Assembly (NCBI GenBank): GCA_016196885.1
Contig: JACPWU010000021.1
Coordinates: 3,618 to 67,617 of the forward strand
DNA from: Chlamydiota bacterium
Lineage (GTDB): Bacteria > Auribacterota > JACPWU01
Direction of reading: 5' to 3'
Length of the DNA: 64,000 nt
Made by a program: the position numbers and the translations under genes. Positions 1-64,000 of the stretch are shown in pieces (positions within the stretch are counted from its first letter, which is position 1; each line of letters begins with the position of its first letter). The notes beneath the pieces are model-generated. The model was not told the DNA's origin, searched no databases, and saw nothing but the letters and a program-made list of their open reading frames with translations.

Positions 1-474
1 GACTGGGAGAATGGGACAATGGCTTGCCGAGGCCAAGGCCACCACGCCCATTTGGACGTAACCTTTCGGGCCGCGCGGGCCATCCGGCGTCACGGCCAAA
101 TCAAAACCCTGATCTATGTAACGCTTCAAACGTAACAGCGCTGGATATCCTCCCCTGGAAGAGGAACCCCGTACCACTTCAAACCCAATTTCCTCAACAA
201 AATCACTGACGATTTGACCATCCCGACTCAGGCTAGCCAAGACGCATATTTTTTTGTGCCGGGCCAAAGATAAGTAGCAAAAAGGCATGAGCATGAGTTG
301 ACAATGCCAAAATGCAAAGAGAATGGGACGCCCTCGTGATCGAGCTAAAAAATAATTTTCATCTCCCTCTATTTCCCAAGGGGTGGTGTGGCCGACCCAA
401 CCCATGTAGCCCAGACCCATGCGAATCAGAAGGGTCCGTAGAGGAGGTGATTTAAGAAGCAAATTGAACTTCAT
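1..474 (-). CDS. DUF374 lysophospholipid-acyltransferase-like protein, partial (C-terminus beyond window start); start uncertain (ATG 474 overlapping msbA end, or ATG 420)
   Basis: Minus-strand translation reads MKFNLLLKSPPLRTLLIRMGLGYMGWVGHTTPWEIEGDENYFLARSRGRPILFAFWHCQLMLMPFCYLSLARHKKICVLASLSRDGQIVSDFVEEIGFEVVRGSSSRGG...LAVTPDGPRGPKGY. FAFWH, SRDG, VRGSSSRGG and TPDGPRGP motifs are typical of DUF374. ORF runs off the window edge, so it is absent from the ORF track. Confidence 0.5.
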   Translation of the reverse strand, partial: MKFNLLLKSPPLRTLLIRMGLGYMGWVGHTTPWEIEGDENYFLARSRGRPILFAFWHCQLMLMPFCYLSLARHKKICVLASLSRDGQIVSDFVEEIGFEVVRGSSSRGGYPALLRLKRYIDQGFDLAVTPDGPRGPKGYVQMGVVALASASHCPILPV

Positions 475-2155
475 ACAATTTCCGATACAAGCCTTCTTTT
501 TGAATCAGCTCATCATGCGTCCCCGTTTGAATCATCCGGCCCTGATTCAAAACCAATATTTGATGCGCGTTTCGAACCGTGGACAAACGATGCGCAATCA
601 CGAGCACCGTGCGGCCCTCCATAAGCCTTGTTAAGGCCTCCTGAACGGACCTTTCCGACTGAGAATCTAAAGATGAAGTAGCCTCGTCCAAAATAAGAAG
701 CCTGGGATTTTTCAAAATGGCCCGGGCAATTGCAAGCCGTTGTCTTTCTCCCCCCGAAAGCTTCACACCTCTTTCCCCCACCAAGGTGTCATACCTTTCA
801 GGAAGCGCCATGATAAAATCGTGGGCATTGGCCGCTTGAGCTGCTTCTATGAGTTCACTAGAATTCATTTCGACACGACCATAAGCGATGTTGGCACGAA
901 CGGTGTCATTGAATAAAATGACCTCTTGAGTGACCAGGCCCATTAAACCTCTTAAAGATTTAAGCGCGATCGAACGAATGTCTTTTCCATCTATTTTAAT
1001 TTCTCCCTGCTGGGGATCGTAGAAACGGGCAATCAAATTGGCCATGGTGGATTTTCCAGAACCACTGGGCCCGACCAGCGCCGTGATTTCTCCCGCCTTC
1101 ATCTCAAAATGAATGTCTCTGAGAACCCAATCTTCTTCATATCGAAAAGCCAAATTTGAAAAGCGAATCCCTTCACGAATATCACTCAGTTCAAAAGCAC
1201 CCTTCTTGTCTCTAACCGCAGGGACTTCATCCAGAATTTCAAAAACTCTGACGCCCGCTGCATTGGCTTGTTGAACAAGGCTATTGACCTTTCCTATTTT
1301 TTTGAAAGGTTCATAAATCAAATAAAGCGCTGTCATGAAAGAAAGAAATGTATCTAGACTCAAATGCCTGGCTCCATACCAAAAGCAAAAAGCTGCTCCG
1401 CAAGAAGCCACCACTTCAATGACGGGTCGGGTAAGCTCTGCCGCACGCACGGCATCCATCATGGATTTAAAGAAACGACGATTCTCTTGAGAAAACCGAT
1501 TGATTTCATACTCTTCCATTGAAAAAGCCTTCACCACACGAATCCCACTGATCGTCTCATGTAAAATAGATGTTAAATCTCCGACCTGCGTTTGGGCTTG
1601 GCGAGTTGCCTTTCGAACCCTTTTCCCGAATTTAACAATTGGATAAACGGCCAGGGGAAAAATAAACAAAGACATGCTCGCCAAAAAAGGGTCGAAATAA
1701 AAAAGGGTCCCCAAGAGTCCTAAAAGGCTTAAGGGTTCTTTCACCATATCTGTAATAGCGTTTGAAATCCCATACTGAATCACAGACACATCATTGGTAA
1801 CACGAGAAATGAGATGACCTGTTTTTCGATGCGAAAAAAAATCAAGCGACAAATCATGAAGATGACGGTACAAACGATCTCGAATATCCGAAACAGCCTT
1901 TAGCCCCACCCAATTCATGTAATAGGCCTGCCCAAAATCTGAAAGTCCTCTCATCAAGAAAACAAGCAAGATCAAGCCTGGAACCATAAAAAACATCGAG
2001 GGGCTCTTGCTTACAAAAGCCACTCTCAAAACAAATTTCAAAACCCACACAACCGCTGTATTAAAAATAGAAAAAAGGATCATGCACAAAAAGGCCGTCG
2101 CTAAGCGAGGCCAATAGGGTTTTACAAATTGCAAAAGTCGTCTATACGTTGTCAC
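452..2155 (-). CDS. msbA: Lipid A export ABC transporter permease/ATPase MsbA
   Basis: 567 aa; six-TM N-terminal domain followed by an ABC ATPase with Walker A GPSGSGKST, signature LSGGERQR and Walker B LILDEATSSLD. Confidence 0.85.
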   Translation of the reverse strand: MTTYRRLLQFVKPYWPRLATAFLCMILFSIFNTAVVWVLKFVLRVAFVSKSPSMFFMVPGLILLVFLMRGLSDFGQAYYMNWVGLKAVSDIRDRLYRHLHDLSLDFFSHRKTGHLISRVTNDVSVIQYGISNAITDMVKEPLSLLGLLGTLFYFDPFLASMSLFIFPLAVYPIVKFGKRVRKATRQAQTQVGDLTSILHETISGIRVVKAFSMEEYEINRFSQENRRFFKSMMDAVRAAELTRPVIEVVASCGAAFCFWYGARHLSLDTFLSFMTALYLIYEPFKKIGKVNSLVQQANAAGVRVFEILDEVPAVRDKKGAFELSDIREGIRFSNLAFRYEEDWVLRDIHFEMKAGEITALVGPSGSGKSTMANLIARFYDPQQGEIKIDGKDIRSIALKSLRGLMGLVTQEVILFNDTVRANIAYGRVEMNSSELIEAAQAANAHDFIMALPERYDTLVGERGVKLSGGERQRLAIARAILKNPRLLILDEATSSLDSQSERSVQEALTRLMEGRTVLVIAHRLSTVRNAHQILVLNQGRMIQTGTHDELIQKEGLYRKLYEVQFAS

Positions 2156-3282
2156 TCATTCACCCTTTTTAAAATAATCTCTGCAGCCCTCGCACTTGCC
2201 CCAGGCTCACCCAATTTCTGAAGAACTTCTCGCAAGGCTTGCCGAGTTTCATTCAAAACCTTTTCATTCGAAAGAAAATCCTTTGTCATTTGAGCCAAAT
2301 GTTCGGATTTAAAATCCTCCTGCAAAAGCTCTGGAACAATTTTTTGGGCGGCCACCAGATTCACGAGTCCCACAAAAGGGACTTGAATCAAACGACGAAT
2401 TAAAAAAGCCGTTATCCGCGAAACCCGGTAAAACACAATCATGGGAACACCGCAGTAGGCCGTTTCCAAGGTTGCAGTCCCAGAACAGACCCACGCAAAT
2501 TGAGAAGCGAGAAGACATTCTCTCATACGGCCTCGATAAAGATGCATAAAATCCTCACCCTTCGTGCTTCGACGAATTTCCTCATAAAGGTAATCCGTCG
2601 CACAAGGAACAAGAAAACATATTTTGGGAAACTCGCGCCTCATTTGGCGGGCCGCCTCTAGGAGCACGTCCCAATGACGATGAACTTCGTTCACGCGGCT
2701 GCCGGGCAAAATAGAAATTCTAGGATAAAATTTTTCTAGCTCCTTTGACATCCCTGAGGATGTTTGTTTTTCCCCTTCATCCACCAGCGGATGACCGACA
2801 AAATCAACCGCCATGTTGTTTCGCTCATAAAAATCTTTTTCAAAAGGTAAAATCACCAACATGCGGTCTATGATTTTCTTCATGAGCCCTAAACGCCTCT
2901 TTCCCCAAGCCCAAACTTGAGGACTCACATAATAAATGACTCGCACCTTTTTCCGGTGTGCCCTTTTCGCAAATCTCAAATTAAATCCTGGAAAATCAAT
3001 CAACACAACTGCATTGGGTTTCCACTCATCGAGCGTCCTTGAAAGTTCTCTAAAAACACGTCTGAACTCGCGATAATGTTTCACCACCTCCAAAAGTCCG
3101 ATCACGGCCCACCGGGTCATGTCCTCCAAAATCTGAACCCCATTCTGACGCATCAAGGACCCACCCACACCCAAGAGTTCGACGGAAGGATCTTTTTGAA
3201 TGAGCGCCTGGGCAAGCTGTGCACCCATTTTATCTCCCGAGGGCTCTCCTGCTAAAATCATGATTCTAGGATTTGAGTTCAT
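2152..3282 (-). CDS. lpxB: Lipid-A-disaccharide synthase
   Basis: 376 aa with an LpxB-like N-terminus (MILAGEPSGD) and GT-B fold features; stop overlaps msbA start; sits in an lpx cluster. Confidence 0.85.
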   Translation of the reverse strand: MNSNPRIMILAGEPSGDKMGAQLAQALIQKDPSVELLGVGGSLMRQNGVQILEDMTRWAVIGLLEVVKHYREFRRVFRELSRTLDEWKPNAVVLIDFPGFNLRFAKRAHRKKVRVIYYVSPQVWAWGKRRLGLMKKIIDRMLVILPFEKDFYERNNMAVDFVGHPLVDEGEKQTSSGMSKELEKFYPRISILPGSRVNEVHRHWDVLLEAARQMRREFPKICFLVPCATDYLYEEIRRSTKGEDFMHLYRGRMRECLLASQFAWVCSGTATLETAYCGVPMIVFYRVSRITAFLIRRLIQVPFVGLVNLVAAQKIVPELLQEDFKSEHLAQMTKDFLSNEKVLNETRQALREVLQKLGEPGASARAAEIILKRVNE

Positions 3283-3296
3283 GATAAAACCAGTGC

Positions 3297-3386
3297 AAAA
3301 TGAAAAGTGTAAAATTAAAAATAAAGAAAAAAAGGTTTACTGAAATCGTTCTCAATTTTTCATTCTTAATTTTTCATTCTTAATTT
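3297..3386. repeat. Element J1 (aaaatgaaaagtg ... (aatttttcattctt)x2), lpxB-oxidoreductase junction
   Basis: Shares both ends with J2; encodes the C-terminus of the oxidoreductase. Confidence 0.5.
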
Positions 3387-4287
3387 CTTTCAACACTTCC
3401 ATCGCCACCTCTAAAGCCATTTTTCCATGCTCCCCCGACACCAGAGGGTTTTTCGCATGACGCACGCAATCCATAAAAGAAGCGATCTCCAACTTTAAGG
3501 GTTCGGCCTTTTCAAATTTAATATTTTTCCAAGAAATTTTCCCATTTTCCTTGTGATAAATCTTCCCCTCCTGCCTTAAATAATCCAAAGAAATGTAGGC
3601 GTCCTCTTGAAAAACCCGCACCTTTCTCATGCGCTCCACAGAAACCCGGCTCGTGGTCAAATTGGCAATACAGCCATTTTCAAATTCCAATCGGGCATTG
3701 GCAATGTCTTCAAAGGCGCTGAGGACGGGAACTCCCACGGCACGAATTTCTCTTAAAGGGGAAGGGGTCAACTGCAAAATCACATCAATGTCATGAATCA
3801 TCAAATCCAAAACAACCCCCACATCCGTTCCCCGCTCAGGAAAAGGGCTCAGGCGGTGACACTCGATAAAGCGCGGCGAGGTCAGAATTTTCTGGAGCGC
3901 CTGAAAGGCGGGATTGTAACGCTCAATATGCCCTACTTGGAGAATCAGTCCCTTTTGCTGAGCCTTTTGGATCAGTGCCGCTGCCTGTTCTACCCTTTGG
4001 GCAATCGGTTTTTCCACAAGGACATGAATCCCCCGGTCCAAAAGAAATTCTGCCACTTTGAAATGATCCACCGTCGGAACTGCCACACTCGCCAAATCAA
4101 TTCCCGAAGGCAACCCTTCCAAACTTTGTAAAGGCTGCGCATGATAGCGATGGCCCCACTTAGAAACCTTCTCCCAATCAAGGTCCACAAGCGCGACCAA
4201 TTCAACATCTGAAAGCTCAGAATAAATTCGGGCATGTTCTTTACCCAAATAACCAACCCCTACGACCACCGCTTTAAGTTTTTGCAT
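3352..4287 (-). CDS. Gfo/Idh/MocA family NAD(P)-dependent oxidoreductase
   Basis: N-terminal Rossmann motif VGVGYLGKEHARIY plus the family's C-terminal domain; C-terminal codons are encoded by a J-family repeat. Confidence 0.75.
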   Translation of the reverse strand: MQKLKAVVVGVGYLGKEHARIYSELSDVELVALVDLDWEKVSKWGHRYHAQPLQSLEGLPSGIDLASVAVPTVDHFKVAEFLLDRGIHVLVEKPIAQRVEQAAALIQKAQQKGLILQVGHIERYNPAFQALQKILTSPRFIECHRLSPFPERGTDVGVVLDLMIHDIDVILQLTPSPLREIRAVGVPVLSAFEDIANARLEFENGCIANLTTSRVSVERMRKVRVFQEDAYISLDYLRQEGKIYHKENGKISWKNIKFEKAEPLKLEIASFMDCVRHAKNPLVSGEHGKMALEVAMEVLKEIKNEKLRMKN

Positions 4288-5113
4288 TTTCTCGCCCCAA
4301 TCCCACCATGCTCAATCCCCACCGATTCGCTTTTTCAAAAAAAAATTTTCGATCTAAAATTAATGTTTTTCCTGCCTCTACCCCTAAAAGAGATGCCTTG
4401 GCTTTTCGAAGCACCCGCAATGTCTTGAGCCCAATCACCGGAACATCATAGCGCATGTCTTGATGGGACCGTGCCATTTTCACCACCACCGCCCCTTTTC
4501 CTGCCAATTTTCCGCCTCTTAAAATGGTAGCATCAGTCCCTTCCATACCTTCCAAAGCAACCAGAACTCCCTTTTTCACCACCACCGTCTGCCCCACCTC
4601 TAAATCCGCTAGGACCTTTGCCACTCTCAAACCATATTTCAAATCTTGCCAGTCTTCATCTGATGGCGCATGATTTGTTAAAACACCCTCCTCGGCCAAT
4701 TCACTTTTTAAAAACAACGTGGACTCAAGAAAATGGACTCCCTCTTTCTCCCATTTTTGAATCAATCCCCCCAAAAGACTTTTGGCATCTTTCTGGGGAG
4801 AACCCTTAAAAAATTTCAACCCCTCCACATCAAATTTCAAAGCCCTCAAAGCGAACTTATGTGGAATTTGACCCGCCATCACCCAGTCATGGACCTGACT
4901 CTCTTTTAAAATTTTCAACAACTTTCCAATTTCTCCGATGCCGATCCAGAACATCTGATCCACAAATTTTCCAAATGAGCGATCGGTAATCCCCAGAAAT
5001 CCAATTCCGATTATTTTCTTCACCCCTTGCTGACGGGCCGACTCAGCCACTGAAAGAGGGAAATCTCGATTTCCAGCAATAATACCTAGGGAGTCTATGT
5101 TATGCATTTTCAT
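4274..5113 (-). CDS. lpxI: UDP-2,3-diacylglucosamine hydrolase LpxI (DUF1009 family)
   Basis: GIIAGNRDFPL motif and DUF1009-like C-terminal domain; track ORF trimmed to the internal Met MKMHNIDSLGIIAGN. Confidence 0.7.
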   Translation of the reverse strand: MKMHNIDSLGIIAGNRDFPLSVAESARQQGVKKIIGIGFLGITDRSFGKFVDQMFWIGIGEIGKLLKILKESQVHDWVMAGQIPHKFALRALKFDVEGLKFFKGSPQKDAKSLLGGLIQKWEKEGVHFLESTLFLKSELAEEGVLTNHAPSDEDWQDLKYGLRVAKVLADLEVGQTVVVKKGVLVALEGMEGTDATILRGGKLAGKGAVVVKMARSHQDMRYDVPVIGLKTLRVLRKAKASLLGVEAGKTLILDRKFFFEKANRWGLSMVGLGRENAKT

Positions 5114-5164
5114 CTTAATTTTTTGTGACAATCCTTGAGGAGGTTTCGGTAAGCCGTATGAATA

Positions 5165-5237
5165 GGGGCAAGGGTCAAGAGTCAAGAAAAAACACTAAAT
5201 TGATTATTCTTGACCCATGACCCATGACCCTTGCCCC
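5165..5237. repeat. Long hairpin in the lpxI-lpxA intergenic region (ggggcaagggtca...tcaagaa arms)
   Basis: About 24-bp arms ggggcaagggtcaagagtcaagaa / ttcttgacccatgacccatgacccttgcccc. Confidence 0.45.
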
Positions 5238-5275
5238 TCGCAAGAGAAATACAAACAACACTTCACCCTACAACA

Positions 5276-6046
5276 TCATCTTCCAATCCCTCTTTCCGAA
5301 GCTCGAACAAATTCAAGAAGATGCTCCATTTCAGGGGAAGTTGGAATTTCTGCTTCGACTTTCGAAACGGCATGGGCCACGGTGAGTTTGGACCGAAAAA
5401 GAATCTTAAAAGCCTTTTTAATGTTTTTTTGCAATTCTTGATTCATGCCGCTGCGTGTGAGTCCCACACCATTGATGGTACGCACCACCGCGGGATGACC
5501 ATCCACCATCGCATAGGGAGGAACATCCTGAACGACTTTCGAACATCCACCCACAATGGCCAGGGTTCCAATCTTACAAAACTGATGAACAGCAGAGAGT
5601 CCCCCAATGACGGCCCCATCTTCAATATCCACATGTCCAGCCAATGTCCCCACATTGGCAATAATCACGCGACTTCCCACCCGGCAATTGTGTGCCACGT
5701 GGGCATACGCCATGATCCAGCAATCTTCTCCCACAAGGGTTGCTGTGTCTTCACCCGTCCCCCGATTGATGGTCACAAATTCACGAATGACGGTCCGGGC
5801 ACCTATCCGAGCGTAAACCTTTTCACCTTTAAATTTTTTATCCTGCGAGTCGCTTCCCACAGAGGCCCAAGGGTAAATACGCACATCCGTCCCGATGAAG
5901 GTATCGCGCCCAATCACCACATGGGAATCAATGAAAGACCCCTTCCCAATCTCTGAGCCTTCCCCTACAATCGAATAAGGACCTATCTGGACATCAGAAT
6001 CAATGCGTGCAGTGGGATGAATAATCGCGGTTGGATGAACGGACAT
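5276..6046 (-). CDS. lpxA: Acyl-ACP--UDP-N-acetylglucosamine O-acyltransferase
   Basis: Left-handed beta-helix hexapeptide repeats beginning MSVHPTAIIHPTARIDSDVQIGPYSIVG, with an LpxA-type C-terminal helical domain. Confidence 0.85.
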   Translation of the reverse strand: MSVHPTAIIHPTARIDSDVQIGPYSIVGEGSEIGKGSFIDSHVVIGRDTFIGTDVRIYPWASVGSDSQDKKFKGEKVYARIGARTVIREFVTINRGTGEDTATLVGEDCWIMAYAHVAHNCRVGSRVIIANVGTLAGHVDIEDGAVIGGLSAVHQFCKIGTLAIVGGCSKVVQDVPPYAMVDGHPAVVRTINGVGLTRSGMNQELQKNIKKAFKILFRSKLTVAHAVSKVEAEIPTSPEMEHLLEFVRASERGIGR

Positions 6047-6071
6047 GATTTAAACCCTTTAAGAAAAGCCC

Positions 6072-6144
6072 ACAGTCCACGGTCCATAGTCGATAGAAAA
6101 ATAAAAAATCCCTTCGAACTATTGACCATGGACTATGGACTGTT
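6072..6144. repeat. Element N1 (acagtccacggtccatagtcgatag ... ctattgaccatggactatggactgtt), lpxA-fabZ junction
   Basis: Palindromic; related to N2. Confidence 0.45.
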
Positions 6145-6588
6145 ATGTTCCAGCTCCACCAAACCAAACATCAAATCTGCCTCGGCCACCAATTGATCTT
6201 GGACAAAGGCACTTCCTTTAACCATCCCTGTCTTACTGCGAGCCCGAAGCAGTTCAACTTCAAAACGCAATTGATCGCCTGGGATCACCGTCTTTCGAAA
6301 TCTTGCATTGTCAATCGCCGTAAAATAAGCAAGTTTGCCTTTCGCCTCAGCCCTGCTTAAAAGCATGACCCCCGCCACTTGGGCCATGGCTTCCAAAATC
6401 AATACACCCGGCATCACGGGATGCCCAGGGAAGTGACCTACAAAGAAACTTTCAGTGATCGTCACATTTTTCAAACCCACGGCCTTTGTGTCTGTCATTT
6501 CAAGCATCCGATCTACCAAGAGAAAAGGATAGCGATGAGGCAAAACTTTCTGAATGGCCACCGTATCTAAAATACCATCCGCCATCAT
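6133..6588 (-). CDS. fabZ: 3-hydroxyacyl-ACP dehydratase
   Basis: 151 aa hotdog fold with [12 protein letters not shown] and [13 protein letters not shown] motifs; canonical lpxD-fabZ-lpxA arrangement. Confidence 0.85.
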
Positions 6589-6597
6589 AAATCCTCC

Positions 6598-7464
6598 TTA
6601 AGACCTCGCAAATTCGTGAATGGAACCTTCTTCAACCAACGCACTTGCCAATCGCTTGGCAAATTCAAAATTCATCGCATGACCTGATTTGATGGCCATC
6701 ACATGGGCCTTGAAAGGTTTTCCCAAAAGATAAAGATCCCCCATCAAATCCAAAACCTTATGCCGGACGCATTCATCCGGAAACCTCAAACTTTCCTTGC
6801 TGAAAATGGCATCCTTTCCCACCACCACGGCATTGTCCAAACTCCCGCCCTTGATCAAACCTTGCTTCATCAAATATTCCACTTCATGATAAAAACAAAA
6901 GGTCCGACAAGGAGCGATTTGAGAAATAAAATTTTCTTCGTTCACTTCCACCGTATAAAATTGGTCCTTGATCTTGCTGTCCTTGTAAGACAGGGTAAAT
7001 GAAATGCGGCAGCTCTCGGAGGGAATGGCCACCAAAGACGCATCACCCTCCTCGTAATAAACGGGTCTGGACAATCTCAAACACGTTTTGAGAGACGCCT
7101 GCTCTTCGATCCCACTGGAGCGAATCATTTCGACAAAAGCCAGAGAACTTCCATCTCCCACGGGAGGTTCATTCGCCTCCATTTCAATCAGCAAATTGTC
7201 AATCCCACACCCCATCAAGGCCGCCAAAACATGTTCCACCGTATGAACCTTCACACCCTTTTCCTCAATGGTGGTCCCGCGTGTAACTCCTGTCACATTC
7301 GAGAGCCTCGCCTTCACCACCGGGCGCTCAGGAAGATCCATGCGAACAAATTCGATGCCCGTATTGGGAGGGGCAGGCAAAAAAGTAATGCGTGTTTTAT
7401 TGCCCGTATGAAGGGCAATGCCTGAATAACTCACTTTTTTAGAAATCGTTTTTTGAAATGGCAT
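6598..7464 (-). CDS. lpxC: UDP-3-O-acyl-N-acetylglucosamine deacetylase
   Basis: 288 aa with the LpxC motif HTVEHVLAALMGCGIDN and the zinc-site region. Confidence 0.85.
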   Translation of the reverse strand: MPFQKTISKKVSYSGIALHTGNKTRITFLPAPPNTGIEFVRMDLPERPVVKARLSNVTGVTRGTTIEEKGVKVHTVEHVLAALMGCGIDNLLIEMEANEPPVGDGSSLAFVEMIRSSGIEEQASLKTCLRLSRPVYYEEGDASLVAIPSESCRISFTLSYKDSKIKDQFYTVEVNEENFISQIAPCRTFCFYHEVEYLMKQGLIKGGSLDNAVVVGKDAIFSKESLRFPDECVRHKVLDLMGDLYLLGKPFKAHVMAIKSGHAMNFEFAKRLASALVEEGSIHEFARS

Positions 7465-7471
7465 CTGAAAC

Positions 7472-8503
7472 CTACTGAGAATCTTTCAATTTCTCCACTT
7501 TTTTTTCCAACTCTTTCACCCGGTCGAAAAATGGACCCAGGCGGCGAACATTTGCAATATTTCTTTTTTCTTCTTGAATGGGAAGGGCGGGAGAGCCCCA
7601 CAAAACCATACCTTTTGGCACATCCTTTGAAATTCCAGATTTTGCGGCAATAATAACCTCATCCCCCACTTCAATATGTCCGACCAAACCCGCCTGTCCT
7701 CCAATAATCACATGATGACCAATCTGGGTCGTCCCGGAAATCCCCACTTGGGCTACAATCAGGCAATGTTCACCGATTTCAACGTTATGGGCCACCTGAA
7801 CCAAATTATCAATCTTGGTCCCTTTTTTAATCACCGTCTTCCCAAAGCGAGCGCGGTCCACCGTGACATTGGCCCCCATTTCTACATCATCTCCTATCAC
7901 CACATGTCCAACCTGGGGAATTTTATGATGAACCCCATCCACCGTCTCAAAACCAAAGCCGTCGCTACCAATCACTGTCCCACTGTGAATGATGACACGA
8001 TCCCCCATCACCGTCTCTTCTCGAATCGTGACATGGGGATAAATCAAAGTGTCTCGACCGACTTGACTGTGATGACCGATAAACGAACCCGCCCCGATCG
8101 AGCTTCCTTTCCCAATCTGAACGCCCTCTTCAACCACGGCATAAGGGCCAATGTTTACCGATGGCCCTAAGGAAACGTCCTTCCCTAGAACGGCTGTAGG
8201 ATGAATTCCCTTTGGAAATCCATTGGATGAAGGTTTAAACTGTTCAACAACCTTGTTAAAAGCCAGAGAAGGATTCTTACAGCGAATGACGGTTTTACCA
8301 GGAGGAGGAGAAATTTCCTCTCCTACCAAAACCGCACTGGCTCTCGTCTCATCCAAAAAAGGAAGATATTTAGGATTCGAAAGAAAAGTAATATCCCCTT
8401 CCCGGGCCTCCTTCATTCCGGCCACACCTCCAATCTTGATCTCTGGGCGACCCAAGAGTGTTCCTCCTACCAGTGTTGCAATGTCTTTTAAAGAAAGTTC
8501 CAT
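7472..8503 (-). CDS. lpxD: UDP-3-O-acylglucosamine N-acyltransferase
   Basis: 343 aa; LpxD-type N-terminal domain followed by long hexapeptide repeats. Confidence 0.85.
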   Translation of the reverse strand: MELSLKDIATLVGGTLLGRPEIKIGGVAGMKEAREGDITFLSNPKYLPFLDETRASAVLVGEEISPPPGKTVIRCKNPSLAFNKVVEQFKPSSNGFPKGIHPTAVLGKDVSLGPSVNIGPYAVVEEGVQIGKGSSIGAGSFIGHHSQVGRDTLIYPHVTIREETVMGDRVIIHSGTVIGSDGFGFETVDGVHHKIPQVGHVVIGDDVEMGANVTVDRARFGKTVIKKGTKIDNLVQVAHNVEIGEHCLIVAQVGISGTTQIGHHVIIGGQAGLVGHIEVGDEVIIAAKSGISKDVPKGMVLWGSPALPIQEEKRNIANVRRLGPFFDRVKELEKKVEKLKDSQ

Positions 8504-8588
8504 GAAATACCGTTTCTCGTTTATCGTTGATCGTTTATCGTTAATGGAAATTCTATATTAACGTTTAACGTTCAACGTCTAACAGCTT

Positions 8589-9131
8589 TTACTTTGCCTC
8601 CGCCGGCTTATCCTTCGCCCCTTGGGCTTTCGCCTTCGCCTTTTCATTCATTCTCTTGGTCACCTGTGCTGAAATATCATAGGTAGGGGTTTTATAAAGA
8701 AGGGCACGATCGTTGAAAATCAGATTGTACTTTCCTTCTTTTCCAATCTCCTCAATGGTGGCCTTGATATCATCAAAAATCCCCTTCAAGAGAAAATCCC
8801 TTTTGTTTCGAAGCTCGCTTTTTGTCTTTTCATCAAAATCCTTCAGTGCATTGATCTTCTCATTAATGACAGATTCCTTCTCTTTGCGAGCCTCTTCATT
8901 TAAAAGTTCTGATTCTTCCTTCAACTTCTTAATTTCATCCACCATCTTGGCCCTCTCAGCCGTTTTCCCCTTACCCTCTTCCTTCAACTTCGCATCATTC
9001 TGCTTCGTGAGGTCATATTCGTTAAAAACCTTTTCGACATCCACATAACCTATTTTTAAATCCTCTGCCCAAGCCTTGTTGAACAAACTCAAAAAAAACA
9101 AACCCGCTACCACCATCGCCAACTTTTTCAT
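8589..9131 (-). CDS. skp: OmpH/Skp periplasmic chaperone
   Basis: 180 aa with signal peptide and a Lys/Glu-rich coiled-coil; sits between lpxD and bamA as in many Gram-negatives. Confidence 0.75.
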   Translation of the reverse strand: MKKLAMVVAGLFFLSLFNKAWAEDLKIGYVDVEKVFNEYDLTKQNDAKLKEEGKGKTAERAKMVDEIKKLKEESELLNEEARKEKESVINEKINALKDFDEKTKSELRNKRDFLLKGIFDDIKATIEEIGKEGKYNLIFNDRALLYKTPTYDISAQVTKRMNEKAKAKAQGAKDKPAEAK

Positions 9132-9156
9132 CTCAATCTCCCCTGTTTAATTTTTA

Positions 9157-11445
9157 TTAAAATGAATAACCGATATTAAAATCAAATCTCCCCTTGCTGT
9201 CCTGAAACCTGTCCCGATCAATGGGCCAACCATAATCCAAACGGATCGGGCCAATGGGCAACTCCAATCGAAGGCCAATTCCCGCGCCTGCCCTCAAATC
9301 CCCCAAATCAAATTCTCCATAATCCTCATACACATTCCCCGTGTCATAAAAAACAGCTCCGCGAACCTTTTCAATAATGGGAAACGTCAGCTCAGTACTT
9401 CCCATAATCATGGAACTTCCTCCGATGGGTTCACCGTTTTCGTCCTTCGGGCCCACATCTCTAAACTTAAAACCGCGAATGGTATTGGCCCCCCCTAAGA
9501 AAAATCTTTCGAAAAGGGGAACTCGATCCGTATCTCCGAAACTGTCCACCAAGCCCGCTTGACCACTCAAACGTAAAACGAGGGACAAGGGCAGGGGAAA
9601 ATAAATGCTGTGCTTGGTCACATATTTCGTAAAATCGCGGTCAAGGCCCAGCGGTCCCCCTGCCAGCTCTCCACTGATCGCATTTCGCATGCCCCGAGTG
9701 GGAGAAAGGGCGCTGTCGCGGGTATCCCGCGTCAGGGCCAATTCGATGCTGCTCACATCGGCTGTCCCTTCCTCTTGCTTAATGGCATCCGAGGCCTTAT
9801 CCGAAACATTTCGAATTTCATCCTCCTCCAAGGTGTAGGTCAAATCCGCTCTCACAAACTCCATCAATCTCTTCCCCAATCGAAGATCTCCTCCGGTTCT
9901 TCTTTCATCATAAACATCGCTCAAGAAACGGCTGTCCCTTCGGTAAAGATCCATACCGAAAGAGATCGGACGGTCAAAAAGCCACGGCTCTGTCCAGCTC
10001 AACGTATAATCCTGGCGCTTGGTTCCCACCTGGGCTCGAATCCGAAGCTTCTGGCCATCGCCCGTAAAGGTGGGGAAACTCTTCCAATCAAAATTCTTTT
10101 GAGTGAGTTCCACAAAACCAATCAAATTATCAATCGAGCTGAAACCCGCCCCAAATCCGATCTCTCCCGTCTTCGTTTCCTCCACATCAACTAAAAGATC
10201 CTTGTGATCCTCTTTATCCGTGGACTCAATGTCCATGTAGACGGTTTTGAAATATCCCAAATTCATCAAGCGCTCTTGGCTGCGGCGCACCTTGACCCCA
10301 TTAAAAACCTCGCCCGGCTTCACGGCCAATTCCCGCCGAATTACAATGTCTTTGGTCTTCGTATTGCCCCGAATCTTAATCTCGTTTAAATAAGACATCT
10401 GGTTTTCCGTAATGGAATACGTGACATCAATACACTTGGTTTTGTCATTGTAAACAGTCTGGGGGCCAATCACCGCATCCACGTAGCCCTTGGCCAAATA
10501 ATAATCCCGGATCTGATTCACATCATTCCTCAATTTATCCGGCGTAAAAATCTGCCCAGGGGTCATTTTAAAAGGCTGGGTGATCTCTTGAGTCGGGAAT
10601 GTCTCATTGCCCTCCATGACCACCTGTCCTACATAATAGAAGGAGCCCTCCTCTACCGTGATGAGAAGGGTCATCCTTCGACCCGTCTTGTCATAAGAAA
10701 ATTTCACATCTTTAATTTCGGCATCAATGTAACCTTGAGAGCGATAAAACTCCAGTAAGCGTTCTTTATCCTCTTCAAAAACATCCTCGTTGAAATTGCC
10801 CCCGAAAAAGATGAAAGGCCTTCGGGTTTTCATTACCTTGCGAAGACGCTTGGTGGGGATGGCTTTATTTCCTGAAAAATCCACCCGCCGAATCTTGATA
10901 TGAGCTCCCTCATGCACGTGGATGATGATGGCCGCATGTCCGATCTCCTTATCAATGGAGAGAGAATAATCCACTTGAGTATTGGGATAACCCTTGTCCC
11001 GGTAGAAATCCTTAATCGCCTGAACATCCTCTTTGAGCTGAGTTTCATTGAGGCGGTCCCCAATGGCCAATTTCATTTTTTTCTTCAAGGCCTTCTCATT
11101 AAATTTTTTATTTCCCTCAAAAACGATTTCCTTCACAATGGGTTTTTCAACCACGATAAAAGTCACCACCCACCCATCAAAATCCTCGTATACATCCACC
11201 TGGACATCAGAGAAATAGCCCATCGCGTAGAGGCGCTTCAAATCATCGTCCACATCGGACTGCTGGAAGGAAGAGCCCTCATGTGTCTTTGCCCGGGACA
11301 GAATAAGATCCCGATTGATCGAGCGATTGCCCTGGACCTCCACCTTCTTCACAAGCTTCTCACCGGACGCTGCCCAAAGGAATGTTCCCTGGCTCGTAAA
11401 GGCAATCCAAAAAACAAACAGACTTAAAATCATCTTCCGTATCAT
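9157..11445 (-). CDS. bamA: Outer membrane protein assembly factor BamA
   Basis: POTRA repeats followed by a C-terminal 16-strand barrel ending in aromatic residues (NIGYSF); start trimmed to the Met of MIRKMILSLFVFWIAF (signal peptide). Confidence 0.8.
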   Translation of the reverse strand: MIRKMILSLFVFWIAFTSQGTFLWAASGEKLVKKVEVQGNRSINRDLILSRAKTHEGSSFQQSDVDDDLKRLYAMGYFSDVQVDVYEDFDGWVVTFIVVEKPIVKEIVFEGNKKFNEKALKKKMKLAIGDRLNETQLKEDVQAIKDFYRDKGYPNTQVDYSLSIDKEIGHAAIIIHVHEGAHIKIRRVDFSGNKAIPTKRLRKVMKTRRPFIFFGGNFNEDVFEEDKERLLEFYRSQGYIDAEIKDVKFSYDKTGRRMTLLITVEEGSFYYVGQVVMEGNETFPTQEITQPFKMTPGQIFTPDKLRNDVNQIRDYYLAKGYVDAVIGPQTVYNDKTKCIDVTYSITENQMSYLNEIKIRGNTKTKDIVIRRELAVKPGEVFNGVKVRRSQERLMNLGYFKTVYMDIESTDKEDHKDLLVDVEETKTGEIGFGAGFSSIDNLIGFVELTQKNFDWKSFPTFTGDGQKLRIRAQVGTKRQDYTLSWTEPWLFDRPISFGMDLYRRDSRFLSDVYDERRTGGDLRLGKRLMEFVRADLTYTLEEDEIRNVSDKASDAIKQEEGTADVSSIELALTRDTRDSALSPTRGMRNAISGELAGGPLGLDRDFTKYVTKHSIYFPLPLSLVLRLSGQAGLVDSFGDTDRVPLFERFFLGGANTIRGFKFRDVGPKDENGEPIGGSSMIMGSTELTFPIIEKVRGAVFYDTGNVYEDYGEFDLGDLRAGAGIGLRLELPIGPIRLDYGWPIDRDRFQDSKGRFDFNIGYSF

Positions 11446-11467
11446 GACTCCGCCCCCTCTTTTGAAT

Positions 11468-11626
11468 CCAAGGACAGAGATAGAAAATGAGAATCGAGAC
11501 GCGACAGGTTGGCCCAGATGGACTTGAAGAAAACGTAGGCATACCTGCAAGGTACGTCGAGGCTTTCTGAAAGTCCAGATGGGCCAAGATGTCGCGTCGA
11601 ATTCCATTTTCTATCTCTCTCCTTGG
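11468..11626. repeat. Large hairpin element L (two ~55-bp arms, ~50-bp loop) between dnaB and bamA; possible 5-bp TSD ttgaa
   Basis: Left arm ccaaggacagagatagaaaatgagaatcgagacgcgacaggttggcccagatggac pairs with right arm gtccagatgggccaagatgtcgcgtcgaattccattttctatctctctccttgg. Confidence 0.55.
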
Positions 11627-12993
11627 GTTGAACTATGATTTTCAAAACGTGTGTACTCACTGATGAAGGTTAATTTTAAATCTCCCGTCGGCCCATTCCT
11701 CTGTTTGGCAATCATGATGTCGGCCTCGCCGGGAGAATCTTCTGGATTATAATACTCTCTTCTTAAAAGAAGCACCACTGTATCAGCATCCTGTTCAATG
11801 GCCCCCGATTCTCGCAAATCCGAAAGCCGAGGTTTATTCTCAGGACGATTCTCAGCCGCCCGATTCAACTGAGAGAGAACGAGCACTGGAACATTCAACT
11901 CTCGGGCCAGGGCCTTTAAAGAACGGCTGATCTCTGAAATTTCCTGCTGCCGATTTTCAGATTTATTGCTGGAAGTCTGCATCAATTGAAGATAATCAAT
12001 CACCAAAAGACGAATGTCATAGGCCGCCTTAAACCGCCGGGCCTTGGCCCTCAGCTCCGTTACGGAAAGACCCGGCGTATCATCAATGTAAAGCGGGGCC
12101 TCGGAAAGCATGCTGGCCGAAGTCACCAATTGCGACCAATCTTTATTCGCAAGAAATCCCCTTCGAACATGATGAAGATTCACCCGGGCATGAGAACATA
12201 AAAACCGCTGCACCAATTGCTCCTTGGACATTTCAAGGCTGAAAATCCCAACCGGCATTTTCTCCACCACGGCCACATGCTCCGCAATGTTCAGCGCAAA
12301 AGCCGTTTTCCCCATCGAGGGCCTGGCCGCAATGACAATCATGTCCGAAGCCTGAAGCCCCGAGGTCCGCTCGTCAAAATCTGCAAAACCGGTTGAAAGC
12401 CCGAGAAGCGCCCCCTTTTTCTGAAAGGCCCGGTCAATCGCCTCCATGCTCTGACGCACCAAATCCTTGAAGGGGAGATTGGAAGTGATTTGAGATCGCT
12501 TCTCGACAATGTCAAAAATCTTTTGCTCGGCCACATCCAAAAGCTTATCTACGGATTCTGGACCCTCATAACATTTGGAAATAATCTCGCTCGCGGTATG
12601 AATTAAATTTCTCAAAACCGCTTTTTCGCGAACAATGCTCACATATTCTTCAACATGCGACGAGGAAGGCACCGCTTGTGGCAAGAGGGCAAGCGTACTT
12701 GCACCTCCCACCATCTCAATTTCATTCGCCTTTGAGAGAAATTCCGTCAAGGTAATCAGATCCAAAGGCCGATTGTGATCGTAAAGTTGAATCAGGGCAT
12801 TAAAAACTTTCCGATGAGATTCCAGATAAAAACTATCAGGTTTCAACTGAGAAATCACCGTCGGAATGACCTCTTGATCAATCAAAATCGAGCCGAGAAC
12901 GCCCATTTCGGCTTCGAGATTTTGAGGAGGTAATTTCTCGATGGGAACACCTGCAACTGACTTCATTCTGATAAAACCTCTAGGCCTTGACAA
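11611..12993 (-). CDS. dnaB: Replicative DNA helicase DnaB
   Basis: 460 aa; N-terminal PPQNLEAEMGVLGS, Walker A ARPSMGKTAFALN, RecA-like C-terminal domain. Confidence 0.85.
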   Translation of the reverse strand: MSRPRGFIRMKSVAGVPIEKLPPQNLEAEMGVLGSILIDQEVIPTVISQLKPDSFYLESHRKVFNALIQLYDHNRPLDLITLTEFLSKANEIEMVGGASTLALLPQAVPSSSHVEEYVSIVREKAVLRNLIHTASEIISKCYEGPESVDKLLDVAEQKIFDIVEKRSQITSNLPFKDLVRQSMEAIDRAFQKKGALLGLSTGFADFDERTSGLQASDMIVIAARPSMGKTAFALNIAEHVAVVEKMPVGIFSLEMSKEQLVQRFLCSHARVNLHHVRRGFLANKDWSQLVTSASMLSEAPLYIDDTPGLSVTELRAKARRFKAAYDIRLLVIDYLQLMQTSSNKSENRQQEISEISRSLKALARELNVPVLVLSQLNRAAENRPENKPRLSDLRESGAIEQDADTVVLLLRREYYNPEDSPGEADIMIAKQRNGPTGDLKLTFISEYTRFENHSSTQGER

Positions 12994-13420
12994 CCACCAC
13001 TTTTAATGAAGCTTCTACTTGGCTGTGTAATTTCACCGTGGCCTTAAAATCTCCAAGCGACTTAATCGCTTCTAAATGAATCTTCCTGCGATCTAACAAA
13101 ATATCCTGTTTTTTTAAAGCTTGGGCCACATCTAAATGGGTCACAGAACCATACAATTTATTTTCTTTTCCCACACGTACGGGGATTTGACACTCCAAAG
13201 ATTCCAGACGCGACTTTAAGGCTTGAGACTCTTCCAAAATCTTCTTCTCGGACGCCTCACGATTCTTAGCCACATCCTTCGCCATGCGAATCACACCCTG
13301 ATTCGCCAAGAGAGCCAAATGACGAGGAATCAAAAAATTACGGGCATACCCATCCGCCACTTTGACCACGGCACCTGCGTCACCCAATTTTTCTATTTTC
13401 TCTAATAATAAAACTTCCAT
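12980..13420 (-). CDS. rplI: 50S ribosomal protein L9
   Basis: 146 aa; MEVLLLEKIEKLGDAGAVVKVADGYARNFLIP is a typical L9 N-terminus. Confidence 0.85.
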   Translation of the reverse strand: MEVLLLEKIEKLGDAGAVVKVADGYARNFLIPRHLALLANQGVIRMAKDVAKNREASEKKILEESQALKSRLESLECQIPVRVGKENKLYGSVTHLDVAQALKKQDILLDRRKIHLEAIKSLGDFKATVKLHSQVEASLKVVVVKA

Positions 13421-13438
13421 AATTGCTTATCTCCTTAA

Positions 13439-13507
13439 AACAGCGGTCAGCATTCAGTGTTCAGCAAAAAAATAAACTCCCTATAAAACTGAACGCTAAA
13501 CGCTGTC
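13439..13507. repeat. Repeat F1 (rpsR-rplI intergenic)
   Basis: aacagcggtcagc...aaaaaaataaactccctataaaactgaacgctaaacgctgtc; terminal acagcg/cgctgt inverted repeat. Confidence 0.5.
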
Positions 13508-13509
13508 TT

Positions 13510-13812
13510 TTATTGATCAATCACATGCGGGATCAGAGCAATATACCTCGCCCTTTTCACGGCCTCTGCCAATTGCCGTTCATGAGAAGAGCAATTCCCT
13601 GTGATTCTTCGAGGAATGATTTTCCCACGCTCCGTCAAATTTTTTCTCAAGCGATTCGTGTCTTTGTAATCAATGGCCTCGACATTATCCAAGCAAAACT
13701 TACACTTCTTCTTGCGAATCACCTTCTCTTCGCGTTCGGCTTTACGATCCTCACGCTTCTTATCATCTCTTCTGCGATCATCTCTGTCTCTAAAAAACAT
13801 GTTTCTTTCCAT
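13510..13812 (-). CDS. rpsR: 30S ribosomal protein S18
   Basis: S18 core [38 protein letters not shown]. Confidence 0.85.
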
Positions 13813-13829
13813 AACTTCCCCTTTATTAT

Positions 13830-13913
13830 GTACCGATGTGCCGATGTGTCAATGCGCCGATGTGCCGATGAAATCAATCATTTTTTGACATCGGTACATT
13901 GGCACATCGGCAC
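13830..13913. repeat. ssb-rpsR intergenic hairpin built from tandem CCGATGTG units and their inverted complements
   Basis: gtaccgatgtgccgatgtgtcaatgcgccgatgtgccgatg-loop-catcggtacattggcacatcggcac. Confidence 0.55.
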
Positions 13914-13920
13914 AATTTAC

Positions 13921-14346
13921 TCAAAAAGGAATATCATCCTCGGACGGATGCTCTTCTTCAGCTTCCACCCCTGCCTCTCTGGCAGGAACCGTTGCCTCTT
14001 GTGGAGAGGATCCCTTGGGACGACCTAAAAATTGAATCCGATTGGCACTGACCTTCAAACGGCTCCTCTTCTCCCCTTCTTTCGTCTCCCAAGAATCCAG
14101 CTGGAGGCGCCCCTCGACTAAAATCGGAGAACCCTTTGTCAAATACTGACCCGCCGTTTCCGCCTGACGGCCCCAGACCACAATATCCACAAAACAAACT
14201 TCTTCTTTCTTTTCTCCTGTCTTTGAAAGGTAAACACGGCTCGTGGCCAAACCCAGATCTGCGACCGCTTGTCCCCCAGACGTGTATCTCACTTCAGGAT
14301 CCCTTGTGAGCCGACCCACCAAAAAAACACGATTTAGATCTGCCAT
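13921..14346 (-). CDS. ssb: Single-stranded DNA-binding protein
   Basis: MADLNRVFLVGRLTRDPEVRYT OB fold with acidic C-terminal tail DDIPF. Confidence 0.85.
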   Translation of the reverse strand: MADLNRVFLVGRLTRDPEVRYTSGGQAVADLGLATSRVYLSKTGEKKEEVCFVDIVVWGRQAETAGQYLTKGSPILVEGRLQLDSWETKEGEKRSRLKVSANRIQFLGRPKGSSPQEATVPAREAGVEAEEEHPSEDDIPF

Positions 14347-14410
14347 ACACACCTCCTTTTCCGAGCCGGCGGCTTTTAATATTTAACAGTTATACGCCCT
14401 CGATGGCCCT

Positions 14411-14515
14411 GGTAGTCGCCCGATTCATCGGGCAATCCCTTGTAGTCACCCGATTCATCGGGCAAGATCCATGCAAGGGGCAAGGGACACGGCCCCATCC
14501 ATGGGGCGACTGCAA
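14411..14515. repeat. Degenerate A-family fragment in the ssb-rpsF intergenic region
   Basis: Two tandem cgcccgattcatcgggcaa hairpin modules plus ccatggggcgactgc. Confidence 0.5.
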
Positions 14516-14534
14516 ATTCTTCAAAAGCGCTTGA

Positions 14535-14816
14535 TTAATTCTTAATCAGGAGATATCTCAACACCTGAGCAGAAGTCCTAAGTTTGCTCTCCATCTTGCG
14601 CACGCCTTCAGAGGAAGATTGAAAGACCAAAAGGACATAAGTCCCTTCCCGAAATCCTTTCACTTTATAAGAAAGCATTTTCTTTCCTTGAATCTCACGA
14701 GTTTGAACACTTCCCCCCGCACTTGCCAATTCAGTCTCGAATCCTTTAACCCATTTCTCTGCCTCAGCATCCTGCAAAGCTGGATCTAAAATCATCATGG
14801 TTTCGTAGTTCTTCAA
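14535..14816 (-). CDS. rpsF: 30S ribosomal protein S6 (TTG start with strong SD AAGGAGG)
   Basis: MKNYETMMILDP aligns to S6 N-termini; canonical rpsF-ssb-rpsR-rplI order. Confidence 0.8.
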   Translation of the reverse strand: MKNYETMMILDPALQDAEAEKWVKGFETELASAGGSVQTREIQGKKMLSYKVKGFREGTYVLLVFQSSSEGVRKMESKLRTSAQVLRYLLIKN

Positions 14817-14834
14817 AACAAACCTCCTTTAAAT

Positions 14835-14920
14835 GAGCGTACAGCGTTGAGCGGACAGCGTACAGAAAAACAAATCCGCTCCCTGTAAACTAAACGCTAA
14901 ACGCTGTCCGCTGAACGCTT
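14835..14920. repeat. Repeat F2 (rpsF 5' leader; encodes last codons of pth)
   Basis: gagcgtacagcgttgagcggacagcgtacag...ctccctgtaaactaaacgctaaacgctgtccgctgaacgctt. Confidence 0.5.
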
Positions 14921-15505
14921 ATTTTTCTCTTTCGACTGAGCGTCACTCAAACATTTCTCAGCGGTATCAAGACCTTCCCCCACAAAGGCCATGACAAATT
15001 TGCAGGCCTTCTGAACCATTTTCTCAGTGCTGTCTAATTCGGACAAAGAAAAGGGACTCAACACATGCTTGGCATAATCTTCCTCTTTGTCCTCGGGAAG
15101 ACCTACCCCCATGCGAAGCCTTGGAATTTCAAGGGTTGCACATGATTCCAAAATCGAAAGAAGACCCTTATGCCCGCCGGAACTCCCTCGGGGCCGAAAA
15201 CGCAAATGGCCCAGCTTCAAAAAAACATCGTCTAGTATAACCAAACTCTCTTGGCCAGACAATTTAAAATATTCCAGAATCTTTCGAAACGCCCGGCCGC
15301 TGTGGTTCATGTAAGTGGCGGGTTTGACCAAAAGAAAATCCTGACCCGCTCTCTTTCCCTCAGCAACCAGGCTTTCCCATCTAGATTCACGACGGAAACG
15401 GATGTCACATGCCCTTGCCAATTCATCCATCACCCAAAATCCGACATTGTGCCGTGTCGCGTGATATTTTTCGTCAGGATTGCCCAGGCCCACCAACATC
15501 CTCAT
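14897..15505 (-). CDS. pth: Peptidyl-tRNA hydrolase
   Basis: MRMLVGLGNPDEKYHATRHNVGF is a typical Pth N-terminus; 3' end is encoded by an F-family repeat. Confidence 0.8.
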   Translation of the reverse strand: MRMLVGLGNPDEKYHATRHNVGFWVMDELARACDIRFRRESRWESLVAEGKRAGQDFLLVKPATYMNHSGRAFRKILEYFKLSGQESLVILDDVFLKLGHLRFRPRGSSGGHKGLLSILESCATLEIPRLRMGVGLPEDKEEDYAKHVLSPFSLSELDSTEKMVQKACKFVMAFVGEGLDTAEKCLSDAQSKEKNKRSADSV

Positions 15506-15635
15506 AATGACCAATCTCCCATTTCCAATGACAAATAAATGACCAACACCCCATTTCCAACGATTCAAGATGTGGGAAATGAGTCATTGGAGAATTGGAA
15601 ATTAATTTGACATTTGTTATTGGTCATTGATCGAT

Positions 15636-16376
15636 TTATTTCTTCTTCTCAGCTTCTTTTCCTTCCCCTTCCTTCTTCTGGGCCGCGGGTTCTTTCTTCT
15701 CACCCTTTTCAAGAGGAGCCGCCGCACCTTCAGCTCCCTCAGCAGGCTCCTTCGCCTTACCGATGACCTCAGGCTCCGTAATCTCGGCTTCCTTCGGTGT
15801 CTCTTCTTCCATCTTCGGCAATGCCACGGAGAAAACGCTGATCTCCTTGGCGGTCAAAATGTCCACACCCTCGGGAGGAACAATATCCCGAACGGAAATC
15901 GAGGCGCCTAAATTTAAATTTGAAACATCCACCACCAGGACTTGTGGAATGTTCATGGGCAAACACTCAATTTCTACTTCGCGCAAGGTACATTCCAAAA
16001 CACCGCCCTCTTGTGTCACCCCCATGGGATCGCCTTTGCCCTCGACACGAACCTTCGTTCGCAATTTCTTTTCCATGGAAACTTCCTGAAAATCCACATG
16101 AATCACACAATCCTTCAAGGGATCCATCTGGACATCGCGAATCAAGGCCATTCTTCCCTTTTTCGTTTCTTGATTTTCCAAATCCAGCCGTACAATCAAA
16201 TTTTCAAAGGCATGCCCCTTCACCACTTTTCCAAAATCCTTGGCGTCCATTTTAATCGCCGTTGCGGGCTTCCCATCCCCATAAATGACCGCGGGAATAA
16301 ACCCCGCGCGGCGCAGCCGCTCAACAGATTTTCCTTTTTCCTGCCTCTCTTCAGCCTTCAACAAAAGATCCGCCAT
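15636..16376 (-). CDS. rplY: 50S ribosomal protein L25 / general stress protein Ctc
   Basis: L25/Ctc beta-barrel domain with a Lys/Glu/Ala-rich C-terminal tail. Confidence 0.8.
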   Translation of the reverse strand: MADLLLKAEERQEKGKSVERLRRAGFIPAVIYGDGKPATAIKMDAKDFGKVVKGHAFENLIVRLDLENQETKKGRMALIRDVQMDPLKDCVIHVDFQEVSMEKKLRTKVRVEGKGDPMGVTQEGGVLECTLREVEIECLPMNIPQVLVVDVSNLNLGASISVRDIVPPEGVDILTAKEISVFSVALPKMEEETPKEAEITEPEVIGKAKEPAEGAEGAAAPLEKGEKKEPAAQKKEGEGKEAEKKK

Positions 16377-16385
16377 AACCCCTCC

Positions 16386-17321
16386 TTATAAAAACAGCGA
16401 ACTCACAGATTCATTCTCATGAATGCGTCGAATCGCCTCTCCTAAAAGTTCAGAAACGGTTAACACCTTAATTTTTCCATCCAACTTTTTATCCTTCAAA
16501 GGGATGCTATCTGTCACCAGCAATTCCTTGATATGGGCCTTTTGAATTCTCTCTACTGCAGGGCCTGAAAGAATCGCATGGGCTGCTGTAGCGTAAATTT
16601 CGCTCGCCCCATTTTCATGCACAATTTTAGCGGCCTCGGCCAAGGATCCCGCCGTCGCAATCATGTCATCCACAATAATCGCGGCCTTTCCCCTGACATC
16701 CCCAATCAAATGAAGCACCTCCGCATCCGTTGCATTTACACGCCTCTTATCTACAATCGCCAAATCAGCTCCCAGCCTTGTTGCAAAGGCCCGGGCCCGC
16801 TTAATCCCTCCCACATCGGGAGTCACAATGACCCTGTTCTTTAAATTCAAGTCCTTTAAATAACGAATAAAAACCGGTGCCGAAAAAAGATGATCCAAGG
16901 GAATATCGAAAAATCCCTGAATCTGATCCGCATGTAAATCCATCGTCAAAACACGATCCGCACCGGCCGCCGTAATTAAATTGGCCACGAGCTTCGCCGT
17001 GATGGGAACCCGGGGCCTGTCCTTGCGATCCTGCCGTGCATACCCATAAAAAGGAAGCACCACGGTAAGCCTCGCCCCTGAGGCCCGGACAATGGCATCC
17101 ATGATAATCAAAAGCTCCATCATGTTTTCATTGGCCGGGGGACACGTGGACTGCACCACGAAAACATCCCGCCCCCGAATGTCTTGATTGATGCGAACAA
17201 AAATCTCCCCCTCGCTGAACCTGGAAATCTCAATTTCGCCCAAGGGGATTTTTAAATAATCCGCGATTCTTTTCGCCAACTCAGGATTCGACGTACCTGA
17301 GAAAATGACCATTTCTTTCAT
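16386..17321 (-). CDS. prs: Ribose-phosphate pyrophosphokinase
   Basis: 311 aa; PRPP-binding motif region DLHADQIQGFFDIP and VDDMIATAGS. Confidence 0.85.
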   Translation of the reverse strand: MKEMVIFSGTSNPELAKRIADYLKIPLGEIEISRFSEGEIFVRINQDIRGRDVFVVQSTCPPANENMMELLIIMDAIVRASGARLTVVLPFYGYARQDRKDRPRVPITAKLVANLITAAGADRVLTMDLHADQIQGFFDIPLDHLFSAPVFIRYLKDLNLKNRVIVTPDVGGIKRARAFATRLGADLAIVDKRRVNATDAEVLHLIGDVRGKAAIIVDDMIATAGSLAEAAKIVHENGASEIYATAAHAILSGPAVERIQKAHIKELLVTDSIPLKDKKLDGKIKVLTVSELLGEAIRRIHENESVSSLFL

Positions 17322-17338
17322 ATCACACCTTTTAAAAT

Positions 17339-17429
17339 AGAAGTCAGAATTCAGAAGTCAGAATAATAAGGAGGTTATTTTATTCTGAATTCTGTCTTCT
17401 TACTTCTGTTTTCTGACTTCTGAATTCTG
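17339..17429. repeat. Palindromic element I1 (CAGAA/TTCTG-rich) spanning the prs-glmU junction
   Basis: agaagtcagaattcagaagtcagaataataagg...ttattctgaattctgtcttcttacttctgttttctgacttctgaattctg; right arm encodes the glmU C-terminus. Confidence 0.5.
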
Positions 17430-18680
17430 TTGTAATATCTTCGCCGGCACTCCCACCACCACAGCTCCATCTGGAATATTTTTCCCGCGTGTCACCACAG
17501 CACCCGCTCCCGTCACCGCCCTTTTCCCCATCTGCACAGGTGCCACAAAAATGGTCCCGCTTCCGACAAAAGCCCCTTCATCAATCTGAGTTGTGTGTTT
17601 GGCCTCCCCATCATAATTGGCCGTGATCGTTCCTGCGCCTACATTCACATGAGGACCCACTTGGGCATTCCCCAAATAGGTCAAATGCTTTGCCTTCGTC
17701 CCCTCTCCTATTTGAGAAGCCTTTACCTCCACAAAATTTCCAATCTCCACGCGGTCGGATAAATTTGTCCCCCCGCGAATATGGGTAAAGGGTCCAATCT
17801 CGCATGAGCGACCGATCTTCACCTCTCCTTCAATGACCGTAAAAGGATGAATCACCGAATCTTGTCCAATCTCTACCGTTTCATCAATGAAGGTAGAGGC
17901 AGGATCTATCAGCGTCACTCCCTGATACATCAAGTTTTCCAGCACTCTTTGACGCAAGACTTTTTCGGCTTGCGCCAACTGAGCCCTGGAATTGATGCCC
18001 ATGATCTCATGGGCATCATCCACACAATACGCGGATATGGGCTTATTTTGAAGAGCTAAAATCTGAATCGCATCGGTCAAATAAAGCTCATTTTTCTCCG
18101 GATGAATTTGAATTTCATTCAGCGCATCCTGAAGGGCCGGCCAATCAAAACAATAGGTTCCGGAGTTAATTTCCTCAATGGCCTTTTCGTAAACCGTTGC
18201 GTGAGCCTCTTCTACAACACTAATCACTTCATCGTTACCACCGCGGACAATACGGCCATAACCGGTTGGATTAGGAAGCCTCCCTGTCAAAATCGCTCCA
18301 TAGTATTGATCTTGCTCATGTTTTTCAACAAATTTTTTCAAAGTTTCTAAACGAAGGAGTGGGGCATCCGCACATAAAATTAAAACATCCCCCTGCCATT
18401 TTTTTAAAAAGGACCGAGCTGCCAGCACGGCATGCGCTGTCCCGAGGGGTTTTTCTTGAACTGCAAATTCAAAACCGGCGGGTAACTCTTTCTCAAGGGC
18501 CTCCCCTTGAGGACTCACAACCACAATTTTTTTCTCCAGAGGTAAACCCCCACACAGCTCTGCACTACGGCGAATCAAAGACTTTCCACATACTTGATGA
18601 AGCACCTTGGGAATAGAAGATTTCATCCTCTTGCCCTCTCCCGCCGCTAAAATAATGGCGATCATGCCTTTTTTCTCCAT
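17400..18680 (-). CDS. glmU: Bifunctional GlcNAc-1-phosphate uridyltransferase / glucosamine-1-phosphate acetyltransferase
   Basis: N-terminal nucleotidyltransferase motif LAAGEGKRMKS plus C-terminal hexapeptide-repeat acetyltransferase domain; last codons overlap a palindromic I-family repeat. Confidence 0.8.
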   Translation of the reverse strand: MEKKGMIAIILAAGEGKRMKSSIPKVLHQVCGKSLIRRSAELCGGLPLEKKIVVVSPQGEALEKELPAGFEFAVQEKPLGTAHAVLAARSFLKKWQGDVLILCADAPLLRLETLKKFVEKHEQDQYYGAILTGRLPNPTGYGRIVRGGNDEVISVVEEAHATVYEKAIEEINSGTYCFDWPALQDALNEIQIHPEKNELYLTDAIQILALQNKPISAYCVDDAHEIMGINSRAQLAQAEKVLRQRVLENLMYQGVTLIDPASTFIDETVEIGQDSVIHPFTVIEGEVKIGRSCEIGPFTHIRGGTNLSDRVEIGNFVEVKASQIGEGTKAKHLTYLGNAQVGPHVNVGAGTITANYDGEAKHTTQIDEGAFVGSGTIFVAPVQMGKRAVTGAGAVVTRGKNIPDGAVVVGVPAKILQQNSEVRKQK

Positions 18681-18810
18681 GAATCACTCCGAAAGTTGGC
18701 TAAAATTAGGATTTCGAATTTCGTGTTTATTCCTAAATGGCATACCTCAAATATTTTTCACACTTTATGCTTCTCTCAACCCCTACTTCTCCTTTATACT
18801 CTCTTTCCAC

Positions 18811-18881
18811 TGCCCGGTGGTGTAATGGTAACACAGCAGTTTTTGGAGCTGCTTTTCTAGGTTCGAATCCTAGCCGGGCAG
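18811..18881 (+). tRNA. tRNA-Gln (anticodon UUG)
   Basis: Hand-folded cloverleaf: acceptor tgcccgg/ccgggca with U1-A72 typical of tRNA-Gln, D-stem gtgt/acac, anticodon stem gcagt/gctgc with loop ttTTGga, T-arm ctagg-ttcgaat-cctag. Confidence 0.8.
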
Positions 18882-19033
18882 CTTAAATACCGTTGATCGT
18901 GCAACGTTGTTCGTTCTTCGTTAAAAGCATGACCCTTCCTCGAAATACAAAATTAGGCCTTAGAATATATCTTAAAATAGAAAGATCGTCGAATTGAAAA
19001 AATCAGAGAAAAGCTCTTTGGGAGGGAAATTTT

Positions 19034-19420
19034 TTAACCCTTCTTTCTTTCCGCTTCGTAGGCCTCTAACACCTTTGTTTGAATGTAATCTCTGGCTTCG
19101 ACGGTGATGGGATGTGCAATGTCTCTATGATCTTCCTTGCGATCCTCGTCTTCTGAATGACCTTTCTCTGAAAGAGAGTGCTCGGGCAATTTCGCCCCGC
19201 ACTGCGAACAAAACTTGCTCCGAACGGGCACTTTTTTATGACATTTCAGGCAGGGTTCCTTCATTTTCACACTGGGCATCGCAACAAATAAACCCTTTTT
19301 TCCCTCAATGATTTTTAAATCCCTGACCACAAACATGTCATCAAAGGTGAGGGTGACAAAAGCTTTCAATTTATTGTCTTCGGACTGCGTGAGATGAACT
19401 TTGACCTGTGTGATTTGCAT
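19034..19420 (-). CDS. spoVG: SpoVG-family protein with an inserted CxxC-X11-CxxC zinc-ribbon segment
   Basis: MQITQVKVHL...DMFVVRDLKIIEGKKGLFVAMPS...RDIAHPIT matches SpoVG; about 40 extra residues (EPCLKCHKKVPVRSKFCSQCGAKLPEH...) sit between the AMPS and RDIAHPI blocks. Confidence 0.7.
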   Translation of the reverse strand: MQITQVKVHLTQSEDNKLKAFVTLTFDDMFVVRDLKIIEGKKGLFVAMPSVKMKEPCLKCHKKVPVRSKFCSQCGAKLPEHSLSEKGHSEDEDRKEDHRDIAHPITVEARDYIQTKVLEAYEAERKKG

Positions 19421-19430
19421 CGTCCTCACC

Positions 19431-20300
19431 TCATCTTCCAACTCGCGTCTCGCACACACATGTCCAACACTCAGGAAACTCGCTCTGAATGATCTTTCGA
19501 ATCTCGCAAGCGCTAGTTTGAGAAGGGGCCAGGCCAAAAAGGGTGGGACCACTACCTGAAAGAAGCGACCCCACAGCCCCTGCTCTTCTCAACATCTCTT
19601 TCATCGAAACGAGTGGAGGAAATTTCTTTAAAACCACATCCTCTAAACGATTCAAAAGGTTGCTTGCAAGGTCCCCAAGACGCCCTTCCTTGAGCGCTCC
19701 AAGTACTATTTTAAGATCACCGGCGCCTTGAGTCAAGGTCAAATTCAATTTCCCATAAACCTCAGGCGTGGGAACTTTAAATCGGGGATTGACCAACACC
19801 AGAGAAAAAGGTTTTACCCCTTTTACTTCTTCCAAAATATCCCCGATGCCTCTTCCCAAGGCGGTACCCCCCGTGAGAAAAAAAGGGACATCGGCACCCA
19901 AGGATTGTGCGATTTGAAAACTTTTCTCGGGCGGTAAGCGCATTTGAAAAAGCCGCTCAAGACCCTGGAGCGTCCAAGCCGCATTGCTCGAGCCCCCGCC
20001 CAGTCCTGCGGCCACGGGAATATTTTTTTGGATTCGGATGCGTACCCCCTTTTTGATTTTGGACGCTTCAAAAAAGGCCTGGGCCGCTGAAAAGGCCAAA
20101 TTGCTAGGGCCCCTCGGAATGTCTGGATTCTCAGAAACAATCTCAATACCGGAAGAGATTTTTTCTAAAAAAATTTCATCCGCAAGCGTGATTTCTTGAA
20201 ACACCGTTTCAATATCGTGATAGCCATCTTCCCTTTTGCGAAGCACCTCTAAATAGAGATTCACCTTGGCGGGAGAAAGAATAGCAATGGAATCACTCAT
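19431..20300 (-). CDS. ispE: 4-diphosphocytidyl-2-C-methyl-D-erythritol kinase
   Basis: GHMP kinase motif PVAAGLGGGSSNAAW; 289 aa. Confidence 0.8.
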   Translation of the reverse strand: MSDSIAILSPAKVNLYLEVLRKREDGYHDIETVFQEITLADEIFLEKISSGIEIVSENPDIPRGPSNLAFSAAQAFFEASKIKKGVRIRIQKNIPVAAGLGGGSSNAAWTLQGLERLFQMRLPPEKSFQIAQSLGADVPFFLTGGTALGRGIGDILEEVKGVKPFSLVLVNPRFKVPTPEVYGKLNLTLTQGAGDLKIVLGALKEGRLGDLASNLLNRLEDVVLKKFPPLVSMKEMLRRAGAVGSLLSGSGPTLFGLAPSQTSACEIRKIIQSEFPECWTCVCETRVGR

Positions 20301-20418
20301 GATGCGTCGCCCTTCATTTTATTTTTTCAATCTCTTTGACCTTGTTTCTCAATTTTTCATTCGCCTTACAATTGTTTCCGGGCTGCTCACCCCCTGGAGG
20401 AGGTGAACAGCCTGTCCG

Positions 20419-20455
20419 AAAAAAAGCCCCTGCTCATTTTAAGATAAGCAGGGGC
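20419..20455 (-). terminator. Rho-independent terminator (stem gcccctgct/agcaggggc plus U-run) after the small basic-protein gene
   Basis: 9-bp GC-rich stem with 12-nt loop, followed on the minus strand by 7 U. Confidence 0.6.
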
Positions 20456-20478
20456 TCAAAAAAACGAAGAAAGACCCA

Positions 20479-20565
20479 TTACTTCTTATGACGATCCCTT
20501 CGACTTCTTTTCTTTCTTTTGTGCTTATTCATCTTTGCTTTTCTTTTCTTGCGACCGCAAGGCAT
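20479..20565 (-). CDS. 28-aa highly basic protein, bS22/DUF1713-like (MPCGRKKRKAKMNKHKRKKRSRRDRHKK); not in the ORF track
   Basis: AAGGAG SD 6 nt upstream of ATG; intrinsic terminator 25 nt downstream; KRKxKMxKHKRKKR pattern resembles bacterial bS22 / mitochondrial mS38 C-terminal domains. Confidence 0.45.
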   Translation of the reverse strand: MPCGRKKRKAKMNKHKRKKRSRRDRHKK

Positions 20566-20586
20566 GATTTTCTCCTTTTTAAGCTT

Positions 20587-20662
20587 TTGAACTTTGTATT
20601 GAATAAGATCCTTCGCTCTCACTCAGGATGACACCCCGTGTCCCCCTTGAACCTTCCTTTGG
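20587..20662. repeat. Leader repeat D1 (5' of the bS22-like small gene, 3' of hisG)
   Basis: ttgaac(t)tt(g)tattgaat(a/g)agatccttcgct(c)tcac(t/c)caggatgacacc(c/t)cgtgtc...ctttcc; contains GACAC-N3-GTGTC palindrome. Confidence 0.55.
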
Positions 20663-21532
20663 TTAATATATCACCTTGTTCAGCGGATATTCAATAATTC
20701 CTTCAGCCCCTTGAGACTTTAACTTTGGAATCAGTTCGCGAACGATCTTTTCATCCACAATGGTTTCAACGGCTACCCATCCCTCTTGATTCAATTTGGA
20801 AATCGTCGGTTGACGAAGAGCGGGTAAAAGCGCCACCACCGCCTGCAGTTGATGATCGGGAACATTCATTTTCACACCGACTTTTTCCTCCGCCATCAAA
20901 GCCCCTTTTAAAAGAAGGGCCAGATTTTCAATTTTCTTCTTTTTCCAAGAATCTTCCCAAGCCTTTTTATTGGCGATCACGCGAGTCGTGGATTCCAAAA
21001 CCGTTTCAATGATGCGCAGATGATTGGCCCTGAGGCTCGATCCTGTTTCTGTGATTTCACAAATGGCATCCACCAATTCTGGGACCTTAATTTCTGTGGC
21101 CCCCCATGAAAATTCCACCTCTGCCTTGACACCCCGTTTCTTGAGAAAGGCCTTTGTAAGATTGACACCTTCTGTGGCTATTCTTTTCCCCTCCAAATCT
21201 TCCACCTTCTGAAATTTAGAATCATTGTGAACCGCGATCACCCACCTGACAGGGCGCAAACCTTGTTTGGCATAAATCAAATCGCAAACCTCATGCACAT
21301 CCGAACCATTCTCGACAATCCAGTCCTTGCCCGTGAGTCCCAAATCTAAAACGCCGGACTCTACGTAGCGAGACATCTCCTGAGCCCGAATTAAAATGGC
21401 CTCTATTTCATTGTCATTCACGGAAGGCTTGTAAGACCGCTCCCCCACACGAATGTCGTAGCCCGCCTTTTTAAAAAGGGTGAACGTGGATTCTTGGAGG
21501 CTTCCCTTGGGTAAACCTAACCTCAGCTTCAT
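20663..21532 (-). CDS. hisG: ATP phosphoribosyltransferase (long form with C-terminal regulatory domain)
   Basis: 289 aa; [13 protein letters not shown]-terminus and HisG catalytic plus C-terminal domains. Confidence 0.8.
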
Positions 21533-21547
21533 TCCCGTCTCCCTCTT

Positions 21548-21618
21548 TTGAACCTTTATTGAATGAGATCCTTCGCTTCACCCAGGATGACACCTCGTGT
21601 CACCTTTAAACTTTCTTT
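21548..21618. repeat. Leader repeat D2 (immediately 5' of hisG); A1 inserted at its distal end
   Basis: About 80 percent identical to D1; TGACAC-ctc-GTGTCA inverted repeat about 60 nt upstream of the hisG ATG. Confidence 0.55.
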
Positions 21619-21751
21619 TAGGCATATGCACTTGATTCCCCTCAGATAGAAAGAATTTGTAGTCGCCCCATTTATGGGGCAGCCTTGTGCCCCTTGCATG
21701 GATTGCCCGATGAATCGGGCGACTACTAGGGGAATCAAGTGCATATGCCTA
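21619..21751. mobile_element. MITE family A, copy A1 (133 bp; TIR TAGGCATATGCACTTGATTCCCCT; 8-bp TSD ctttcttt)
   Basis: Imperfect palindrome with terminal inverted repeats and two internal hairpin modules (cgcccgattcatcgggcg and gccccatttatggggc); flanked by identical 8-bp direct repeats. Confidence 0.75.
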
Positions 21752-22445
21752 CTTTCTTTTTATAAAAATCACAACAGGCGCGAATCACACACCTGGGGCA
21801 TCTGGGGTTTTTAACCTTGCAGGTGACTCGGCCATGTTTCATCAATTGAGAATGCAAACTCAATACCAAATATCGTGGCGCAACACAATGAATAACTTCT
21901 TGAACCGCTTCCAAAGGGGCATGATTCCACACCCATCCCAACCTTTTTGAAACCCGCTCTACATGAGTATCTATGGGCATGACAGGCCGATTCAGGGAAT
22001 ACAAAAGAACATGGCTGGCCGTTTTCACCCCAATCCCTTTTAGAGAAAGAAGATATTTTAAAGCCTGGGCTTCCTCCATTTCTCTCAAGAAATCCAGTGA
22101 CAACTCTTTTCGGTCCCGATAAATACGTCCTAAAATTCTTCTGATTCTTAAAGCCTTGGTGTGATTCAAACCGCCTTTTTGAATGGCCGAAGAAATTTCT
22201 CCCACGGGAGCTGCCATCAAACCTTCCCAATTCCTGAATTTCTTTTTCAGCCTTTCAAAAGCCTCTTGGGAGTGAAGAGGTGTGGTGTTCTGCGCAAGAA
22301 TGGTGAACACCAGTTCGTCAAGAGGACCTTTTTTTCCGTCCCGAACCAGACGTCCATGCTTTTCTTGCAGCAAATCATGGACTTTCATCACATTCATTCG
22401 AATGCGCTTTTGATCCTCTGGGGTCAGTTCTAAATTCATAAGCAC
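21735..22445 (-). CDS. nth: HhH-GPD endonuclease III-like DNA glycosylase with 4Fe-4S cluster loop
   Basis: HhH motif LKGIGVKTASHVL and cluster motif CKVKNPRCPRC; last four codons plus stop are supplied by the A1 MITE terminus. Confidence 0.7.
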   Translation of the reverse strand: MLMNLELTPEDQKRIRMNVMKVHDLLQEKHGRLVRDGKKGPLDELVFTILAQNTTPLHSQEAFERLKKKFRNWEGLMAAPVGEISSAIQKGGLNHTKALRIRRILGRIYRDRKELSLDFLREMEEAQALKYLLSLKGIGVKTASHVLLYSLNRPVMPIDTHVERVSKRLGWVWNHAPLEAVQEVIHCVAPRYLVLSLHSQLMKHGRVTCKVKNPRCPRCVIRACCDFYKKKVGICT

Positions 22446-22453
22446 CTGAAAAT

Positions 22454-22496
22454 ACAGTCGACAGTCGATAGACCGTGGACTATGGACTGTTTTTTA
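22454..22496. repeat. Element N2 (acagtcgacagtcgatagaccgtggactatggactgt plus T6), nth-purN junction
   Basis: Hairpin plus T-run on the plus strand; shares the ccatagtc/gactatgg core with N1. Confidence 0.45.
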
Positions 22497-23094
22497 TAAC
22501 CACCCTTCTCCCCTTAACCAAAATCCTTCCCTCTGCAATCAATTTCAGGGCCTCTGGATATAGACGATGTTCCGCCTTTTGAAGGCGCGCATGCAACGTC
22601 TCTGGCGTGTCTTCATCCAACACCTTCACGGCCTCCTGAAGGACAATAGGCCCCGTGTCCAATCCCTCATCCACAAAATGAACCGTGCAGCCTGTGATCT
22701 TCGCTCCTGCCTCCAAGGCCTGCCGCCAAGCGTCAAGGCCCCGAAAAGCTGGGAGGAGCGATGGATGAATGTTGAGAATTTTACCTTTATAGGCCCTGAA
22801 GAAATCACCTTTTAAAACCCGCATGTAACCTGCCAGCACCACCCATTCGACCCCATGATTTTGAAGGGCGTGAATGTAATCAGCCTCTATAGAAGGCTCT
22901 AAATAAGTTTTAAATTTTCCGGGAGGAAGATAAAGATAAGGAATTTTATGAATTCTCGCCTTCTCTAAAATGGGGGCTTTTTCAACATCGGAAATGACAA
23001 GTACGATTTGGGCCTGGAGTTCTCCCTTTTGAATGGCCTCAAAAAGAGCCTCGAAATTCGTCCCTCGTCCCGAACCTAAAATGCCAATCTTCAA
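22480..23094 (-). CDS. purN: Phosphoribosylglycinamide formyltransferase
   Basis: 204 aa; MKIGILGSGRGTNFEAL and the formyltransferase motif region. Confidence 0.8.
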   Translation of the reverse strand: MKIGILGSGRGTNFEALFEAIQKGELQAQIVLVISDVEKAPILEKARIHKIPYLYLPPGKFKTYLEPSIEADYIHALQNHGVEWVVLAGYMRVLKGDFFRAYKGKILNIHPSLLPAFRGLDAWRQALEAGAKITGCTVHFVDEGLDTGPIVLQEAVKVLDEDTPETLHARLQKAEHRLYPEALKLIAEGRILVKGRRVVIKNSP

Positions 23095-23177
23095 GAAGAC
23101 CCACCTTTTCTGCTTGTTTTCTCATCAAAACACCTGTAAGAATTTAAAGAAATGCCCGTTTGAAGTCAAGGGAGGAG

Positions 23178-23279
23178 AAATCTCAAATCCAAATATCAAA
23201 AATCAAAGATCAAAATTAAGGAAGAATTCAATTTAATGGACTCCTTAATTTTGGATTTTGAATTTTGGACTTTGATTTT
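23178..23279. promoter_or_regulatory. Palindromic array of ATCAAA(A) heptamers in the divergent purN / sigma-54-regulator promoter region
   Basis: Left arm tcaaatccaaatatcaaaaatcaaagatcaaaatt, right arm aattttggattttgaattttggactttgatttt, around an aagga...tcctt centre. Confidence 0.4.
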
Positions 23280-23288
23280 AAGGTAACC

Positions 23289-24719
23289 ATGGCCTATAAA
23301 ATTTTAATCGTAGATGATGACGAAGCCATTCGCTATTCGGTTTCCCGCATGCTTTCAGAAGAAGGCTATGAAATCCTTTCTGCCTCCTCCACAAAAGAAG
23401 CGATGGATGTCACCTCTAGGGAATCACCCGACACCGTTCTCATGGACATTCGCATGGGAACGAGCTCGGGCCTTGAAACCCTTCGCGAACTTAAAAAAAT
23501 AGATGAGAAACTGCCTGTGATTCTGATGACCGCCTTTGGAACCACACAAACAGCCATCGAGGCCATGAAGCGCGGGGCCTTTGATTATGTTCTTAAACCT
23601 TTCGAACCTTCGGAATTAAAAGAACTCATTCAAAAAGCCGTCCATGCCCGTATTTCCATGCATCAAAAAGTGAATTTTGAACCCGGGACAGCCATCAACC
23701 TCGAGCAGGACCTCATTGTAGGATCCTCTAAAAAGATGCAAGAGGTTTATAAAATGATCGGGCAAGTAGCCCCCAAAGATGTTTCTCTCTTGATTCGGGG
23801 TGAAAGTGGGACGGGTAAAGAATTAGTAGCCCGAGCCGTTTACCATCATAGCGCACGACGAGATAAACCCTTTTTACCTGTAAACTGCGCCGCTATTCCG
23901 GAAGCCCTTTTGGAAAGCGAACTTTTCGGACATGAGAAAGGGGCCTTCACGGGAGCTTCTTCCCAACGCATTGGGAAATTCGAACAATGTCATGAGGGAA
24001 CGATTTTCTTGGATGAAATTGGGGACATGGCTCCGTCTACACAAGCAAAATTTTTACGTGTTCTTCAAGAAAAAGAATTTCAAAGAATCGGAGGAACCCA
24101 AACGCTGCGTGTGAACGTTCGTGTCATCGCTGCAACCAATAAAAATCTTGAAGAGGAAATGAAAAAAGGTCATTTTAGAGAAGACCTGTTTTACCGCCTG
24201 AACACGATCACGATTTGGCTTCCCCCCTTGCGCGAGAAAAAAGAAGACATCCCAGAATTATGTCTCTACTTTCTAAAAAGATTTTCCCTGGAATTCAACA
24301 AGAATATTCTCGGATTTCATCCCGCGGGTCTTAAGGCCCTGACCCATTATTCCTGGCCGGGGAATATTCGAGAATTGGAGAACACGATCAAAAGGATGGT
24401 GATCACCACCAAGGGCAATTTAATATTGCCAGAAGACATTCAAATGCCTGAAGGGGAAAAAGAAAAGGGTCCAGGGTCCAGGATCCAAGGGAACATTCCC
24501 CAGATTGCTCAAACCATCTTTGATCTGATTCTAGAAGCCCAGGGACGCAATGAACAAGGTGAGATCATGGACCATGTCGAAAAAGAGCTGATCAAATTAG
24601 CTTTGGAAGAAACGCAAGGCAACCAACTTAAGGCTGCTCAAATCTTGGGGATGAATCGCTCAACTTTGCGAAAAAAAATTGAAACCTACAAAATCGTCAA
24701 AGGAGTGGTGGTGGAATAA
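23289..24719 (+). CDS. Sigma-54-dependent two-component response regulator (NtrC family)
   Basis: REC domain, AAA+ sigma-54 interaction domain with GESGTGKE and GAFTGA motifs, C-terminal Fis-type HTH; ATG at 23289 preferred over the track's TTG at 23265. Confidence 0.8.
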   Translation: MAYKILIVDDDEAIRYSVSRMLSEEGYEILSASSTKEAMDVTSRESPDTVLMDIRMGTSSGLETLRELKKIDEKLPVILMTAFGTTQTAIEAMKRGAFDYVLKPFEPSELKELIQKAVHARISMHQKVNFEPGTAINLEQDLIVGSSKKMQEVYKMIGQVAPKDVSLLIRGESGTGKELVARAVYHHSARRDKPFLPVNCAAIPEALLESELFGHEKGAFTGASSQRIGKFEQCHEGTIFLDEIGDMAPSTQAKFLRVLQEKEFQRIGGTQTLRVNVRVIAATNKNLEEEMKKGHFREDLFYRLNTITIWLPPLREKKEDIPELCLYFLKRFSLEFNKNILGFHPAGLKALTHYSWPGNIRELENTIKRMVITTKGNLILPEDIQMPEGEKEKGPGSRIQGNIPQIAQTIFDLILEAQGRNEQGEIMDHVEKELIKLALEETQGNQLKAAQILGMNRSTLRKKIETYKIVKGVVVE

Positions 24720-24737
24720 AATCGACAGAATTTTATT

Positions 24738-27419
24738 ATGAAAATCAATCTCGAAAAAATCCTGAGTCATGCCCAAGCTGAACTCCGCGTCCTTCCTCAG
24801 GGAGGAGATCAAGATTGGACTCGCCTCTTCAAAAAATTTCTTCACGTTGAGAACCATCGCCTTCTCATGGCCCATCGGTATGGAGCAGAAGGCCTCACCC
24901 TCATTCAAAACCGAAGCCATCTCATGGATATTTTGGTGAGGCATATTTTTGAATTGGCGCAAAGAGAGTACGCGATTCAACACGAGAGACCCCCCGTCAA
25001 AATGGCCCTGATTGCCCTGGGAGGCTACGGACGCCAAACCCTCAATCCCTGCTCGGACATTGACATTCTTTTTTTGGCGAAACAATCCTTGCAAACGCCC
25101 GAGGATCAAATTCTAAAACGCATTCTTTATCTTCTCTGGGACATTGGGCTCAAAGTGGGACAAGCGGTGAGAACCATTCCTCAAACAATCGAAGAGGGAA
25201 ATCGCGATTTTAAATCTCGGACCGCGATGATGGAGGCCCGTTTCATCACGGGAGATGAATCCCTTTTTGAAGAATTTCAAAAGCTCTTTTCCAAAAAATG
25301 TTCATCCCTTCGCATCGCAGATTATGTAGCCTTTAAACTTGAAGAGATCAAGACGCGCCATCAGAAATATCAGGGAACCGTTTATTTGCAAGAACCCCAC
25401 GTGAAAGAAGGCGTGGGGGGCTTAAGAGACATCGCCTCGATTCTTTGGCTTTATCAAGCCCTGAAGGGGTACCGAAGCTTTGAAGAACTTTTGGAACATC
25501 GCCTTATTTCAGAAAAAGAATTCAAGATCATCCAGAAATCCCTCAACTTTCTTCACCGCGTTCGAAATGAACTTCATTTTCTTTCTGGAAAATGTTTCGA
25601 CATTCTTTCCGTTCCCCTGCAGCCTAAGGTCGCGAGAAATCTAGGCTACCGTGACACACCGATTCTCAAAATGTCTGAATCCTTCATGAAGGATTATTAC
25701 CTTCATGTTCGAAACATCCATCAAATCACGCAAATGTTCCTTTCCCGAGACGAGATTCAAACCCAGCTCAAAATCCCTTTCCCCCAAAAATTCGTTCAGC
25801 GCCATGGGTTCTCATTCACCGCGGAAGAAATTTTTCCGGGAGAAAATCCAAATCTTTTCAGAGAAAATCCAGCCAAACTCTTCGAAGTCTTTCTCTACTG
25901 TGCCCAAGGCAATGACTCCCTCAGTCAAAGCTTAATTCAGCAAATTCGAGAGCATCTCTTTTTGGTGAATAAAAAAATACAAAGCTCTTCAGAAATATTG
26001 AATCACTTTGTTTCCCTCATGAGCTATGAAAGCCCCATTTCCAAAGCCCTTCGGGCCATGCATGATACAGGATTGCTTGGAAAGTATATTCCAGAATTCG
26101 GGAAGGCCACTTGTTTTGTTCAGCATGATTTCTATCATAAATACACCCTCGACGAACACACCTTGAAAGTGATCGAGTTTCTGGACGAACTTAAAACCAC
26201 ACAAGATCCCCGACAGCAAGGATTCTCGAAATTATTTAAGGAAATTCAAGAGCGGGACGTGCTTTTCCTCTCGGCCCTTTTTCATGACATTGCCAAAACC
26301 CAAGGTCATAACCATGCTGTGAATGGGGCTAAAATGGTGCAAGTGATTTTCGAGAGAATGCCTTACGACCCTATGAAGGCCGAGCGCGTGCGGCTCCTGG
26401 TCGAGCAACATCTGGTCATGTCTCATCTGTCGCAAAGAAGAGATCTCTCGGAAGAAAAAGTGATCATTGATTTTTCACAAAAGGTGGTGGATGTAGAAAA
26501 TCTAAAAATGCTTCAGCTCTTGACTTTTGCGGACTGGCGGGCGACCAGCGAAGACGTTTGGACTGAATGGCGAGAGGCCCTTTTATGGGAGCTTTTTTAT
26601 AAAACCAAGCGCTACCTGGAAGAAAAGGTGATTTTGCTCCCCTCAGAGATAGATGCCATGAAGGAATCGCACCTCGAGATTCTCACCCAAAAGGGCTTCT
26701 CTCGAGAGACCCTTATAAACCATCTGGAAACGCTGCCCGTCCATTATCTTCAGGCGTATCGTTCTGAAACCATCGCCGAACATATCAAGATGATTGAAGC
26801 ACTTCAAAATCAAGACCCCCAAATCCATTGGGACTATCATGAAAAAACCAATGTCACGGACCTGACCATCTGCACGCGAGATCATCTGGGACTTTTTTCG
26901 GAAATGGCGGGGGTGATTGCAAGCCAAGAAGTGAACATTTTGAGCGCTCATATCTTCACGCGAAAAGATGGTTTCATTCTGGATAAATTCTCCCTGGAAA
27001 ACCGTTACGAAAAGGGCATGCTCGACGAGCGGACACGTCAGAAAGTGGAAGAAGGAATGAGGAAGGTTTTGAAACGCACGGTGACGGTGGAAAGCTTTTT
27101 AAGGGCCCACACATCTCAAAAAATGACTGCCAAGAAGGCACAAGCCTTGATTAAATTTGACAACGAAACCAGCCTTGCCACCACTGTCGTGGAAATTCAA
27201 ACGGATGATGAAGTGGGATTTCTCTATAAGGTCACGCGAACGTTTTCAAAGCTGGGACTCAACATTCACCTGGCCAAAATTGCGACGGAAAAAGCTCAAA
27301 TATTGGATGTCTTTTACATCACCGATTTTGACGGAAAGAAAATTGACCACCCCAAGGTTCAAAAAGCGATTCAAGAAGAGCTTCAAAAAGCCATCCAAAG
27401 CCCGTTGGAAGAGATTTAA
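24738..27419 (+). CDS. glnD: Bifunctional [protein-PII] uridylyltransferase/uridylyl-removing enzyme
   Basis: 893 aa; NTase motif GGYGRQTLNPCSDIDILF, HD domain (FHDIAKT), two C-terminal ACT domains. Confidence 0.8.
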   Translation: MKINLEKILSHAQAELRVLPQGGDQDWTRLFKKFLHVENHRLLMAHRYGAEGLTLIQNRSHLMDILVRHIFELAQREYAIQHERPPVKMALIALGGYGRQTLNPCSDIDILFLAKQSLQTPEDQILKRILYLLWDIGLKVGQAVRTIPQTIEEGNRDFKSRTAMMEARFITGDESLFEEFQKLFSKKCSSLRIADYVAFKLEEIKTRHQKYQGTVYLQEPHVKEGVGGLRDIASILWLYQALKGYRSFEELLEHRLISEKEFKIIQKSLNFLHRVRNELHFLSGKCFDILSVPLQPKVARNLGYRDTPILKMSESFMKDYYLHVRNIHQITQMFLSRDEIQTQLKIPFPQKFVQRHGFSFTAEEIFPGENPNLFRENPAKLFEVFLYCAQGNDSLSQSLIQQIREHLFLVNKKIQSSSEILNHFVSLMSYESPISKALRAMHDTGLLGKYIPEFGKATCFVQHDFYHKYTLDEHTLKVIEFLDELKTTQDPRQQGFSKLFKEIQERDVLFLSALFHDIAKTQGHNHAVNGAKMVQVIFERMPYDPMKAERVRLLVEQHLVMSHLSQRRDLSEEKVIIDFSQKVVDVENLKMLQLLTFADWRATSEDVWTEWREALLWELFYKTKRYLEEKVILLPSEIDAMKESHLEILTQKGFSRETLINHLETLPVHYLQAYRSETIAEHIKMIEALQNQDPQIHWDYHEKTNVTDLTICTRDHLGLFSEMAGVIASQEVNILSAHIFTRKDGFILDKFSLENRYEKGMLDERTRQKVEEGMRKVLKRTVTVESFLRAHTSQKMTAKKAQALIKFDNETSLATTVVEIQTDDEVGFLYKVTRTFSKLGLNIHLAKIATEKAQILDVFYITDFDGKKIDHPKVQKAIQEELQKAIQSPLEEI

Positions 27420-27446
27420 CCCAGATTTTGCAATAGACGCGAGAAC
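27417..27446. repeat. Half-copy G2 (taacccagattttgcaatagacgcgagaac) overlapping the glnD stop codon
   Basis: Exact reverse complement of the right 30 bp of G1. Confidence 0.6.
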
Positions 27447-27575
27447 CGCTTATTTTTCATTCCCCTCGTTCACAACATTTTCCTAAAAAACCATGGCCCA
27501 AATAGAGATCAATTGTTATCATTTTCCAAAGCCTAAAGTCTTTTTAGGGATTCTTGAAAAAATTCATGAGACAAC

Positions 27576-28349
27576 ATGAATCAGAAAAAACCTACTCAAA
27601 CCCATTGGGATGCCGTCTCCAAATGGTACGACCAGAAAGTCGGGAAAGAGGGCTCTGAGTATCACATGGAGGTTTTGATCCCCGGTCTTCTTCAAATGCT
27701 TCAGCCCCGAAAAGGGGAAAAAATCCTGGATCTGGGTTGCGGACAGGGAGTTCTTTGTCGGACCTTGGCCAAAGAAGGTGTGCACATGACCGGCATTGAC
27801 GCCAGTCCCCTCCTCATTGAAAGTGCCAAACGCTATCCTGAAGGAAAAAATTTGATTCATTATCAAGCGCACGAAGCCCAAAGTTTGAAAGGGATTCCAG
27901 ACACCTGTTTTGATGCCGTGGTTTCTCTCTTGGCCATTCAGAATATGAATCCGTTAGAATCCGTCATGAAAGAAGTCACACGTGTGGTTAAAAAAAGGGG
28001 GCATTTGCTCTGGGTTCTCAACCATCCTTGTTTTCGCATCCCGAAGGCATCTCACTGGGGTTTCGATGAAGAGGAAAAAATTCAGTATCGAAGAGTCGAC
28101 CGCTATTTAAGCCTGATGAAAGTTCCCATTCAAATGCATCCAGGGGAAAAACCGGATGTCGTGACCTGGTCTTTTCATCGCCCGCTTTCTTTTTATTTTG
28201 AATTGTTTGCCTCATTTGGCTGGGCGGTGACAGGACTTGAAGAATGGACTTCTCATAAGAAGAGTGAGCCGGGACCCCGCGCTAAAGCTGAAGATCGTGC
28301 CCGGTTAGAAATTCCGCTTTTTCTGGCAATCGGGGCAGAGAAAAGTTAA
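27576..28349 (+). CDS. Class I SAM-dependent methyltransferase
   Basis: Motif I ILDLGCGQGVL; 257 aa. Confidence 0.6.
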   Translation: MNQKKPTQTHWDAVSKWYDQKVGKEGSEYHMEVLIPGLLQMLQPRKGEKILDLGCGQGVLCRTLAKEGVHMTGIDASPLLIESAKRYPEGKNLIHYQAHEAQSLKGIPDTCFDAVVSLLAIQNMNPLESVMKEVTRVVKKRGHLLWVLNHPCFRIPKASHWGFDEEEKIQYRRVDRYLSLMKVPIQMHPGEKPDVVTWSFHRPLSFYFELFASFGWAVTGLEEWTSHKKSEPGPRAKAEDRARLEIPLFLAIGAEKS

Positions 28350-28433
28350 GAGAACCCGTGTATTTTTGAACAACCCCCCAAACGCTGTCATTTCGAACGA
28401 GCCAAGGCGAGTGAGAAATCTTGTTTTTAACGC

Positions 28434-28790
28434 TAGCCCACGTTTCATCTGAAAATAGTCTTTAGTTATTCTTATACAATAAGTTATGATGACTTGTAGT
28501 CGCCCGATTCATCGGGCAGCCCCATAAATGGGGCGACTACAAGGGTGATTTTCATCCCCCTTTGTGACGGACAGTCATGGCCGCGCGAGGAACGCCTGAG
28601 TCCGCCTTGGATGCGAGGAAGACGCTCCGTGCCATGTGAGGCGTATTTTACAGTACGTCGAGCACGGCCGACCTCTCTTGCGACGCCAGACGAGGCGGAC
28701 TTGGCGCTCGCAGCAGAAATGTGATGAGAAATGTGGGCCAGAAGAAAGATTTCTCAGTCGGGCATCCCGATGTAGCATCGGGATGCTCTT
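28434..28790. repeat. Composite repeat C1 (~355 bp: arm containing an A-core hairpin pair plus ~160-bp palindromic core)
   Basis: Arm tagccc(a/g)cgtttcatctgaaaatagtcttta...gtagtcgcccgattcatcgggcagccccataaatggggcgactacaagggtgattttcatccccctttgtgac...agtcatggcc is shared with C2 in inverted orientation; the core is shared in direct orientation. Confidence 0.65.
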
Positions 28791-28820
28791 CTTCGAAATG
28801 ACATGAGAGGGAGTTTTTTA

Positions 28821-29603
28821 CTATTTCACGACATTTTGTCGGAGAATATATTCATCCACTTCTCTTCGCGTGAGCTGCCGCGTTTCTCCTACTTTCAAAT
28901 CTCCAATTTCCAAATTTCCAATCGCCACTCGCCGAAGTTTCGAAACCTCTGATCCTACCGCTTCCAGCATCTTACGTATTTGGCGATTTTTCCCTTCCTT
29001 CAGAGTCATTTCAAGCCACGTACTGGCCTCATTTGTTTTTAGAATGTGACACTGACAGGGTTGAGTAAAAGCACCTTTATCCAATTTAACGCCTGAACGA
29101 AGCCTTTTGATTTGATCCTCACTCAATTTTCCCCGAGCCTTGACTTCGTAAGTTTTGGGAATCCCATATTCATGATTCGTCAAAACTTCCCCTAGCTCTG
29201 TGTCGTTTGTGAAAAATAAAAGGCCGGTGGTATTGGCATCCAAGCGCCCCACCGGAAAAACTCGAACGCTTAATTTAGGAAGAAATTGATAGACCGTTGT
29301 TCGGCCTTCAGGATCTTGAGCGGTCGTGATTACATCCAAAGGTTTATTGAGAACGAGGTAAATTTTAACTTGAGACCGGGCAATCTTGCCATCCCATTCA
29401 ATCACATCCTCTTCCACCCACGTTCGATGCTCCGGATCTCTCACCACCCGGTGATTCACCTTCACGCGACCGGCACGAATCCACTGACCTGCCTCACTGC
29501 GAGAAACAATTCCCAATTTCGAAAGGACCCTGGCCAAGCCGTGTCCACCCCTTCTTTCAGGCGTTCTAGATTTTTCTTTGGAATAAAATTTTTTATGCCT
29601 CAT
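28821..29603 (-). CDS. rluB: Pseudouridine synthase, RsuA/RluB family (S4 domain plus catalytic domain)
   Basis: S4-like N-terminus and catalytic-Asp motif RLDANTTGLLFFTND. Confidence 0.75.
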   Translation of the reverse strand: MRHKKFYSKEKSRTPERRGGHGLARVLSKLGIVSRSEAGQWIRAGRVKVNHRVVRDPEHRTWVEEDVIEWDGKIARSQVKIYLVLNKPLDVITTAQDPEGRTTVYQFLPKLSVRVFPVGRLDANTTGLLFFTNDTELGEVLTNHEYGIPKTYEVKARGKLSEDQIKRLRSGVKLDKGAFTQPCQCHILKTNEASTWLEMTLKEGKNRQIRKMLEAVGSEVSKLRRVAIGNLEIGDLKVGETRQLTRREVDEYILRQNVVK

Positions 29604-30573
29604 TTTTTTGACCCGCCGCCTTTCGAAGACGATTCATGATGGCTCGTCCCAATCCTTCTTCTGGGACCCTTTCTGCATCAATTTCCTGAAGTCCTGCATC
29701 ATCCAAATGGTGGAGCGCGGAAAATAAATTTGCAGCTGCCTCTTTAAAATCCCCACTCACAGACAAAATTTCAATATGCCCGTAATGAAGAGAACGTGAA
29801 GGAGCTCGAAAACACAGAAGCCCTATTTTCTCTGAAGCATTTTCTCTATATTGACCTCTTGAAATAAGGTTTACACGGGTTCTGGGCGAATAATGTCGCG
29901 CCATTTGACCTGGGGCTAAAATAGACGAAGGATTTTCAATACCCTCTCTTACAGGGCCAATCACTTTTTCAATTTTTTCAAGCACCCATCCCCCCGGTCT
30001 CAAAAGACAAGGCACCTTTTGGCTGAAATCTATAATCGTGGACTCTACACCGATTGAACAAGGACCGCCATCCAAAATGAGATCAACCTTTTCTCCAATT
30101 TGATCCATCACATGCTGCGCGGTTGTCGGGCTTAAATATTCAAAAGGATTTGCGCTGGGCGCCGCAATCGGACACTTGCTCTGGCGAATCAAATCCAGTG
30201 CGATCGGGTGGTTCGGTATCCGCAGCGCCACAGAAGGAAGTCCGGCCGTCACAATGTCTGGAACGATTTTTTTCTTTGGGAGAATCACCGTCAAAGGGCC
30301 CGGCCAAAACTTCTCCATTAATTTTTTAGCCTTTTCAGGAATAGAAGCAGCCAATGAATCTATTTGAGAGAAATCTGCTACATGAACAATAATGGGGTCC
30401 AATCGAGGCCGATTCTTTACTTCAAAAATTTTCGCCACCGCCATGGGATCCAACGCATTGGCCCCCAAACCATACACGGTTTCCGTTGGAAAAGCGACCA
30501 ATCCACCTTGCTGAATCAAAAGGGCCGCTTGATGAAGAATTTTGGGGGAAGAATTAACCAAATGAACTGTCAT
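29593..30573 (-). CDS. tsaC: L-threonylcarbamoyladenylate synthase (Sua5/YrdC with C-terminal Sua5 domain)
   Basis: YrdC motif AFPTETVYGLGANA; track ORF trimmed to MTVHLVNSS because the 28-aa N-terminal extension is translation of repeat B1. Confidence 0.75.
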   Translation of the reverse strand: MTVHLVNSSPKILHQAALLIQQGGLVAFPTETVYGLGANALDPMAVAKIFEVKNRPRLDPIIVHVADFSQIDSLAASIPEKAKKLMEKFWPGPLTVILPKKKIVPDIVTAGLPSVALRIPNHPIALDLIRQSKCPIAAPSANPFEYLSPTTAQHVMDQIGEKVDLILDGGPCSIGVESTIIDFSQKVPCLLRPGGWVLEKIEKVIGPVREGIENPSSILAPGQMARHYSPRTRVNLISRGQYRENASEKIGLLCFRAPSRSLHYGHIEILSVSGDFKEAAANLFSALHHLDDAGLQEIDAERVPEEGLGRAIMNRLRKAAGQKNEA

Positions 30574-30593
30574 AATAAAATTTTCCTTGAGAA

Positions 30594-30746
30594 GTGGGTG
30601 GTCCGACTGGGGGTCCCCCGACAAGCGCCAGCAGGTGGAGTCAACGGCTTCTAACAATAACCTATCAAGAACTGACCCGACACCGACCCCACAGGGGGGC
30701 TATAACCTCTGTGCCGTTGTCGGGGGTGAGGAGGAACAGGACCCAC
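30594..30746. repeat. Structured element family B, copy B1 (tsaC-sufT intergenic)
   Basis: Shares ccgactgggggtccccc...cgccagcaggtggag...cgaccccacagggg(g)ctataacctctgtgccg...gggggtgaggagg with B2 and B3; helix segments differ between copies but stay complementary. Confidence 0.7.
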
Positions 30747-30755
30747 TTCTCATCT

Positions 30756-31304
30756 TTAAAACCCCAACTGCAACTTCGCCGCCTCTGACATCATGCTCAT
30801 ATTCCAAGGGGGATCCCACACCCATTGCACATCGGCGTCTCTCACCCCTGGAATGCTTAAAATCTTGGTCTTTGCATCGGTCGCAAGGATAGACCCCATT
30901 CCGCAACCTGGCGCCGTCAAAGTCATTTTAACTTCAACCTTATTTCCACCTTCAGCCAAAGGCATGACACGGCAATCATAAACCAAACCCAACTCTACAA
31001 TATTAATGGGAATCTCGGGATCAAAACAGGTTCTTAATTGATCCCAAACCATTTTTTCAATATCCGCCCCCTCTGAAGCTTGAGGAGCTCTTGCCTCTGG
31101 TGGAATTTCTTTTCCAAGCGCGTCTGCATCCTTTCCCTCAATTCTCACCATGTAAAGCTCAGGCGTAATCACCGTGTAAGAACCGCCCAAAGTTTGAGTG
31201 AGGGTGACCACCGAGCCACAACGCAGCATCATGGGCGTCCCATCCGGTATCTGAATAGCCGGGCAGTCCCGCGTTAAACTAACTCGTTCTTGTGTTTTCA
31301 TCAT
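30756..31304 (-). CDS. sufT: SufT-like Fe-S assembly protein (DUF59/MIP18) with about 75-aa N-terminal extension of unknown family
   Basis: C-terminal DUF59 region MVWDQLRTCFDPEIPINIVELGLVYD...APGCGMG; sits inside the suf cluster; flanked on both sides by B-family structured elements. Confidence 0.6.
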   Translation of the reverse strand: MMKTQERVSLTRDCPAIQIPDGTPMMLRCGSVVTLTQTLGGSYTVITPELYMVRIEGKDADALGKEIPPEARAPQASEGADIEKMVWDQLRTCFDPEIPINIVELGLVYDCRVMPLAEGGNKVEVKMTLTAPGCGMGSILATDAKTKILSIPGVRDADVQWVWDPPWNMSMMSEAAKLQLGF

Positions 31305-31323
31305 TCACTCTACCTCCAACAAA

Positions 31324-31472
31324 GCGGGTGTCCCGACTGGGGGTCCCCCACTGTGCGCCAGCAGGTGGAGTCCTACATCTCCTTACTTCCATATGTGACT
31401 TTCCCGACACCGACCCCACAGGGGCTATAACCTCTGTGCCGACAGTGGGGGTGAGGAGGGACAGGCCCCGCT
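31324..31472. repeat. Structured element family B, copy B2 (sufT-sufU intergenic)
   Basis: As B1; terminal helix gcggg/cccgc and internal helix actgtg/cacagt. Confidence 0.7.
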
Positions 31473-31479
31473 ACCTTAA

Positions 31480-31941
31480 TTACACATTATCCTCTGTCGT
31501 CACGGCCTGACCCCTTTTTCCCAGGGCTGCCTTCAAGGTATGCCAAGCCAGCGTGGCACATTTTACCCGTGTGGGATATTCCGAGACACCGGAAAAAACA
31601 GCCAATTTACCCAGTAATTTTAAATCGAAACCAGCGTTTGTCGGACCCGAAAGCATTTTGTGAAAATTTTGGAACAATAGAAGAGCCTCCTGCTTCGTCT
31701 TGCCTTTTACCCCTGTCGTCATCATCGATGCCGAGGATTTCGAAATTGCGCAACCCGATCCTTGAAAACCGATGTCCTGGATTTGATCCCCTTTCATTTG
31801 CAAATAAAGATTCAGACGATCCCCACACAAAGGGTTATAGCCTTCCGCCACATGATCCGCATTTTCAATCGCATGAAAGTTGCGGGGATTTTTGTTATGA
31901 TCCAAAATCATTTCTTGATAGAGTTCATTTAATTCGCTCAT
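31480..31941 (-). CDS. sufU: SufU/IscU-like Fe-S scaffold (NifU N-terminal domain)
   Basis: NPLCGD...GSGCAISKSSASMM...EYPTRVKCATLAWH contains the three conserved Cys. Confidence 0.7.
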   Translation of the reverse strand: MSELNELYQEMILDHNKNPRNFHAIENADHVAEGYNPLCGDRLNLYLQMKGDQIQDIGFQGSGCAISKSSASMMTTGVKGKTKQEALLLFQNFHKMLSGPTNAGFDLKLLGKLAVFSGVSEYPTRVKCATLAWHTLKAALGKRGQAVTTEDNV

Positions 31942-33233
31942 CCAAAAATCTCCGTCACATGCCCAAGCGCCTCAACCATCACGTCAATTTCAGAGCGAGT
32001 ATTGTAAAGCGCAAAAGAGGCCCTCACCGTAGCAGGAACCCCCAGAAAATCCATGAGCGGCATGGTACAGTGATGCCCCGCTCGCAGTGCCACCCCGGCT
32101 CGATCCAACACGGTTCCTACATCATGGGCATGAACAAGGTCAAAGACAAAGGAAACAATGCCAGCGCGATCAGAGGGTTCTCCCACCAAACGCAAAGTCG
32201 GCACCGATAAAAGCAATTTCACACCATAAGTTACAAGATCTTTTTCATGCACCGCGATCGCCTCCAAACCCACACTTCGAATGTAATCCAAGTAAAGCGT
32301 CTTCTCAAATGTGACACGGCTGATCATGTCACCGCCTCCCTGATAGGGCGGCATTTTTTCAAGCCGTTCTTTCTTTCCATAAAGAACGCCAATGCCCGTG
32401 GGACCATAAATTTTATGCCCCGAAAAAACATAAAAATCTGCGTCCAGCACCTGCACATCCACTTTTAAATGGGCCACTGCTTGGGCCCCATCTACCAAAA
32501 CAGGAATACCTTTGGCATGGGCCATTTGAATCATTTTTTGGACAGGATTCACCGTCCCTAGTGCATTGGAAACATGAACGATCGAAACTAATTTTGTCCG
32601 AGCATTCAAAAGTCGCTCATATTCCTCTAATAAAAGTTCACCCTTCTTATTGATAGGAATGACGCGCAGCTTCGCACCCATTTGCTCACACAACATTTGC
32701 CAAGGAACAATGTTGGAATGGTGTTCCATTGCAGAAATCAAAATTTCGTCACCCGCTTTTAAAAAAGTGCGCCCGAAACTTTGTGCAACCAAGTTAATGG
32801 CCTCCGTTGTTCCACGTACGAAAACAATCTCACACACCTCTTTTGCATGGATGAAGCGTTGAACTTTCCCCCGAGCCGCTTCATAATCCTGCGTGGCCCT
32901 TTCGCTCAAAAAATGAATGCCGCGATGAATATTCGCATTCTCATCTGAATAATATTGATTCAGAACGTCAATGACCCACAGAGGTTTTTGCGTCGTCGCT
33001 GCATTGTCCAAATAAACGAGCGGCTTCCCATAAATTTTCTGCCTCAAAATGGGAAAATCCTGCCGCAGCCTCTTGACATCGAGAGAGGATGGACATAACG
33101 CACTACCTGATACATCGTTAACCCCTCCAACTCCCCTTGGATAACGGGAGAACTCCCCTCTTATTCTAAGAGGGGCTGGGGGAGTTAATTCATTTTCACC
33201 CTTTGAATGGGCCATTTTTCCCCTTGCCTTCAT
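31938..33233 (-). CDS. sufS: Cysteine desulfurase SufS (start uncertain; about 50-aa N-terminal extension overlaps repeat E1)
   Basis: Class V aminotransferase with DFPIL entry motif, SGHK PLP lysine and RAGHHC active-site Cys. Confidence 0.75.
   Translation of the reverse strand: MKARGKMAHSKGENELTPPAPLRIRGEFSRYPRGVGGVNDVSGSALCPSSLDVKRLRQDFPILRQKIYGKPLVYLDNAATTQKPLWVIDVLNQYYSDENANIHRGIHFLSERATQDYEAARGKVQRFIHAKEVCEIVFVRGTTEAINLVAQSFGRTFLKAGDEILISAMEHHSNIVPWQMLCEQMGAKLRVIPINKKGELLLEEYERLLNARTKLVSIVHVSNALGTVNPVQKMIQMAHAKGIPVLVDGAQAVAHLKVDVQVLDADFYVFSGHKIYGPTGIGVLYGKKERLEKMPPYQGGGDMISRVTFEKTLYLDYIRSVGLEAIAVHEKDLVTYGVKLLLSVPTLRLVGEPSDRAGIVSFVFDLVHAHDVGTVLDRAGVALRAGHHCTMPLMDFLGVPATVRASFALYNTRSEIDVMVEALGHVTEIFG
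33147..33188. repeat. Repeat E1 (gggagaactcccctcttattctaagaggggctgggggagttaa) inside the 5' extension of the sufS ORF
   Basis: Shares (a)agagggctgggggagtta with E2; contains hairpin cccctctta-ttc-taagagggg. Confidence 0.5.
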
Positions 33234-34510
33234 AGCAACCTTCCCAACAACACCTCCTCCACCCTCTGCCGCACCGGCTCCAGCCGAATCTGATCCGTCA
33301 CTTCATGCATAAACCCATAGGTTAAAAGCCTTCGAGCGGCTGCCTCCCCCAACCCTCGGGTCTTCAAATAAAAAAGGGGCTCTTCTTCCAATTGACCCAC
33401 AGCAGCTCCATGCGTACACTTCACATCATCCGCCAAAATTTCCAATTGGGGTCTTGTGTCCACTTTGGCATCCTTTGAAAGCAAAAGATTTTGATTGGTC
33501 TGCTGTGCATCCGTTTTTTGAGCGCCGTGCCTCACCAAAATCTTTCCATAAAAAACGGCCGTGGACCGCCCCGACAAGACGCCTTTATAAAGCTGACGGC
33601 TGGTTCCCTGAGGAAAGGCATGATCCACAAAAGTGGTGTTATCCACATGCTGGCCTTCTTCTGTCCAATAAAGCCCATTTGAAACACACTCACTGCCTTC
33701 CCCGCGAAGGGTCATATTTAAATCATTGCGAACCAACTTTCCAGAAAGGGTGGCAACGGCATGAGAAAAAAAACTGTTCCGTTCTTGGTTCACATAAGAA
33801 GACCCGATGTGAAATGCTTTTCCCCCTTGTTTCTGGATTTGAATCAACTCTAGCCTGGCCCCTTCTTTCAAAACCATTTCTGTTAAAGGACTCGAGAAAT
33901 AAACTTCTCCATCCAACCCCACATGACTTTCCACCACGGTCGCTTCACTGTGCTCATTCAACACGAAAAGATTTCTTGGGAAAATGGCCTCAGGCCTCTG
34001 GCAAGAATAAATAAAAAGAAAATGAATCGGATGCTGGATTTTAGCCCCTTTCGGAATTTCCAAAAAAAGCCCCTCTTGAAAAAGAGCCGTGTTTAAAGCA
34101 TCCAACGGCTTTTCTTTTCTCTCTTGGTCGAAATATTTTTGAAAACTTTTTTCATGGACAGCTTCTCTTAAAGATTTTATCTGGAGCCCTTGAGATTTTC
34201 GGGAAAGAGACTCCGTATAAAACCCATTCACAAAAACCAAACGGTCTGCGGGTAAATCTTCTAAGAAGAGAGGCCCTGGGGAGAGAGGCAAAGAAGGAGG
34301 GTGAAAAGAAATTTCGTAAGGGGTATTCACCACCTGTGAAACATCCGTATATTTCCACTCTTCCCTCTCTTGAGTCGGGAAGCCCAGAGGGGAAAATTGG
34401 TCAAAGGCTTTTTGACGAAGGGCTCGAAGGAAAGAGCCCTCCTTTTGCCTTTGAAGAAATTCAAAGGCTGAAACAAAAGAATCCATTTTAGAAACGAACC
34501 CAGCGCTCAC
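33230..34510 (-). CDS. sufD: Fe-S cluster assembly protein SufD
   Basis: 426 aa right-handed beta-helix SufBD family member between sufC and sufS. Confidence 0.75.
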   Translation of the reverse strand: MSAGFVSKMDSFVSAFEFLQRQKEGSFLRALRQKAFDQFSPLGFPTQEREEWKYTDVSQVVNTPYEISFHPPSLPLSPGPLFLEDLPADRLVFVNGFYTESLSRKSQGLQIKSLREAVHEKSFQKYFDQERKEKPLDALNTALFQEGLFLEIPKGAKIQHPIHFLFIYSCQRPEAIFPRNLFVLNEHSEATVVESHVGLDGEVYFSSPLTEMVLKEGARLELIQIQKQGGKAFHIGSSYVNQERNSFFSHAVATLSGKLVRNDLNMTLRGEGSECVSNGLYWTEEGQHVDNTTFVDHAFPQGTSRQLYKGVLSGRSTAVFYGKILVRHGAQKTDAQQTNQNLLLSKDAKVDTRPQLEILADDVKCTHGAAVGQLEEEPLFYLKTRGLGEAAARRLLTYGFMHEVTDQIRLEPVRQRVEEVLLGRLL

Positions 34511-34519
34511 AACGCCTCC

Positions 34520-35281
34520 TCACGATTTGGCCGAGGCTAAAGAATCCTTCACCCCATCATAGCCTTCCCTCTCCAGTTGAAGGGCAAGGTCTTTGCTCCC
34601 GGACTTCACAATGCGACCTTCTAAAAGCACATGCACAAAATCTGGCACAATGTAATTCAAGAGCCTCTGATAATGGGTCACCACCATCATCGAACGATCT
34701 GGCGATCTCAACTGATTAACCCCTGCGGCCACGATTTTCAAGGCATCAATGTCCAGCCCTGAATCCGTTTCATCCAAAATAGCAAGTCGCGGTTCTAACA
34801 CCGTCATCTGTAAAATCTCGTTTCGCTTCTTTTCTCCACCCGAAAAACTTTCATTCACAGAGCGATGGGCCAAGGTTTGATCCATTTCGACCTGTTTCAA
34901 TTTTTTATTAAACAATTCTAAAAACTCCATCGCGTCCAATTCCGGGAGACCTTTGGCCACCCGAACTTCATTCAACGCCGCCTTCAAAAAATAGGTATTG
35001 CTCACACCCGGAATTTCAACCGGATATTGAAACGCGAGAAAAATTCCTTCTCGGGCCCTCATTTCAGGTTCCATCTTCAGAAGATTGTTTCCCTCAAAAA
35101 GAACTTCACCCTTTGTCACTGTATAAGCAGGATCTCCCGCTAAAACCTTAGCCAAAGTGCTTTTTCCAGAGCCATTCGGCCCCATCACCGCATGCACCTC
35201 ACCCTTGTTAATTTTGAGTGAAATTCCTTTAAGGATTTGAACACCTTCTATACTCACATGCAAATTCTTGATCTCTAACAT
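34520..35281 (-). CDS. sufC: Fe-S cluster assembly ATPase SufC
   Basis: Walker [10 protein letters not shown], signature FSGGEKKR, Walker [12 protein letters not shown]; ATG at 35281 preferred over the track's TTG at 35293. Confidence 0.85.
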
Positions 35282-35290
35282 GCCCGCCTC

Positions 35291-35329
35291 CAACCTTTGA
35301 ACTTTTGAACCCTTAAACTTTTGAACCTT
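35291..35329. repeat. Tandem-repeat element H1 (GGTTCAAAAGTT units) in the sufB-sufC intergenic region
   Basis: caacctttgaacttttgaacccttaaacttttgaacc. Confidence 0.45.
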
Positions 35330-35332
35330 TTT

Positions 35333-36766
35333 TTACCCCACACTTCCTTCCAAACTCACACCCAAAAGTTTCGAGGCTTCCACCGCAAACTCCATCGGTA
35401 AATTGCGAAACACCTCTTTACAAAATCCATTCACAATCATGTTCACCGCATTCTCACTGGAAATCCCCCGCTGCTTACAATAAAAAAGCTGCTCATCACT
35501 GATTTTTGAGGTGGATGCCTCATGCCCTACCTTGGAAGAGTTATTCTGGACCTCGATATAAGGAAAGGTGTTGGCCGCACAGTCGCTTCCCAAAAGCAAT
35601 GAATCGCATTGCGTGTAATTGCGTGCATTTTGGGCTTTTGGAAGCACCTTCACCAATCCCCGATAGGTGTTATTGCCATGCCGTGCTGAAATCCCTTTTG
35701 AAATAATGGTGCTTCGCGTATTTTTCCCCACATGAATCATTTTGGTTCCCGTATCGGCCTGCTGATAATTGTTGCAGAGCGCCACCGAATAAAATTCGCC
35801 CACCGAATCATCTCCTATCAAAATCACACTCGGATATTTCCACGTAATGGCCGAACCTGTTTCCACCTGAGTCCAGGTGATTTTAGAATTTCGTCCCACA
35901 CACTTTCCTCGCTTCGTCACAAAATTATAAATACCACCTTTGCCTTCTTTATCACCCGAATACCAATTCTGCACCGTCGAATATTTGATAGAGGCCTTTT
36001 CCTGAGCCACCAACTCCACCACCGCCGCGTGAAGCTGATTTGTATCTCTGAGGGGTGCAGAGCAACCTTCAAGATAACTTACATAGCTTCCCTCTTCAGC
36101 CACAATCAACGTCCGTTCAAATTGCCCCGTCTCGGCGGCATTGATTCTGAAATAAGTAGATAGCTCCATCGGACAGCGCACCCCTTTGGGGATATAACAA
36201 AAAGAACCATCACTAAACACCGCGGCATTTAAGGCCGCATAAAAATTATCCGTATAAGGAACCACGGAACCCAAATATTTTTGAATGAGATCTGGATGAT
36301 TTTGAACCGCCTCTGAAAAAGAACAAAAAATAACCCCTGCCTTGGACAATTGCTCTTTGAAAGTCGTGGCAACCGAAACGCTGTCAAACACCGCATCCAC
36401 GGCCACACCCGCCAGTCGCTTTTGCTCTTCAAGCGGAATGCCCAATTTCTCAAATGTGGTGAGCAACTCTTTATCCACTTCCTCAAGGCTGTTTAATTTT
36501 GGTTTTTTCTTGGGCGCGGAATAATAAATGATGTCCTGATAATCAATTTTGGGGTAATGCACATGCGACCAGCTAGGTTCTTTCATCGTCAACCAATGCC
36601 GATAGGCCTTCAAACGCCACTCCAACATAAAAGAAGGCTCGTTCTTCTTCTGGGAAATGAGACGAATCACATCCTCACTCAACCCTTTCGGAAGAGTATC
36701 CACCTCCATGGGTGTCACAAAACCATATTTGTATTCTTGTTGAATGAATGAATCTGGCTTATTCAT
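35333..36766 (-). CDS. sufB: Fe-S cluster assembly protein SufB
   Basis: 477 aa; highly conserved SufB C-terminal region. Confidence 0.85.
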
Positions 36767-36921
36767 AACATCTGCTCCTGACTACCTTTCTAAACTACAA
36801 CACACGCCGCTTCACTTGTCATCTCGAGGAGCGCTTTTTGCGACGAGAGATCTTTCTCTTGAAAATGACAATATAACGCAACAAACTAGACTAAATCACT
36901 CTGATTAAACAACAAAAAAAA

Positions 36922-37368
36922 TTAACCCGCCTGCGGCATTAGATGTTCGATCTTTCTTGCGTCCTTTGCCATCATTTCAAGCGTCATCGAGCCAAAAAAA
37001 TCATCCAAAACCTTTTTCGTCTTTTTCCAAATCGGTGTAATCCCACACAAGCAAAAATGCGTGCACACAATATGCTCTCTCACCTGGGGCTCGCAAAATA
37101 CCTCAAACGTGCTGCCTTCCAAAGCCTCAATGACGTCTTTCAATGTAATTTCGCATGCCGCTCTGGCCAAGGAATACCCACCTTCTTTCCCCTGATGCGA
37201 CACGACAATATGTGCGGCCCTCAAATGCTGCATGATCTTTTCAATATAGGTCGCCGAAAAATGCTCTCGCTGGGCAATTTCCTTCACGGTCACGAGGTCA
37301 CCCGAAGCCTTCCGCGCCATATAAACAAGACACACAAAGCCATATTCCGTCTTTGTCGTAAACCGCAT
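36922..37368 (-). CDS. iscR: Rrf2-family transcriptional regulator with Cys cluster (IscR-like)
   Basis: wHTH N-terminus MRFTTKTEYGFVCLVYMA plus Cys-rich ligand region CEPQVREHIVCTHFCLCG; immediately upstream of sufBCDS. Confidence 0.75.
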   Translation of the reverse strand: MRFTTKTEYGFVCLVYMARKASGDLVTVKEIAQREHFSATYIEKIMQHLRAAHIVVSHQGKEGGYSLARAACEITLKDVIEALEGSTFEVFCEPQVREHIVCTHFCLCGITPIWKKTKKVLDDFFGSMTLEMMAKDARKIEHLMPQAG

Positions 37369-37468
37369 GTTATGATCCTCTTAGCTCATCTTACTAAATC
37401 AGACTCTTTTTGTCCATATTAAAAAATATCAGACATTCAGATATTTTTGTTAACGGATACTGAATAAA
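37369..37468. promoter_or_regulatory. Rrf2-regulator upstream region with three (A/T)ATCAG(A/G) repeats (candidate autoregulatory operator)
   Basis: taaatcagactc, atatcagacattc, aataaatcaggtaaa within 100 bp upstream of the Rrf2 gene start. Confidence 0.3.
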
Positions 37469-38410
37469 TCAGGTAAAGGCTTGCTCTAAAACGGGGGAGG
37501 GTCTTGAAGCAGAGCGGCTCTCTTTGCGAGCGAGGGATTTCTCGGCGTGGAGCCTTGCCCGTAGAATTCTTTCTGGAGGAATGCGTGTTAAATCCTTTGC
37601 CATTTTAAAAAAGCCCATCAGAGAGATCAGCCACTTGCTGGGATCCCAGTGATACCAACGAATTCCATTGCGATAATCGCCTGGGAAACGGTGATGAAAA
37701 CTGTGATACCCTTCTCCCAGCGTGACCAATGCAACCAACCCATGGTCCTTTGCATTTACCTCTGGATCATAGGTGGCCTTTCCAATCCAATGGCAAAGAG
37801 AATTGATGCAAAAGGTGGCTTGTTGAACGAAAAAGATCCGAAAACAAACCGCTGTGAAAAAAGTGCTCCATCCATGGCCGGCCATGATTCCAAGGGTCCA
37901 TGGAACGAGAATCCCAGACACCAACGCCCAGACCCCATAATATTGATGCTGATTCATGATGATTTTATTTTTTTGAAGGTCTTTGACGTTTTCGTAAACC
38001 TTGGGCTGTTTCCAAAAAATAAGCCATCCGATATGGGCATGCCAAAACCCTTGTTTCATGCTATAGGGGTCTCTTTTCGTGTCGGGATAGAGATGATGAG
38101 AGCGATGCTGGGAAGCCCATTTCAGGGCAGACTGTTCAAAGGCACCCGCTCCGAAAAAAAGAAAGAGGAACTTTACAAAGGAAGGAACTTTGTAAGAGAC
38201 ATGCGCAAAGAGGCGATGATAGCCCATCGTTACACTCAACCCCGTCGCAGCCACATAAAAGAAGAAGAGTAAAAGGTCAAACCTTGAAATGCCATGGGAA
38301 AAAATATAAAGGGGCATCCCGATCACGGCAAGAGCCGCACTCACAACCATAAAAAGGAATATCCCCCACTGCATTCCCCTTTCTGGATAAATCAAAGAAT
38401 CCGACATCAC
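37469..38410 (-). CDS. Membrane fatty-acid desaturase (stearoyl-CoA/acyl-lipid delta-9 type)
   Basis: Three His boxes (HRLFAH, HRSHH, HSFHHRFP) and four TM segments. Confidence 0.75.
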   Translation of the reverse strand: MMSDSLIYPERGMQWGIFLFMVVSAALAVIGMPLYIFSHGISRFDLLLFFFYVAATGLSVTMGYHRLFAHVSYKVPSFVKFLFLFFGAGAFEQSALKWASQHRSHHLYPDTKRDPYSMKQGFWHAHIGWLIFWKQPKVYENVKDLQKNKIIMNQHQYYGVWALVSGILVPWTLGIMAGHGWSTFFTAVCFRIFFVQQATFCINSLCHWIGKATYDPEVNAKDHGLVALVTLGEGYHSFHHRFPGDYRNGIRWYHWDPSKWLISLMGFFKMAKDLTRIPPERILRARLHAEKSLARKESRSASRPSPVLEQAFT

Positions 38411-38498
38411 CCCTCCCTCTGAAAAGAATTCATATGAAAAGAACTCACAAATGATACTATCTTTAAAAAGAGGAGCAAGTCCTTTTTTAAATTTTTAA

Positions 38499-38631
38499 TA
38501 GGCATATGCACTTGATTCCCCTAGTAGTCGCCCGATTCATCGGGCAATCCATGCAAGGGGCACAAGGCTGCCCCATCAATGGGGCGACTACAAATTCTTG
38601 CTATCTGAGGGGAATCAAGTGCATATGCCTA
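38499..38631. mobile_element. MITE family A, copy A2 (133 bp, inverted relative to A1; 8-bp TSD atttttaa), inserted at the left terminus of element B4
   Basis: Near-identical to the reverse complement of A1; flanked by atttttaa on both sides. Confidence 0.75.
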
Positions 38632-38803
38632 ATTTTTAAAAGTGTGTCCTTTATTCATGCGGGTGACACCCAACAGGGTCCCCATCAAGTGCCAGAAGAA
38701 AGAGTCATTTGCATCAGCCATACATCTGGCATCCCTCATCGAGACCGATGCCGTTGATGGGGTGGTTGGGCGGCAGGACCCGCCCCCTTTCCAAAGGACA
38801 CAC
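38632..38803. mobile_element. MITE-like element B4: same outer TIRs as B3 but a different ~110-bp structured core
   Basis: TIR aaaagtgtgtccttt...aaaggacacacttttaaatac; subterminal gcgggtg...cccgcc; internal long-range complement cccaacagggtccccatcaa / ttgatggggtggttggg. Confidence 0.6.
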
Positions 38804-38940
38804 TTTTAAATACATCATCATCAAAAATAGGTAGACACTTCTAGGAAAAATTATGAGATAATTCGAACAAAGAAGGAGTCTCGACCCTGAAACGAATTTT
38901 CATATTCTTAAGCATTTTTCTTCTTTCAGCCTCTCTGGCC

Positions 38941-39462
38941 TTGGCCATGCATTGCCCTCGATGTCAGTATGACAATAGGCAGCGAGCAACCTATTGTGAA
39001 AACTGCGGCTATCAACTCCCACAAGTTATTTATTGCTCACAATGCGGCTTTGAAAATCCTTATGGGGCCACTTACTGTTCACGCTGCCAAGCTCCCTTGG
39101 GAGAGGCAGCTCCACCGGCTCCCACAGGGGTAGAGGAAATTTTTGTTCATCATCACCATCACCACGATGAACCCCACTCGGATTGGCGGCTCGTGGCCAC
39201 CCTTTCAGCAAGTGGGGATGATAAGGGAGTTGAGCTTCCAGGAGGGGGATTGATTCATCAGGTCAAATTAAGAGGGGTCAGCGGTTCTCTGATTATTAAT
39301 ACCGTCACCGTCAGAGAAGGAGGGGAAGCCACTCATTTTCCAATCACCACGAGATTCGCCCCTGGTCAAGAAGTGGTGAAGGACTTGGGAAGAGAATACA
39401 ATTCCACAGGTTTTCGTGTGAGCCGCAAGGGCACGGGATCTGTTGAGTTATATGTTCAATAA
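38941..39462 (+). CDS. Double zinc-ribbon protein with His6 tract and C-terminal beta domain of unknown function
   Basis: Four CxxC pairs in the first 55 aa, then HHHHHH, then a 90-aa domain with no family recognised. Confidence 0.5.
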   Translation: MAMHCPRCQYDNRQRATYCENCGYQLPQVIYCSQCGFENPYGATYCSRCQAPLGEAAPPAPTGVEEIFVHHHHHHDEPHSDWRLVATLSASGDDKGVELPGGGLIHQVKLRGVSGSLIINTVTVREGGEATHFPITTRFAPGQEVVKDLGREYNSTGFRVSRKGTGSVELYVQ

Positions 39463-39601
39463 ATACGGTTAAAAGTTGGAAGTTTTTAGAGGAGTTTATT
39501 TTTAACAATTTTGTACATCGTTCTTCTAAATTTTTTTGTGAGCCCTGTTTGTTAATCTGGAAGAACTTACACAAACCCACAAAAAATGTAAGGGCAAATC
39601 A

Positions 39602-39629
39602 TTGACTTTCTTTAGGAGTGTTGTATATT
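39602..39629 (+). promoter_or_regulatory. Sigma-70-type promoter TTGACT-16 bp-TATATT
   Basis: Near-consensus -35/-10 hexamers with 16-bp spacer; predicted TSS about 39636. Confidence 0.55.
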
Positions 39630-39639
39630 GAGGGGTAGA

Positions 39640-39762
39640 AGGTGATATAGATATTCTCTGATAAGGGCAAACTATCCGTAAGGATAGGACGCAAAGCCAT
39701 GGGCCCCTGGGTAGCTAGGGAGGGGGGTCGCCAGGTTGCCGGAGCATAGGCTGAAGAGTCAA
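39640..39762 (+). promoter_or_regulatory. Candidate c-di-GMP-I (GEMM) riboswitch aptamer
   Basis: GGGCAAAC, then 5-bp stem with GUAA (GNRA) tetraloop, then GGACGCAAAGCC, then a second GC-rich hairpin. The junction strings and stem length match the Vibrio cholerae Vc2 aptamer as recalled from memory. Confidence 0.6.
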
Positions 39763-39814
39763 GAAAAGCGTCTATTCTTTTACGGAAGTGAAAGAATAGA
39801 CGCTTTTCTTTTTT
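39763..39814 (+). terminator. Intrinsic terminator / expression platform (18-bp stem gaaaagcgtctattcttt and its complement, loop tacggaagtg, then TTTTTT)
   Basis: Perfect 18-bp stem followed by a T-run, 50 nt upstream of the I9-like gene start. Confidence 0.75.
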
Positions 39815-39864
39815 ACGTGTTTTAACGTCTTGTGTGTGCATCCGCGTTCAGAATAGGGAGAAGA

Positions 39865-40188
39865 ATGAAAAGGGTCCTGATCTGCCTATTGGGGATGGGT
39901 ATGATGATCGAGGCAATGAGTGGAGCGAACGCCCGAGGGGAGGAAGGAAAAAGGGGGAGGGAAATTTTTGTTCGTTTTAAGGCTGAAGTCTCTCAAGACA
40001 GGATACAGGATCTCTTCAAGGAATACCAATTAGAGGTGATTGAGAAATACCCCGCCATTGAGAATCTTTATTTGTGCAAGGTTCCATTGGATTTGAAAAC
40101 GCAAGCGGTCATTCGAAAATTAGAAAAGGAGGGCGATGTTGCCTATGTAGAGGCAAATCAGAAAGTGGAAGCACTCGAAGTCCGATAG
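39865..40188 (+). CDS. Secreted standalone subtilisin-propeptide (peptidase inhibitor I9)-like protein
   Basis: SD GGGAGAAG; signal peptide MKRVLICLLGMGMMIEAMSGA; EIFVRFKAEV...LYLCKVPLDL...VAYVEANQKV aligns with the two propeptides of the downstream protease. Confidence 0.65.
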   Translation: MKRVLICLLGMGMMIEAMSGANARGEEGKRGREIFVRFKAEVSQDRIQDLFKEYQLEVIEKYPAIENLYLCKVPLDLKTQAVIRKLEKEGDVAYVEANQKVEALEVR

Positions 40189-40229
40189 GGTCGAAGTCGT
40201 AGAGTCATTACCAGAGAGGCCGGGGTTCT

Positions 40230-43200
40230 ATGATGAAGTCCAACTGGATGAAGAGGGGGATTGTGTCATGCATCTTGGGAGTGGGGTTGTGGGGAAGCGC
40301 CAGTCTCTTTTCATTTTCTGATGAAGAAAAGAAATACGCCCCCGATGAATTGCTCGTCCGCTATAAACCAGGGGTTTCGAGTGCCCAAATCCGGCAGTTG
40401 AGAAAGGCCATCCATGCCGAACGTCTCGAGAAGTTTTCCATCAATGATGTGCAGCATTATAAACTCGAGGCCGGTCAGTCTCTTCAAGAAGCTCTTTCAG
40501 AGTTAAAGGGTTCCTCCAAAGTTCTTTACGCAGAACCCAATTATGTTGTGGAGTTAAATCAAACCCCCAACGATCCCGACTTTTCCAAACTCTACGGAAT
40601 GAATAACACCGGCCAGACCGGCGGTACAGCTGACGCCGACATTGATGCCCCCGAGGCTTGGAATACACAGACTGGAAATCAGAACCTCGTGATCGCGATT
40701 ATTGATACGGGCGTGGACTACAACCATCCGGATCTGGCAGCAAATATCTGGACCAATCCCAAGGAAATTGCAGGCAACGGCATAGACGATGACGGCAACG
40801 GTTACGTGGACGATATTCATGGTTGGGATTTTTATAACAAGGACGCCGATCCCATGGATGATCATTACCATGGCACTCACGTAGCGGGCACCATTGCAGG
40901 AGTGGGCAATAACGGCATCGGTGTGACAGGCGTGGTCTGGAAAGCCAAGATCATGGCACTTAAATTCTTGAGCTCGGGTGGATCGGGATACACTTCAGGT
41001 GCGATTTCGGCGATCAATTATGCCACTCAAATGGGCGCAAAAATTTCCAATAACAGCTGGGGGGGCGGGGGCTATTCGCAGGCCTTGAAAGATGCCATCA
41101 CGGCCAATCAGAATGCAGGGGCTTTGTTTGTAGCCGCTGCAGGAAATAGCGGCGTCAATGCAGACACTTCTCCCATGTATCCCGCGGCTTATGACGTGGC
41201 CAATATTATTTCTGTGGCTGCGACGGACGCTAAAGATCAATTGGCCTCTTTTTCAAATTATGGAAAAACCAGCGTGGATTTAGGGGCCCCGGGGGTGAGT
41301 ATTTACAGCACTGCTCCCAACAACACGTATAAAACCTTAAGTGGGACTTCCATGGCAACCCCTCATGTCGCGGGAGCGGTCGCCTTAATCTGGTCTCAAT
41401 TTCCGAGCCTGACGAATCTTCAGGTGAAAGATAAATTGCTCGTCTCCACAGATCCGATTTCAGCCCTGTCTGGAAAAACGGTGAGCGGGGGAAGGCTCAA
41501 CATCAATAATTTTATGGAGAATGACACGACGGCCCCGGCCCCTGTCACTAATTTAGCCACTTCCAGCGTTTCCTATTTTACCACCACACTCACGTGGACA
41601 GCGACGGGAGACGATGGTTTCACAGGACAGGCAAGCACCTATGATTTGCGCTATTCTACGAGTGCCATCACAGAGTCTAATTTTTCCTCGGCCCTTCAGG
41701 CGTCCGGGCTCCCCTCACCTAAGACTTCAGGACAGACAGAGACTTTTAAGGTGACAGGACTTTCTTCCAACACGGCTTATTATTTTGCACTCAAGGTGAA
41801 GGACAACGTGGGAAATACTTCTTCCCTTTCGAATGTGATTTCAGCCACCACCTCTCAGGGAACCACTTTCTACCAGGATAATTTTGAGAATGGCCAGGGA
41901 AGTTGGGTCACAGGAGGAACAAACGGCACGGGTGGAGGGACCTTGTGGCATCTTTCAACCCGTAAATCCAACAGTGCGACCCATTCCTTCTATTATGGCA
42001 GTGAGTCCAAGGGTAATTACAACACAGGACAAGCCAATTATGGTTGGATCACTTCTCCCAAAATTTATTTAACCTCGGCTACCAATTCCACTTTGATTTT
42101 TAACCACTATCTGACGACGGAGAATCTGGCCCCCTATGATGAAGGAAGTGTCAGAATTTCAACAGACGGCGGATCCACTTTTACAACGCTCAACAAATTC
42201 TATTCAACCAGCTCAAAATGGCAACAGGTTTCCGTAGATCTTTCGAAATATGATGGGAAAACCGTCTACATTCAATTTTATTTTACGACGCTGGACGCGC
42301 TCTACAACAGTTATGAAGGTTGGTATGTGGACGATGTGCAGGTGATGGCAGATGGGCAAGGTGACACCACACCTCCTGCCGCGATCAGTAATTTGGCAAT
42401 TTCTTCTCTGGGTCAATATTCCCTGACATTGAACTGGACGGCGACAGGAGACGATGGGAATACGGGAACAGCCTCTTTCTACGATTTACGCTACTCCACG
42501 AGCACCATCACAGATTCCAACTTTTCTTCGGCCGTTCAAGTCTCAGGCCTCTCTTCCCCGAAGGCGGCCGGAAATTCCGAATCCTTTGAAGTGAAGAATC
42601 TTTCCAGTGGAGTCACTTATTATTTTGCGATCAAGGCCACGGACGATCTTTCCAATACCTCCGCTATTTCAAACGGGGTGAATGGAAAAACAAAAACGGG
42701 ACCCAAAATCAGCGTGTCTCCCAGCACCCTTGCGAAAGTCAGTTTGGATGTTGGGAAATCAACCACACAGTCCCTGACGATCCAAAACACAGGCGATGAA
42801 AATTTGACATTTGACATCACAGAAATTCCGACAACCACCGCCAGCAGTGCTGAATCTTCCTCCTCTTTGGAAACGGGATCGAGCGCGTCAGCTGCCTATG
42901 CACCTTCCCAAATTTTGGTGAAATTTAAAGAGGGCCTGTCTGAGGCAGCCATTCATGGACTCGGAGATTCAGTGGACGCAAGAACCGTTAAAATTTATTC
43001 CGACATTGATGTCCATTTGATTGAAACCGCTTCAGGATTGGATGCCCAGGAAATGGCCAGAATGTACCTGGCGAGCGGCTTGGTAGAATATGCAGAACCC
43101 AATTATGTTGTTCAAGCCTTAAGTACCTTCCCCAACGATTCTTCTTTCTCTCAACTCTACGGCCTTCACAACACAGGACAAACGGGGGGAACCGCAGATG

Positions 43201-46200
43201 CGGACATTGACGCCCCTGAGGCCTGGGACACTACAAAGGGGGCAAGCTCGGTCGTGGTGGCAGTGATTGACACGGGTGTAGATTACACACATCCTGACTT
43301 ATCAGCCAACATGTGGACAAACTCAGGAGAAATCCCAAACAATGGATTGGACGATGACGGAGATGGTTATGTGGACGACTATCGAGGATGGGATTTTGTG
43401 AACGAAGACAATGATCCTATGGATGACAATAAGCATGGCACACACGTTTCCGGAACCATTGGTGGAGTTGGAAACAACGGTACAGGCGTCGCCGGTGTTT
43501 GTTGGAACGTCAAAATCATGCCTCTTAAATTCTTAAGTGGGAGTGGGTCTGGATACACCTCGGATGCAGTCGAGGCCGTTCTTTACGCCAATAAAAAAGG
43601 TGCGAATGTGATGAGCAACAGCTGGGGCGGCGGCGGATATTCTCAGGCCCTGTATGACGCTATTAAAGCGGCCGAGGTGAAAGGCATTCTCTTCGTAGCC
43701 GCCGCGGGAAATAGCTCGAGCAACAATGATCAAGTGGCCAATTATCCCTCGAATTACAACATCTCGAACGTCATTGCCGTCGCAGCCACAGATGCGAACG
43801 ATGCCCTGGCCTGGTTTTCAAATTATGGAGCGAACACGGTTCATTTGGGCGCCCCGGGGGTCAGCATCTATAGTACCCTGCCGGGAAACACCTATGGCTC
43901 TTTGAGTGGAACTTCCATGGCGACCCCCCATGTAGCTGGGGCTTGTGCCCTCGTGTGGTCCGCGAATCCTTCCTGGAATTATGCGAAAGTGAAAAATCAG
44001 ATCATGGTGGGCACAGATAAAATTTCGAGCATGAGTGGTAAAACAGTTTCAGGCGGTCGGCTGAATGTTTACAAAGCCCTTCAAGCGGCAGAAACCACGC
44101 CTCCCTCAGCCGTCACCGATTTGTCCAGCTCCATGGTTTCTTTTTCCACCCTTAAACTTAAATGGACGGCAACGGGGGATGATGGCAATACCGGAACAGC
44201 CACCTCTTACGAGATTCGTTATTCTACAAGTTCTATCACGAGTTCTAACTTTAGTTCCGCTACGTTGATCAGCAATACCCCCACACCCAAATCTGCTGGA
44301 GGGGCTGAAGAATTCAACGTCACAGGCCTTTCCCAAAAGACAACTTATTACTTTGCCATGAAAGTGACCGATGATGCCAGCAACACCTCTGGCCTTTCGA
44401 ATGTGACCTCTGCCACCACAGACGAAGCGGTGGTAACCTACTTGGATAGCATGGAAACAGGAGCCGGATGGACGGTGACAGGCTTGTGGCATCTTTCCAC
44501 ACGAAAATCTAACAGCCCCACGCATTCTTTCTATTATGGAGACGAGACCAAAGGAAATTACGATACAGGTTCTACCACCCAAGGGACGCTGACATCCTCT
44601 ACCATCGACCTTTCATCGGGGGTCACGCCTCAACTCTCTTTTCAATATTGGAGAAAAGTGGAGTCGGGAGGGATCTATGACAAAACCTATTTAGAAATTT
44701 CAAAAGACAATGGCTCCAATTGGACCCAGCTTTGGTACAAGAACTCCAGCAACACCTCTGAACAAGCCTGGACCAGTTCTGGACCCTTGGATTTAAGCTC
44801 TTACAAAGGCGCTAAAGTCCTTTTGAGATTTACCTTTGATTCTGTGGATGCCTACTTGAATTTTTATGAAGGATTCTACGTGGATGATGTTCAAATCTTG
44901 GATTCAAAAACAGATTTTAACTGGCTCTCCGTGCAACCAGCAACAGGAACCTTAACAGCCAATCAATCTAGCACCGTGACCTTAACCTACACAGCCGTTT
45001 CTAGCGGAACTTACAAAGGAGCCATTCTGATTAAGAGCAATGACCCTGCCAAACCCTCTACCACCCTTTCTCTAGAGTTGACAGCCACTCAAGACACAAC
45101 AGCCCCCTCCGCCATCAGCAATTTAAAAGTTGCCTCCATTGCCAGCAGCAACACCTCTCTAACCCTGACATGGACAGCGCCAGGCGATGACGACAACGTG
45201 GGAACGGCCAGCTCTTATGAAATTCGCTACTCTACAAGCCTCATAACAGATGCTAATTTCAGCGCGGCCACTTTGGCTCCAAATCCACCCACGCCCCAAG
45301 TCGCGGGAAGCACTGAAACCTTCAGCCTGACAGGGCTCGCCCTTTCACAAAATTATTATTATGTTGCGATCAAGACCCAGGACGATGTGGGGCAAGTTTC
45401 TAGCCTCTCCAATGTGGTCAAGACGAGTGACTTGGATTCCGATGGGGACGGGTTGTGCGACCAAGATGAGTACAGCATGGGCACAGATCCTCTCAAGTCA
45501 GATACAGATTCCGATGGGTTCAGCGATGGCCAGGAAAAATCGATTGGGACGGATCCTGTGAAGAGCACAGATTTCCCAGCCACGATTATTCTGACATGCG
45601 ACAATGCCTATGAAATTTACATCAATGGTGTCTTCAAAGGGAATGACTCTAATTGGACAAACAAAGAAACATATTATGCAAAGTTAGGAGACACCATCGC
45701 CATTAAAGGCATAGATCTCGGCGGCATTGCAAGTCTCCTTTGCCAAATCAGCCATGGAAATAAAATCATGCCTTCCAATTTTCTCTGGAAGGCTTCACCT
45801 CAAGCCGCCTCGGGCTGGACAAATCCAAACTTTGACGACTCTTCTTGGCCAGGTGCAGTAGAACATTTTGCATACGGACATGGGCCCTGGGAACAATGGG
45901 TGAACGGATTTGACGCCAGCAACAATTGGATCTGGACGAATCGGCCGGAGGAACATGATACTGTCTATTTTCGGCGGAAGGTGGACTTTTCACAAAATGC
46001 CCTCTTACGGGTTACGGCAGATAATGCCTTTGAAGCTTGGCTGGATGGTCAATACCTGGGATCCAGCAATGTGTGGCATCTGCCCAAATTTTTTATTGGG
46101 ACTGTCAGTGAAGGCAGCCTCATCGCCCTTCACGGGATAGACCTGGGAGGGATAGGAGGACTGCTTGCCTCTCTTACCTACGTGGACTCGAATGGAAAAA

Positions 46201-47336
46201 GGCAAATGGTAGGAACCAACTCCTCATGGAAAATAAGTACCACATCCTCCTCGGGCTGGCAAAACACAGGCTTTGACGAAAACAGCTGGTCCTCAGCGAC
46301 AGAGTGGGCTGCCTTCGGAAGTGGGGTGTGGGGTTCTTTTGACATGGGTGCCCATTTTTCGAATGCAAGCCAAGCCAAGTGGATTTGGGCCTCGGACCCC
46401 TATTCTATCGATGACATCTATGCGAGAAAAACGATCCTCACCCCCAACGCAACACTCAGCATGACGGCGGACAACAAGTTCAAAGTTTATCACAATGGGA
46501 ACCTCGTTGCCTCCAGCTCCCAATGGTGGTCCCCCGCCGTCGTCGGTCTTAATAATCTCCAAAATGGAGACGTCATTGCTGTGAGGGCCGATGATGAAGG
46601 AGGCATTGCAGCGTTTCTTGCAAAGCTGGACTTTAATGGAACTCAAATCTTCTCAAATACAACATGGAAGGCCTCCACAGGACCTTTCTGGGAAGCAGAC
46701 CTCTCTTGGACGTCAAAAAGCTATGACGACTCGAACTGGACAAGCGCCTTCCCAGTCGGAGGCAACGGAATATCCCCGTGGGGATATTTGTCTGACTGTG
46801 GGAGTGCGCAATGGATTTGGGCCTCATCAGACACGGACGGTGTCAACACCTCTTTTTTTAGGTGGACGGTGGGAACCAACAATACAGAAGTAGGTGTAAC
46901 CTCTTTTCTGGTCAGCGCAGACAATGAATACAAGTTCTACAAGAATGGTGTGCTCATCACATCAGGAAGTCGGTGGTATATGCCGGAGAGCTTCACATGT
47001 TTATTATCCCCTGGGGATGTCATTGCGATCGAGGCAAGAGATTATGGTTATAAAGCGGGACTTTTGCTCTACGCCTCCGGGGCTTATAACCTCGTCTCGG
47101 ACAGCTCTTGGAAAATGAGTACCACCGAACAGTCGGGAGGATGGGCGAGTAAAACATTTGACGACTCTGGCTGGGCTTCAGCCAGTGATCACGGGGCCTA
47201 CGGCATTGCACCTTGGGGAAGCAATGCTTCAGGATTCCCAACCAGTTCTTCAGCTCGTTGGATTTGGGGCCCCAACAATCAGACTGGGGCAACAAACATT
47301 GATTCCCACGTCTTCTTCAGAAAGAAAATTGCTTAA
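40230..47336 (+). CDS. 2368-aa secreted multidomain protein with two complete propeptide(I9)-subtilisin(S8) units, Fn3-like and MAM/lectin-like jelly-roll domains, thrombospondin-type-3-like Ca-binding repeats and four C-terminal ~150-aa beta-sandwich repeats
   Basis: Signal peptide; catalytic triads present twice (IDTGVDY(N/T)HPDL, HGTHV(A/S)GTI, GTSMATPHVAG); repeated LxWTAxGDDGxxGxAxxYxxRYSTSxITxxNFSSA modules; DSDGDG motifs; repeats containing WIW and FDDSxW. Confidence 0.8.
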   Translation: MMKSNWMKRGIVSCILGVGLWGSASLFSFSDEEKKYAPDELLVRYKPGVSSAQIRQLRKAIHAERLEKFSINDVQHYKLEAGQSLQEALSELKGSSKVLYAEPNYVVELNQTPNDPDFSKLYGMNNTGQTGGTADADIDAPEAWNTQTGNQNLVIAIIDTGVDYNHPDLAANIWTNPKEIAGNGIDDDGNGYVDDIHGWDFYNKDADPMDDHYHGTHVAGTIAGVGNNGIGVTGVVWKAKIMALKFLSSGGSGYTSGAISAINYATQMGAKISNNSWGGGGYSQALKDAITANQNAGALFVAAAGNSGVNADTSPMYPAAYDVANIISVAATDAKDQLASFSNYGKTSVDLGAPGVSIYSTAPNNTYKTLSGTSMATPHVAGAVALIWSQFPSLTNLQVKDKLLVSTDPISALSGKTVSGGRLNINNFMENDTTAPAPVTNLATSSVSYFTTTLTWTATGDDGFTGQASTYDLRYSTSAITESNFSSALQASGLPSPKTSGQTETFKVTGLSSNTAYYFALKVKDNVGNTSSLSNVISATTSQGTTFYQDNFENGQGSWVTGGTNGTGGGTLWHLSTRKSNSATHSFYYGSESKGNYNTGQANYGWITSPKIYLTSATNSTLIFNHYLTTENLAPYDEGSVRISTDGGSTFTTLNKFYSTSSKWQQVSVDLSKYDGKTVYIQFYFTTLDALYNSYEGWYVDDVQVMADGQGDTTPPAAISNLAISSLGQYSLTLNWTATGDDGNTGTASFYDLRYSTSTITDSNFSSAVQVSGLSSPKAAGNSESFEVKNLSSGVTYYFAIKATDDLSNTSAISNGVNGKTKTGPKISVSPSTLAKVSLDVGKSTTQSLTIQNTGDENLTFDITEIPTTTASSAESSSSLETGSSASAAYAPSQILVKFKEGLSEAAIHGLGDSVDARTVKIYSDIDVHLIETASGLDAQEMARMYLASGLVEYAEPNYVVQALSTFPNDSSFSQLYGLHNTGQTGGTADADIDAPEAWDTTKGASSVVVAVIDTGVDYTHPDLSANMWTNSGEIPNNGLDDDGDGYVDDYRGWDFVNEDNDPMDDNKHGTHVSGTIGGVGNNGTGVAGVCWNVKIMPLKFLSGSGSGYTSDAVEAVLYANKKGANVMSNSWGGGGYSQALYDAIKAAEVKGILFVAAAGNSSSNNDQVANYPSNYNISNVIAVAATDANDALAWFSNYGANTVHLGAPGVSIYSTLPGNTYGSLSGTSMATPHVAGACALVWSANPSWNYAKVKNQIMVGTDKISSMSGKTVSGGRLNVYKALQAAETTPPSAVTDLSSSMVSFSTLKLKWTATGDDGNTGTATSYEIRYSTSSITSSNFSSATLISNTPTPKSAGGAEEFNVTGLSQKTTYYFAMKVTDDASNTSGLSNVTSATTDEAVVTYLDSMETGAGWTVTGLWHLSTRKSNSPTHSFYYGDETKGNYDTGSTTQGTLTSSTIDLSSGVTPQLSFQYWRKVESGGIYDKTYLEISKDNGSNWTQLWYKNSSNTSEQAWTSSGPLDLSSYKGAKVLLRFTFDSVDAYLNFYEGFYVDDVQILDSKTDFNWLSVQPATGTLTANQSSTVTLTYTAVSSGTYKGAILIKSNDPAKPSTTLSLELTATQDTTAPSAISNLKVASIASSNTSLTLTWTAPGDDDNVGTASSYEIRYSTSLITDANFSAATLAPNPPTPQVAGSTETFSLTGLALSQNYYYVAIKTQDDVGQVSSLSNVVKTSDLDSDGDGLCDQDEYSMGTDPLKSDTDSDGFSDGQEKSIGTDPVKSTDFPATIILTCDNAYEIYINGVFKGNDSNWTNKETYYAKLGDTIAIKGIDLGGIASLLCQISHGNKIMPSNFLWKASPQAASGWTNPNFDDSSWPGAVEHFAYGHGPWEQWVNGFDASNNWIWTNRPEEHDTVYFRRKVDFSQNALLRVTADNAFEAWLDGQYLGSSNVWHLPKFFIGTVSEGSLIALHGIDLGGIGGLLASLTYVDSNGKRQMVGTNSSWKISTTSSSGWQNTGFDENSWSSATEWAAFGSGVWGSFDMGAHFSNASQAKWIWASDPYSIDDIYARKTILTPNATLSMTADNKFKVYHNGNLVASSSQWWSPAVVGLNNLQNGDVIAVRADDEGGIAAFLAKLDFNGTQIFSNTTWKASTGPFWEADLSWTSKSYDDSNWTSAFPVGGNGISPWGYLSDCGSAQWIWASSDTDGVNTSFFRWTVGTNNTEVGVTSFLVSADNEYKFYKNGVLITSGSRWYMPESFTCLLSPGDVIAIEARDYGYKAGLLLYASGAYNLVSDSSWKMSTTEQSGGWASKTFDDSGWASASDHGAYGIAPWGSNASGFPTSSSARWIWGPNNQTGATNIDSHVFFRKKIA

Positions 47337-48196
47337 GCCGCATCACCTTGTTTAGAATGCGTCAGACGATAAACATATTTTCGCGAAAGACCTTTCATTT
47401 CGGCCACCCATTTCACGGCCTCTTTCTTCGATAGATTGTGGTTCTTCATCGTTTCTTCCACTTCTTGAACGAGCGTTGACTCATCCAAAGAAGAAACATG
47501 GATCTCTTCCTCTTTAAAACCCTGAACAACCAATACAAATTCTCCTTTGAGATTTTTTAAATCCAACCGGGAAAGAATCTCTTTCAGAAAACCCCTTTCG
47601 AAAGTTTCAAACTTTTTGGTCAATTCTCTGGCAACCGTGACCTTTCTATTTCCAAAAATTTCGAAAAGATCTTTAAGACTTTCTTTGATCCGGCGTACAG
47701 ATTCATAAAAAATCAAAGTCCTTGGCTCTGCTTTCAAATCCATGAGAAATTTTCTTCTGGCCATTTTTCTCTCTGGCAAAAATCCCTCGAAGGCAAAGCG
47801 ATGAAGCGGCAATCCTGAAATCGTCAAAGCCGTCAAAAAAGCGGCAGGCCCCGGAATAGCAAAAACGGGAATCTGATGCTCAATGGCAAGAGCGATCACT
47901 TTAAAACCCGGATCCGAAATCCCGGGTGTTCCGGCATCGCTCACCAAGGCAATGTCTTGTCCTTGCCGAAGACGCTCGATCAAATCAAGGGAACGAGACT
48001 TTTCATTAAAATCGTGACAACTGACGAGGGGCTTGTGAATATCATATCTTTGGAGGAGCTTACTCGTTTGGCGTGTGTCTTCACAAGCAATCAGGGTGAC
48101 CTCTTTCAAAATCCTCAGCGCCCGCAAAGTAATATCCTCTAAGTTTCCAATGGGAGTTGAAACAACATAAAGCGTTCCGGACATAGATCGCCTCAA
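47333..48196 (-). CDS. rsmI: 16S rRNA (cytidine1402-2'-O)-methyltransferase
   Basis: YVVSTPIGNLEDITLRALRILKEV...ACEDTR N-terminus typical of RsmI. Confidence 0.8.
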   Translation of the reverse strand: MRRSMSGTLYVVSTPIGNLEDITLRALRILKEVTLIACEDTRQTSKLLQRYDIHKPLVSCHDFNEKSRSLDLIERLRQGQDIALVSDAGTPGISDPGFKVIALAIEHQIPVFAIPGPAAFLTALTISGLPLHRFAFEGFLPERKMARRKFLMDLKAEPRTLIFYESVRRIKESLKDLFEIFGNRKVTVARELTKKFETFERGFLKEILSRLDLKNLKGEFVLVVQGFKEEEIHVSSLDESTLVQEVEETMKNHNLSKKEAVKWVAEMKGLSRKYVYRLTHSKQGDAA

Positions 48197-49305
48197 GCCT
48201 TCTTGAAATACCCTTGTGCAAACTGAATTCTTCTGTGAATACTCGGATGATCATAAAGAAAAATTTCCACCCAGCGGGGTGGATTCATTTCGGAGAGATT
48301 TTGCTCGGCCAATTTCTTCATGGCCCGAGTAAAGGCATCTACATTTCGGGTCTGGTCTAAAGCAAATTGGTCCGCCTGCTTTTCTAATTTCCGAGAATAC
48401 CCATTTTGAAAAGGCATCAACAAAAGTGAAAAAAGAAAAAGGATTAAAAGAAGGATCGGCAGCCCTGCAACGTCGGCAATTCCATTCAGATGAAGGGTTA
48501 GAATCAACCGCCCTAAAAATTGAGAAGCACAAAAAAATCCCGAAAGACTTGCAAAAAGTCCCAACGTCATCAGCCGCCAAAGATGACGATGGTAATCATG
48601 TCCCAATTCATGCGCCAAAACCACTTCAATTTCATCTGGCGAAAAATGTGTAATCAAAGTATCCCCCAAAATAATTCTCTTAGAACTTCCGAGCCCCGTA
48701 CACATGGCATTCGCCTTTTTAGTCTTTCGACTCATGTCCATTTGAAAAACGCCCAGCACCTTCACGCCCGCGCGATGGGCCAAAGCCTTCAGTTTTTCCA
48801 CCAAAGAAGAATCCTTGAGTGGCTCCACCTTATAAAAAAGCGGCAAAATCAAGGTCGGGGTAATCCGCCCTAAAATCACCGTGAAAAGAAAATAGAAAAA
48901 AGAGGCAAAAAGCCACCATCCATGAGGAAACGCCCTCAACAAAATGTAAATGACCTCAACAGAGATAAGAGAAAAAATCAAATTTAAGAAAAAACCCTTC
49001 ACTCCATCCCACAACCACTGGAGAAAACTCTGTTTAGACAGCTTAAAATAATGCTCCACACGAAACGCAGCATACCCTAAAGGAAAGGCAATCATCGTCA
49101 TTAAAATTATAAATACACCCATATATAATGCGTTTTTTACATAAAAATTGGGAAAGTAACTATAAATAATACTTAATAAATTAAAAGAACATCCACTTAT
49201 TTGGAAAAAAAGCAAAAATAGAAGAAAAATAAAGAGGTTAGCCATAAAAAATAACCTCTTTATTTTTGCATAACTTTTTGACTTAGAATGAGTTTCTTTT
49301 TCCAT
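48193..49305 (-). CDS. M48-family zinc metallopeptidase (HtpX-like) with N-terminal TM region
   Basis: HELGHDYHRH zinc motif and multiple TM helices. Confidence 0.65.
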   Translation of the reverse strand: MEKETHSKSKSYAKIKRLFFMANLFIFLLFLLFFQISGCSFNLLSIIYSYFPNFYVKNALYMGVFIILMTMIAFPLGYAAFRVEHYFKLSKQSFLQWLWDGVKGFFLNLIFSLISVEVIYILLRAFPHGWWLFASFFYFLFTVILGRITPTLILPLFYKVEPLKDSSLVEKLKALAHRAGVKVLGVFQMDMSRKTKKANAMCTGLGSSKRIILGDTLITHFSPDEIEVVLAHELGHDYHRHLWRLMTLGLFASLSGFFCASQFLGRLILTLHLNGIADVAGLPILLLILFLFSLLLMPFQNGYSRKLEKQADQFALDQTRNVDAFTRAMKKLAEQNLSEMNPPRWVEIFLYDHPSIHRRIQFAQGYFKKA

Positions 49306-49346
49306 AGTGAATTCTTCAATAAAAAAATATACGGTGGGAAATAATT

Positions 49347-50183
49347 TTATGAGGAGACAGCTTCTACAATTCTCTCCAAATCTTCCACAGAATAATATTC
49401 AATCTCGATTTTGCCCTTTTTCTGACCGTGTTTGATATAAACCTTGGTATGAAGTGCCTCTTCTAACTTTTCTTCCATGGCCTTGAGCTCAGGATTTTTC
49501 TTCAAAATCTTTCGATGAAAAGGTTTTTTCTGAACTTGCACCCTCTCTTCAATTTCGCGAACGGAAAGGCCCCTTTTCACAACCTCTTGCGCCCATTTGA
49601 TCTGGTCTTGCGAGTTGGAAAGCCCCAAAATAGCCTTGGCATGCCCAAAGGTTAAATCCCCTTTTTCCATCATTTCTTGAATTTCTTTGGGGAGACTCAA
49701 AAGGCGAAGAAAGTTGGCTACCGTCGCTCTGTTTTTTCCAACCTTCTCTGCTACAGAGTCTTGAGTCAATTCATAATCCCGCATCAGCCGCATGTAGGCC
49801 CGGGCTTCCTCCATCAGACCTAAATTCTGCCTCTGAATATTCTCAATCAACGCCATTTGCAAAGAGGCTTCATCTGTTGCCTCTTTCACAAGCGCTGGAA
49901 TCCGTGTCCAGCCCAAGGCCTTGGCAGCCCTGAGTCGCCTTTCTCCAGCGATTAATTCATATCGGGATTGATGTCTGCGAACCAAAATAGGTTGAAGAAG
50001 CCCGCTTGTTTTCAATGACTCTTTGAGTTCTATCAAAGAAGCCTCATCAAAATCTTTTCGAGGCTGCTGGGGATTGAGATCTATCCATTGAATATCCACC
50101 GATTCTACTTTCCCATCAGGTCCTGCAATGGGTGTGTTTTGAATTAATGCACCTAACCCCTTGCCTAAAGCTTGCTTAGCCAT
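49347..50183 (-). CDS. parB: Chromosome partitioning protein ParB
   Basis: ParB box GERRLRAAK, HTH, C-terminal dimerisation domain. Confidence 0.85.
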   Translation of the reverse strand: MAKQALGKGLGALIQNTPIAGPDGKVESVDIQWIDLNPQQPRKDFDEASLIELKESLKTSGLLQPILVRRHQSRYELIAGERRLRAAKALGWTRIPALVKEATDEASLQMALIENIQRQNLGLMEEARAYMRLMRDYELTQDSVAEKVGKNRATVANFLRLLSLPKEIQEMMEKGDLTFGHAKAILGLSNSQDQIKWAQEVVKRGLSVREIEERVQVQKKPFHRKILKKNPELKAMEEKLEEALHTKVYIKHGQKKGKIEIEYYSVEDLERIVEAVSS

Positions 50184-50289
50184 AGTTATGCCTCCTCGTT
50201 ATTTTGATTTATCCCCTTCCTCGTCCACACCTGCAAACACTTACCCTGACTCGGTCATGTGGAGAGGGCTCCCCCCTTATTTCAAGTTT

Positions 50290-51162
50290 TTACAAGATTT
50301 TATAGTCCCCGCGGGATAGTTCCCTGTGGAAAAGAGGGCTGGGGGAGTTATGAGTTTTCGTAGTGTCGCCAACCTTTAAGGATTCAAAAGATTGAACCCC
50401 TAAGTTACGTTCCATAAACTCCTTAGCAAACTGTAAATAGCTTTCAGCTCCTATCGAAGCCTCATCATAATAAAGAATCGGTTTCCCGAAGCTGGGGGCT
50501 TCGCTCAGTCGGACACTGCGAGGAATGACTGTTTTGAATATGAACTCTGGGAAATACTTGCGCACCTCTTCCATCACTTGCCGCGTTAAATTGGTTCTCA
50601 AATCAGCCATGGTGAAAAGAATGCCTGCGACTCCCAAATGCGAATTGATATTGGCCCGGACCAGATCCACCGTTTTTAGAAGCTGTGTTAATCCCTCCAA
50701 GGCATAATACTCGCATTGAATCGGCATGAGAACCCCATCAGCCGCTGAAAGGGCATTGATGGTCAGCACATTTAAAGAAGGCGGACAATCAATGATAATG
50801 CATCCATAATTTTCCTTAGCTTTTGCTAAGAGCTTTCTTAAAATATTATTTCTATCCTCGATTTCTAAAAGCTCAATCTCAGCTCCCGTTAAATCCGCAA
50901 CTGAGGGAATCACCTCCATTCCATCCCAAGAAGTGGACACGATTGCTTCGGCTAGAGGCAATTGCTTCACCAAAACACTGTAAATACTCTTTTCAATTTT
51001 ATTTCGATCCAAACCGACGCCACTGGTCGCATTGGCTTGGGGATCCATGTCAATGAGAAGAGTTTTAACTTTTAACCGGGAGAGAGAAGCAGCCAAATTA
51101 ACAGCCGTGGTCGTTTTTCCAACGCCCCCTTTTTGGTTGGTAACCGCAATGATTTTACCCAT
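50290..51162 (-). CDS. parA: Chromosome partitioning ATPase ParA/Soj (C-terminal about 30-aa extension partly encoded by repeat E2)
   Basis: Deviant Walker A KGGVGKTTT; 290 aa versus about 255 typical. Confidence 0.85.
   Translation of the reverse strand: MGKIIAVTNQKGGVGKTTTAVNLAASLSRLKVKTLLIDMDPQANATSGVGLDRNKIEKSIYSVLVKQLPLAEAIVSTSWDGMEVIPSVADLTGAEIELLEIEDRNNILRKLLAKAKENYGCIIIDCPPSLNVLTINALSAADGVLMPIQCEYYALEGLTQLLKTVDLVRANINSHLGVAGILFTMADLRTNLTRQVMEEVRKYFPEFIFKTVIPRSVRLSEAPSFGKPILYYDEASIGAESYLQFAKEFMERNLGVQSFESLKVGDTTKTHNSPSPLFHRELSRGDYKIL
50313..50350. repeat. Repeat E2 inside the 3' extension of parA
   Basis: gggatagttccctgtggaaaagagggctgggggagtta. Confidence 0.5.
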
Positions 51163-51177
51163 AAGGGAATCTCCAGA

Positions 51178-51250
51178 GGACAGAACTCAGAATACAGAAT
51201 AAATACAACTCCTTAATCATTCTGACTTCTGAGTTCTGTCTTCTGTCTTC
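51178..51250. repeat. Palindromic element I2 upstream of parA
   Basis: ggacagaactcagaatacagaata...tcattctgacttctgagttctgtcttctgtc. Confidence 0.5.
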
Positions 51251-51260
51251 CGATCTATTA

Positions 51261-51274
51261 GTTCCACGTGGAAC
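51261..51274. promoter_or_regulatory. Second GTTCCACGTGGAAC palindrome, about 100 bp upstream of parA
   Basis: Perfect 14-bp palindrome identical to the core of the 52536..52567 site. Confidence 0.5.
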
Positions 51275-51396
51275 AAAATAATGATACATGGCTTATACAA
51301 AAGAAAGCAAGATTTTTGATGAGCAAAATTAAGAAATCCGCCTTTTTTATTGTGGGTGACTCTGAAAGGGTCCCTCCAAGTTATTCTGGAAATTGA

Positions 51397-51844
51397 TTGT
51401 AGTCGCCCCATTTATGGGGCCATGCATGGATTGCCCGATAAATCGGGCGACTACGCTTGACGGATCAAGAATACTTGAGCCAAGTCCATATGCCAAAATT
51501 TATTTCTCCGACAGGCTCCTAGCCCGCATTTCTCATCAGATTTCGTCGCGAGTCCGCCTAAGGTGGATTGGAGGGGAGGTTGCACGACTGAGGCCATGCG
51601 AGGCATACCTTACAGTATGTTGAGCGTGGCCGACCGAGTCTGCACGGAGGGACGAAGCGGAATCGGAGAAGAGCGGCAGAAATCTGACGAGAAACGGCCA
51701 TGACTTTCAGTCACAAAGGGGGATGAAAATCACCCTTGTAGTCGCCCCATTTATGGGGCTGCCCGATGAATCGGGCGACTACAAGTAATCATAACTTATT
51801 GTATAAAAATAAGTAAAGACTATTTTCAGATGAAACGCGGGCTA
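51397..51844. repeat. Composite repeat C2 (inverted-arm copy of C1, with an extra A-core hairpin at its left end)
   Basis: Core gcatttctcatcagatttcg...ttacagtatgttgagcgtggccgacc...gcagaaatctgacgagaaac followed by the reverse-complemented C1 arm; overlaps the stop of the hypothetical secreted-protein gene. Confidence 0.65.
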
Positions 51845-52498
51845 AAACCCTGCCTGAGATTCTAACTGCTTCTGCCAGGCTAGGCGAATCATTTCTAATT
51901 TTCTCAAAATATCTTGGAAAGAAGACCCTTGGTCTATCATCATAACCAGTTCATCAATATCTTTCGTCGTCAATCCCAGATTGACACTTCTCGTCTCTTG
52001 TTGGACCCAGGTCACATTTCTGCGAATCAAATCTAAGCTGCCCGGTTTCTCCTCTCTGGAGAAGGACTGGACATAAGAGGCCACACATTCTGCACCTTCT
52101 AAATGCACTCCCAATATAAAAAGGCTTGAAATCTGTGTGCTTAAACTCGCCCACGTGTTTTGTTCAAACTCAATGCTGCCAAGCAAACTCTGTCGAATTT
52201 CTGGAAAAGTGAGCTGATCTAACTGAGATTGAAGCTGAACCAGAGAATTGGCTGGATTTCCCATTCTTCGAGAAGTATCAATGCTCCAGGAAAGATTTCG
52301 CTTGATTAAATCGAGGGACCCTGGTCTTTCAGCTGTTGAAAAAGCCTCATTCAAAGAAGCGGTGCACTCGGCCCCTCCCAATTGTATCCCCAAAATAAAC
52401 ACGTCCCTCTTCATTTCATCAGCCAAGGATTTTCCAGGATGAAAAACAGCAAGGGTTAGAACCAAAAATAAAGCCTCAACAAAGGATTTAAGTTTCAA
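51842..52498 (-). CDS. Secreted hypothetical protein with internal ~95-aa tandem duplication (TTG start with AAAGGAGG SD)
   Basis: Signal peptide MKLKSFVEALFLVLTLAVF; duplicated block ILG(I/V)(Q/H)L(G/E)GAEC(T/V)AS...PGSLDLI(K/R)RN. Confidence 0.45.
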   Translation of the reverse strand: MKLKSFVEALFLVLTLAVFHPGKSLADEMKRDVFILGIQLGGAECTASLNEAFSTAERPGSLDLIKRNLSWSIDTSRRMGNPANSLVQLQSQLDQLTFPEIRQSLLGSIEFEQNTWASLSTQISSLFILGVHLEGAECVASYVQSFSREEKPGSLDLIRRNVTWVQQETRSVNLGLTTKDIDELVMMIDQGSSFQDILRKLEMIRLAWQKQLESQAGF

Positions 52499-52535
52499 GA
52501 AAACCTCCTTTCATTAAGAGCAGTGAATAGCACTT

Positions 52536-52567
52536 AAATGTTTTGTTCCACGTGGAACAAAACATTT
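52536..52567. promoter_or_regulatory. Perfect 32-bp palindrome aaatgttttgttccacgtggaacaaaacattt (CACGTG-centred), 38 bp upstream of the secreted-protein gene start and 2 bp after the ATPase stop
   Basis: Sequence equals its reverse complement over 32 bp. Confidence 0.6.
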
Positions 52568-52569
52568 AA

Positions 52570-54036
52570 TTAACTTCCAAAAAAATCATCCAGGGTTAAA
52601 ATGGTATCAAAATAAGCCCCTGTCTTCACTGCTTTTTGAACGCCGTGGGAGGCAATGAGGACTCTGCGAAAACTTTTTTTCTTGAGTTGGAGATGCGTTT
52701 CAAAAAGTTTTATCTTATCCTCAAAAGCATGAACTACTTCCATCCCGACAGGCCTTCTCTGATATTTGATTTCGCAAAGCGTTATCACGTGATCATCCCG
52801 GTCAAAGACAAGATCCATTTGAAAACCAGGATTCTTGTCTTGAGTCTTCCGGTTAAAAAAGACCCCGTGGCGATATCGGACAGATGCAAATCCCAAAAGA
52901 TCGGCAAGGTCTGTATGATGGCTTCTACAAAACCTCTCGAAGGCCAAACCCAACCATTTTTGATAACTTGAAACATCGAGTCCCATCCCGGGATTTTCGT
53001 CAAAGTCACCCAGGGTAATACGATTCAGTTGGGGTCGGATAAATTTATTGTAGAATTGAATGTAGTAGTCTCTGATACCGTATCTGACCAGTAGACTTTT
53101 GAAATCAGCGAAATAAGGGGTGTTTCTCTCGATAAAGGTACATCTTTCAAGGTCCTCAAGCACTTTTGTGATCTCGCCGCCAGAACTGATTCCCAGATGA
53201 TGGGCAATTTCATCACGGGTTGAAAATTTTTTGCGGGACAAGAAGTCTAGGATTTTTTGATAATGTTTGTTCGAAGATAAACTGCTCGTAAAAATGCGAT
53301 CGTATTCTCTTACAAAAAGGCCGGTGGAAGAAAATGCGTTTTGGCAAATTCCTAAAAAGACAGAATCCGCTTCTTTAAGATATTTCAAATACTCTGGAAT
53401 TCCGCCCACCGTCAAATAGGCCTCCATGACTTCTTCATGAGATCGGCTTCCAAGAAATGTTTTAACCTCTTTCACGGAAAGTTCTTTCAGGTGAAATTCA
53501 TGCATGGAACGATTGTATAACGCCTTGGAATGCAATACCTTATTAACCAAAAAGGAAGGGGAAGACCCACACAGAATGAGCAAGAGCTTTGGATGATGTC
53601 TAAAATGATTGTCCCAAGCCCACTTCAAATCAGAAATAAATTCATCTTTTTGATCTGCTAGCCACTGAACCTCTTCAAAGTAAAGGGTCCAGATCCCTTT
53701 TCGAAGGGCATCTGCCAGAATTTTGAAAAACTCCATCCAGGTCTCATGTCCGGAAAAAGGGCGTTTCTTTTTTTTAAGGTAATAGCCCAATTGGATATAA
53801 CAACGTTTCAGTTGTTCAGAGCCCTTAAGTCCTTCAACCCCCTCAAATTTCAGGATATTCCGGTCCCGAAAGGTTTGTTCCAAAAGCTCGGTTTTCCCAA
53901 CCCGGCGACGGCCGTACATCACGATGATTTGGGCCTTGGGGGAATGGGCAATCTGGAGGAGCTTTTCTTGTTCCTGCCTTCGTCCAATGAAATTGGAATG
54001 AATGGGTATTTGTTTGGATTTCATAAAAATCGCCAA
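52570..54036 (-). CDS. AAA+ ATPase (archaeal-ATPase-like, PF01637) with C-terminal DUF234 domain
   Basis: Walker A GRRRVGKTEL, DExx-like LLILCGS, C-terminal about 100-aa DUF234-like region. Confidence 0.6.
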   Translation of the reverse strand: MAIFMKSKQIPIHSNFIGRRQEQEKLLQIAHSPKAQIIVMYGRRRVGKTELLEQTFRDRNILKFEGVEGLKGSEQLKRCYIQLGYYLKKKKRPFSGHETWMEFFKILADALRKGIWTLYFEEVQWLADQKDEFISDLKWAWDNHFRHHPKLLLILCGSSPSFLVNKVLHSKALYNRSMHEFHLKELSVKEVKTFLGSRSHEEVMEAYLTVGGIPEYLKYLKEADSVFLGICQNAFSSTGLFVREYDRIFTSSLSSNKHYQKILDFLSRKKFSTRDEIAHHLGISSGGEITKVLEDLERCTFIERNTPYFADFKSLLVRYGIRDYYIQFYNKFIRPQLNRITLGDFDENPGMGLDVSSYQKWLGLAFERFCRSHHTDLADLLGFASVRYRHGVFFNRKTQDKNPGFQMDLVFDRDDHVITLCEIKYQRRPVGMEVVHAFEDKIKLFETHLQLKKKSFRRVLIASHGVQKAVKTGAYFDTILTLDDFFGS

Positions 54037-54123
54037 TTACTGTTGTAAAATCTCATAATTGGCGATTTTTGTCAATATTTTATCCAAATAGTATCATTTT
54101 TATAGCTATTTGGATAATGGGTC

Positions 54124-55947
54124 TCATCTCCCGACCCCGCTTTGCTTACGAAGATAAATGAGAAGGGTCGTAATATCCGCGGGTGAAACCCCTGAGATTC
54201 TCGCGGCTTGACCGAGGGAACGGGGCTGAATGGAAGCGAGTTTTTCCTGGGCCTCTCTTCTAAGGCCTTGAATGGAGGCAAAGTCCATCGCAAGGGGTAT
54301 GATTTTATCTTCTAATCTTTGCATTTTCTCTATCGTCTGCTTTTCTCTTTGAATATAACCCTCGTACTTGGCCTCGATTTCGACCTGGCGAATCACATCT
54401 TGAGGGAGGGAACTTGCTTTTCCTTCGAGTCCCAGCAAAGTGGTATAAGAGGACGCGGGCCTTTTTAAAATCTGATAAAGGGTTTCTTGTCCATGTCGTG
54501 TTTTCTTTAAACGATTGAGCTCTTCCTGTATTTTTTCATTTTTTTCTTCCAGGGCTTCAAGGGCCGTTTTAGGAATAAGCCCCATTTTATAGCCGTAATG
54601 CATCAAGCGGGTATCTGCATTGTCTTGCCTTAAGAGAAGCCGATATTCGGCCCGGGAGGTAAACATGCGGTAAGGTTCCTTTGTTCCCTTGGTCACCAAA
54701 TCATCTATCAAAACCCCGATATAGGCCTCCGAGCGTTTTAAAATCAAGGGTTCTTTGCCCAGAAGCTTCAGCCCCGCATTGATCCCAGCCATCAGGCCTT
54801 GAGCCCCTGCTTCCTCATAGCCACTCGTCCCATTGATTTGACCCGCCAAGAAAAGGTTCGAGAGGGTCTTGGTCTCTAAAGTTGCATGAAGCTGCGTGGG
54901 AGGAGCAAAGTCATATTCCACCGCATAACCATAGCGAATGATTTCGGCATGCTCGAGCCCTGTAATCGAATGAACAATCTCTTCCTGAACATCTTCAGGT
55001 AAGCTCGTGGAAGAACCATTGATGTAAATTTCATCCGTGTCCAATCCTTCGGGCTCTAAAAAGATCTGATGCTTTAATTTATCTGGAAATCGCATGATTT
55101 TGTCTTCAATCGAAGGACAGTAACGCGGCCCAATTCCTACAATCCTCCCTGAATAGAGCGGAGAGCGATGAATGTTTTTCCGAATCACTTCGGCCGTTCG
55201 ATCGGTCGTATAAGTGATATAGCAAGGAACCTGTAGGAGTCTCTTTTCCACGGGGAAATGAGAAAAGGAATAGGGCTCGGGATCGCCATGCTGAACTTGA
55301 ACTTTCGAGTAATCAATAGACCGCTCACTGATTCGAGGCGGCGTTCCTGTCTTCAAACGCAAGAGTTCAATGCCTGCTTTTTGAAGGCAGTCCGAGAGCC
55401 CGTAAGAAGGAAATTCTCCCGCTCGACCCGCGGCAAAAGAAGATTCTCCCACGTGACATAATCCCTTTAAGAAAGTGCCTGTCGTAATAATGACAATTTT
55501 GCCTTTATAAATCGTTCCTGAATTTGTCTTAACTCCTTCTACTACATTATCTTTTAAAATTAACTCCTCGACAATCACTTGCCTTAAATCCAAATGAGGC
55601 TGCCTCTCAACCACGTGACGCATTTCGATGGAGTATTGCTTTTTATCCGCTTGGGCCCGGGGAGCCCAGACAGCCGGGCCCTTGCTCATGTTGAGCATTC
55701 TAAACTGAATGCTGGTTTTATCCGTGATTTTGGCCATTTCTCCACCCAGGGCATCCATTTCCCTCACCAAATGGCCCTTGGCGATTCCCCCAATCGCCGG
55801 ATTGCAGGGCATTTTGGCCACGGTGTCCAAATTGAGCGTGAAAAGGGCGGTCTCCAGGTTCATCCGGGCCGTGGCCAGAGCCGCCTCACAACCCGCATGG
55901 CCCGCACCAACCACAATAACGTCATAGGTTTTTGGATAGATATACAT
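54124..55947 (-). CDS. mnmG: tRNA uridine-5-carboxymethylaminomethyl modification enzyme MnmG/GidA
   Basis: FAD motif YDVIVVGAGHAGCEAA; track ORF trimmed to MYIYPKTYDV. Confidence 0.85.
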   Translation of the reverse strand: MYIYPKTYDVIVVGAGHAGCEAALATARMNLETALFTLNLDTVAKMPCNPAIGGIAKGHLVREMDALGGEMAKITDKTSIQFRMLNMSKGPAVWAPRAQADKKQYSIEMRHVVERQPHLDLRQVIVEELILKDNVVEGVKTNSGTIYKGKIVIITTGTFLKGLCHVGESSFAAGRAGEFPSYGLSDCLQKAGIELLRLKTGTPPRISERSIDYSKVQVQHGDPEPYSFSHFPVEKRLLQVPCYITYTTDRTAEVIRKNIHRSPLYSGRIVGIGPRYCPSIEDKIMRFPDKLKHQIFLEPEGLDTDEIYINGSSTSLPEDVQEEIVHSITGLEHAEIIRYGYAVEYDFAPPTQLHATLETKTLSNLFLAGQINGTSGYEEAGAQGLMAGINAGLKLLGKEPLILKRSEAYIGVLIDDLVTKGTKEPYRMFTSRAEYRLLLRQDNADTRLMHYGYKMGLIPKTALEALEEKNEKIQEELNRLKKTRHGQETLYQILKRPASSYTTLLGLEGKASSLPQDVIRQVEIEAKYEGYIQREKQTIEKMQRLEDKIIPLAMDFASIQGLRREAQEKLASIQPRSLGQAARISGVSPADITTLLIYLRKQSGVGR

Positions 55948-56029
55948 GTTTTCACCCACACCCATCATCCGTTTGAGTCTGAAAAATAGCAAAAAAAAAC
56001 CGTTTTGAATATGAGGATTTTTTGCTTTT

Positions 56030-56698
56030 TTATTTTGAGGCAATACTAACATCCTTGATTACTTGGGGCAGGTATAAATTCATCCAAGAGGTTTGTTTCT
56101 GAGAAAGAACCTCTTTTGTCCCAATACCCTTTGTCATTTCAAAACAGCCATTCATTTGAATTAAGAGTTCACGGACCTCTAAGCTTTCTGAAAGATTCTC
56201 CAAGGCCTTTCTAAATTCACTCGGGTAACTCGCATGAAGAAGGCATAGGTCATAAATATCTGTAGGTTCAATTCGATCCACAACACAATAGAGTTTCTCC
56301 AGGATCATGTCTTTTTCAGATAAAATCGGGCACCGAAGTTCGGGCTCATAAAGCAATGTGACCGGACGCCAAATTTTTCCAATATCGACTTTTGTTTCAA
56401 GTTTGGGATATCTGATATACAGTTGACAGAAGTGTTCTCCACGACGCGTAATTCTATATTTAACCTTCTCAAGATTACACTGCTTCACAAGCTCAAGCAT
56501 CGCCTTGTAACTAGAGATTTCTTCTTTCGGGGAGAGAATATCTACGTCCTTACTGTTGCGCGCATGTTGTGGAAGTCTTAAGGTTAGCCACGTTCCTCCC
56601 GAGAGGGCATAATTTTTACGGATGAGCGGACATTTTAAAATCCATTTGGCAAGTGATAAAATATCTTGCCTTGAAGGCTCTTCAGGCATTTTTTTCAT
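56030..56698 (-). CDS. AbiEii/DUF1814-family nucleotidyltransferase (type IV TA toxin-like)
   Basis: N-terminal motif LSGGTWLTLRL...RNSKDVDIL matches the GGTxL...RxSxDhD signature of AbiEii-type NTases; overlaps the stop of the upstream HTH gene. Confidence 0.55.
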   Translation of the reverse strand: MKKMPEEPSRQDILSLAKWILKCPLIRKNYALSGGTWLTLRLPQHARNSKDVDILSPKEEISSYKAMLELVKQCNLEKVKYRITRRGEHFCQLYIRYPKLETKVDIGKIWRPVTLLYEPELRCPILSEKDMILEKLYCVVDRIEPTDIYDLCLLHASYPSEFRKALENLSESLEVRELLIQMNGCFEMTKGIGTKEVLSQKQTSWMNLYLPQVIKDVSIASK

Positions 56699-57086
56699 AA
56701 AGACCTCGAATCAGACTTTTGCGAAAAATTCTTTCAAGAAGGGTTCTTCCTTTGCGCACATATTTTTCCGCCACAGACCTTTGAATCATTTTAGGAATGA
56801 GTTGTGGGGCACGCCTAAAAAGAATGGGAATCATTTCTTCTTTCGATGGGATTGATTGTTCTCTCCAGAAGATTGAATAGGGAGCTATTTTTTGAGGTCT
56901 TCCAGAGGAATAGTGTCCTTGAATTTTTTTAAAACGATCGAAAGAAGCTAATGGAATAAACCAGGTATGTCCCTTTTTCAAACATTGCTTCAAGCGCTTT
57001 TCCCGGCAATATCGAGCCATCAAGGACTTCGTAATTCCTAATCTTGCCGCTGCCTCAGTGGCTGTTAAGAAAACATTCTTCATCAT
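56682..57086 (-). CDS. HTH (excisionase/HTH_17-like) DNA-binding protein, putative antitoxin/regulator partner of the NTase
   Basis: MMKNVFLTATEAAARLGITKSLMARYCREKRL helix-turn-helix; track ORF (TTG start inside repeat H2) trimmed to the internal Met pair. Confidence 0.45.
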   Translation of the reverse strand: MMKNVFLTATEAAARLGITKSLMARYCREKRLKQCLKKGHTWFIPLASFDRFKKIQGHYSSGRPQKIAPYSIFWREQSIPSKEEMIPILFRRAPQLIPKMIQRSVAEKYVRKGRTLLERIFRKSLIRGLYEKNA

Positions 57087-57201
57087 GATTTTATTATACA
57101 CTATTTTGAACAATTTTTGAAAAATTTTGGGATGGTAGACTTTGGTCAAATGGACTGGATTTGATTCGGGAATTTTAAAGGTTAAAGATTTTAAGTATTT
57201 T

Positions 57202-57242
57202 AACCCTTGGACGTTTGAACTTTTCAACCCTTAAACTTTTTT
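57202..57242. repeat. Element H2 between the HTH gene and mnmE
   Basis: aacccttggacgtttgaacttttcaacccttaaacttttttt, similar to H1. Confidence 0.45.
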
Positions 57243-58652
57243 TCACTTCCCAATGCAAAACCTCGAGAAAAGGGTCTGGATCATTTCTTCATTGACAGAG
57301 GTGCCCAATAATTCATCCCATTTCAGAAGGGCGCTGTGAAGATCGCTGGAGATCAAGTCATCTCCTAAATTGTTTTCTAAGGCGTTCTGGGCACTCCTCA
57401 AGTCTTTCTCCACCGCCTGCAAGATTTCTTGATGCCGGGCGTTGACGAGGTATTGGCATTCTAAAATGTCATTTTTGGATTTCACCCATTTTAGAAGAGC
57501 CTCTTCCAGCGTTTTCAAACCCTGTCCCAAAAGGAGAGAAGTTTCAAAAAAAGGATGGCGAGGAAAGGTTTTTAAAATTTCACTTTTCGAAAAATTTTTG
57601 TTCAAATCCACTTTGTTAAAAATCAACATCGCATCTTTTCCATTGCCCAACCAGGGTTGGACCTTGGTAAGATCAAAAGGGGAGCCAGAGACATCAAAAA
57701 TCCACAAAATTAAATCCGCTTCTTCATATTGATGATGCGTGACTTCAATTCCCTTTTTCTCGACAATGTTTTCGGGTTCTCTCAGGCCCGCCGTGTCTAC
57801 CAAACGCAAGGGAACGCCATTAAAATTCATTTCGTATTCGATAGCATCTCTCGTTGTGCCCGGTAGTTCAGTCACAATGGCCAATTCTTTTTTGGCCAAT
57901 GAATTGAGAAGACTGGATTTTCCAACATTGGGCTCTCCCATGAGAACCCCTTTAAAACCCTCTTTCAAGATGCGTCGCGTTTTGGCCCCTTTTAAAAGAT
58001 TCTGAATTTCGTCCCTGATTTCTTTTAGAAGTTGAGCGTAATCTCGCGGGGAAACGCCTTGCGGAACATATTCTGGAAAATCAATGTTGGCCTCGGTCTC
58101 GACCATCACGTCAAAAATTTTTTGACGGAGGTTGAGTAATTTTCCAGAGAATTCTCCTTTCAGTTGCTGGAGGGCATATTTTCTTTGCAGTTCGGATTTT
58201 GCCTGAATCAAATCTATAACGGCCTCTGCCTGAGAAAGGTCTAAGCGGCCATTTAAAAAGGCCCTTTGGGTGAATTCTCCTGGCCGGGCTAGGCGGGCCC
58301 CTTTTTCCAAGATGAGCGACAGAATTCTTTGAGCCAGATAGGGGCTTCCGTGGAGATAAATTTCAAAAGAGTCTTCGCAGGTGTAACTTTTGGGAGCTTT
58401 AAATACACACCCCATTCCTTCATCCAAAGCCTCTTTCTCATCCGAAACGGATCCCAAATACAAGCGCTGAATCTCAAAGGAAGAAGGGGATTTGCCTGAG
58501 GACGTCCTGAAAATTTGATCGGCGATCATGAGAGAAGCGCTCCCGCTCAAGCGAAGCACGGCCAAAGCGCCTTCTCCAAGAGGCGTGGCAAGGGCCACAA
58601 TGGTGTCTTCAGCAATATTGGAGACATCTTTATTTTTCATGCCCATTTCCAT
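57243..58652 (-). CDS. mnmE: tRNA modification GTPase MnmE/TrmE
   Basis: G1 GEPNVGKSSL, G3 DTAG, G4 NKVD, C-terminal CIGK. Confidence 0.85.
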   Translation of the reverse strand: MEMGMKNKDVSNIAEDTIVALATPLGEGALAVLRLSGSASLMIADQIFRTSSGKSPSSFEIQRLYLGSVSDEKEALDEGMGCVFKAPKSYTCEDSFEIYLHGSPYLAQRILSLILEKGARLARPGEFTQRAFLNGRLDLSQAEAVIDLIQAKSELQRKYALQQLKGEFSGKLLNLRQKIFDVMVETEANIDFPEYVPQGVSPRDYAQLLKEIRDEIQNLLKGAKTRRILKEGFKGVLMGEPNVGKSSLLNSLAKKELAIVTELPGTTRDAIEYEMNFNGVPLRLVDTAGLREPENIVEKKGIEVTHHQYEEADLILWIFDVSGSPFDLTKVQPWLGNGKDAMLIFNKVDLNKNFSKSEILKTFPRHPFFETSLLLGQGLKTLEEALLKWVKSKNDILECQYLVNARHQEILQAVEKDLRSAQNALENNLGDDLISSDLHSALLKWDELLGTSVNEEMIQTLFSRFCIGK

Positions 58653-58674
58653 AACCTTATGGGTTCCAGAAACT

Positions 58675-59082
58675 TCATCGTGTCAGCCATTCCTTTAGAA
58701 AGTCTGCGGGAGATCGGACATGGACTCCCAACTTTTTCGCGGCATGAAAATGTCTTGCATTGCCCGTGACCAGGACCTCCACATGGCCCGTGACAGCCAC
58801 CTCGATGAAGGCACGGTCCGTCTCATCCAAAAACCGATCAGGGATGACTTGTGGCAAAACCAGCAGTGCCTGGTCTAACAAGGCATCCAAAAAGTCGTCA
58901 ACACTTTGATTAGAAAGGGAAAACTTTCCACGGGTGAGAACTTCACGATACTCATTGCAAATGCGATCGTCCACGCAAAGTTCCACATCACCTCGTAAGA
59001 GGAGTTGAACAACTCGATGGCAAGTCCCACCTGGTGTGAGAATGGACGACACCAAAACATTTGTATCTAGAACAATCCTCAT
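58675..59082 (-). CDS. PIN-domain ribonuclease-type toxin
   Basis: MRIVLDTNVLVSS with conserved acidic residues; ATGA overlap with the upstream antitoxin stop. Confidence 0.6.
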   Translation of the reverse strand: MRIVLDTNVLVSSILTPGGTCHRVVQLLLRGDVELCVDDRICNEYREVLTRGKFSLSNQSVDDFLDALLDQALLVLPQVIPDRFLDETDRAFIEVAVTGHVEVLVTGNARHFHAAKKLGVHVRSPADFLKEWLTR

Positions 59083-59375
59083 GGTGAAGGATGCCGTCTT
59101 CCTCTTCGAACTTGCTGAATCCACCCTTCGATCTGTGTCTTGCTCAGCCGATTCAACCCCTTTCGTCTGGCCTCTTCCTGTAGTTTAATCAAAGCGGCCA
59201 TACCCCGAGCTTGACGCCAAACACGCAAGGTTTGTTCGAAGGATCTCTCATTCAGAGGCGCGAGCAATCCCATGGGTTTACCTCTGGATGTCAATACCAG
59301 CTCTCTTTCTTCCTTTAGCATTCGCCACACAGAGCCAGGGTGGAGACGAAATTCTCTGACCGGTACGAATTTCAT
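59079..59375 (-). CDS. Phd/YefM-like antitoxin
   Basis: MKFVPVREFRLHPGSVWRMLKEERELVLTSRGKPMGLL is a typical Phd N-terminus; trimmed from the track ORF. Confidence 0.55.
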   Translation of the reverse strand: MKFVPVREFRLHPGSVWRMLKEERELVLTSRGKPMGLLAPLNERSFEQTLRVWRQARGMAALIKLQEEARRKGLNRLSKTQIEGWIQQVRRGRRHPSP

Positions 59376-59458
59376 AGGCCCTCCATTTCCTACGTAAAGT
59401 CTACATGATGTTATCCTCAAGGTCAACCTCTAAAGATTCACCTACTTGCTAAGATCGT

Positions 59459-59663
59459 GTATTTAAAAGTGTGTCCTTTTATGGATGCGGGTGGCCCGAC
59501 TGGGGGTCCCCCGCTGATCGCCAGCAGATGGAGAACATGGACCTCTCGTTACATTCAAAACCCAACCGACATCGACCCCACGGGGGCTATAACCTCTGTG
59601 CCGTCAGCGGGGGTGAGGAGGGACAGGACCCGCCTCCTCTTAAAAGGACACACTTTTAAATAC
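59459..59663. mobile_element. Family B copy B3 with outer 22-bp TIRs GTATTTAAAAGTGTGTCCTTTT / AAAAGGACACACTTTTAAATAC (MITE-like), upstream of the Phd-PIN module
   Basis: B core at 59487..59634 flanked by perfect terminal inverted repeats. Confidence 0.65.
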
Positions 59664-59741
59664 AGCATCCTTGCTAACGTCCCCTTAAAATTCTATCATT
59701 CATGAACAAAAGTCGTTGCTAAAGAGGGAGAAAGAACTTTA

Positions 59742-59822
59742 AACCCAGAATTTGCAATAGGCCGCGGAATTCGACGCAAGATCTTGCTCTTGAGTTCTCG
59801 CGTCTATTGCAAAATCTGGGTT
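59742..59822. repeat. Palindromic element G1 (aacccagaatttgcaatag ... ctattgcaaaatctgggtt)
   Basis: 81-bp element with 19-bp terminal inverted repeats and internal gcaagatcttgc palindrome, between yidC stop and element B3. Confidence 0.6.
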
Positions 59823-59901
59823 AAAAAGTAACCCTCCCATTCCCCCCTTACAAGCGAGTCCGGGTGCTCTGAAGAAACGTATCTCGAGAAAAAAAGGGGG
59901 T

Positions 59902-61569
59902 TCAAGCCCTCTTCTGAATCCGATACTGCTGTAAGATGGTAATCACGGTGTTGGTAATCCAGTAAAGGACGAGGCCTGAGGCAAAGCCGTAGAAGAGGAA
60001 CGTGAGCATCACGGGCATGAAAACCTTCATCATTTTCTGGCTGGGGTCTGAGGGCGTCATTCTCTGTTGCCAAAACATCGCAGCACCATTCAACATGGGA
60101 AGGAAATTGACCGGAAATGTCCCCAGATGAAAAAGGGTATCGGGCCTGGCCAAATCCTTGATCCAAAGGAAATCGGCCCCTCTCAATTCCAGAGAAACCA
60201 TGAGAATTTGATAAAAGGCAATGAAAATGGGCATCTGAACCAGCATGGGCAGACAACCCGCCAGGGGCTTGATGTTGTGCTCTTTGTAGAGGGCCATGGT
60301 CTCTTGCTGGATTTTTTTAGGATTCGAGCCGTGTTTCTTTTTGATTTGATCTAATTTGGGTTTCAAGGCCTGCATTTCCTTCATGGAATGAAAGCTGATG
60401 GCACTGAGCGGATAAAAGAGAAATTTAACAATCAGGGTTAAAACAATAATGGAAATTCCATAATTATGGAAAATGCGGTTGAGGCCATGAAGACTCATCA
60501 CGAAGCCACGACATAAATGTCCCCATAAGCCGTCAAACCCTAAAAGGCTTTCAAAATGATGATTAAAGGATTTAAGGAGATCATAATCCTTGGGGCCCTC
60601 GTACAATAAAAAATGCATTTTCTTCGTCTCATTCGGAGCCAATACGAAAGAGGTCGTGCGAAGTGCACAGGCGTAATAGATTTGGGAATTTTCCTCCACG
60701 CTTTCGGTGATTAAAGAGAAGGCATCCACGTCCAGAGGCTTTGCCAACAGGGTAAAATATTTGCTTTTCATGGCGGCCCAGGAAAGCTCAAAATCCTCGA
60801 CCTTGCGCTCTTTAATGGATCGAATGGATTTTCTCATATAAGATCCGCTGCCCCCAGCCAAGTAAAAGTCGACTTCAAGGGGCTGCAATTCGTCCGTTCC
60901 CGCAACAGCATTTTTGTTGAAGGAAGAGGTACGGTGACTGATTTGCTTCATAAATCCGAGAGAAAGGTCATAGCCTTTGTAGAAGCTGTAGGGCTTCTTG
61001 CGATGGTTGGTGAGAGTGATTTCTAAATCAATGGTATAATTTTCTTTTAAGGTGAATTTCTTTTGGAGCGTGATTTGGTGATCTCGAACTTCAAAGAGCA
61101 CAAAATCCGAACCCCGGTCTGCCACTCGATAGGCTCGAAAAGCATCGTGGGAAAAATCGCTCACCCTCGGCAAAGCACCGGGTTGAACGTCTGGATTTTG
61201 AAAGTCCACCAAGGGGACTTCGCGATCGTGAATGAGTCCTGTTTCTTTCAACGTGAGGGACTTCACGGCCGCCCTCCAACTGGAAAAGGTGACCTTCACC
61301 AAAGAATTTTCAAGGACAATTTCTTGCTCCTCAGGCATGGGAGTTTCATCTACCTTGGGCCCTTGAAGCAGCTCTTCAGAGGGTTTTTCACCCAAAGCCT
61401 TTTCTGAGGAGGGAGTCACTCCTTGAGAGACATTCGAAGTGGGCTGTGGAATGTGCTTGCGATAAAAATAAGACCAGCCGATGGAGATAGCAAAGCAAAG
61501 GGCAAAGGCTAAAATGATGCGCCATCCCATAGAGGGATCATTATCTTGCATCTGTGAATTTTTAGGCAT
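59902..61569 (-). CDS. yidC: Membrane protein insertase YidC
   Basis: Large periplasmic domain plus five C-terminal TM helices; track GTG start at 61650 lies inside repeat J2, so the Met at 61569 is preferred. Confidence 0.8.
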   Translation of the reverse strand: MPKNSQMQDNDPSMGWRIILAFALCFAISIGWSYFYRKHIPQPTSNVSQGVTPSSEKALGEKPSEELLQGPKVDETPMPEEQEIVLENSLVKVTFSSWRAAVKSLTLKETGLIHDREVPLVDFQNPDVQPGALPRVSDFSHDAFRAYRVADRGSDFVLFEVRDHQITLQKKFTLKENYTIDLEITLTNHRKKPYSFYKGYDLSLGFMKQISHRTSSFNKNAVAGTDELQPLEVDFYLAGGSGSYMRKSIRSIKERKVEDFELSWAAMKSKYFTLLAKPLDVDAFSLITESVEENSQIYYACALRTTSFVLAPNETKKMHFLLYEGPKDYDLLKSFNHHFESLLGFDGLWGHLCRGFVMSLHGLNRIFHNYGISIIVLTLIVKFLFYPLSAISFHSMKEMQALKPKLDQIKKKHGSNPKKIQQETMALYKEHNIKPLAGCLPMLVQMPIFIAFYQILMVSLELRGADFLWIKDLARPDTLFHLGTFPVNFLPMLNGAAMFWQQRMTPSDPSQKMMKVFMPVMLTFLFYGFASGLVLYWITNTVITILQQYRIQKRA

Positions 61570-61597
61570 TGGAGTTACCTTGTTTTCTAAAATAAGT

Positions 61598-61682
61598 GAA
61601 AAATGAAAAGTGAACAATGAAAATTTGCCAAGAACTTTAACGAAATTCACTTCTTATTCTTAATTTTTCATTCTTAATTTTT
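61598..61682. repeat. Element J2, yidD-yidC junction
   Basis: gaaaaatgaaaagtgaac...attcttaatttttcattcttaattttt; overlaps the yidD stop and creates the N-terminal GTG extension of the yidC ORF. Confidence 0.5.
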
Positions 61683-61896
61683 AACTGTCCTTTATTGGAT
61701 CATATCCGCCCGAGTGAAAGGGATGACATTTTAAAATTCTTTTTAAACCCAAAAATAAACCTCGCCAGCCCCCTTTTTTCTCGACCGCAAGGCGACAATA
61801 CTCCGAGCAATTGGGCTGGAAACGACAGGCGGGCCCGAGAAAAGGTGAAACGAGCGTTTGATACATCCGAATCAAAAGAGAAACAAGCATTTTCAT
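61681..61896 (-). CDS. yidD: Membrane protein insertion efficiency factor YidD
   Basis: YQTLVSPFLGPACRFQPNCSEYCRLAVEKKG is the YidD signature. Confidence 0.8.
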   Translation of the reverse strand: MKMLVSLLIRMYQTLVSPFLGPACRFQPNCSEYCRLAVEKKGGWRGLFLGLKRILKCHPFHSGGYDPIKDS

Positions 61897-61903
61897 GAAA
61901 TTT

Positions 61904-62251
61904 TTAAGTGACCCGCATGGACGCTAATTTTCCCATTTCATCTAAAATCACTTCGTATTTCCAAACCTTCTGATCTGTCTTTGCCAAAAACACCCACCAC
62001 CTGGCCTTTTGAAAAAGATGTTTTTGTTGCCTAAAAGATTCGCGCATCCAGCGCTTGATTTGATGACGCTGGACGGCAGAACCGATTCTCTTCGCAACCA
62101 CAAAGCCCCCCTTCAAATCGCCGACGGGGGACTCTCTAACGTAGGCTACCAGGGAGGAAGTGACATGCTTTTTCCCCTTTTCAAGAACCCAGCGAATGTC
62201 CTGGGAGGCTGTCAAACGTTCACTTTTGGGAAAGGACAAGTCCAAAGGCAT
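61904..62251 (-). CDS. rnpA: RNase P protein component
   Basis: RNR-like motif VAKRIGSAVQRHQIKRWMRESFR; trimmed to MPLDLSFPKSERL. Confidence 0.75.
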   Translation of the reverse strand: MPLDLSFPKSERLTASQDIRWVLEKGKKHVTSSLVAYVRESPVGDLKGGFVVAKRIGSAVQRHQIKRWMRESFRQQKHLFQKARWWVFLAKTDQKVWKYEVILDEMGKLASMRVT

Positions 62252-62262
62252 GGAAGTCTGGG

Positions 62263-62400
62263 TCAAGAAACGACGAGACGACGGCGCCCTTTCCTTCTGC
62301 GGCTTTTCAAAACCGCACGCCCCCCGTGCGTCGAAGATCTCTTGCGAAATCCATGGGTGCGGCGCCTTCTCAAACGAGATGGACGAAAAGTTCTTTTCAC
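62263..62400 (-). CDS. rpmH: 50S ribosomal protein L34 (GTG start); not in the ORF track
   Basis: Translation [45 protein letters not shown] aligns with E. coli L34 [44 protein letters not shown]; stop abuts rnpA start. Confidence 0.75.
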
Positions 62401-62592
62401 GTGAAAACCCTCTTTTCAAAAATAAACCTCCCCTGACCCTCTTTGAAAAAAGGGGCAAGGGGGAATTTTTATTCTATTTTGTTCCGGTTTAACGACATTT
62501 TATAATAACACCGCTTTTAAATTTAAGGGCACCATTCTATAGAGGGAAGCGCTCGGTGTCAAGAGCCGTCATTAGATCGGGATAAACAGCCT

Positions 62593-63849
62593 TTAGGCAA
62601 GTCCTTGCATTAGCTTAATGAGAGGCAGGAACATGGCAATGACAATGAATCCAACAATAAAGGCCAGGCAGATGATGAGCAAAGGCTCCAAAATAGAGGT
62701 GAGCCCCTGGACGGTGACGTCCACTTCTTCGTCATAGGTGTCTGCAATTTTGACCAGCATTTCTGCCAAGTTTCCAGTTTGTTCTCCGACATCAATCATG
62801 CCGATCACCATGGGCGGAAACACCTCACTCTGCTTCAAGGGATCGACAATGGATTCTCCTTCACGAATGCTGTCATGCACAGAGGTGACGGCCCTGGATA
62901 CGACTTCATTGCCAATGGTGTCGCGGACAATCATGAGTGCCTTCAAGATGGGAACACCACTCGTCATCAATGTGCCCAGCGTTCTTGAAAAACGGGCGAT
63001 GGAGATTTTTCGAATGATGTCGCCAAAAATCGGCATTTTTAATTTGAGTTGATCCAACTTTAATTTGCCCTTGGGCCTGCGGTTGGTGATTCTTAACGCT
63101 GTGATGAGAAGGGATACAATCAACACAAAAACATACCATCTTCTTTTTGAAAAGTCGCTGATGTTGATCATGACGGTGGTTAAGGTCGGTAAATCAATGT
63201 CCAATTCCAGAAAAATATCTGCAAATTTTGGGATGATAACCGTGATTAAAAAAGTGACAATGCCAAACGCAAAAACCATCACCAAAATCGGATAGATCAT
63301 GGCTGATTTAATGCGGGACTTGAGGCGTTGACTCTTTTCCATGAACTCGGCCAGGCGGTTCAGCACCTCATCTAAAACGCCTCCCGCCTCACCGGCCCGA
63401 ACCATGCTAACGTAAAGTTTGGTGAAAATCTTTGGGAATCTCTCCAAGGCCTCTGAGAAAGTGCTGCCGCTTTCCACAGCATTGGCCAAGGTAAGAACCG
63501 TTTCCTTCAAGGCCTTGTTTTTTTCCTGCTCTTTCAAGAGATGAAGACATTTTAAAATGGGGAGTCCCGCATCAATTAAAACAGCGAGCTGGCGGGTGAA
63601 AACCGTGAGCGCCTTTAGGCTCAGGGTCCCTCGAAAGAATTTTTTTAAAAAGGTGAAGGATTCTCTCCTTTCCCCAGGGATCGGTATGCGTCCTGATTCA
63701 AGAGACTGGCCCCCCGAAGCCTCTGTCACATTGAGTGGGAAAAGGCCGCGGCCGCGAAGAATATTGATGGCACTGATGGTGTTATCAGCACCCACCGATC
63801 CCTTGACCTGCTTGCCTTGCGCATCGGTAGCGATGTAATCGAATTTCAT
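62593..63849 (-). CDS. gspF: Type II secretion / type IV pilus platform protein GspF/PilC
   Basis: Two T2SSF repeats and three TM segments; trimmed to MKFDYIATDAQGKQ. Confidence 0.8.
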   Translation of the reverse strand: MKFDYIATDAQGKQVKGSVGADNTISAINILRGRGLFPLNVTEASGGQSLESGRIPIPGERRESFTFLKKFFRGTLSLKALTVFTRQLAVLIDAGLPILKCLHLLKEQEKNKALKETVLTLANAVESGSTFSEALERFPKIFTKLYVSMVRAGEAGGVLDEVLNRLAEFMEKSQRLKSRIKSAMIYPILVMVFAFGIVTFLITVIIPKFADIFLELDIDLPTLTTVMINISDFSKRRWYVFVLIVSLLITALRITNRRPKGKLKLDQLKLKMPIFGDIIRKISIARFSRTLGTLMTSGVPILKALMIVRDTIGNEVVSRAVTSVHDSIREGESIVDPLKQSEVFPPMVIGMIDVGEQTGNLAEMLVKIADTYDEEVDVTVQGLTSILEPLLIICLAFIVGFIVIAMFLPLIKLMQGLA

Positions 63850-63900
63850 GAAGACCCTTTCAAAATCCAAAATTTTCTCACGCAATGATCTTGGGAACAT

Positions 63901-63952
63901 TTTAGATTTTGATCTGTCATTTTGATTTTTGCATTTTGATTTTTGATTTTAC
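63901..63952. promoter_or_regulatory. Second array of five AATCAAAA-like units immediately upstream of gspF
   Basis: Minus strand reads gtaaaatcaaaaatcaaaatgcaaaaatcaaaatgacagatcaaaatctaaaATG. Confidence 0.4.
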
Positions 63953-64000
63953 TACGTCTCCTTCACCACTTCTTCAAAGGTTGTCAGCCCATCATAAAGC
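63953..64000 (-). CDS. 3' end of GspE/PilB-family secretion ATPase (partial)
   Basis: C-terminal peptide ...LYDGLTTFEEVVKET* matches the conserved GspE C-terminus; only 16 codons are in the window. Confidence 0.35.

What the first reader, a model, noticed from the sequence alone, without database searches (positions are those of the whole stretch)
39602..47336. Candidate c-di-GMP-I (GEMM) riboswitch with promoter and terminator controlling a standalone I9 inhibitor gene and a 2368-aa double-subtilisin gene
A 300-bp non-coding gap upstream of the I9-like gene contains three elements in order.
- A near-consensus promoter TTGACT-16 bp-TATATT at 39602..39629.
- The string GGGCAAAC, then a 5-bp stem capped by GUAA, then GGACGCAAAGCC, then a GC-rich hairpin (39665..39760).
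- A perfect 18-bp-stem intrinsic terminator with T6 (39763..39814), ending 50 nt before the I9 gene SD.

The two junction strings, the stem length and the GNRA loop correspond position-for-position to the V. cholerae Vc2 c-di-GMP-I aptamer as I recall it (GGGCAAACC-CAUUC-GAAA-GAGUG-GGACGCAAAGCC). A leader of this shape (aptamer followed by an intrinsic terminator) is the classic architecture of a transcriptional riboswitch. c-di-GMP control of secreted proteases and adhesins is established in, for example, Clostridioides difficile. Here the regulated cargo is unusual: a free-standing propeptide-like I9 domain (likely chaperone/inhibitor) plus a giant secreted protein carrying two full I9-S8 units.
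Basis: partly seen in the sequence, partly recalled or inferred. Interest (0 to 1): 0.85.

Follow-up and report, generated by a model that had tools for sequence, protein, structure and literature searches.

The report
c-di-GMP riboswitch controlling giant protease operon
The leader is a genuine class I c-di-GMP riboswitch that most likely shuts off a secreted giant protease operon when the messenger is high, which makes it a new example of a well-known kind of switch in a little-studied bacterial lineage.

Summary
Window 39656-39744 (+) matches the Rfam c-di-GMP-I clan above threshold: RF03167, 67.4 bits against a gathering score of 59, E 9e-14.

- **Class.** The best model is the 'GGC' variant, but the aptamer carries the canonical G20/A47/C92 ligand contacts. 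I read it as an ordinary c-di-GMP-I aptamer with a GUAA loop, not a GGC variant.
- **Flanks.** A TTGACT-16-TATATT promoter lies upstream. A 20-bp terminator with T6 lies downstream.
- **Genes.** Next come a 107-aa secreted prodomain-like protein and a 2368-aa protein with two intact subtilase units.
- **Conservation.** Six other loci encoding 50-66 % identical giant subtilases carry the same aptamer. On a six-leader subset, 11 of 24 pairs show compensatory changes.
- **Switch.** The terminator's 5' arm and loop (39768-39785) are complementary to the aptamer's P1a 3' half and junction (39676-39693). This pairing is conserved, with a compensating change, in three relatives. Ligand binding and antitermination therefore exclude each other, so I predict an OFF switch.
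- **Host.** The source is a metagenome-assembled genome labelled 'Chlamydiae bacterium'. It looks like a deep, free-living PVC-group lineage, and one relative is labelled Auribacterota.

Verdict: new member of a known kind, of modest interest.

The parts
39602..39629 (+). Sigma-70-type promoter: -35 TTGACT (39602-39607), 16-nt spacer, -10 TATATT (39624-39629). The inferred transcription start is near 39636.
   Evidence: Consensus scan, 10 of 12 matches. The hexamers align with TTGACA-16-TATAAT of sister locus L011 while the spacer has diverged. The start site is inferred, not measured.
39656..39744 (+). c-di-GMP-I (GEMM-I) aptamer.
- P1: CUCUG 39656-39660 with CGGAG 39740-39744.
- J1/2: 39661-39666, with G20 = G39666.
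- P1a (P2): 39667-39692, comprising the G21-C46 and C22-G45 pairs, the 6-bp stem CUAUCC/GGAUAG and the GUAA loop 39678-39681.
- C44 = C39690; A47 = A39693.
- P1b (P3): 39695-39737, with G83 = G39730.
- C92 = C39739.
   Evidence: Rfam RF03167, 67.4 bits, E 9e-14. My own model R1 gives 77 bits. On six related leaders, 97.9 % of cells are paired and 11 of 24 pairs carry double changes. Position mapping to Vc2 follows PMC5049679 Table 1 and PMC4744006.
39676..39693 (+). Aptamer strand of the predicted antiterminator: CCGUAAGGAUAGGACGCA. It covers part of the P1a loop, the P1a 3' strand, C44, G45, C46 and A47.
   Evidence: RNAduplex with 39768-39785 gives -19.6 kcal/mol. It is the best partner anywhere in the leader, and 15 of 1000 shuffles do as well. 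It is present in the unconstrained minimum-energy fold of transcripts ending at 39786-39790.
39768..39785 (+). Terminator 5' arm plus loop, GCGUCUAUUCUUUUACGG. This is the other strand of the predicted antiterminator.
   Evidence: L011 has the identical strand. L009 and L016 have UGCGCC where the aptamer has GGCGCA, a compensating A-U to G-C change.
39762..39814 (+). Intrinsic terminator: 20-pair stem 39762-39809, then a T run 39809-39814.
   Evidence: Terminator scan. The hairpin dominates the minimum-energy fold of the full leader.
39865..40188 (+). 107-aa secreted, free-standing subtilase-prodomain-like protein (I9-like). Its Shine-Dalgarno sequence is GGGAG at 39856-39860.
   Evidence: - PF22148, E 4.6e-8, 33.8 bits against a cut-off of 21.
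- 30 % identity to the signal peptide + prodomain of the giant protein, E 7e-9.
- The model has a beta-alpha-beta-beta-alpha-beta core (pLDDT 84-91), and the top PDB fold matches are subtilisin prosegments 3cnq_P and 1spb_P.
- The same gene order occurs in L009, L011 and L016.
40230..47336 (+). 2368-aa secreted protein. It has a signal peptide, then two units of prodomain-S8-fn3-beta-sandwich that are 50.6 % identical to each other, then Ig/fn3 domains, TSP3 calcium-binding repeats and C-terminal lectin/CBM67-like repeats.
   Evidence: - Domains from Pfam.
- Catalytic motifs occur at 157/214/372 and 1012/1069/1227, and the two units align over 842 columns.
- The C-terminal region matches PDB lectins 6t0q and 6kbj (E 3e-23) and rhamnosidase 3w5m.
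- The ORF is uninterrupted.

Best explanation
This is a transcriptional class I c-di-GMP riboswitch in the 5' leader of a two-gene operon. The operon encodes a secreted, free-standing subtilase prodomain and a giant secreted double subtilase with lectin-like repeats.

**How it most likely works**
- Transcription starts about 20 nt upstream of P1.
- When c-di-GMP is bound, it stacks on the G21-C46 pair, contacts G20, A47 and C92, and locks the aptamer core. The 20-bp terminator then forms and transcription stops at the T run before the genes.
- When c-di-GMP is low, the aptamer's P1a 3' half and junction (39676-39693) pair with the terminator's 5' arm and loop (39768-39785). This 15-16-bp antiterminator covers the loop-proximal nucleation site of the terminator hairpin, so the polymerase reads through.
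- The operon is therefore predicted to be ON at low c-di-GMP and OFF at high c-di-GMP.

**Shown:** aptamer identity, structure and conservation; terminator; mutually exclusive pairing; gene content.

**Inferred:** the ligand (from sequence signature only), the direction of regulation, kinetic control in the window (where the terminator is much more stable than the antiterminator), and the role of the small protein as a trans-acting chaperone or inhibitor.
For: **Aptamer**
- RF03167 scores 67.4 bits against a gathering score of 59, E 9e-14, and a second clan family also passes its threshold.
- The ligand-contact and architecture positions are G39666, A39693, C39739 and the C39690-G39730 pair. 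They match the roles of Vc2 G20, A47, C92 and the interhelical C-G pair.

**Conservation**
- The same aptamer lies upstream of orthologous operons or genes in L009 (61.3 bits), L011 (47.8), L016 (35.8), L012/L014 (62.5) and L024 (66.8) by Rfam.
- L026 scores 58.4 bits with my model R1 and was not used to build it.
- In the six-sequence alignment, 97.9 % of cells pair, 11 of 24 pairs have double changes, and slid controls pair at 27-46 %.

**Switch**
- Antiterminator duplexes run from -19.6 to -20.8 kcal/mol in the window, L009, L011 and L016. In each leader this is the best available partner, and 5-15 of 1000 shuffles do as well.
- The antiterminator appears in the unconstrained minimum-energy fold of the nascent transcript in all four loci.
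- L009 and L016 carry a compensating change: aptamer GGCGCA with terminator UGCGCC, against GACGC with GCGUC in the window.
- In L009 and L016 the antiterminator state is also the more stable fold of the full leader (-53.6 against -51.4, and -99.2 against -93.4).
- In L024 and L026 the terminator 5' arm can again pair with aptamer strands: the 3' strands in the fold prediction for L024, the P1a/core region for L026.
- L012 places its Shine-Dalgarno sequence in the P1 3' strand. All of these designs imply OFF.

**Precedent**
- C. difficile class I riboswitches act as OFF switches. Cdi-1-12 lies upstream of the secreted protease gene zmpI, whose transcript falls 62.6-fold at high c-di-GMP (PMC6200980).
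Against: - No ligand binding or termination assay exists; the ligand is inferred from sequence alone.
- The best Rfam model is the GGC variant, whose ligand I could not establish because the defining paper is not in the library.
- In the window and L011 the terminator state is far more stable than the antiterminator state (-71.2 against -51.4, and -98.6 against -90.3). Read-through there would need kinetic trapping.
- The covariation for the antiterminator rests on essentially one compensating event among four related leaders.
- The aptamer alignment was hand-trimmed to fit the structure.
- No GGDEF, EAL, HD-GYP or PilZ gene is present in the roughly 65 kb of this contig whose gene tables I could read. 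The organism's ability to make c-di-GMP is therefore not shown.
- Two orthologous protease loci, L023 and L025, lack the aptamer.
Confidence: 0.72

Rival explanations
1. The aptamer and terminator are as described, but the switch works the other way. Under this reading, c-di-GMP binding prevents termination and induces the protease operon (an ON switch).
For: - The terminator is self-contained and, in the window, about 20 kcal/mol more stable than the antiterminator state. The default state could therefore be 'terminated'.
- Some class I riboswitches are ON switches. Examples are Cdi-1-1 in C. difficile (PMC6200980) and Vc1, which that paper reports controlling downstream gene expression in response to c-di-GMP (PMC4744006).
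Against: - The only strong alternative partner for the terminator 5' arm lies inside the aptamer core, including the G21-C46 and C22-G45 pairs on which the ligand stacks. A bound aptamer therefore cannot supply the antiterminator.
- I found no complementarity between the P1 3' strand or the linker (39740-39761) and the terminator.
- L012 puts its Shine-Dalgarno sequence in the P1 3' strand, which is also an OFF design.
Confidence: 0.15
2. The aptamer senses a ligand other than c-di-GMP. Candidates are 3',3'-cGAMP or the unknown ligand of the 'GGC' variant class, because the best-scoring Rfam model is RF03167 rather than RF01051.
For: - RF03167 outscores the other clan families in the window and in L009.
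- Orthologous leaders vary at ligand-contact positions: A at position 20 in L012 and U at position 92 in L024.
- A G20A change is reported to let a class I aptamer bind cGAMP (PMC7288161).
Against: - At the position where the two consensus sequences differ (RF03167 ACGCGAAG, RF01051 ACGCAAAG), the window has A. Positions 20 and 92 are G and C, so the full canonical signature is present.
- Sister leaders of the same operon score best on RF01051 (L011, L016).
Confidence: 0.08
3. The element is a decaying or non-functional relic. The promoter and terminator act constitutively, so the terminator is simply a leaky attenuator.
For: - Two orthologous protease loci (L023, L025) have lost or never had the aptamer.
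- No c-di-GMP enzymes are visible in the accessible part of the contig.
Against: - All ligand-contact and tertiary-pair nucleotides are intact.
- Compensatory changes maintain every helix across leaders whose proteins are only 50-66 % identical.
- The complementarity between the expression platform and the aptamer is maintained with a compensating change.
Confidence: 0.03

Closest known systems
c-di-GMP-I (GEMM-I) riboswitch, Rfam RF01051 / clan CL00126; prototype Vibrio cholerae Vc2
   Same: - Three-helix junction with P1, P1a and P1b.
- GGCAAAC and ACGCAAAGC junction strings.
- G20, A47 and C92 ligand contacts, and the interhelical C44-G83 pair.
- A GNRA-type tetraloop on P1a.
- Location in a 5' leader.
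   Different: - The tetraloop is GUAA and no canonical 11-nt GAAA receptor is visible in P1b. From my own knowledge of Sudarsan et al. 2008, this corresponds to the 'type 2' GEMM subtype.
- The distal part of P1b is highly variable in this group, with 71-nt and 108-nt insertions in relatives.
- The expression platform competes with P1a and the junction rather than with P1.
c-di-GMP-I-GGC variant, Rfam RF03167
   Same: It is the best-scoring covariance model for the window (67.4 bits) and for L009 (61.3 bits). Overall shape, including P1, is shared.
   Different: The model consensus has G at the A47 position (ACGCGAAG). The window and all its relatives have A (ACGCAAAG). The defining substitution is therefore absent, and I do not file the window as a GGC variant.
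Clostridioides difficile Cdi-1-12 riboswitch upstream of zmpI (PMC6200980, PMC4591827)
   Same: A class I c-di-GMP riboswitch in the leader of a secreted protease gene. It acts as an OFF switch, so the protease is made when c-di-GMP is low.
   Different: - The cargo there is a small zinc metalloprotease in a Gram-positive pathogen.
- Here it is a 2368-aa double subtilase plus a free-standing prodomain, in an uncultured Gram-negative PVC-group bacterium.
- Regulation here is predicted, not measured.
GEMM-Ib / c-AMP-GMP riboswitches of Geobacter
   Same: Same fold and same Rfam family. The orthologous leader in L012 has A at position 20, the hallmark change.
   Different: The window itself has G at position 20, so it does not carry the cGAMP signature.
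Subtilase propeptides and I9 inhibitors (subtilisin BPN' prosegment, POIA1)
   Same: The small protein has the prodomain fold and a Pfam prodomain hit. It most resembles the giant protein's own N-terminal prodomain.
   Different: It is encoded as a separate secreted protein, although both S8 units already carry their own prodomains. Whether it acts as a chaperone or an inhibitor is untested.

Membership tests
c-di-GMP-I riboswitch clan (Rfam CL00126) | Covariance-model score at or above the curated gathering score | tested here: met
   RF03167 scores 67.4 bits against 59, E 9e-14. A second family of the clan also reached its own gathering score at the same place; its score is hidden by clan competition.
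c-di-GMP-I riboswitch clan (Rfam CL00126) | P1/P1a/P1b three-way junction supported by covariation | tested here: met
   On six leaders, 97.9 % of cells pair and 11 of 24 pairs have changes on both sides. Slid controls pair at 27-46 %, and 0 of 500 shuffles reach the observed value. Caveat: the alignment was hand-trimmed and fitted to the structure.
c-di-GMP-I riboswitch clan (Rfam CL00126) | Ligand-contact nucleotides G20, A47 and C92, and the G21-C46 closing pair | tested here: met
   The corresponding window positions are G39666, A39693, C39739 and G39667-C39692, by the Rfam alignment. Their roles come from PMC5049679 Table 1 and PMC4744006.
c-di-GMP-I riboswitch clan (Rfam CL00126) | Interhelical Watson-Crick C-G pair between P1a and P1b (C44-G83 in Vc2) | tested here: met
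   C39690 and G39730 occupy these positions and are invariant in all six leaders. PMC4744006 describes the pair as universally conserved. An invariant pair cannot by itself show pairing.
c-di-GMP-I riboswitch clan (Rfam CL00126) | GNRA tetraloop on P1a docking into a receptor in P1b | tested here: inconclusive
   The GUAA tetraloop is present at 39678-39681. No 11-nt GAAA receptor is recognisable in P1b. L024 does have GAAA plus a CCUAAU...AAUGG receptor-like motif. Docking cannot be tested from sequence.
c-di-GMP-I riboswitch clan (Rfam CL00126) | Selective, high-affinity binding of c-di-GMP | not testable with these tools
   This needs in-line probing, ITC or gel-shift with RNA 39650-39750.
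c-di-GMP-I-GGC variant (RF03167) | G in place of A47 (model consensus ACGCGAAG) | tested here: not met
   The window has ACGCAAAG, as do L009, L011, L016, L012 and L026. L024 has ACACAAAG, also with A at position 47. That 'GGC' names positions 20/47/92 is my reading of the two consensus lines; the defining paper was not available.
GEMM-Ib (c-AMP-GMP) riboswitch | A at position 20 | tested here: not met
   The window has G39666. Only the orthologous leader L012/L014 has A there.
Transcriptional riboswitch with intrinsic terminator | GC-containing hairpin followed by a U run, with a pairing that excludes either the aptamer or the terminator | tested here: met
   The terminator is at 39762-39814. 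The antiterminator pairs 39676-39693 with 39768-39785 at -19.6 kcal/mol. It is present in nascent-transcript minimum-energy folds and conserved in three relatives. Ligand-dependent termination itself was not tested.
Peptidase S8 (subtilase) | S8 domain with an Asp-His-Ser catalytic triad | tested here: met
   PF00082, E 2.8e-124, two stretches. The motifs are DTG at 157/1012, HGTH at 214/1069 and GTSMATPH at 372/1227.
Subtilase prodomain / I9-like inhibitor | Prodomain sequence family and beta-alpha-beta-beta-alpha-beta fold | tested here: met
   PF22148 scores 33.8 bits against a cut-off of 21. The single-sequence model has a core pLDDT of 84-91, and its top PDB matches are subtilisin prosegments with target-normalised TM-scores of 0.68-0.69, though E-values are only about 2e-3. 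Inhibitor or chaperone activity is not testable here.

The most novel reading that the evidence does not exclude
A deep, apparently free-living PVC-group lineage may use c-di-GMP, through a riboswitch conserved across several uncultured lineages, as the master OFF signal for a giant lectin-tipped double or triple subtilase. Its genomes are deposited as 'Chlamydiae', and pathogenic Chlamydia is reported to lack c-di-GMP enzymes.

Within this one orthologous leader family the ligand-contact nucleotides have also diverged in place: G20/C92 in the window, A20 in L012 and U92 in L024. Orthologous switches on the same cargo may therefore have been retuned to different cyclic dinucleotides.

A second novel aspect is the expression platform. 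It works by invading P1a and the ligand-stacking G21-C46 pair rather than P1.
Probability: 0.2. Interest if true: 0.6.

Novelty: new member of a known kind. Interest (0 to 1): 0.35.

Why it matters
**For the organism.** The riboswitch gives a concrete, testable regulatory link in an uncultured PVC-group lineage about which almost nothing is known. It predicts that the lineage makes c-di-GMP, and that a very large secreted protease with sugar-binding repeats is produced only when c-di-GMP is low, in the motile, foraging or dispersal state. This parallels ZmpI control in C. difficile.

**For riboswitch biology.** The set of orthologous leaders is a compact natural series for three questions:
- how expression platforms are built: transcriptional, using P1a or the junction, against translational, using P1 and the Shine-Dalgarno sequence;
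- how large insertions in P1b are tolerated;
- whether changes at positions 20 and 92 retune ligand specificity on an unchanged cargo.

**For annotation.** A top hit to RF03167 does not by itself indicate a GGC variant. In addition, the public records call only the C-terminal 60-66 % of the giant gene.

Tried and rejected
1. **GGC variant definition.** I tried to read the paper that defined the GGC and UAU variants (Weinberg et al. 2017 PNAS) by DOI and by a guessed PMC id. It is not held. Text searches for 'c-di-GMP-I-GGC' gave only lists of family names, and the 2017 NAR paper does not describe it. The variant's defining position is therefore taken from the two Rfam consensus lines.
2. **Full-leader fold.** The plain minimum-energy fold of the full leader does not reproduce P1 or the junction. 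This is expected for a ligand-dependent tertiary fold, and I did not count it against the aptamer.
3. **c-di-GMP enzymes and effectors.** I looked through every called gene of record positions 41127 to about 102240, plus a Logan contig that covers the window's right end. No GGDEF, EAL, HD-GYP or PilZ family appears. This is too little of the genome to draw a conclusion.
4. **Small-protein homologues.** A search with the small protein finds only itself. Profile-guided scans found four genome and four metagenome loci. Only L015 (the same locus as L009) and L016 belong to this operon type, and L017-L022 have no aptamer.
5. **Taxonomy.** MnmG is 74-81 % identical to a few sister metagenome genomes. 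Identity then drops to 64 % or less against genomes labelled Chlamydiota, Omnitrophota, Planctomycetes, Abyssobacteria and Verrucomicrobiae, and no cultured chlamydia appears in the top 120. I therefore do not rely on the 'Chlamydiae' label.
6. **Minus-strand ORF.** The 80-aa ORF at 39599-39841 overlaps the leader on the minus strand. Neither NCBI nor Logan calls it as a gene, so I dismissed it.
7. **Second antiterminator.** A possible second antiterminator from the extreme 5' leader (39636-39652) appears in one truncated fold. It has no clear counterpart in L011, so I did not adopt it.


Full report
**1. What is in the sequence**

- The consensus scan finds TTGACT-16-TATATT at 39602-39629 (10 of 12 matches).
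- It also finds a 20-pair hairpin at 39762-39809 followed by a T run.
- One promoter-like site per 1.1 kb is expected by chance. However, the two hexamers align with TTGACA-16-TATAAT of the sister locus L011 while the spacer between them has diverged.

**2. Is it a c-di-GMP-I aptamer?**

Yes.
- cmscan of the whole window against Rfam 15 gives one riboswitch hit, at 39657-39744 (+). It is RF03167 (c-di-GMP-I-GGC), 67.4 bits against a gathering score of 59, E 9e-14.
- A second family of clan CL00126 also passed its own threshold at that place and was suppressed as the lower-scoring overlap.
- The Rfam alignment and direct reading give:
  - P1 = CUCUG 39656-39660 with CGGAG 39740-39744;
  - J1/2 = AUAAGG, ending in G39666;
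  - outer P1a pairs G39667-C39692 and C39668-G39691;
  - a 6-bp stem CUAUCC/GGAUAG capped by GUAA;
  - GAC with C39690, then A39693 and A39694;
  - P1b = 39695-39737, with an unpaired G39730;
  - J3/1 = G39738 and C39739.
- The published contact table for the Vc2 structure lists the P1 closing pair G14-C93, J1/2 ending in G20, the P2 closing pair G21-C46, A47 sandwiched between the ligand's guanines, and C92 in J3/1 (PMC5049679). A further paper lists G20, A47 and C92 as the ligand contacts and describes an interhelical C-G pair as universally conserved (PMC4744006).
- The window therefore carries G20, A47, C92 and the C44-G83 pair.

**3. GGC variant or canonical?**

- The cmscan output prints both consensus lines. 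RF03167 reads GGACGCGAAgC and RF01051 reads GACGCAAAgC. They differ at the A47 position.
- The window has A there. So do all related leaders.
- Two sister leaders of the same operon score best on RF01051 (L011 47.8 bits, L016 35.8 bits).
- I conclude the window is a canonical G/A/C aptamer. It scores higher on RF03167 for reasons unrelated to the defining substitution. One plausible reason, which I did not test, is that RF03167 models P1 and has a simple P1b.
- I could not read the paper that defined the variant. That 'GGC' names positions 20/47/92 is my inference.

**4. Source and relatives**

- The small protein is found, exactly, on NCBI contig JACOUD010000001.1 of assembly GCA_016178005.1, labelled 'MAG: Chlamydiae bacterium'. 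The window is positions 42058-106057 of that contig.
- Gene tables show a Gram-negative, biosynthetically competent organism. They include BamA, LpxA/B/C/D/I, a type II secretion F protein, SUF, HisG, GlnD, a sigma-54 activator and ParAB-GidA-TrmE-YidC.
- MnmG is 74-81 % identical to a handful of sister metagenome genomes. It is 64 % or less identical to anything else, and no cultured chlamydia appears among the top 120 hits.
- One genome carrying the same operon is deposited as 'Candidatus Auribacterota' (L016).
- I therefore call the host a deep PVC-group lineage of uncertain phylum.
- Pathogenic Chlamydia is reported to lack GGDEF and EAL proteins (PMC3663186). That statement cannot be transferred to this organism.
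- No c-di-GMP enzyme or PilZ gene occurs in the roughly 65 kb I could inspect. This is uninformative for a genome of megabase size.

**5. Conservation of the riboswitch-protease link**

The closest homologues of the 2368-aa protein are 50-66 % identical. I fetched eight of their loci.

| Locus | Source or label | Aptamer score | Gene arrangement |
|---|---|---|---|
| L009 | GCA_964640155.1 | RF03167, 61.3 bits | small prodomain gene, then giant gene |
| L011 | GCA_016178055.1; syntenic with the window | RF01051, 47.8 bits | small prodomain gene, then giant gene |
| L016 | 'Auribacterota' | RF01051, 35.8 bits | small prodomain gene, then giant gene |
| L012 / L014 | metagenome contigs | RF01051, 62.5 bits | directly upstream of a three-S8-unit orthologue |
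| L024 | metagenome contig | RF01051, 66.8 bits | directly upstream of a three-S8-unit orthologue |
| L026 | metagenome contig | model R1, 58.4 bits (not used to build R1) | directly upstream of a three-S8-unit orthologue |
| L023 | metagenome contig | none | three-S8-unit orthologue |
| L025 | metagenome contig | none | three-S8-unit orthologue |

I cut the variable distal part of P1b out of six leaders. The segment boundaries were checked against the real sequences. I then counted pairs on the resulting alignment.
- 97.9 % of cells form standard pairs.
- 11 of 24 pairs show changes on both sides.
- Sliding the 3' partners by 1-3 columns drops pairing to 27-46 %.
- The alignment is fitted to the structure and several rows are close relatives, so the numbers are generous. 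Still, every helix shows compensatory change.

**6. The expression platform**

- The terminator is self-contained and does not overlap P1.
- Its 5' arm and loop, GCGUCUAUUCUUUUACGG (39768-39785), are complementary to CCGUAAGGAUAGGACGCA (39676-39693). That stretch covers part of the P1a loop, the P1a 3' strand, and C44, G45 and C46.
- RNAduplex gives -19.6 kcal/mol. It is the best partner for that strand anywhere in the leader, and only 15 of 1000 dinucleotide shuffles do as well.
- ViennaRNA's unconstrained minimum-energy fold of transcripts ending at 39786-39790 contains 15 of these pairs. At that point the 5' arm and loop are out but the 3' arm is not.
- The same holds in L009, L011 and L016, at -20.4 to -20.8 kcal/mol with 15-16 pairs in the nascent fold.
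- L009 and L016 carry a compensating change: aptamer GGCGCA with terminator UGCGCC, where the window has GACGC with GCGUC.
- For the full leader, the antiterminator state is the more stable one in L009 and L016 (-53.6 against -51.4, and -99.2 against -93.4 kcal/mol). It is the less stable one in the window and L011 (-51.4 against -71.2, and -90.3 against -98.6).
- In the window, read-through must therefore rely on kinetics. The antiterminator covers the loop and the loop-proximal part of the 5' arm. Only 39762-39767 stays free, and its partners are the last terminator nucleotides to be transcribed. That this delays hairpin nucleation long enough is my inference.
- More distant leaders follow the same logic with different sequences.
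  - In L026 the best partner of the terminator 5' arm is again the P1a loop/core.
  - In L024 that arm contains a perfect 10-nt complement of the P1a 5' strand and loop, although the fold prediction pairs it with the aptamer's 3' strands instead.
  - In L012 a GTG start at 5938 with a signal peptide follows a G-rich Shine-Dalgarno sequence that is part of the P1 3' strand.
- In every case the ligand-bound fold is the repressing one.

**7. Direction and biology**

- The antiterminator needs the very nucleotides that form the G21-C46 and C22-G45 pairs on which the ligand stacks. A bound aptamer and the antiterminator therefore exclude each other.
- The prediction is an OFF switch. The operon is expressed at low c-di-GMP.
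- This matches the experimentally established behaviour of C. difficile class I riboswitches. One of them, Cdi-1-12, lies upstream of the secreted protease gene zmpI, whose transcript falls 62.6-fold at high c-di-GMP (PMC6200980).

**8. The cargo**

- **Small protein.** It has a signal peptide and a prodomain (PF22148). It is 30 % identical to the signal peptide plus first prodomain of the giant protein. It folds in silico as beta-alpha-beta-beta-alpha-beta, and subtilisin prosegments are the best PDB matches.
- **Giant protein.** It has two units of about 850 aa, each a prodomain and an S8 domain followed by fn3 and beta-sandwich domains. The units are 50.6 % identical, and both have intact catalytic motifs. 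TSP3 calcium-binding repeats follow, and then about 580 aa that match fungal or bacterial lectins and the sugar-binding module of a rhamnosidase.
- A free-standing prodomain beside an enzyme that already has two is unusual. A role as a trans-acting inhibitor or folding aid is plausible but untested.

**9. Verdict**

- This is a new member of a known riboswitch class with a familiar kind of cargo, so the surprise is modest.
- The more interesting points are secondary:
  - the host lineage;
  - the conserved linkage to giant multi-subtilase proteins;
  - an expression platform that invades P1a and the junction rather than P1;
  - natural changes at positions 20 and 92 in orthologous leaders.

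Noticed in passing
L012 5849-5929 (= L014 2098-2178); L024 2798-2891: Orthologous leaders upstream of orthologous giant subtilases differ at ligand-contact positions. L012/L014 have A at position 20 (GAGCAAAC), the GEMM-Ib/cGAMP-type change. L024 has U at position 92 (GGUUGUCUGG) by Rfam's own alignment. The window, L009, L011, L016 and L026 are G/A/C. Ligand specificity may have been retuned in place.
   Followed up: partly
window 40230-47336; L011 3604-10713: The public NCBI records call only the C-terminal 1427 aa of the uninterrupted 2368-aa ORF, and only 1570 of 2369 aa in the sister genome. The first prodomain-S8 unit is left unannotated.
   Followed up: yes
L012 5793, L023 2923, L024 2723, L025 2923, about L026 2790; also L011 2727: A sigma-54-type motif, TGGCAY-N5-(A/T)TGCW, lies upstream of the three-S8-unit orthologues, whether or not they carry the aptamer. 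There are 11 matches in the 693 kb of sequence scanned (both strands of the DNA held). The window has no such motif and uses a sigma-70-like promoter. The window does encode a sigma-54 activator elsewhere (23265-24719).
   Followed up: partly
L011 about 2968-3146; L016 2741-2882: The distal part of P1b tolerates large structured insertions, 108 nt in L011 and 71 nt in L016. These depress the Rfam scores (47.8 and 35.8 bits) and make Rfam mis-place the 3' end in L011.
   Followed up: partly
L023 2633-3000; L025 2400-3000: Two orthologous three-S8-unit protease loci have no c-di-GMP aptamer by Rfam or by my own model, so the riboswitch has been lost or gained within this protein family.
   Followed up: yes
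window 45588-47333: The C-terminal ~580 aa of the giant protein match PDB lectins 6t0q and 6kbj (E 3e-23) and the sugar-binding region of rhamnosidase 3w5m. This suggests glycan targeting of the protease.
   Followed up: partly
window 18811-18882: A single tRNA-Gln (anticodon TTG). It looks ordinary.
   Followed up: yes
window about 56030-59124 (L004 911-4154): Small defence/toxin-type genes (PIN_3, HTH_17 + AbiEii) sit between trmE, gidA and yidC in the origin-proximal region.
   Followed up: no
whole window: The deposited label 'Chlamydiae bacterium' is doubtful. The gene content looks free-living (lipid A pathway, HisG, GlnD, type II secretion, sigma-54 activator). MnmG is 64 % or less identical to anything outside a few sister metagenome genomes. 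A genome with the same operon is labelled Candidatus Auribacterota.
   Followed up: partly

Follow-up and report, generated by a model that had tools for sequence, protein, structure and literature searches.

The locus analysed here raises the question of why a subtilase that already carries its own prodomains should be accompanied by a further prodomain, encoded as a separate small gene directly upstream. In the 64,000-nucleotide stretch of DNA that was analysed (the window), the arrangement is best explained by one transcription unit, which runs from a promoter through a riboswitch and a terminator to the gene of a 107-aa prodomain protein and finally to the gene of a 2368-aa subtilase (Table 1). 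The small protein is the product of an independent gene and is not cut from a larger protein, as start and stop codons, a ribosome-binding site and a signal-like N-terminus are all present.

Table 1. Features of the prodomain-subtilase locus, with positions in the window and the basis of each assignment
Feature	Position	Strand	Basis
Sigma-70-like promoter candidate (TTGACT, 16-nt spacer, TATATT)	39602..39629	+	Consensus scan, match at 10/12 positions; consensus match only
c-di-GMP-I-class aptamer, clan CL00126	39652..39750	+	Best Rfam model RF03167 (c-di-GMP-I-GGC)
Intrinsic terminator hairpin (~20-23 bp) with T-run	39762..39816	+	Likely riboswitch expression platform
Small ORF, 107 aa	39865..40188	+	ORF list
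Signal-peptide-like N-terminus, aa 1 to ~23	39865..39933	+	Sequence MKRVLICLLGMGMMIEAMSGANA; hydrophobic N-termini in most family members
Stand-alone subtilase-prodomain fold, aa 31-100, with invariant E96-x-N98	39955..40164	+	PF22148, Foldseek
C-terminal tail V101-E-A-L104-E-V-R	40165..40185	+	V-x-A-L as proposed P4-P1 segment
Two-headed subtilase ORF, 2368 aa, including stop codon	40230..47336	+	ORF and Pfam
Cis prodomain 1, aa 30-111	40317..40562	+	PF22148, best stretch 30-104
S8 catalytic unit 1 (D159/H214/S374)	40563..41534	+	PF00082, motifs
Fn3 domain 1	41547..41849	+	fn3 Pfam (4 stretches in protein); WTATGDDG at aa 456
InhA-like MAM domain 1	41856..42353	+	PF20773, 30.7 bits scanned alone (cut-off 26.9)
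Fn3 domain 2, then Ig-like (choice-of-anchor-D/ASH-like) domain	42381..42875	+	fn3 at aa 718-806
Internal cis prodomain 2, aa ~891-964, ending V-Q-A-L	42900..43121	+	Second PF22148 stretch, alignment
S8 catalytic unit 2 (D1014/H1069/S1229)	43122..44108	+	Pfam, motifs
Fn3 domain 3	44118..44420	+	fn3 Pfam, motif
InhA-like MAM domain 2	44427..44903	+	PF20773, 29.9 bits scanned alone (cut-off 26.9)
Ig-like (HYDIN/VesB-like) domain, then Fn3 domain 4	44913..45374	+	PF22544 at aa 1562-1616
Two bacterial TSP3 (Ca-binding type) repeats	45429..45563	+	PF18884, 43 bits, 2 stretches
Four CBM67/lectin-like repeats, ~145 aa each, WIW and FDDSxW motifs	45579..47333	+	Structure and HMM homology

An earlier note on this DNA had described the 107-aa product as aligning with both internal propeptides of its neighbour. 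This was confirmed with an identity of 32% over 69 aa for prodomain 1 and 30% over 71 aa for prodomain 2, both alignments lying about 10 standard deviations above shuffled controls. At the DNA level, a comparison of the small gene with the internal prodomain regions showed no similarity. The assignment to an I9-type propeptide held only in part. The small protein matched the prodomain model PF22148 (Fervidolysin_NPro-like) with 34.1 bits against a cut-off of 21 (E 3.5e-8), and the same model lay above its cut-off in all nine stand-alone family members scanned. The model PF05922 (Inhibitor_I9), in contrast, was unmatched in the window protein and in all nine members even at E<=10, although the HMMER filters drop very weak hits. 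In the AlphaFold2 model, residues 31-100 showed a pLDDT above 93, with predicted strands at residues 33-38, 57-62, 68-72 and 92-97 and helices at 44-53 and 79-87; the C-terminal tail showed a low pLDDT. The best structural match determined by Foldseek was 1SPB_P with a target-normalised TM-score of 0.71, followed by 1SCJ_B, 3CNQ_P and 9FID. The top matches comprise the prosegments of subtilisin BPN'/E and the prodomains of furin/PC1, with the ORF2 chaperone (3WQB_B, match number 39) and POIA1 (1V5I_B) at lower positions.

In an alignment of the stand-alone family with both cis prodomains, E96 and N98 were invariant. These residues correspond to Glu69 and Asp71, the helix-capping pair of the BPN' propeptide (PMC6993865). 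L104 lies eight residues past the capping Glu, which equals the distance between E69 and Y77 of the BPN' propeptide. Judging from the sequence, we propose that the conserved V-x-A-L sits where the P4-P1 residues of a propeptide lie and that it represents a product-like tail. The small gene is supported as a genuine free-standing prodomain paralogue by its HMM match and predicted fold as well as by the conserved Glu-x-Asn helix cap and the tail resembling that of a propeptide.

The stand-alone family is rare and distinct, comprising about 10 sequences, and was found only through an exhaustive HMMER search. A word-indexed protein search with the small protein returned the query only and with a profile six proteins, and a genome scan with the single small protein as query gave no matches. 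The short homologues of 94-128 aa occur in several lineages, and hydrophobic N-termini were present in most members. The family HMM scored the members at 123-133 bits, compared to at most 37 bits for the cis prodomains; in the large protein it matched prodomain 2 at about aa 885-965 (converted positions, since the scanned ORF starts at 40203). Across nine sequences with only 30-48% identity, C71, Y94, E96, N98, Q99 and V101 were invariant, and the single C71 is absent from the cis prodomains. The family tail NQxVxAL is conserved as well, with AL as the last two residues of two members. A distinct family that is separated by its HMM and mostly carries a hydrophobic N-terminus points to a real gene and not to debris. 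Between orthologues, the identity was 37-47% for the small protein, 56-64% for the cis prodomains and 75-83% for the catalytic domains. The faster evolution of the small protein could reflect a relaxed constraint.

For the large protein, two complete catalytic triads had been claimed. Both were located (D159/H214/S374 and D1014/H1069/S1229) and both units carry the oxyanion motif NSWGG, so that the second S8 unit is intact as well. Peptidase_S8 (PF00082) matched with 414 bits in two stretches, and the orthologues L004 and L006 likewise retain intact triad motifs. Both S8 units are preceded by cis prodomains, which were recognised by PF22148 in the window and in L006, and in L004 by conserved prodomain segments with the capping motif Y-A-E-P-N/D. 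The public annotation omits the entire first protease unit, which is corrected here. The accessory modules described before were largely recovered: four fn3 stretches by Pfam, two MAM/jelly-roll domains, both of which pass PF20773 when scanned alone, and, for the thrombospondin-type-3-like repeats, two TSP3_bac repeats. Some of these assignments are based on weaker matches. The region aa 1634-1715 was taken as the fourth fn3 stretch and contains an fn3-type motif at aa 1648, with Pur_ac_phosph_N at 25.1 bits below its cut-off; aa 819-882 showed weak ASH, fn3_5 and choice_anch_D matches; and MAM domain 1 showed a weak match to the InhA structure 4YU5 (E 0.0023). The four C-terminal WIW/FDDSxW repeats, previously considered novel, are real and can be aligned with each other, but they are homologous to solved structures. 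They match the lectins 6T0Q, 6T1D and 6KBJ at E ~3e-23 and residues 88-296 of the rhamnosidase 3W5M at E 9e-7, a region that we take to be its CBM67, and positions 136-295 of the NCBIfam model rhamnosid_Stmyc gave four stretches over the repeats.

The two Pro-S8 units share 56.5% identity over 772 aligned residues. Their tandem duplication is real, as the same two-headed architecture was found in an independent Logan assembly and in two orthologous loci, which excludes an assembly artefact as its source. The same intact large ORF was present in L001, L002 and L004. The assumption that the two units are recent duplicates was not borne out: the two catalytic domains are 63-70% identical within a genome and thus less similar than orthologous ones between genomes (75-83%). 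From these identities, the duplication is old and predates the split of the three lineages.

The linkage of the two genes extends beyond the window. In the window and in L004, L005, L006 and L008, the small gene is followed after 19-59 nt by an orthologous large Pro-S8 gene, and on the P0004 contigs it is followed after 35 nt by a gene coding for at least 1217 aa. In three lineages, the downstream gene encodes the complete two-headed protein, and two short contigs contain its 5' end only. Altogether, the gene pair is kept in at least five lineages, and in every locus with flanking sequence the order of riboswitch, terminator, small gene and orthologous subtilase gene is the same. The aptamer in the window matched RF03167 at 39657-39744 with 67.4 bits, above the cut-off of 59, and this model scored 64.6 bits in L005 and 61.3 bits in L006, whereas the aptamer of L004 matched RF01051 (47.8 bits, cut-off 35). 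Compared to the printed GGC consensus, the window aptamer carries an A in place of G (CGCGAA) and a G at the second differing site (UGCC); L004 carries an A at both of these sites. A home-built model detected the aptamer at all five small-gene loci for which upstream sequence exists, whereas 79 further related S8 loci gave no match. In the aptamer alignment, which contains only five sequences, 97.9% of the cells were paired, compared to 24-51% in slid controls, and three pairs showed compensatory double changes, which lends weak support to a structure kept among the homologues. The terminator stem CTATTCTT...AAGAATAG is conserved in five loci. A search by eye of the riboswitch-terminator regions gave no convincing or conserved anti-terminator pairing, and a motif scan of the window revealed no GGDEF, EAL or HD-GYP genes.

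It had been suggested that the protease might be kept latent until the c-di-GMP level changes. This idea does not agree with the position of the riboswitch, which precedes both genes and gates their transcription together. Since it acts on the transcription of the pair, it provides no c-di-GMP route for the release of a pre-made inhibited protease, and due to the co-transcription of both genes it cannot by itself separate the inhibitor from the protease. The c-di-GMP-I (GEMM-I) riboswitches found upstream of secreted adhesins and proteases likewise combine an aptamer of the same clan with a terminator in front of large secreted surface-active proteins. Compared to these, the best model for the window is the GGC variant and the host MAG is labelled Chlamydiae. 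Among the papers searched, none that pairs c-di-GMP riboswitches with Chlamydiae was found.

For the role of the small protein, we lean cautiously towards a riboswitch-controlled unit in which it serves as a co-expressed, temporary tight-binding inhibitor of the adjacent subtilase, i.e. as a latency or safety factor. The analysis establishes the gene pair, the fold, the motifs, the intact triads and the conserved linkage to the riboswitch, whereas we infer the binding, the inhibition, the cellular compartment and the direction of the switch, so that the inhibitor role is a proposal and not a demonstrated function. The riboswitch would set whether transcription passes the terminator into both genes, and the small protein would be exported by Sec and dock on one or both catalytic domains like a cleaved propeptide. 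Its beta-sheet would pack on two surface helices capped by E96 and N98, and the V-E-A-L of the tail would occupy the S4-S1 subsites, Leu104 being the P1 residue. The inhibition would last until the small protein is degraded or left behind, and the MAM-like, Fn3, TSP3 and CBM67/lectin-like parts of the subtilase may act as targeting modules. Both catalytic units keep their cis prodomains in all three full-length orthologues, which fits the precedent of stand-alone inhibitors that act on subtilases with a propeptide of their own. Such inhibitors are SUB1-ProM, POIA1, PBI2 and SPI-1 (PMC6993865).

The main rival explanation is that of an external foldase, by which the small protein would fold one catalytic head, e.g. 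internal unit 2, and inhibit it only in passing, as ORF2 does for ASP. A propeptide fold is equally compatible with this function, the ORF2 structure is among the structural matches, and the small gene adjoins the protease gene. ORF2 also places its own C-terminus at the catalytic centre (PMC5638518). Furthermore, weak matches to PF18492 (ORF_2_N, the ORF2 family) were obtained for one of nine family members, below cut-off at E 0.032, and for prodomain 2 of L006 at E 0.12. However, ASP has no propeptide, whereas both catalytic units of the two-headed protein retain theirs in three orthologues, and ORF2 genes lie downstream of the protease gene and not upstream. In addition, no small gene was found near the close two-headed relatives L012, L015 and P0012, from which it follows that the two-headed design does not require it. 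A foldase is considered fairly unlikely.

With a quite low probability, the small protein could instead inhibit foreign subtilases of a host or competitor and thereby protect the cell or the giant protein, and not regulate the adjacent enzyme. Its secreted appearance and the generic, subtilisin-friendly tail V-x-A-L would agree with such a role, and the fast evolution could reflect an arms race. Contrary to this, it adjoins one orthologous protease gene behind a shared riboswitch in every flanked locus, and its tail resembles the V-Q-A-L of the window's own prodomain 2. Very unlikely is a non-proteolytic role, in which the ferredoxin-like fold would, for example, link the giant protein to a partner as an adaptor or hold it as an anchor: the invariant single Cys missing from the cis prodomains would leave room for it, but the HMM match at the sequence level is prodomain-specific, the best matches by structure belong without exception to prodomains of subtilases, and the capping motif and the propeptide-like tail are conserved. 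A decaying remnant, i.e. a prodomain left over from a third Pro-S8 unit after loss of the catalytic part and now without function, is made plausible by the tandem duplication history and by the similar depth (~30%) of the homology to both internal prodomains, but it is extremely improbable and, as a pseudogene, largely refuted by the residues conserved across the family, the intact ORF with its signal-peptide-like N-terminus, the confident AlphaFold2 model and the clean separation of the members from the cis prodomains by the family HMM.

A comparison of the temporary inhibitor proposed here with known systems shows similarities as well as differences. In streptococci, the gene next to the protease SpeB encodes Spi, an inhibitory paralogue of the protease's own propeptide, but SpeB is a cysteine protease of family C10 with an unrelated fold and its inhibitor is cytoplasmic. 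PopD of Myxococcus xanthus carries an I9 domain. PopC is a bacterial subtilase that is restrained by a small complex-forming partner, as is proposed for the window subtilase; however, PopC and PopD have no signal peptides and act in the cytoplasm, where PopD prevents secretion until regulated proteolysis removes it, with no riboswitch involved (PMC6434023). The Aeromonas sobria pair ASP/ORF2 (PDB 3WQB; PMC5638518) also comprises a bacterial stand-alone propeptide-like body encoded beside an S8 protease. A C-terminal residue of ORF2 contacts the catalytic centre of ASP and ORF2 acts as a temporary inhibitor (PMC5638518), to which the conserved V-x-A-L tail is a parallel. In contrast to the two window heads, ASP lacks a cis propeptide, orf2 lies downstream of the protease gene and not upstream, and the window family shows no convincing PF18492 match.

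Plasmodium SUB1-ProM shares with the window protein a separate small secreted product with propeptide fold that is encoded beside genes of subtilases with their own propeptides (PMC6993865), and the capping Glu-x-Asn/Asp motif is conserved in both. Contrary to the window locus, it is eukaryotic, has no operon or riboswitch and acts on a single-headed protease; a sequence relationship beyond the fold is not detectable, and inhibition was shown there, whereas we only infer it here. POIA1 (Pleurotus), PBI2 (yeast), SPI-1 (Arabidopsis) and TgMIC5 are likewise stand-alone proteins with propeptide fold, of MEROPS I9 type (PMC6993865), but all are eukaryotic and lack operon linkage, and the window protein matches PF22148 and not PF05922.

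Since stand-alone propeptide mimics that regulate subtilases have been characterised almost only in eukaryotes, and the bacterial ORF2 serves a propeptide-less protease, the locus adds a rare bacterial example to an arrangement that is otherwise found mostly in eukaryotes. In this compact bacterial system, a single riboswitch controls a small prodomain paralogue together with a protease in which both heads keep a prodomain of their own, and it can be tested directly here why such a protease should need an additional prodomain in trans. An extension of this reading, by which the small family is a dedicated latency subunit and the first I9-type inhibitor in bacteria that acts in trans on a subtilase with cis propeptides, and by which the companion GGC-scoring riboswitch might sense a ligand other than c-di-GMP, is regarded as unlikely. 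To our knowledge, cyclic-di-GMP signalling has not been established in bacteria labelled Chlamydiae. If the extended reading were true, the operon would give the GGC variant a defined physiological output in such bacteria. Through this locus, a c-di-GMP-class riboswitch is linked to a defined output, a protease together with a putative inhibitor, in poorly known environmental bacteria.

The locus proved to be a rare, conserved four-part module made up of a riboswitch, a terminator, a stand-alone subtilase prodomain and a two-headed, lectin-bearing subtilase. Both open reading frames were found as the earlier note had described them and their coordinates were confirmed; the gene pair recurs unchanged in a Logan assembly made independently from another run. 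In the NCBI gene calls of the MAGs, the giant open reading frame is represented by its 3' part alone. The call in the window (locus L001) comprises 1427 aa and starts inside prodomain 2, while that in L004, a locus of a sibling MAG, comprises 1570 aa and starts upstream of prodomain 2 in Fn3 domain 2. The first Pro-S8 unit has no annotation at all, despite the uninterrupted reading frame. The GC content of the protease operon on the + strand is ~0.49, slightly above the ~0.45 of its neighbours, for the most part housekeeping genes encoded on the - strand.

Coordinates of the features of the protease locus and of related loci
Feature	Location	Strand	Remarks
Small ORF	window 39865..40188	+	107 aa from ATG; GGGAG ribosome-binding site
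Cys71 of small protein	window 40075..40077		in ENL[FY]LC
Large ORF	window 40230..47336	+	2368 aa; 41 nt after small ORF
Unannotated first Pro-S8 unit	window 40230..43052 (= L001 10366..13188); L004 8333..10729		
c-di-GMP-I-clan aptamer	window 39657-39744		best Rfam model RF03167 (GGC variant), 67.4 bits, cut-off 59
Aptamer of L004	7695..7881		best model canonical c-di-GMP-I
Terminator stem	window 39771..39800; L004 ~7893-7935; L005 ~1588-1615; L006 7952-7980; L008 ~127-160		
Exchanged C-terminal region of L006	~13435..16131		aa ~1700-2599
Tandem prodomain and Pro-S8 genes	L009 1413..3738; L090 1165..3419		
Other double Pro-S8 fusions	L012 94..6366; L015 9242..19825		
tRNA gene	window 18811..18881	+	Rfam, 63.8 bits; unrelated to protease locus

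Wherever flanking DNA exists, the order of riboswitch, terminator, small gene, a gap of 19-59 nt and orthologous large Pro-S8 gene is constant. This comprises the window, L004, where the large protein is 66% identical to that of the window, L005, L006/L007/L010, with a 2599-aa two-headed orthologue in L006, and L008. The comparison also covered 80 genome loci carrying related S8 units at 42-71% identity, many of them labelled Planctomycetota, Verrucomicrobiota or Fibrobacterota; the small gene or the riboswitch turned up in just one of these, the L006 contig. Double Pro-S8 fusion proteases were further found in the related protein P0012 and in the loci L012 and L015, the latter two with neither a stand-alone prodomain gene nor a riboswitch in the available sequence.

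The first half of the large protein comprises a signal peptide, prodomain, S8, Fn3, InhA-like MAM, Fn3, Ig-like domain and Ser-rich linker, and the second half a prodomain, S8, Fn3, InhA-like MAM, Ig-like domain, Fn3, two TSP3 repeats and four ~145-aa repeats. Both catalytic triads are intact, as had been claimed, and the MAM-like domains exceed the Pfam threshold when each is scanned by itself. The four repeats had been called novel; they are without a Pfam model, yet they are clear homologues of the lectins 6T0Q/6KBJ (E 3e-23) and of residues 88-296 of the rhamnosidase 3W5M, which we take to be its rhamnose-binding CBM67 module. On the grounds of this homology, they are classified as carbohydrate-binding modules and not as a new domain. 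In the L006 orthologue, different repeats of ~190 aa and a He_PIG Ig domain replace the four CBM67-like repeats, the C-terminal targeting modules being exchanged and the double Pro-S8 core retained. The two protease units share 56.5% identity over 772 residues. Since cat1-cat1 and cat2-cat2 identities among three orthologous genomes (75-83%) exceed those between cat1 and cat2 within one genome (63-70%), the duplication is ancient and neither head has been lost since, which rules against the recent tandem duplication considered before.

The aptamer is preceded by a promoter-like site and followed by a 20-23-bp terminator with a T-run. Across five loci, 97.9% of the model pairs are preserved, with compensatory changes at three pairs, although the statistics are weak at n=5. 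The GGC variant is the best model in the window, L005 and L006, and the L004 aptamer contains a ~100-nt insertion in one hairpin. The printed GGC consensus departs at two sites from what we take to be the canonical c-di-GMP-I sequence; since one of these is the canonical A in the window RNA, the GGC assignment of this RNA and its ligand are only tentative. The terminator stem sequence CCTATTCTT-CGGA...AAGAATAGG is kept in 5/5 loci with a varying spacer, whereas the downstream proteins are just 37-58% identical; a conserved alternative pairing to the stem was not found across the five loci. GGDEF, EAL or HD-GYP signature motifs were not found in the ORFs within the 64-kb window, so that the source of the presumed ligand would not be local. 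Because the riboswitch lies 5' of both genes, it would gate the pair jointly. Such joint gating by an upstream switch cannot free an already inhibited enzyme, which speaks against the idea of a protease kept latent until c-di-GMP changes.

The small protein had been described as an I9-type prodomain. It does match a subtilase prodomain model, PF22148 (Fervidolysin_NPro-like; 34.1 bits, cut-off 21), whereas PF05922 (Inhibitor_I9) gave no hit at E<=10. Its identity to the two internal prodomains is 32% and 30%, ~10 sd over shuffled controls, while no similarity of the small gene to these regions was found at the DNA level. Its top PDB structural matches were the prosegments of subtilisins BPN' and E and the prodomains of furin/PC1, with POIA1 and the ORF2 chaperone of Aeromonas ranking lower. 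Two residues, E96 and N98, do not vary and correspond in the alignment to the helix-capping pair Glu69/Asp71 in the propeptide of subtilisin BPN' (PMC6993865). Sequence divergence is faster in the small protein (37-47% identity between orthologues) than in the cis prodomains (56-64%).

When 1.84 billion representative sequences were searched exhaustively with HMMER, the mature small protein gave only 19 matches. Nearly all were either short stand-alone proteins of 94-128 aa or tandems of 169-223 aa made of prodomains only, and just one was a long protease. About ten sequences, mostly with hydrophobic N-termini, form a tight subfamily that has ENL[FY]LC and, at the C-terminus, E-x-N-Q-x-V-x-A-L in common; the family HMM gives 123-133 bits for members and <=37 bits for cis prodomains. 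The V-x-A-L tail is kept in most members, with its Leu as the final residue in two, whereas the cis prodomain tails differ among orthologues (V-Q-A-L, V-Q-T-M, V-S-V-N). Cys71 is the sole invariant Cys (9/9 stand-alone members) and is replaced by Tyr or Ile in cis prodomains. Two of four distant stand-alone or tandem relatives looked at sit directly upstream of Pro-S8 genes; these are proteins consisting of two tandem prodomains only (207 and 181 aa) in the unrelated MAGs of L009 and L090. The other two, P0013 (tandem) and P0017 (single-domain), have no adjoining protease.

Propeptide fold, capping residues, strict genetic linkage and tail together lead us to favour, with modest confidence, a small protein that would be co-expressed, secreted and act in trans as an inhibitor or latency factor of one or both heads. 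L104 follows the capping Glu at a distance of eight residues, just as the P1 residue Y77 follows E69 in the propeptide of BPN', and V101-E-A-L104 is therefore proposed as the segment that would occupy P4-P1. A role as foldase has a precedent in ORF2, the external chaperone of the Aeromonas sobria protease ASP, whose C-terminal residue is located at the catalytic centre (PMC5638518). However, the partner protease of ORF2 lacks a propeptide, whereas here both heads retain cis prodomains, which makes a foldase unlikely. For the same reason, the inhibitor-type proteins SUB1-ProM, POIA1, PBI2 and SPI-1 are the best-fitting precedents. Defence against foreign proteases, a function outside proteolysis and a defunct remnant jointly take up what probability these two readings leave, the last being largely excluded by the conservation of the small protein.

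Altogether, the observation of the earlier note holds as a whole, while its interpretation is supported in part only. The module represents a bacterial version of a regulatory idea that is already known and not a novel type of system.

Follow-up and report, generated by a model that had tools for sequence, protein, structure and literature searches.

Gene neighbourhood and features of the locus

Two palindromes centred on CACGTG lie in the spacer between mnmG and parA in the window (the whole 64-kb stretch of DNA that was analysed), both of them within the classic cluster rpmH-rnpA-yidC-mnmE-mnmG-parAB. Proximity to the replication origin rests on this gene neighbourhood and on a change of GC-skew sign ~10–13 kb rightward, just past the right end of the window and coinciding with a gene-strand switch, since no oriC was found in the window, dnaA is absent from the window and from locus L094, and no DnaA-box cluster was identified. 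The genes and features are as follows.

49347..50183, minus strand: parB (spo0J), 278 aa; predicted binder of both sites
50290..51162, minus strand: parA (soj), 290 aa; deviant Walker-A partition ATPase (Pfam AAA_31, 3.7e-66; CbiA; MipZ)
51260..51275, no strand: predicted parS site 1, AGTTCCACGTGGAACA; one mismatch to TGTTNCACGTGNAACA, at the outermost position
51842..52498, minus strand: gene for an orphan protein of 218 aa that has a signal peptide and two helical repeats of ~95 aa, between the two predicted parS sites
52534..52569, no strand: 36-bp perfect palindrome that embeds site 2, with 10 extra symmetric bp per arm
52544..52559, no strand: predicted parS site 2, TGTTCCACGTGGAACA; a perfect 16-bp match (0 mismatches) to TGTTNCACGTGNAACA
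52570..54024, minus strand: 484-aa PF01637-type ATPase of the PADLOC candidate defence family PDC-S27, between mnmG and site 2
62263-62400, minus strand: rpmH, with a GTG start
62394..62407, no strand: TTTTCACGTGAAAA, a palindrome spanning the rpmH GTG start, outside the parS system

The gene parA lies directly upstream of parB, an arrangement that constitutes a canonical ParA–ParB operon immediately downstream of the two sites, and the motif KGGVGKT can be read directly off the ParA sequence. ParB comprises the Pfam domains ParB_N, HTH_ParB and ParB_C; among NCBIfam models it passes parB_part (190.9; cutoff 58) and does not reach the cutoff for Noc (233.7; cutoff 315). It matches Spo0J/ParB entries in the PDB with E values of 2e-50 to 1e-40, and is homologous to the proteins of the solved ParB–parS complexes 6t1f and 4umk. 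The CTP motif GERRxRA (G80-E81-R82-R83-x-R85-A86) is invariant across the clade. The specificity residues R152 and G180 are the equivalents of Caulobacter R173 and G201, so that the protein carries the R...G signature of the parS type, unlike the Q...R of Noc (PMC7383237).

The gene between the two sites begins with a TTG codon at 52498, preceded by the Shine-Dalgarno sequence GGAGG, as an earlier note on this DNA had described, and the 36-bp palindrome ends 35 nt ahead of that start. An internal duplication of ~95 aa, likewise described there, is confirmed by a local alignment score of 142 (26 ± 5 for shuffled sequences). The protein has no match in Pfam, NCBIfam or PADLOC; its AF2 model is all-alpha (pLDDT 91) and finds no significant match among PDB folds (best E 0.13). 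It is 69% identical to the product of the gene at the same position in the related locus L006, and nine homologues were found, some of them in non-par contexts. The gene is a bystander in the spacer that separates mnmG from parA and carries parS.

The ATPase is likewise a bystander, inserted between mnmG and site 2, and it is missing at the equivalent position in the related loci L006, L008 and L009. It matches PDC-S27 over its full length (E 1e-98) and has homologues on plasmids and in phage WO, in keeping with the defence or mobile context suggested for it previously. The DUF234 domain that had also been attributed to it is not detected by Pfam at E <= 1, which returns ATPase_2 (PF01637), AAA_14 and weak wHTH-like matches. 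Dispersed repeats also occupy the mnmG–parA spacer. One is the GTAGTCGCCCC... double hairpin, which recurs at six or more loci; the others are a repeat of 147 bp and a leader hairpin, a relative of which lies at 17.3 kb. Neither the palindromes nor the spacer gave a meaningful Rfam match, whether the whole window was searched or, with permissive settings, 51150-51860; the top hit, bglG-cis-reg, reached 31 bits where the gathering score is 80.

Sequence and position of the two palindromes

The 14-bp core GTTCCACGTGGAAC is found at exactly two places in the 64-kb window, 51261-51274 and 52545-52558, and allowing up to two mismatches adds no further match (chance expectation 0.14). In their 16-bp extended forms the sites read AGTTCCACGTGGAACA (site 1) and TGTTCCACGTGGAACA (site 2); both fit the palindrome tGTTNCACGTGNAACa, site 2 with no mismatch and site 1 with one outer mismatch, and a search of the window with the universal parS consensus TGTTNCACGTGNAACA at up to two mismatches likewise returns these two sites and none elsewhere. 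The sequence common to both is only 21 nt, and parS half-sites show no enrichment (9 against an expected 7.8). Site 1 is located 98 nt upstream of the parA ATG (51162), in agreement with the recurrence of the core ~100 bp ahead of parA reported in the earlier note. The symmetry around site 2 is indeed flawless, as stated there, and extends over 36 bp (52534-52569) rather than 32.

The site 2 sequence TGTTCCACGTGGAACA is identical to the published, experimentally characterised parS of P. putida and to parS2 and parS3 of P. aeruginosa, and parS of M. xanthus is TGTTCCACGTGGAACG (PMC7022226, Table 1; PMC4368675). A single outer mismatch, as in site 1, still permits binding of parS by P. aeruginosa ParB (PMC4368675).

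Conservation in relatives

All relatives (ParB 51–68% identical) for which sequence upstream of parA is available have a parS-like site there, exact or with one mismatch; the sequences of L095 and L096 do not reach into the region upstream of parA. The mnmG–parA spacer contains two such sites in L006 and in L097, and one each in L008, L009, L011 and L012. Equivalents directly upstream of parA are present in L006 (at 9064), L011, L012 and L097, and equivalents of site 2, after mnmG, in L006, L008 and L009. The arrangement of two sites around the 218-aa gene recurs in L006, and L008 and L009 keep a site and are missing the gene. When the relatives are aligned the core alone is invariant, and the flanks are unrelated. 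At the more distant loci L001–L004 (GTDB representatives; ParB 38–45% identical) no parS-like site was found at up to two mismatches in the retrieved DNA. A metagenome scan with the clade ParB alignment, the patterns of which were too general, yielded only relatives of 41–50% identity and was reused as a background set. Among 80 unrelated ParB loci, 34 of the 52 unique parS-like sites are upstream of parA.

The palindromes as probable parS sites

The two GTTCCACGTGGAAC palindromes are very probably chromosomal parS, the centromere-like loading sites of a ParABS system, and by analogy with characterized systems we infer that ParB binds at them, spreads from them and acts there in segregation. 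CTP-bound dimers of ParB, encoded 1–2 kb downstream, would use their helix-turn-helix domains to recognise each 16-bp palindrome. They would close to form clamps and slide onto the flanking DNA, thereby building a partition complex over this presumably origin-proximal region; this complex would in turn stimulate the ParA ATPase, so that sister origins are moved apart. In many species the ParB partition complex also loads the SMC condensin. The spacer that carries the sites tolerates insertions (the PDC-S27 candidate defence ATPase, the orphan secreted protein, and REP-like as well as larger non-coding repeats); genes can therefore sit within the ParB loading zone.

One close likeness is to the Pseudomonas systems, where perfect and one-mismatch copies are likewise clustered near parAB, there in the origin region, and where the cognate ParB has an HTH domain and a CTP-binding N-terminal domain. 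However, both sites here are intergenic and upstream of parA, whereas in P. aeruginosa 9 of the 10 fall within coding sequence; here, moreover, one site is set within a 36-bp perfect palindrome, and the host is an uncultured MAG, labelled Chlamydiae by NCBI, whose sites are known from sequence. The Spo0J(ParB)–parS systems of Bacillus subtilis, Caulobacter and Thermus (consensus TGTTNCACGTGAAACA) share the consensus, the ParB architecture and the DNA-contact residues (the R173 and G201 equivalents; PMC7383237), and the homology of the window ParB to 1vz0, 6sdk and 6t1f has E values of 1e-45 to 2e-50. The half-site here differs from theirs at the N position, where it has C (GTTCCAC, as opposed to GTTTCAC), and the protein differs in having K183 for the conserved R204 and N151 for S172. 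Noc, the nucleoid occlusion protein of Firmicutes, is paralogous to ParB, gives similar HMM scores and binds a 16-bp palindrome (NBS, ATTTCCCGGGAAAT core). The window ParB, in contrast, is under the NCBIfam Noc cutoff, has R/G and not Q/R, and is encoded in a parA–parB operon, while its predicted DNA sites are of the parS and not the NBS type, with G and A at half-site positions 1 and 6, respectively (PMC7383237).

Do the palindromes act as operators?

The earlier note had taken the palindromes to be operators for a dimeric regulator, and part of that reading holds: they are non-random, and are predicted sites for a dimeric HTH protein. As a novel operator shared by parAB and the 218-aa gene, and bound either by an unidentified dimeric regulator or by ParB acting mainly as a repressor, they are unlikely candidates. 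Both are intergenic and upstream of start codons, at 35 nt from the 218-aa gene and 98 nt from parA, and in L006 a site is found only 21 bp before the parA ATG; in P. aeruginosa, ParB at the intergenic parS3 and parS4 represses the adjacent genes (PMC7022226, section 10). The nearest precedent for such a function is KorB–OB of IncP plasmids, in which a ParB-family global repressor acts at palindromes in promoter regions; however, KorB matches only distantly (8qa8, E 1e-12), and the sites here are canonical chromosomal parS without fixed promoter geometry. The motif, moreover, is the universal parS, and its distances are variable, 21–175 bp to parA across loci and 35 as compared to 288 bp to the 218-aa gene, which argues against a fixed relationship of operator to promoter. 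In B. subtilis, loss of Spo0J leaves the expression of parS-adjacent genes unchanged (PMC7022226).

The link between partitioning and an accessory gene that the earlier note drew from the shared site is likewise not borne out by the relatives. In every one of them, including L008 and L009, from which the 218-aa gene is missing, the site remains at the par locus, and it is absent beside the homologue of this gene that lies outside a par locus (L098/L099; no parS-like site at up to three mismatches in 12.6 kb). A modest dampening of adjacent promoters by ParB is possible by analogy. The palindromes are standard parS for the ParB encoded next door and therefore a textbook feature, not a new regulatory link. 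Their significance is mainly one of annotation, namely the predicted centromere, with a complete, canonical ParABS, of a PVC-group MAG that is uncultured and carries the label Chlamydiae, and the apparent novel regulatory palindrome is struck off the list of candidates.

The 36-bp palindrome as a possible RNA hairpin

A further proposal gives the 36-bp palindrome its main role in RNA, where it would form a hairpin to terminate or stabilise the ATPase transcript, its match to parS being incidental. The palindrome abuts the ATPase stop codon (52570-52572) and is predicted to fold stably (16-bp stem; centroid -19.2 kcal/mol; region z -3.1), and several extended parS palindromes from other bacteria have T-runs after them and resemble bidirectional terminators. 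However, the outer stem is A/U-rich and flanked by a T-run on the 5' side and an A-run on the 3' side; no U-tract is present on either strand, and the terminator scan does not call the element. A canonical intrinsic terminator is thus ruled out because there is no U-tract, and the suggestion in the earlier note that the palindrome might terminate the ATPase transcript is unsupported on the same two observations. Furthermore, the 16-bp core is invariant across relatives and not co-varying, it is present in relatives without the ATPase, and its second copy, upstream of parA (site 1), has no extended symmetry. A primary function as a hairpin is accordingly improbable, more so than one as an operator.

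It is more improbable still, to the point of being practically negligible, that the motif is a chance recurrence or a member of a dispersed REP/MITE family: although genuine dispersed repeats are present in this spacer, the 14-mer is found only twice in 64 kb where 0.14 matches are expected at up to two mismatches, the two copies share just the 21 nt noted above without half-site enrichment, and relatives without the spacer repeats retain the site at the orthologous position.

Extended symmetry at parS sites

With the palindromes thus read as parS, ParB recognition neither requires nor explains the 10-bp extension of each arm of site 2, and the flanks of the 36-bp palindrome are not conserved among relatives. 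The likeliest reading of the extra symmetry is that intergenic parS sites in general tend to lie within longer, hairpin-forming palindromes.

In many bacteria parS lies within a longer palindrome more often than chance predicts. For 60 unique parS-like sites, sampled from this clade and from the 80 unrelated ParB loci, 214 arm-to-arm complementary pairs are counted in the flanks to ~6 bp past the 16-mer, compared with 151 ± 9 after permutation, and base preference does not account for the complementarity. Among 31 perfect 16-mers, nine extend by at least 4 bp on each arm, with a total length of 36 bp in two cases. That parS is generally embedded in this way, either by selection or as the footprint of symmetrisation by template switching, and that this amounts to an undescribed layer of the centromere, is a speculative proposition that we consider doubtful, if somewhat less so than a shared operator. 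Were the symmetry selected, it might serve in hairpin or cruciform formation, in terminators that insulate the ParB loading site, or in extended contacts; were it due to repeated template switching, symmetrisation would occur at a site kept perfectly palindromic by selection. In either event the 36-bp site described here would be an extreme example. This statistical tendency is the only element of the locus with wider potential.

A CACGTG palindrome at rpmH

A third CACGTG palindrome, TTTTCACGTGAAAA, does span the GTG start of rpmH as the earlier note recorded, but its proposed kinship with the other two does not hold. The motif is a different one, with four mismatches to a 16-bp parS that include the invariant G at position 2 of each half-site (PMC4368675; PMC7383237), and it is not conserved; in L008 and L009 rpmH has an ATG start and unrelated upstream sequence. 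A third parS is thereby ruled out, and the rpmH palindrome is coincidental.

Two probable parS sites upstream of parAB

The 64-kb window contains exactly two copies of the 14-bp sequence GTTCCACGTGGAAC (51261-51274 and 52545-52558) and no further match with up to two mismatches, against a chance expectation of 0.14. The minus strand carries all genes between ~47 and 64 kb. The first copy precedes the parA ATG (51162) by 98 nt, bearing out the earlier note, in which the core was said to recur about 100 bp before parA. The palindrome around the second copy is perfect over 36 bp (52534-52569) and lies directly 3' of the stop codon (52570-52572) of an ATPase gene; 35 nt beyond it, at 52498, a 218-aa ORF with a GGAGG ribosome-binding site starts with TTG. 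The palindrome reported in the earlier note is thus real, while its extent, given as 32 bp ending 38 bp before the TTG, required correction. The principal features are as follows.

51260-51275: site 1, 16 bp, AGTTCCACGTGGAACA, one mismatch to the chromosomal parS consensus TGTTNCACGTGNAACA
52544-52559: site 2, 16 bp, TGTTCCACGTGGAACA, no mismatch to TGTTNCACGTGNAACA
50290-51162, minus strand: parA, Pfam AAA_31 (3.7e-66), KGGVGKT Walker A motif seen in the sequence
49347-50183, minus strand: parB, Pfam ParB_N, HTH_ParB and ParB_C
51842-52498, minus strand: 218-aa gene, with a homologue at 8184-8840 of the related locus L006
62394-62407: TTTTCACGTGAAAA, overlapping the GTG start of rpmH (62263-62400, minus strand)

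Judged from sequence, the two palindromes are very probably the parS sites of a canonical ParABS system, an ordinary, well-understood and already known feature. The conserved chromosomal parS is TGTTNCACGTGAAACA (review PMC7022226); Pseudomonas putida and P. aeruginosa have TGTTCCACGTGGAACA itself as their parS, and Myxococcus xanthus has TGTTCCACGTGGAACG (PMC7022226, Table 1). P. aeruginosa ParB binds best to the perfect palindrome and slightly more weakly to sites with one outer mismatch, and position 2 is invariant in every parS half-site (PMC4368675). The next-best matches to TGTTNCACGTGNAACA in the window have three mismatches, which is chance level.

The parA and parB genes lie immediately downstream of the two sites. 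ParB scores 190.9 bits with the NCBIfam ParB partition model, above the cutoff of 58.45, and 233.7 with that for Noc, under the cutoff of 315; solved Spo0J/ParB structures, among them the ParB-parS co-crystals 6t1f and 4umk, match it as homologues (E 2e-50 to 1e-40), and its CTP-binding motif, GERRxRA, is invariant in the clade. By motif spacing and alignment, its DNA-contact residues map gap-free onto the Caulobacter numbering of PMC7383237: G149-K150-N151-R152 corresponds to G170-K171-S172-R173, N157 to N178, F158 to position 179, S163 to position 184, G180 to G201 and K183 to R204. Because of this mapping the two specificity-determining positions are read as R and G, unlike Noc/NBS, which has Q and R, and the protein is predicted to have parS-type and not Noc/NBS-type specificity. 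On the established picture of ParABS (PMC7022226; PMC7053999), each 16-bp palindrome would nucleate ParB dimers, which would then close into CTP-dependent clamps and spread over neighbouring DNA, and the resulting complex would activate ParA, by which the origin region would be segregated.

The sites are located in a classic origin-proximal gene cluster. On the plus strand the GC skew stays negative through the window, nears zero at 60-64 kb, and has the opposite sign in L094, a locus that reaches past the window's right end and has an identical T2SS-F protein; no dnaA was found in the window or in L094, and no DnaA-box cluster was found. These data are only suggestive of an origin-proximal location, because gene orientation switches where the skew changes.

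Conservation of the sites in relatives

In the contigs fetched for relatives with ParB 60-68% identical, synteny is kept in the order T2SS-F, rpmH, rnpA, yidD, yidC, mnmE, a variable segment, mnmG, a second variable segment, parA, parB, M48 peptidase and rsmI. Wherever a relative's contig includes sequence between mnmG and parA, the core GTTCCACGTGGAAC lies in that interval, either within TGTTCCACGTGGAACA or in a one-mismatch copy. In L006 there are two sites, at 7880 (just after mnmG) and 9064 (21 bp before parA), which flank the 218-aa gene homologue in exactly the layout of the window; L008, L009, L011 and L012 have one site each, and the outgroup L097 (ParB 51% identity) has two one-mismatch sites directly before parA. 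When eight sites were aligned with 32-nt flanks, only GTTCCACGT-GAAC was invariant and the flanks were unrelated; the spacing to the parA start varies between 21 and 175 bp. Parallel inspection of 80 unrelated metagenome ParB loci gave parS-like 16-mers in 27, with 34 of the 52 unique sites upstream of parA, and the placement seen in the window is therefore the commonest one.

The same comparison bears on the proposal that the palindromes form an operator shared by parA and the secreted-protein (218-aa) gene. The family of the latter is tiny (9 proteins in a collection of 5.8 billion), and some members are located away from par loci. One of these, at L098/L099, lacks both an upstream CACGTG and, over 12.6 kb, any parS-like site within three mismatches; conversely, L008 and L009 retain the site and lack the gene. 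The site thus belongs to the par locus, and the shared operator is not upheld. That the ParB complex exerts a secondary, modest repression on adjacent promoters has a precedent in parS3/parS4 of P. aeruginosa (PMC7022226) and is considered of low probability here.

The CACGTG palindrome that the earlier note described at the rpmH GTG start does exist, and its resemblance to the other two is a coincidence. It departs from the 16-bp parS at positions 1, 2, 15 and 16 and therefore lacks the invariant G that the R173 equivalent recognises (PMC7383237; PMC4368675). The conserved N-terminus of L34 (GTG AAA AGA) dictates the right arm of this palindrome, and rpmH of L008 and L009 has an ATG start and unrelated upstream sequence. 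It was rejected as a further parS on these grounds. CACGTG is over-represented in the whole window (13 occurrences versus 5.4 ± 2.4 expected, with 0 of 100 shuffles reaching 13); parS accounts for only two of the 13, and another, at 52786, lies within the 10-bp palindrome ATCACGTGAT inside the ATPase gene.

Extension of the palindrome beyond parS

The chance of ten extra symmetric bp per arm is about 1e-6, and this extra symmetry at 52534-52569 is not required for ParB recognition. Extended symmetry with different flanks recurs in relatives, over 26 bp in L009 (8998-9023), at least 28 bp in L012 (3-30) and 20 bp at site 1 of L006. Among the 31 unique perfect 16-mers of the unrelated background loci, 9 extend by at least 4 bp in each arm (binomial P about 4e-15); the palindrome of L091 (2882-2917), from this set, is also 36 bp. 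The 60 unique sites taken together favour particular bases at +/-1-2 (A to the left, T to the right); independently of this preference, arm-to-arm complementarity exceeds expectation to ~6 bp beyond the 16-mer (214 complementary pairs versus 150.6 ± 9.4 in permutations, 0 of 5000 reaching 214), relatedness among the sampled loci having been removed only crudely in these statistics. In many unrelated bacteria, as sampled by these 60 sites, parS tends to sit within longer palindromes.

The 36-bp palindrome is predicted to form a stable RNA hairpin (centroid -19.2 kcal/mol). On neither strand is this hairpin followed by a U-tract, and a terminator scan of the window gives no call there, which argues against its suggested role as terminator of the ATPase transcript. 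Some extended sites of A..T polarity resemble bidirectional intrinsic terminators; the window's clade has the opposite polarity, a T-run, then parS, then an A-run. The extension may stem from selection for hairpins or terminators where sites are intergenic, from quasi-palindrome (template-switch) symmetrisation about a core that selection keeps perfectly palindromic, or from extended protein contacts. A search of open-access papers found none tying parS to terminators or hairpins, which is not proof of novelty. The small residual value of the locus lies in this general tendency of parS and in an unexplained two-copy non-coding element.

The 218-aa protein, the ATPase and inserted genes

The 218-aa protein has a signal-peptide-like N-terminus followed by two ~95-aa four-helix repeats, each with conserved GAEC and PGS(L/F)DLI(K/R)RN motifs, confirming the internal duplication noted earlier. 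Its AF2 model is confident and all-alpha (pLDDT 91), and a PDB fold search with the model gave no significant match.

The ATPase had been described as PF01637 with DUF234; the Pfam PF01637 match stands, with AAA_14 just under cutoff, whereas DUF234 is absent from its Pfam matches even at E <= 1. It matches PADLOC PDC-S27 over its full length (E 1e-98), a single-gene candidate defence system from 'guilt-by-embedding', most such candidates awaiting experimental validation (PMC12988326); homologues with 25-29% identity are carried by 155 plasmids and by phage WO. Since it is missing from the corresponding position in L006, L008 and L009, it is an insertion between mnmG and a pre-existing parS. 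The yidC-mnmE-mnmG-parAB origin-region cluster is a hotspot of inserted defence and toxin-antitoxin genes, which vary between relatives.

Window: PDC-S27 ATPase, 52570-54024; AbiEii and HTH (AbiEii/AbiEi-like), 56030-57227; PIN_3 pair, ~58675-59270 (L005 annotation)
Relatives: AAA_14+DUF4143, AbiE and Fic in L006; BrnT in L008; AAA_14+DUF4143 after parB in L097

The 99-bp mnmG-ATPase spacer contains two inverted repeats, read from the sequence at 54030-54066 and 54079-54117. After one of them, TCGCCAATTA-N16-TAATTGGCGA, the minus strand continues with TTTTTATG into the ATPase ATG; this repeat looks like an mnmG terminator abutting the ATPase start, where a Shine-Dalgarno is not obvious. The other is TTATCCAAATAG...CTATTTGGATAA.

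Repeats and other non-coding content

The spacer upstream of parA is unusually long (679 bp versus 260 bp in L006) and is made up of repeats without counterpart in relatives, except that a REP-like double hairpin, GTAGTCGCCCCATTTATGGGGC...GCCCGATNAATCGGGCGACTAC, found at at least six loci in the window, is also present in L006. The family has the form GTAGTCGCCCC-ATTTAT-GGGGC ... GCCCGAT-NAA-TCGGGCGACTAC, its outer stem enclosing two small hairpins, and the search pattern gave 14 half-matches versus 2.6 expected. Copies at 21.6 and 38.5 kb have extra outer inverted repeats, CTTGATTCCCC.../...GGGGAATCAAG, and are MITE-like.

REP-like compound hairpin copies: window ~14412, 14442, 21659, 28496, 38524, 51399 and 51738; L006:7-72
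Two-copy non-coding element, ~350-390 nt: copy A, 51456-51841; copy B, 28437-~28790, opposite orientation

The 3' 147 nt of the two-copy element, comprising the REP-like double hairpin and a promoter-like TTTACT-18-TATGAT, are 96% identical between copies; the 5' part is related but rearranged. In copy A a 16-bp stem closes the core 51529-51694, with a predicted fold z of -3.5 (plus strand). A MITE or an sRNA gene is a possible identity for the element, which has no Rfam match and is not present in the relatives.

An imperfect 72-nt hairpin (51174-51245) occupies part of the parA leader, downstream of parS site 1 and before the ribosome-binding site, and has 32-nt arms that are 84% complementary; an 80% related copy lies at 17339-17408 between two minus-strand ORFs, and it is absent from L006. 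Its Rfam matches are sub-threshold only (bglG-cis-reg, 31 bits versus a gathering score of 80). The only two gathering-level Rfam hits in the window are a tRNA (18811-18881) and a c-di-GMP-I-GGC riboswitch (39657-39744; RF03167, 67.4 bits versus a gathering score of 59).
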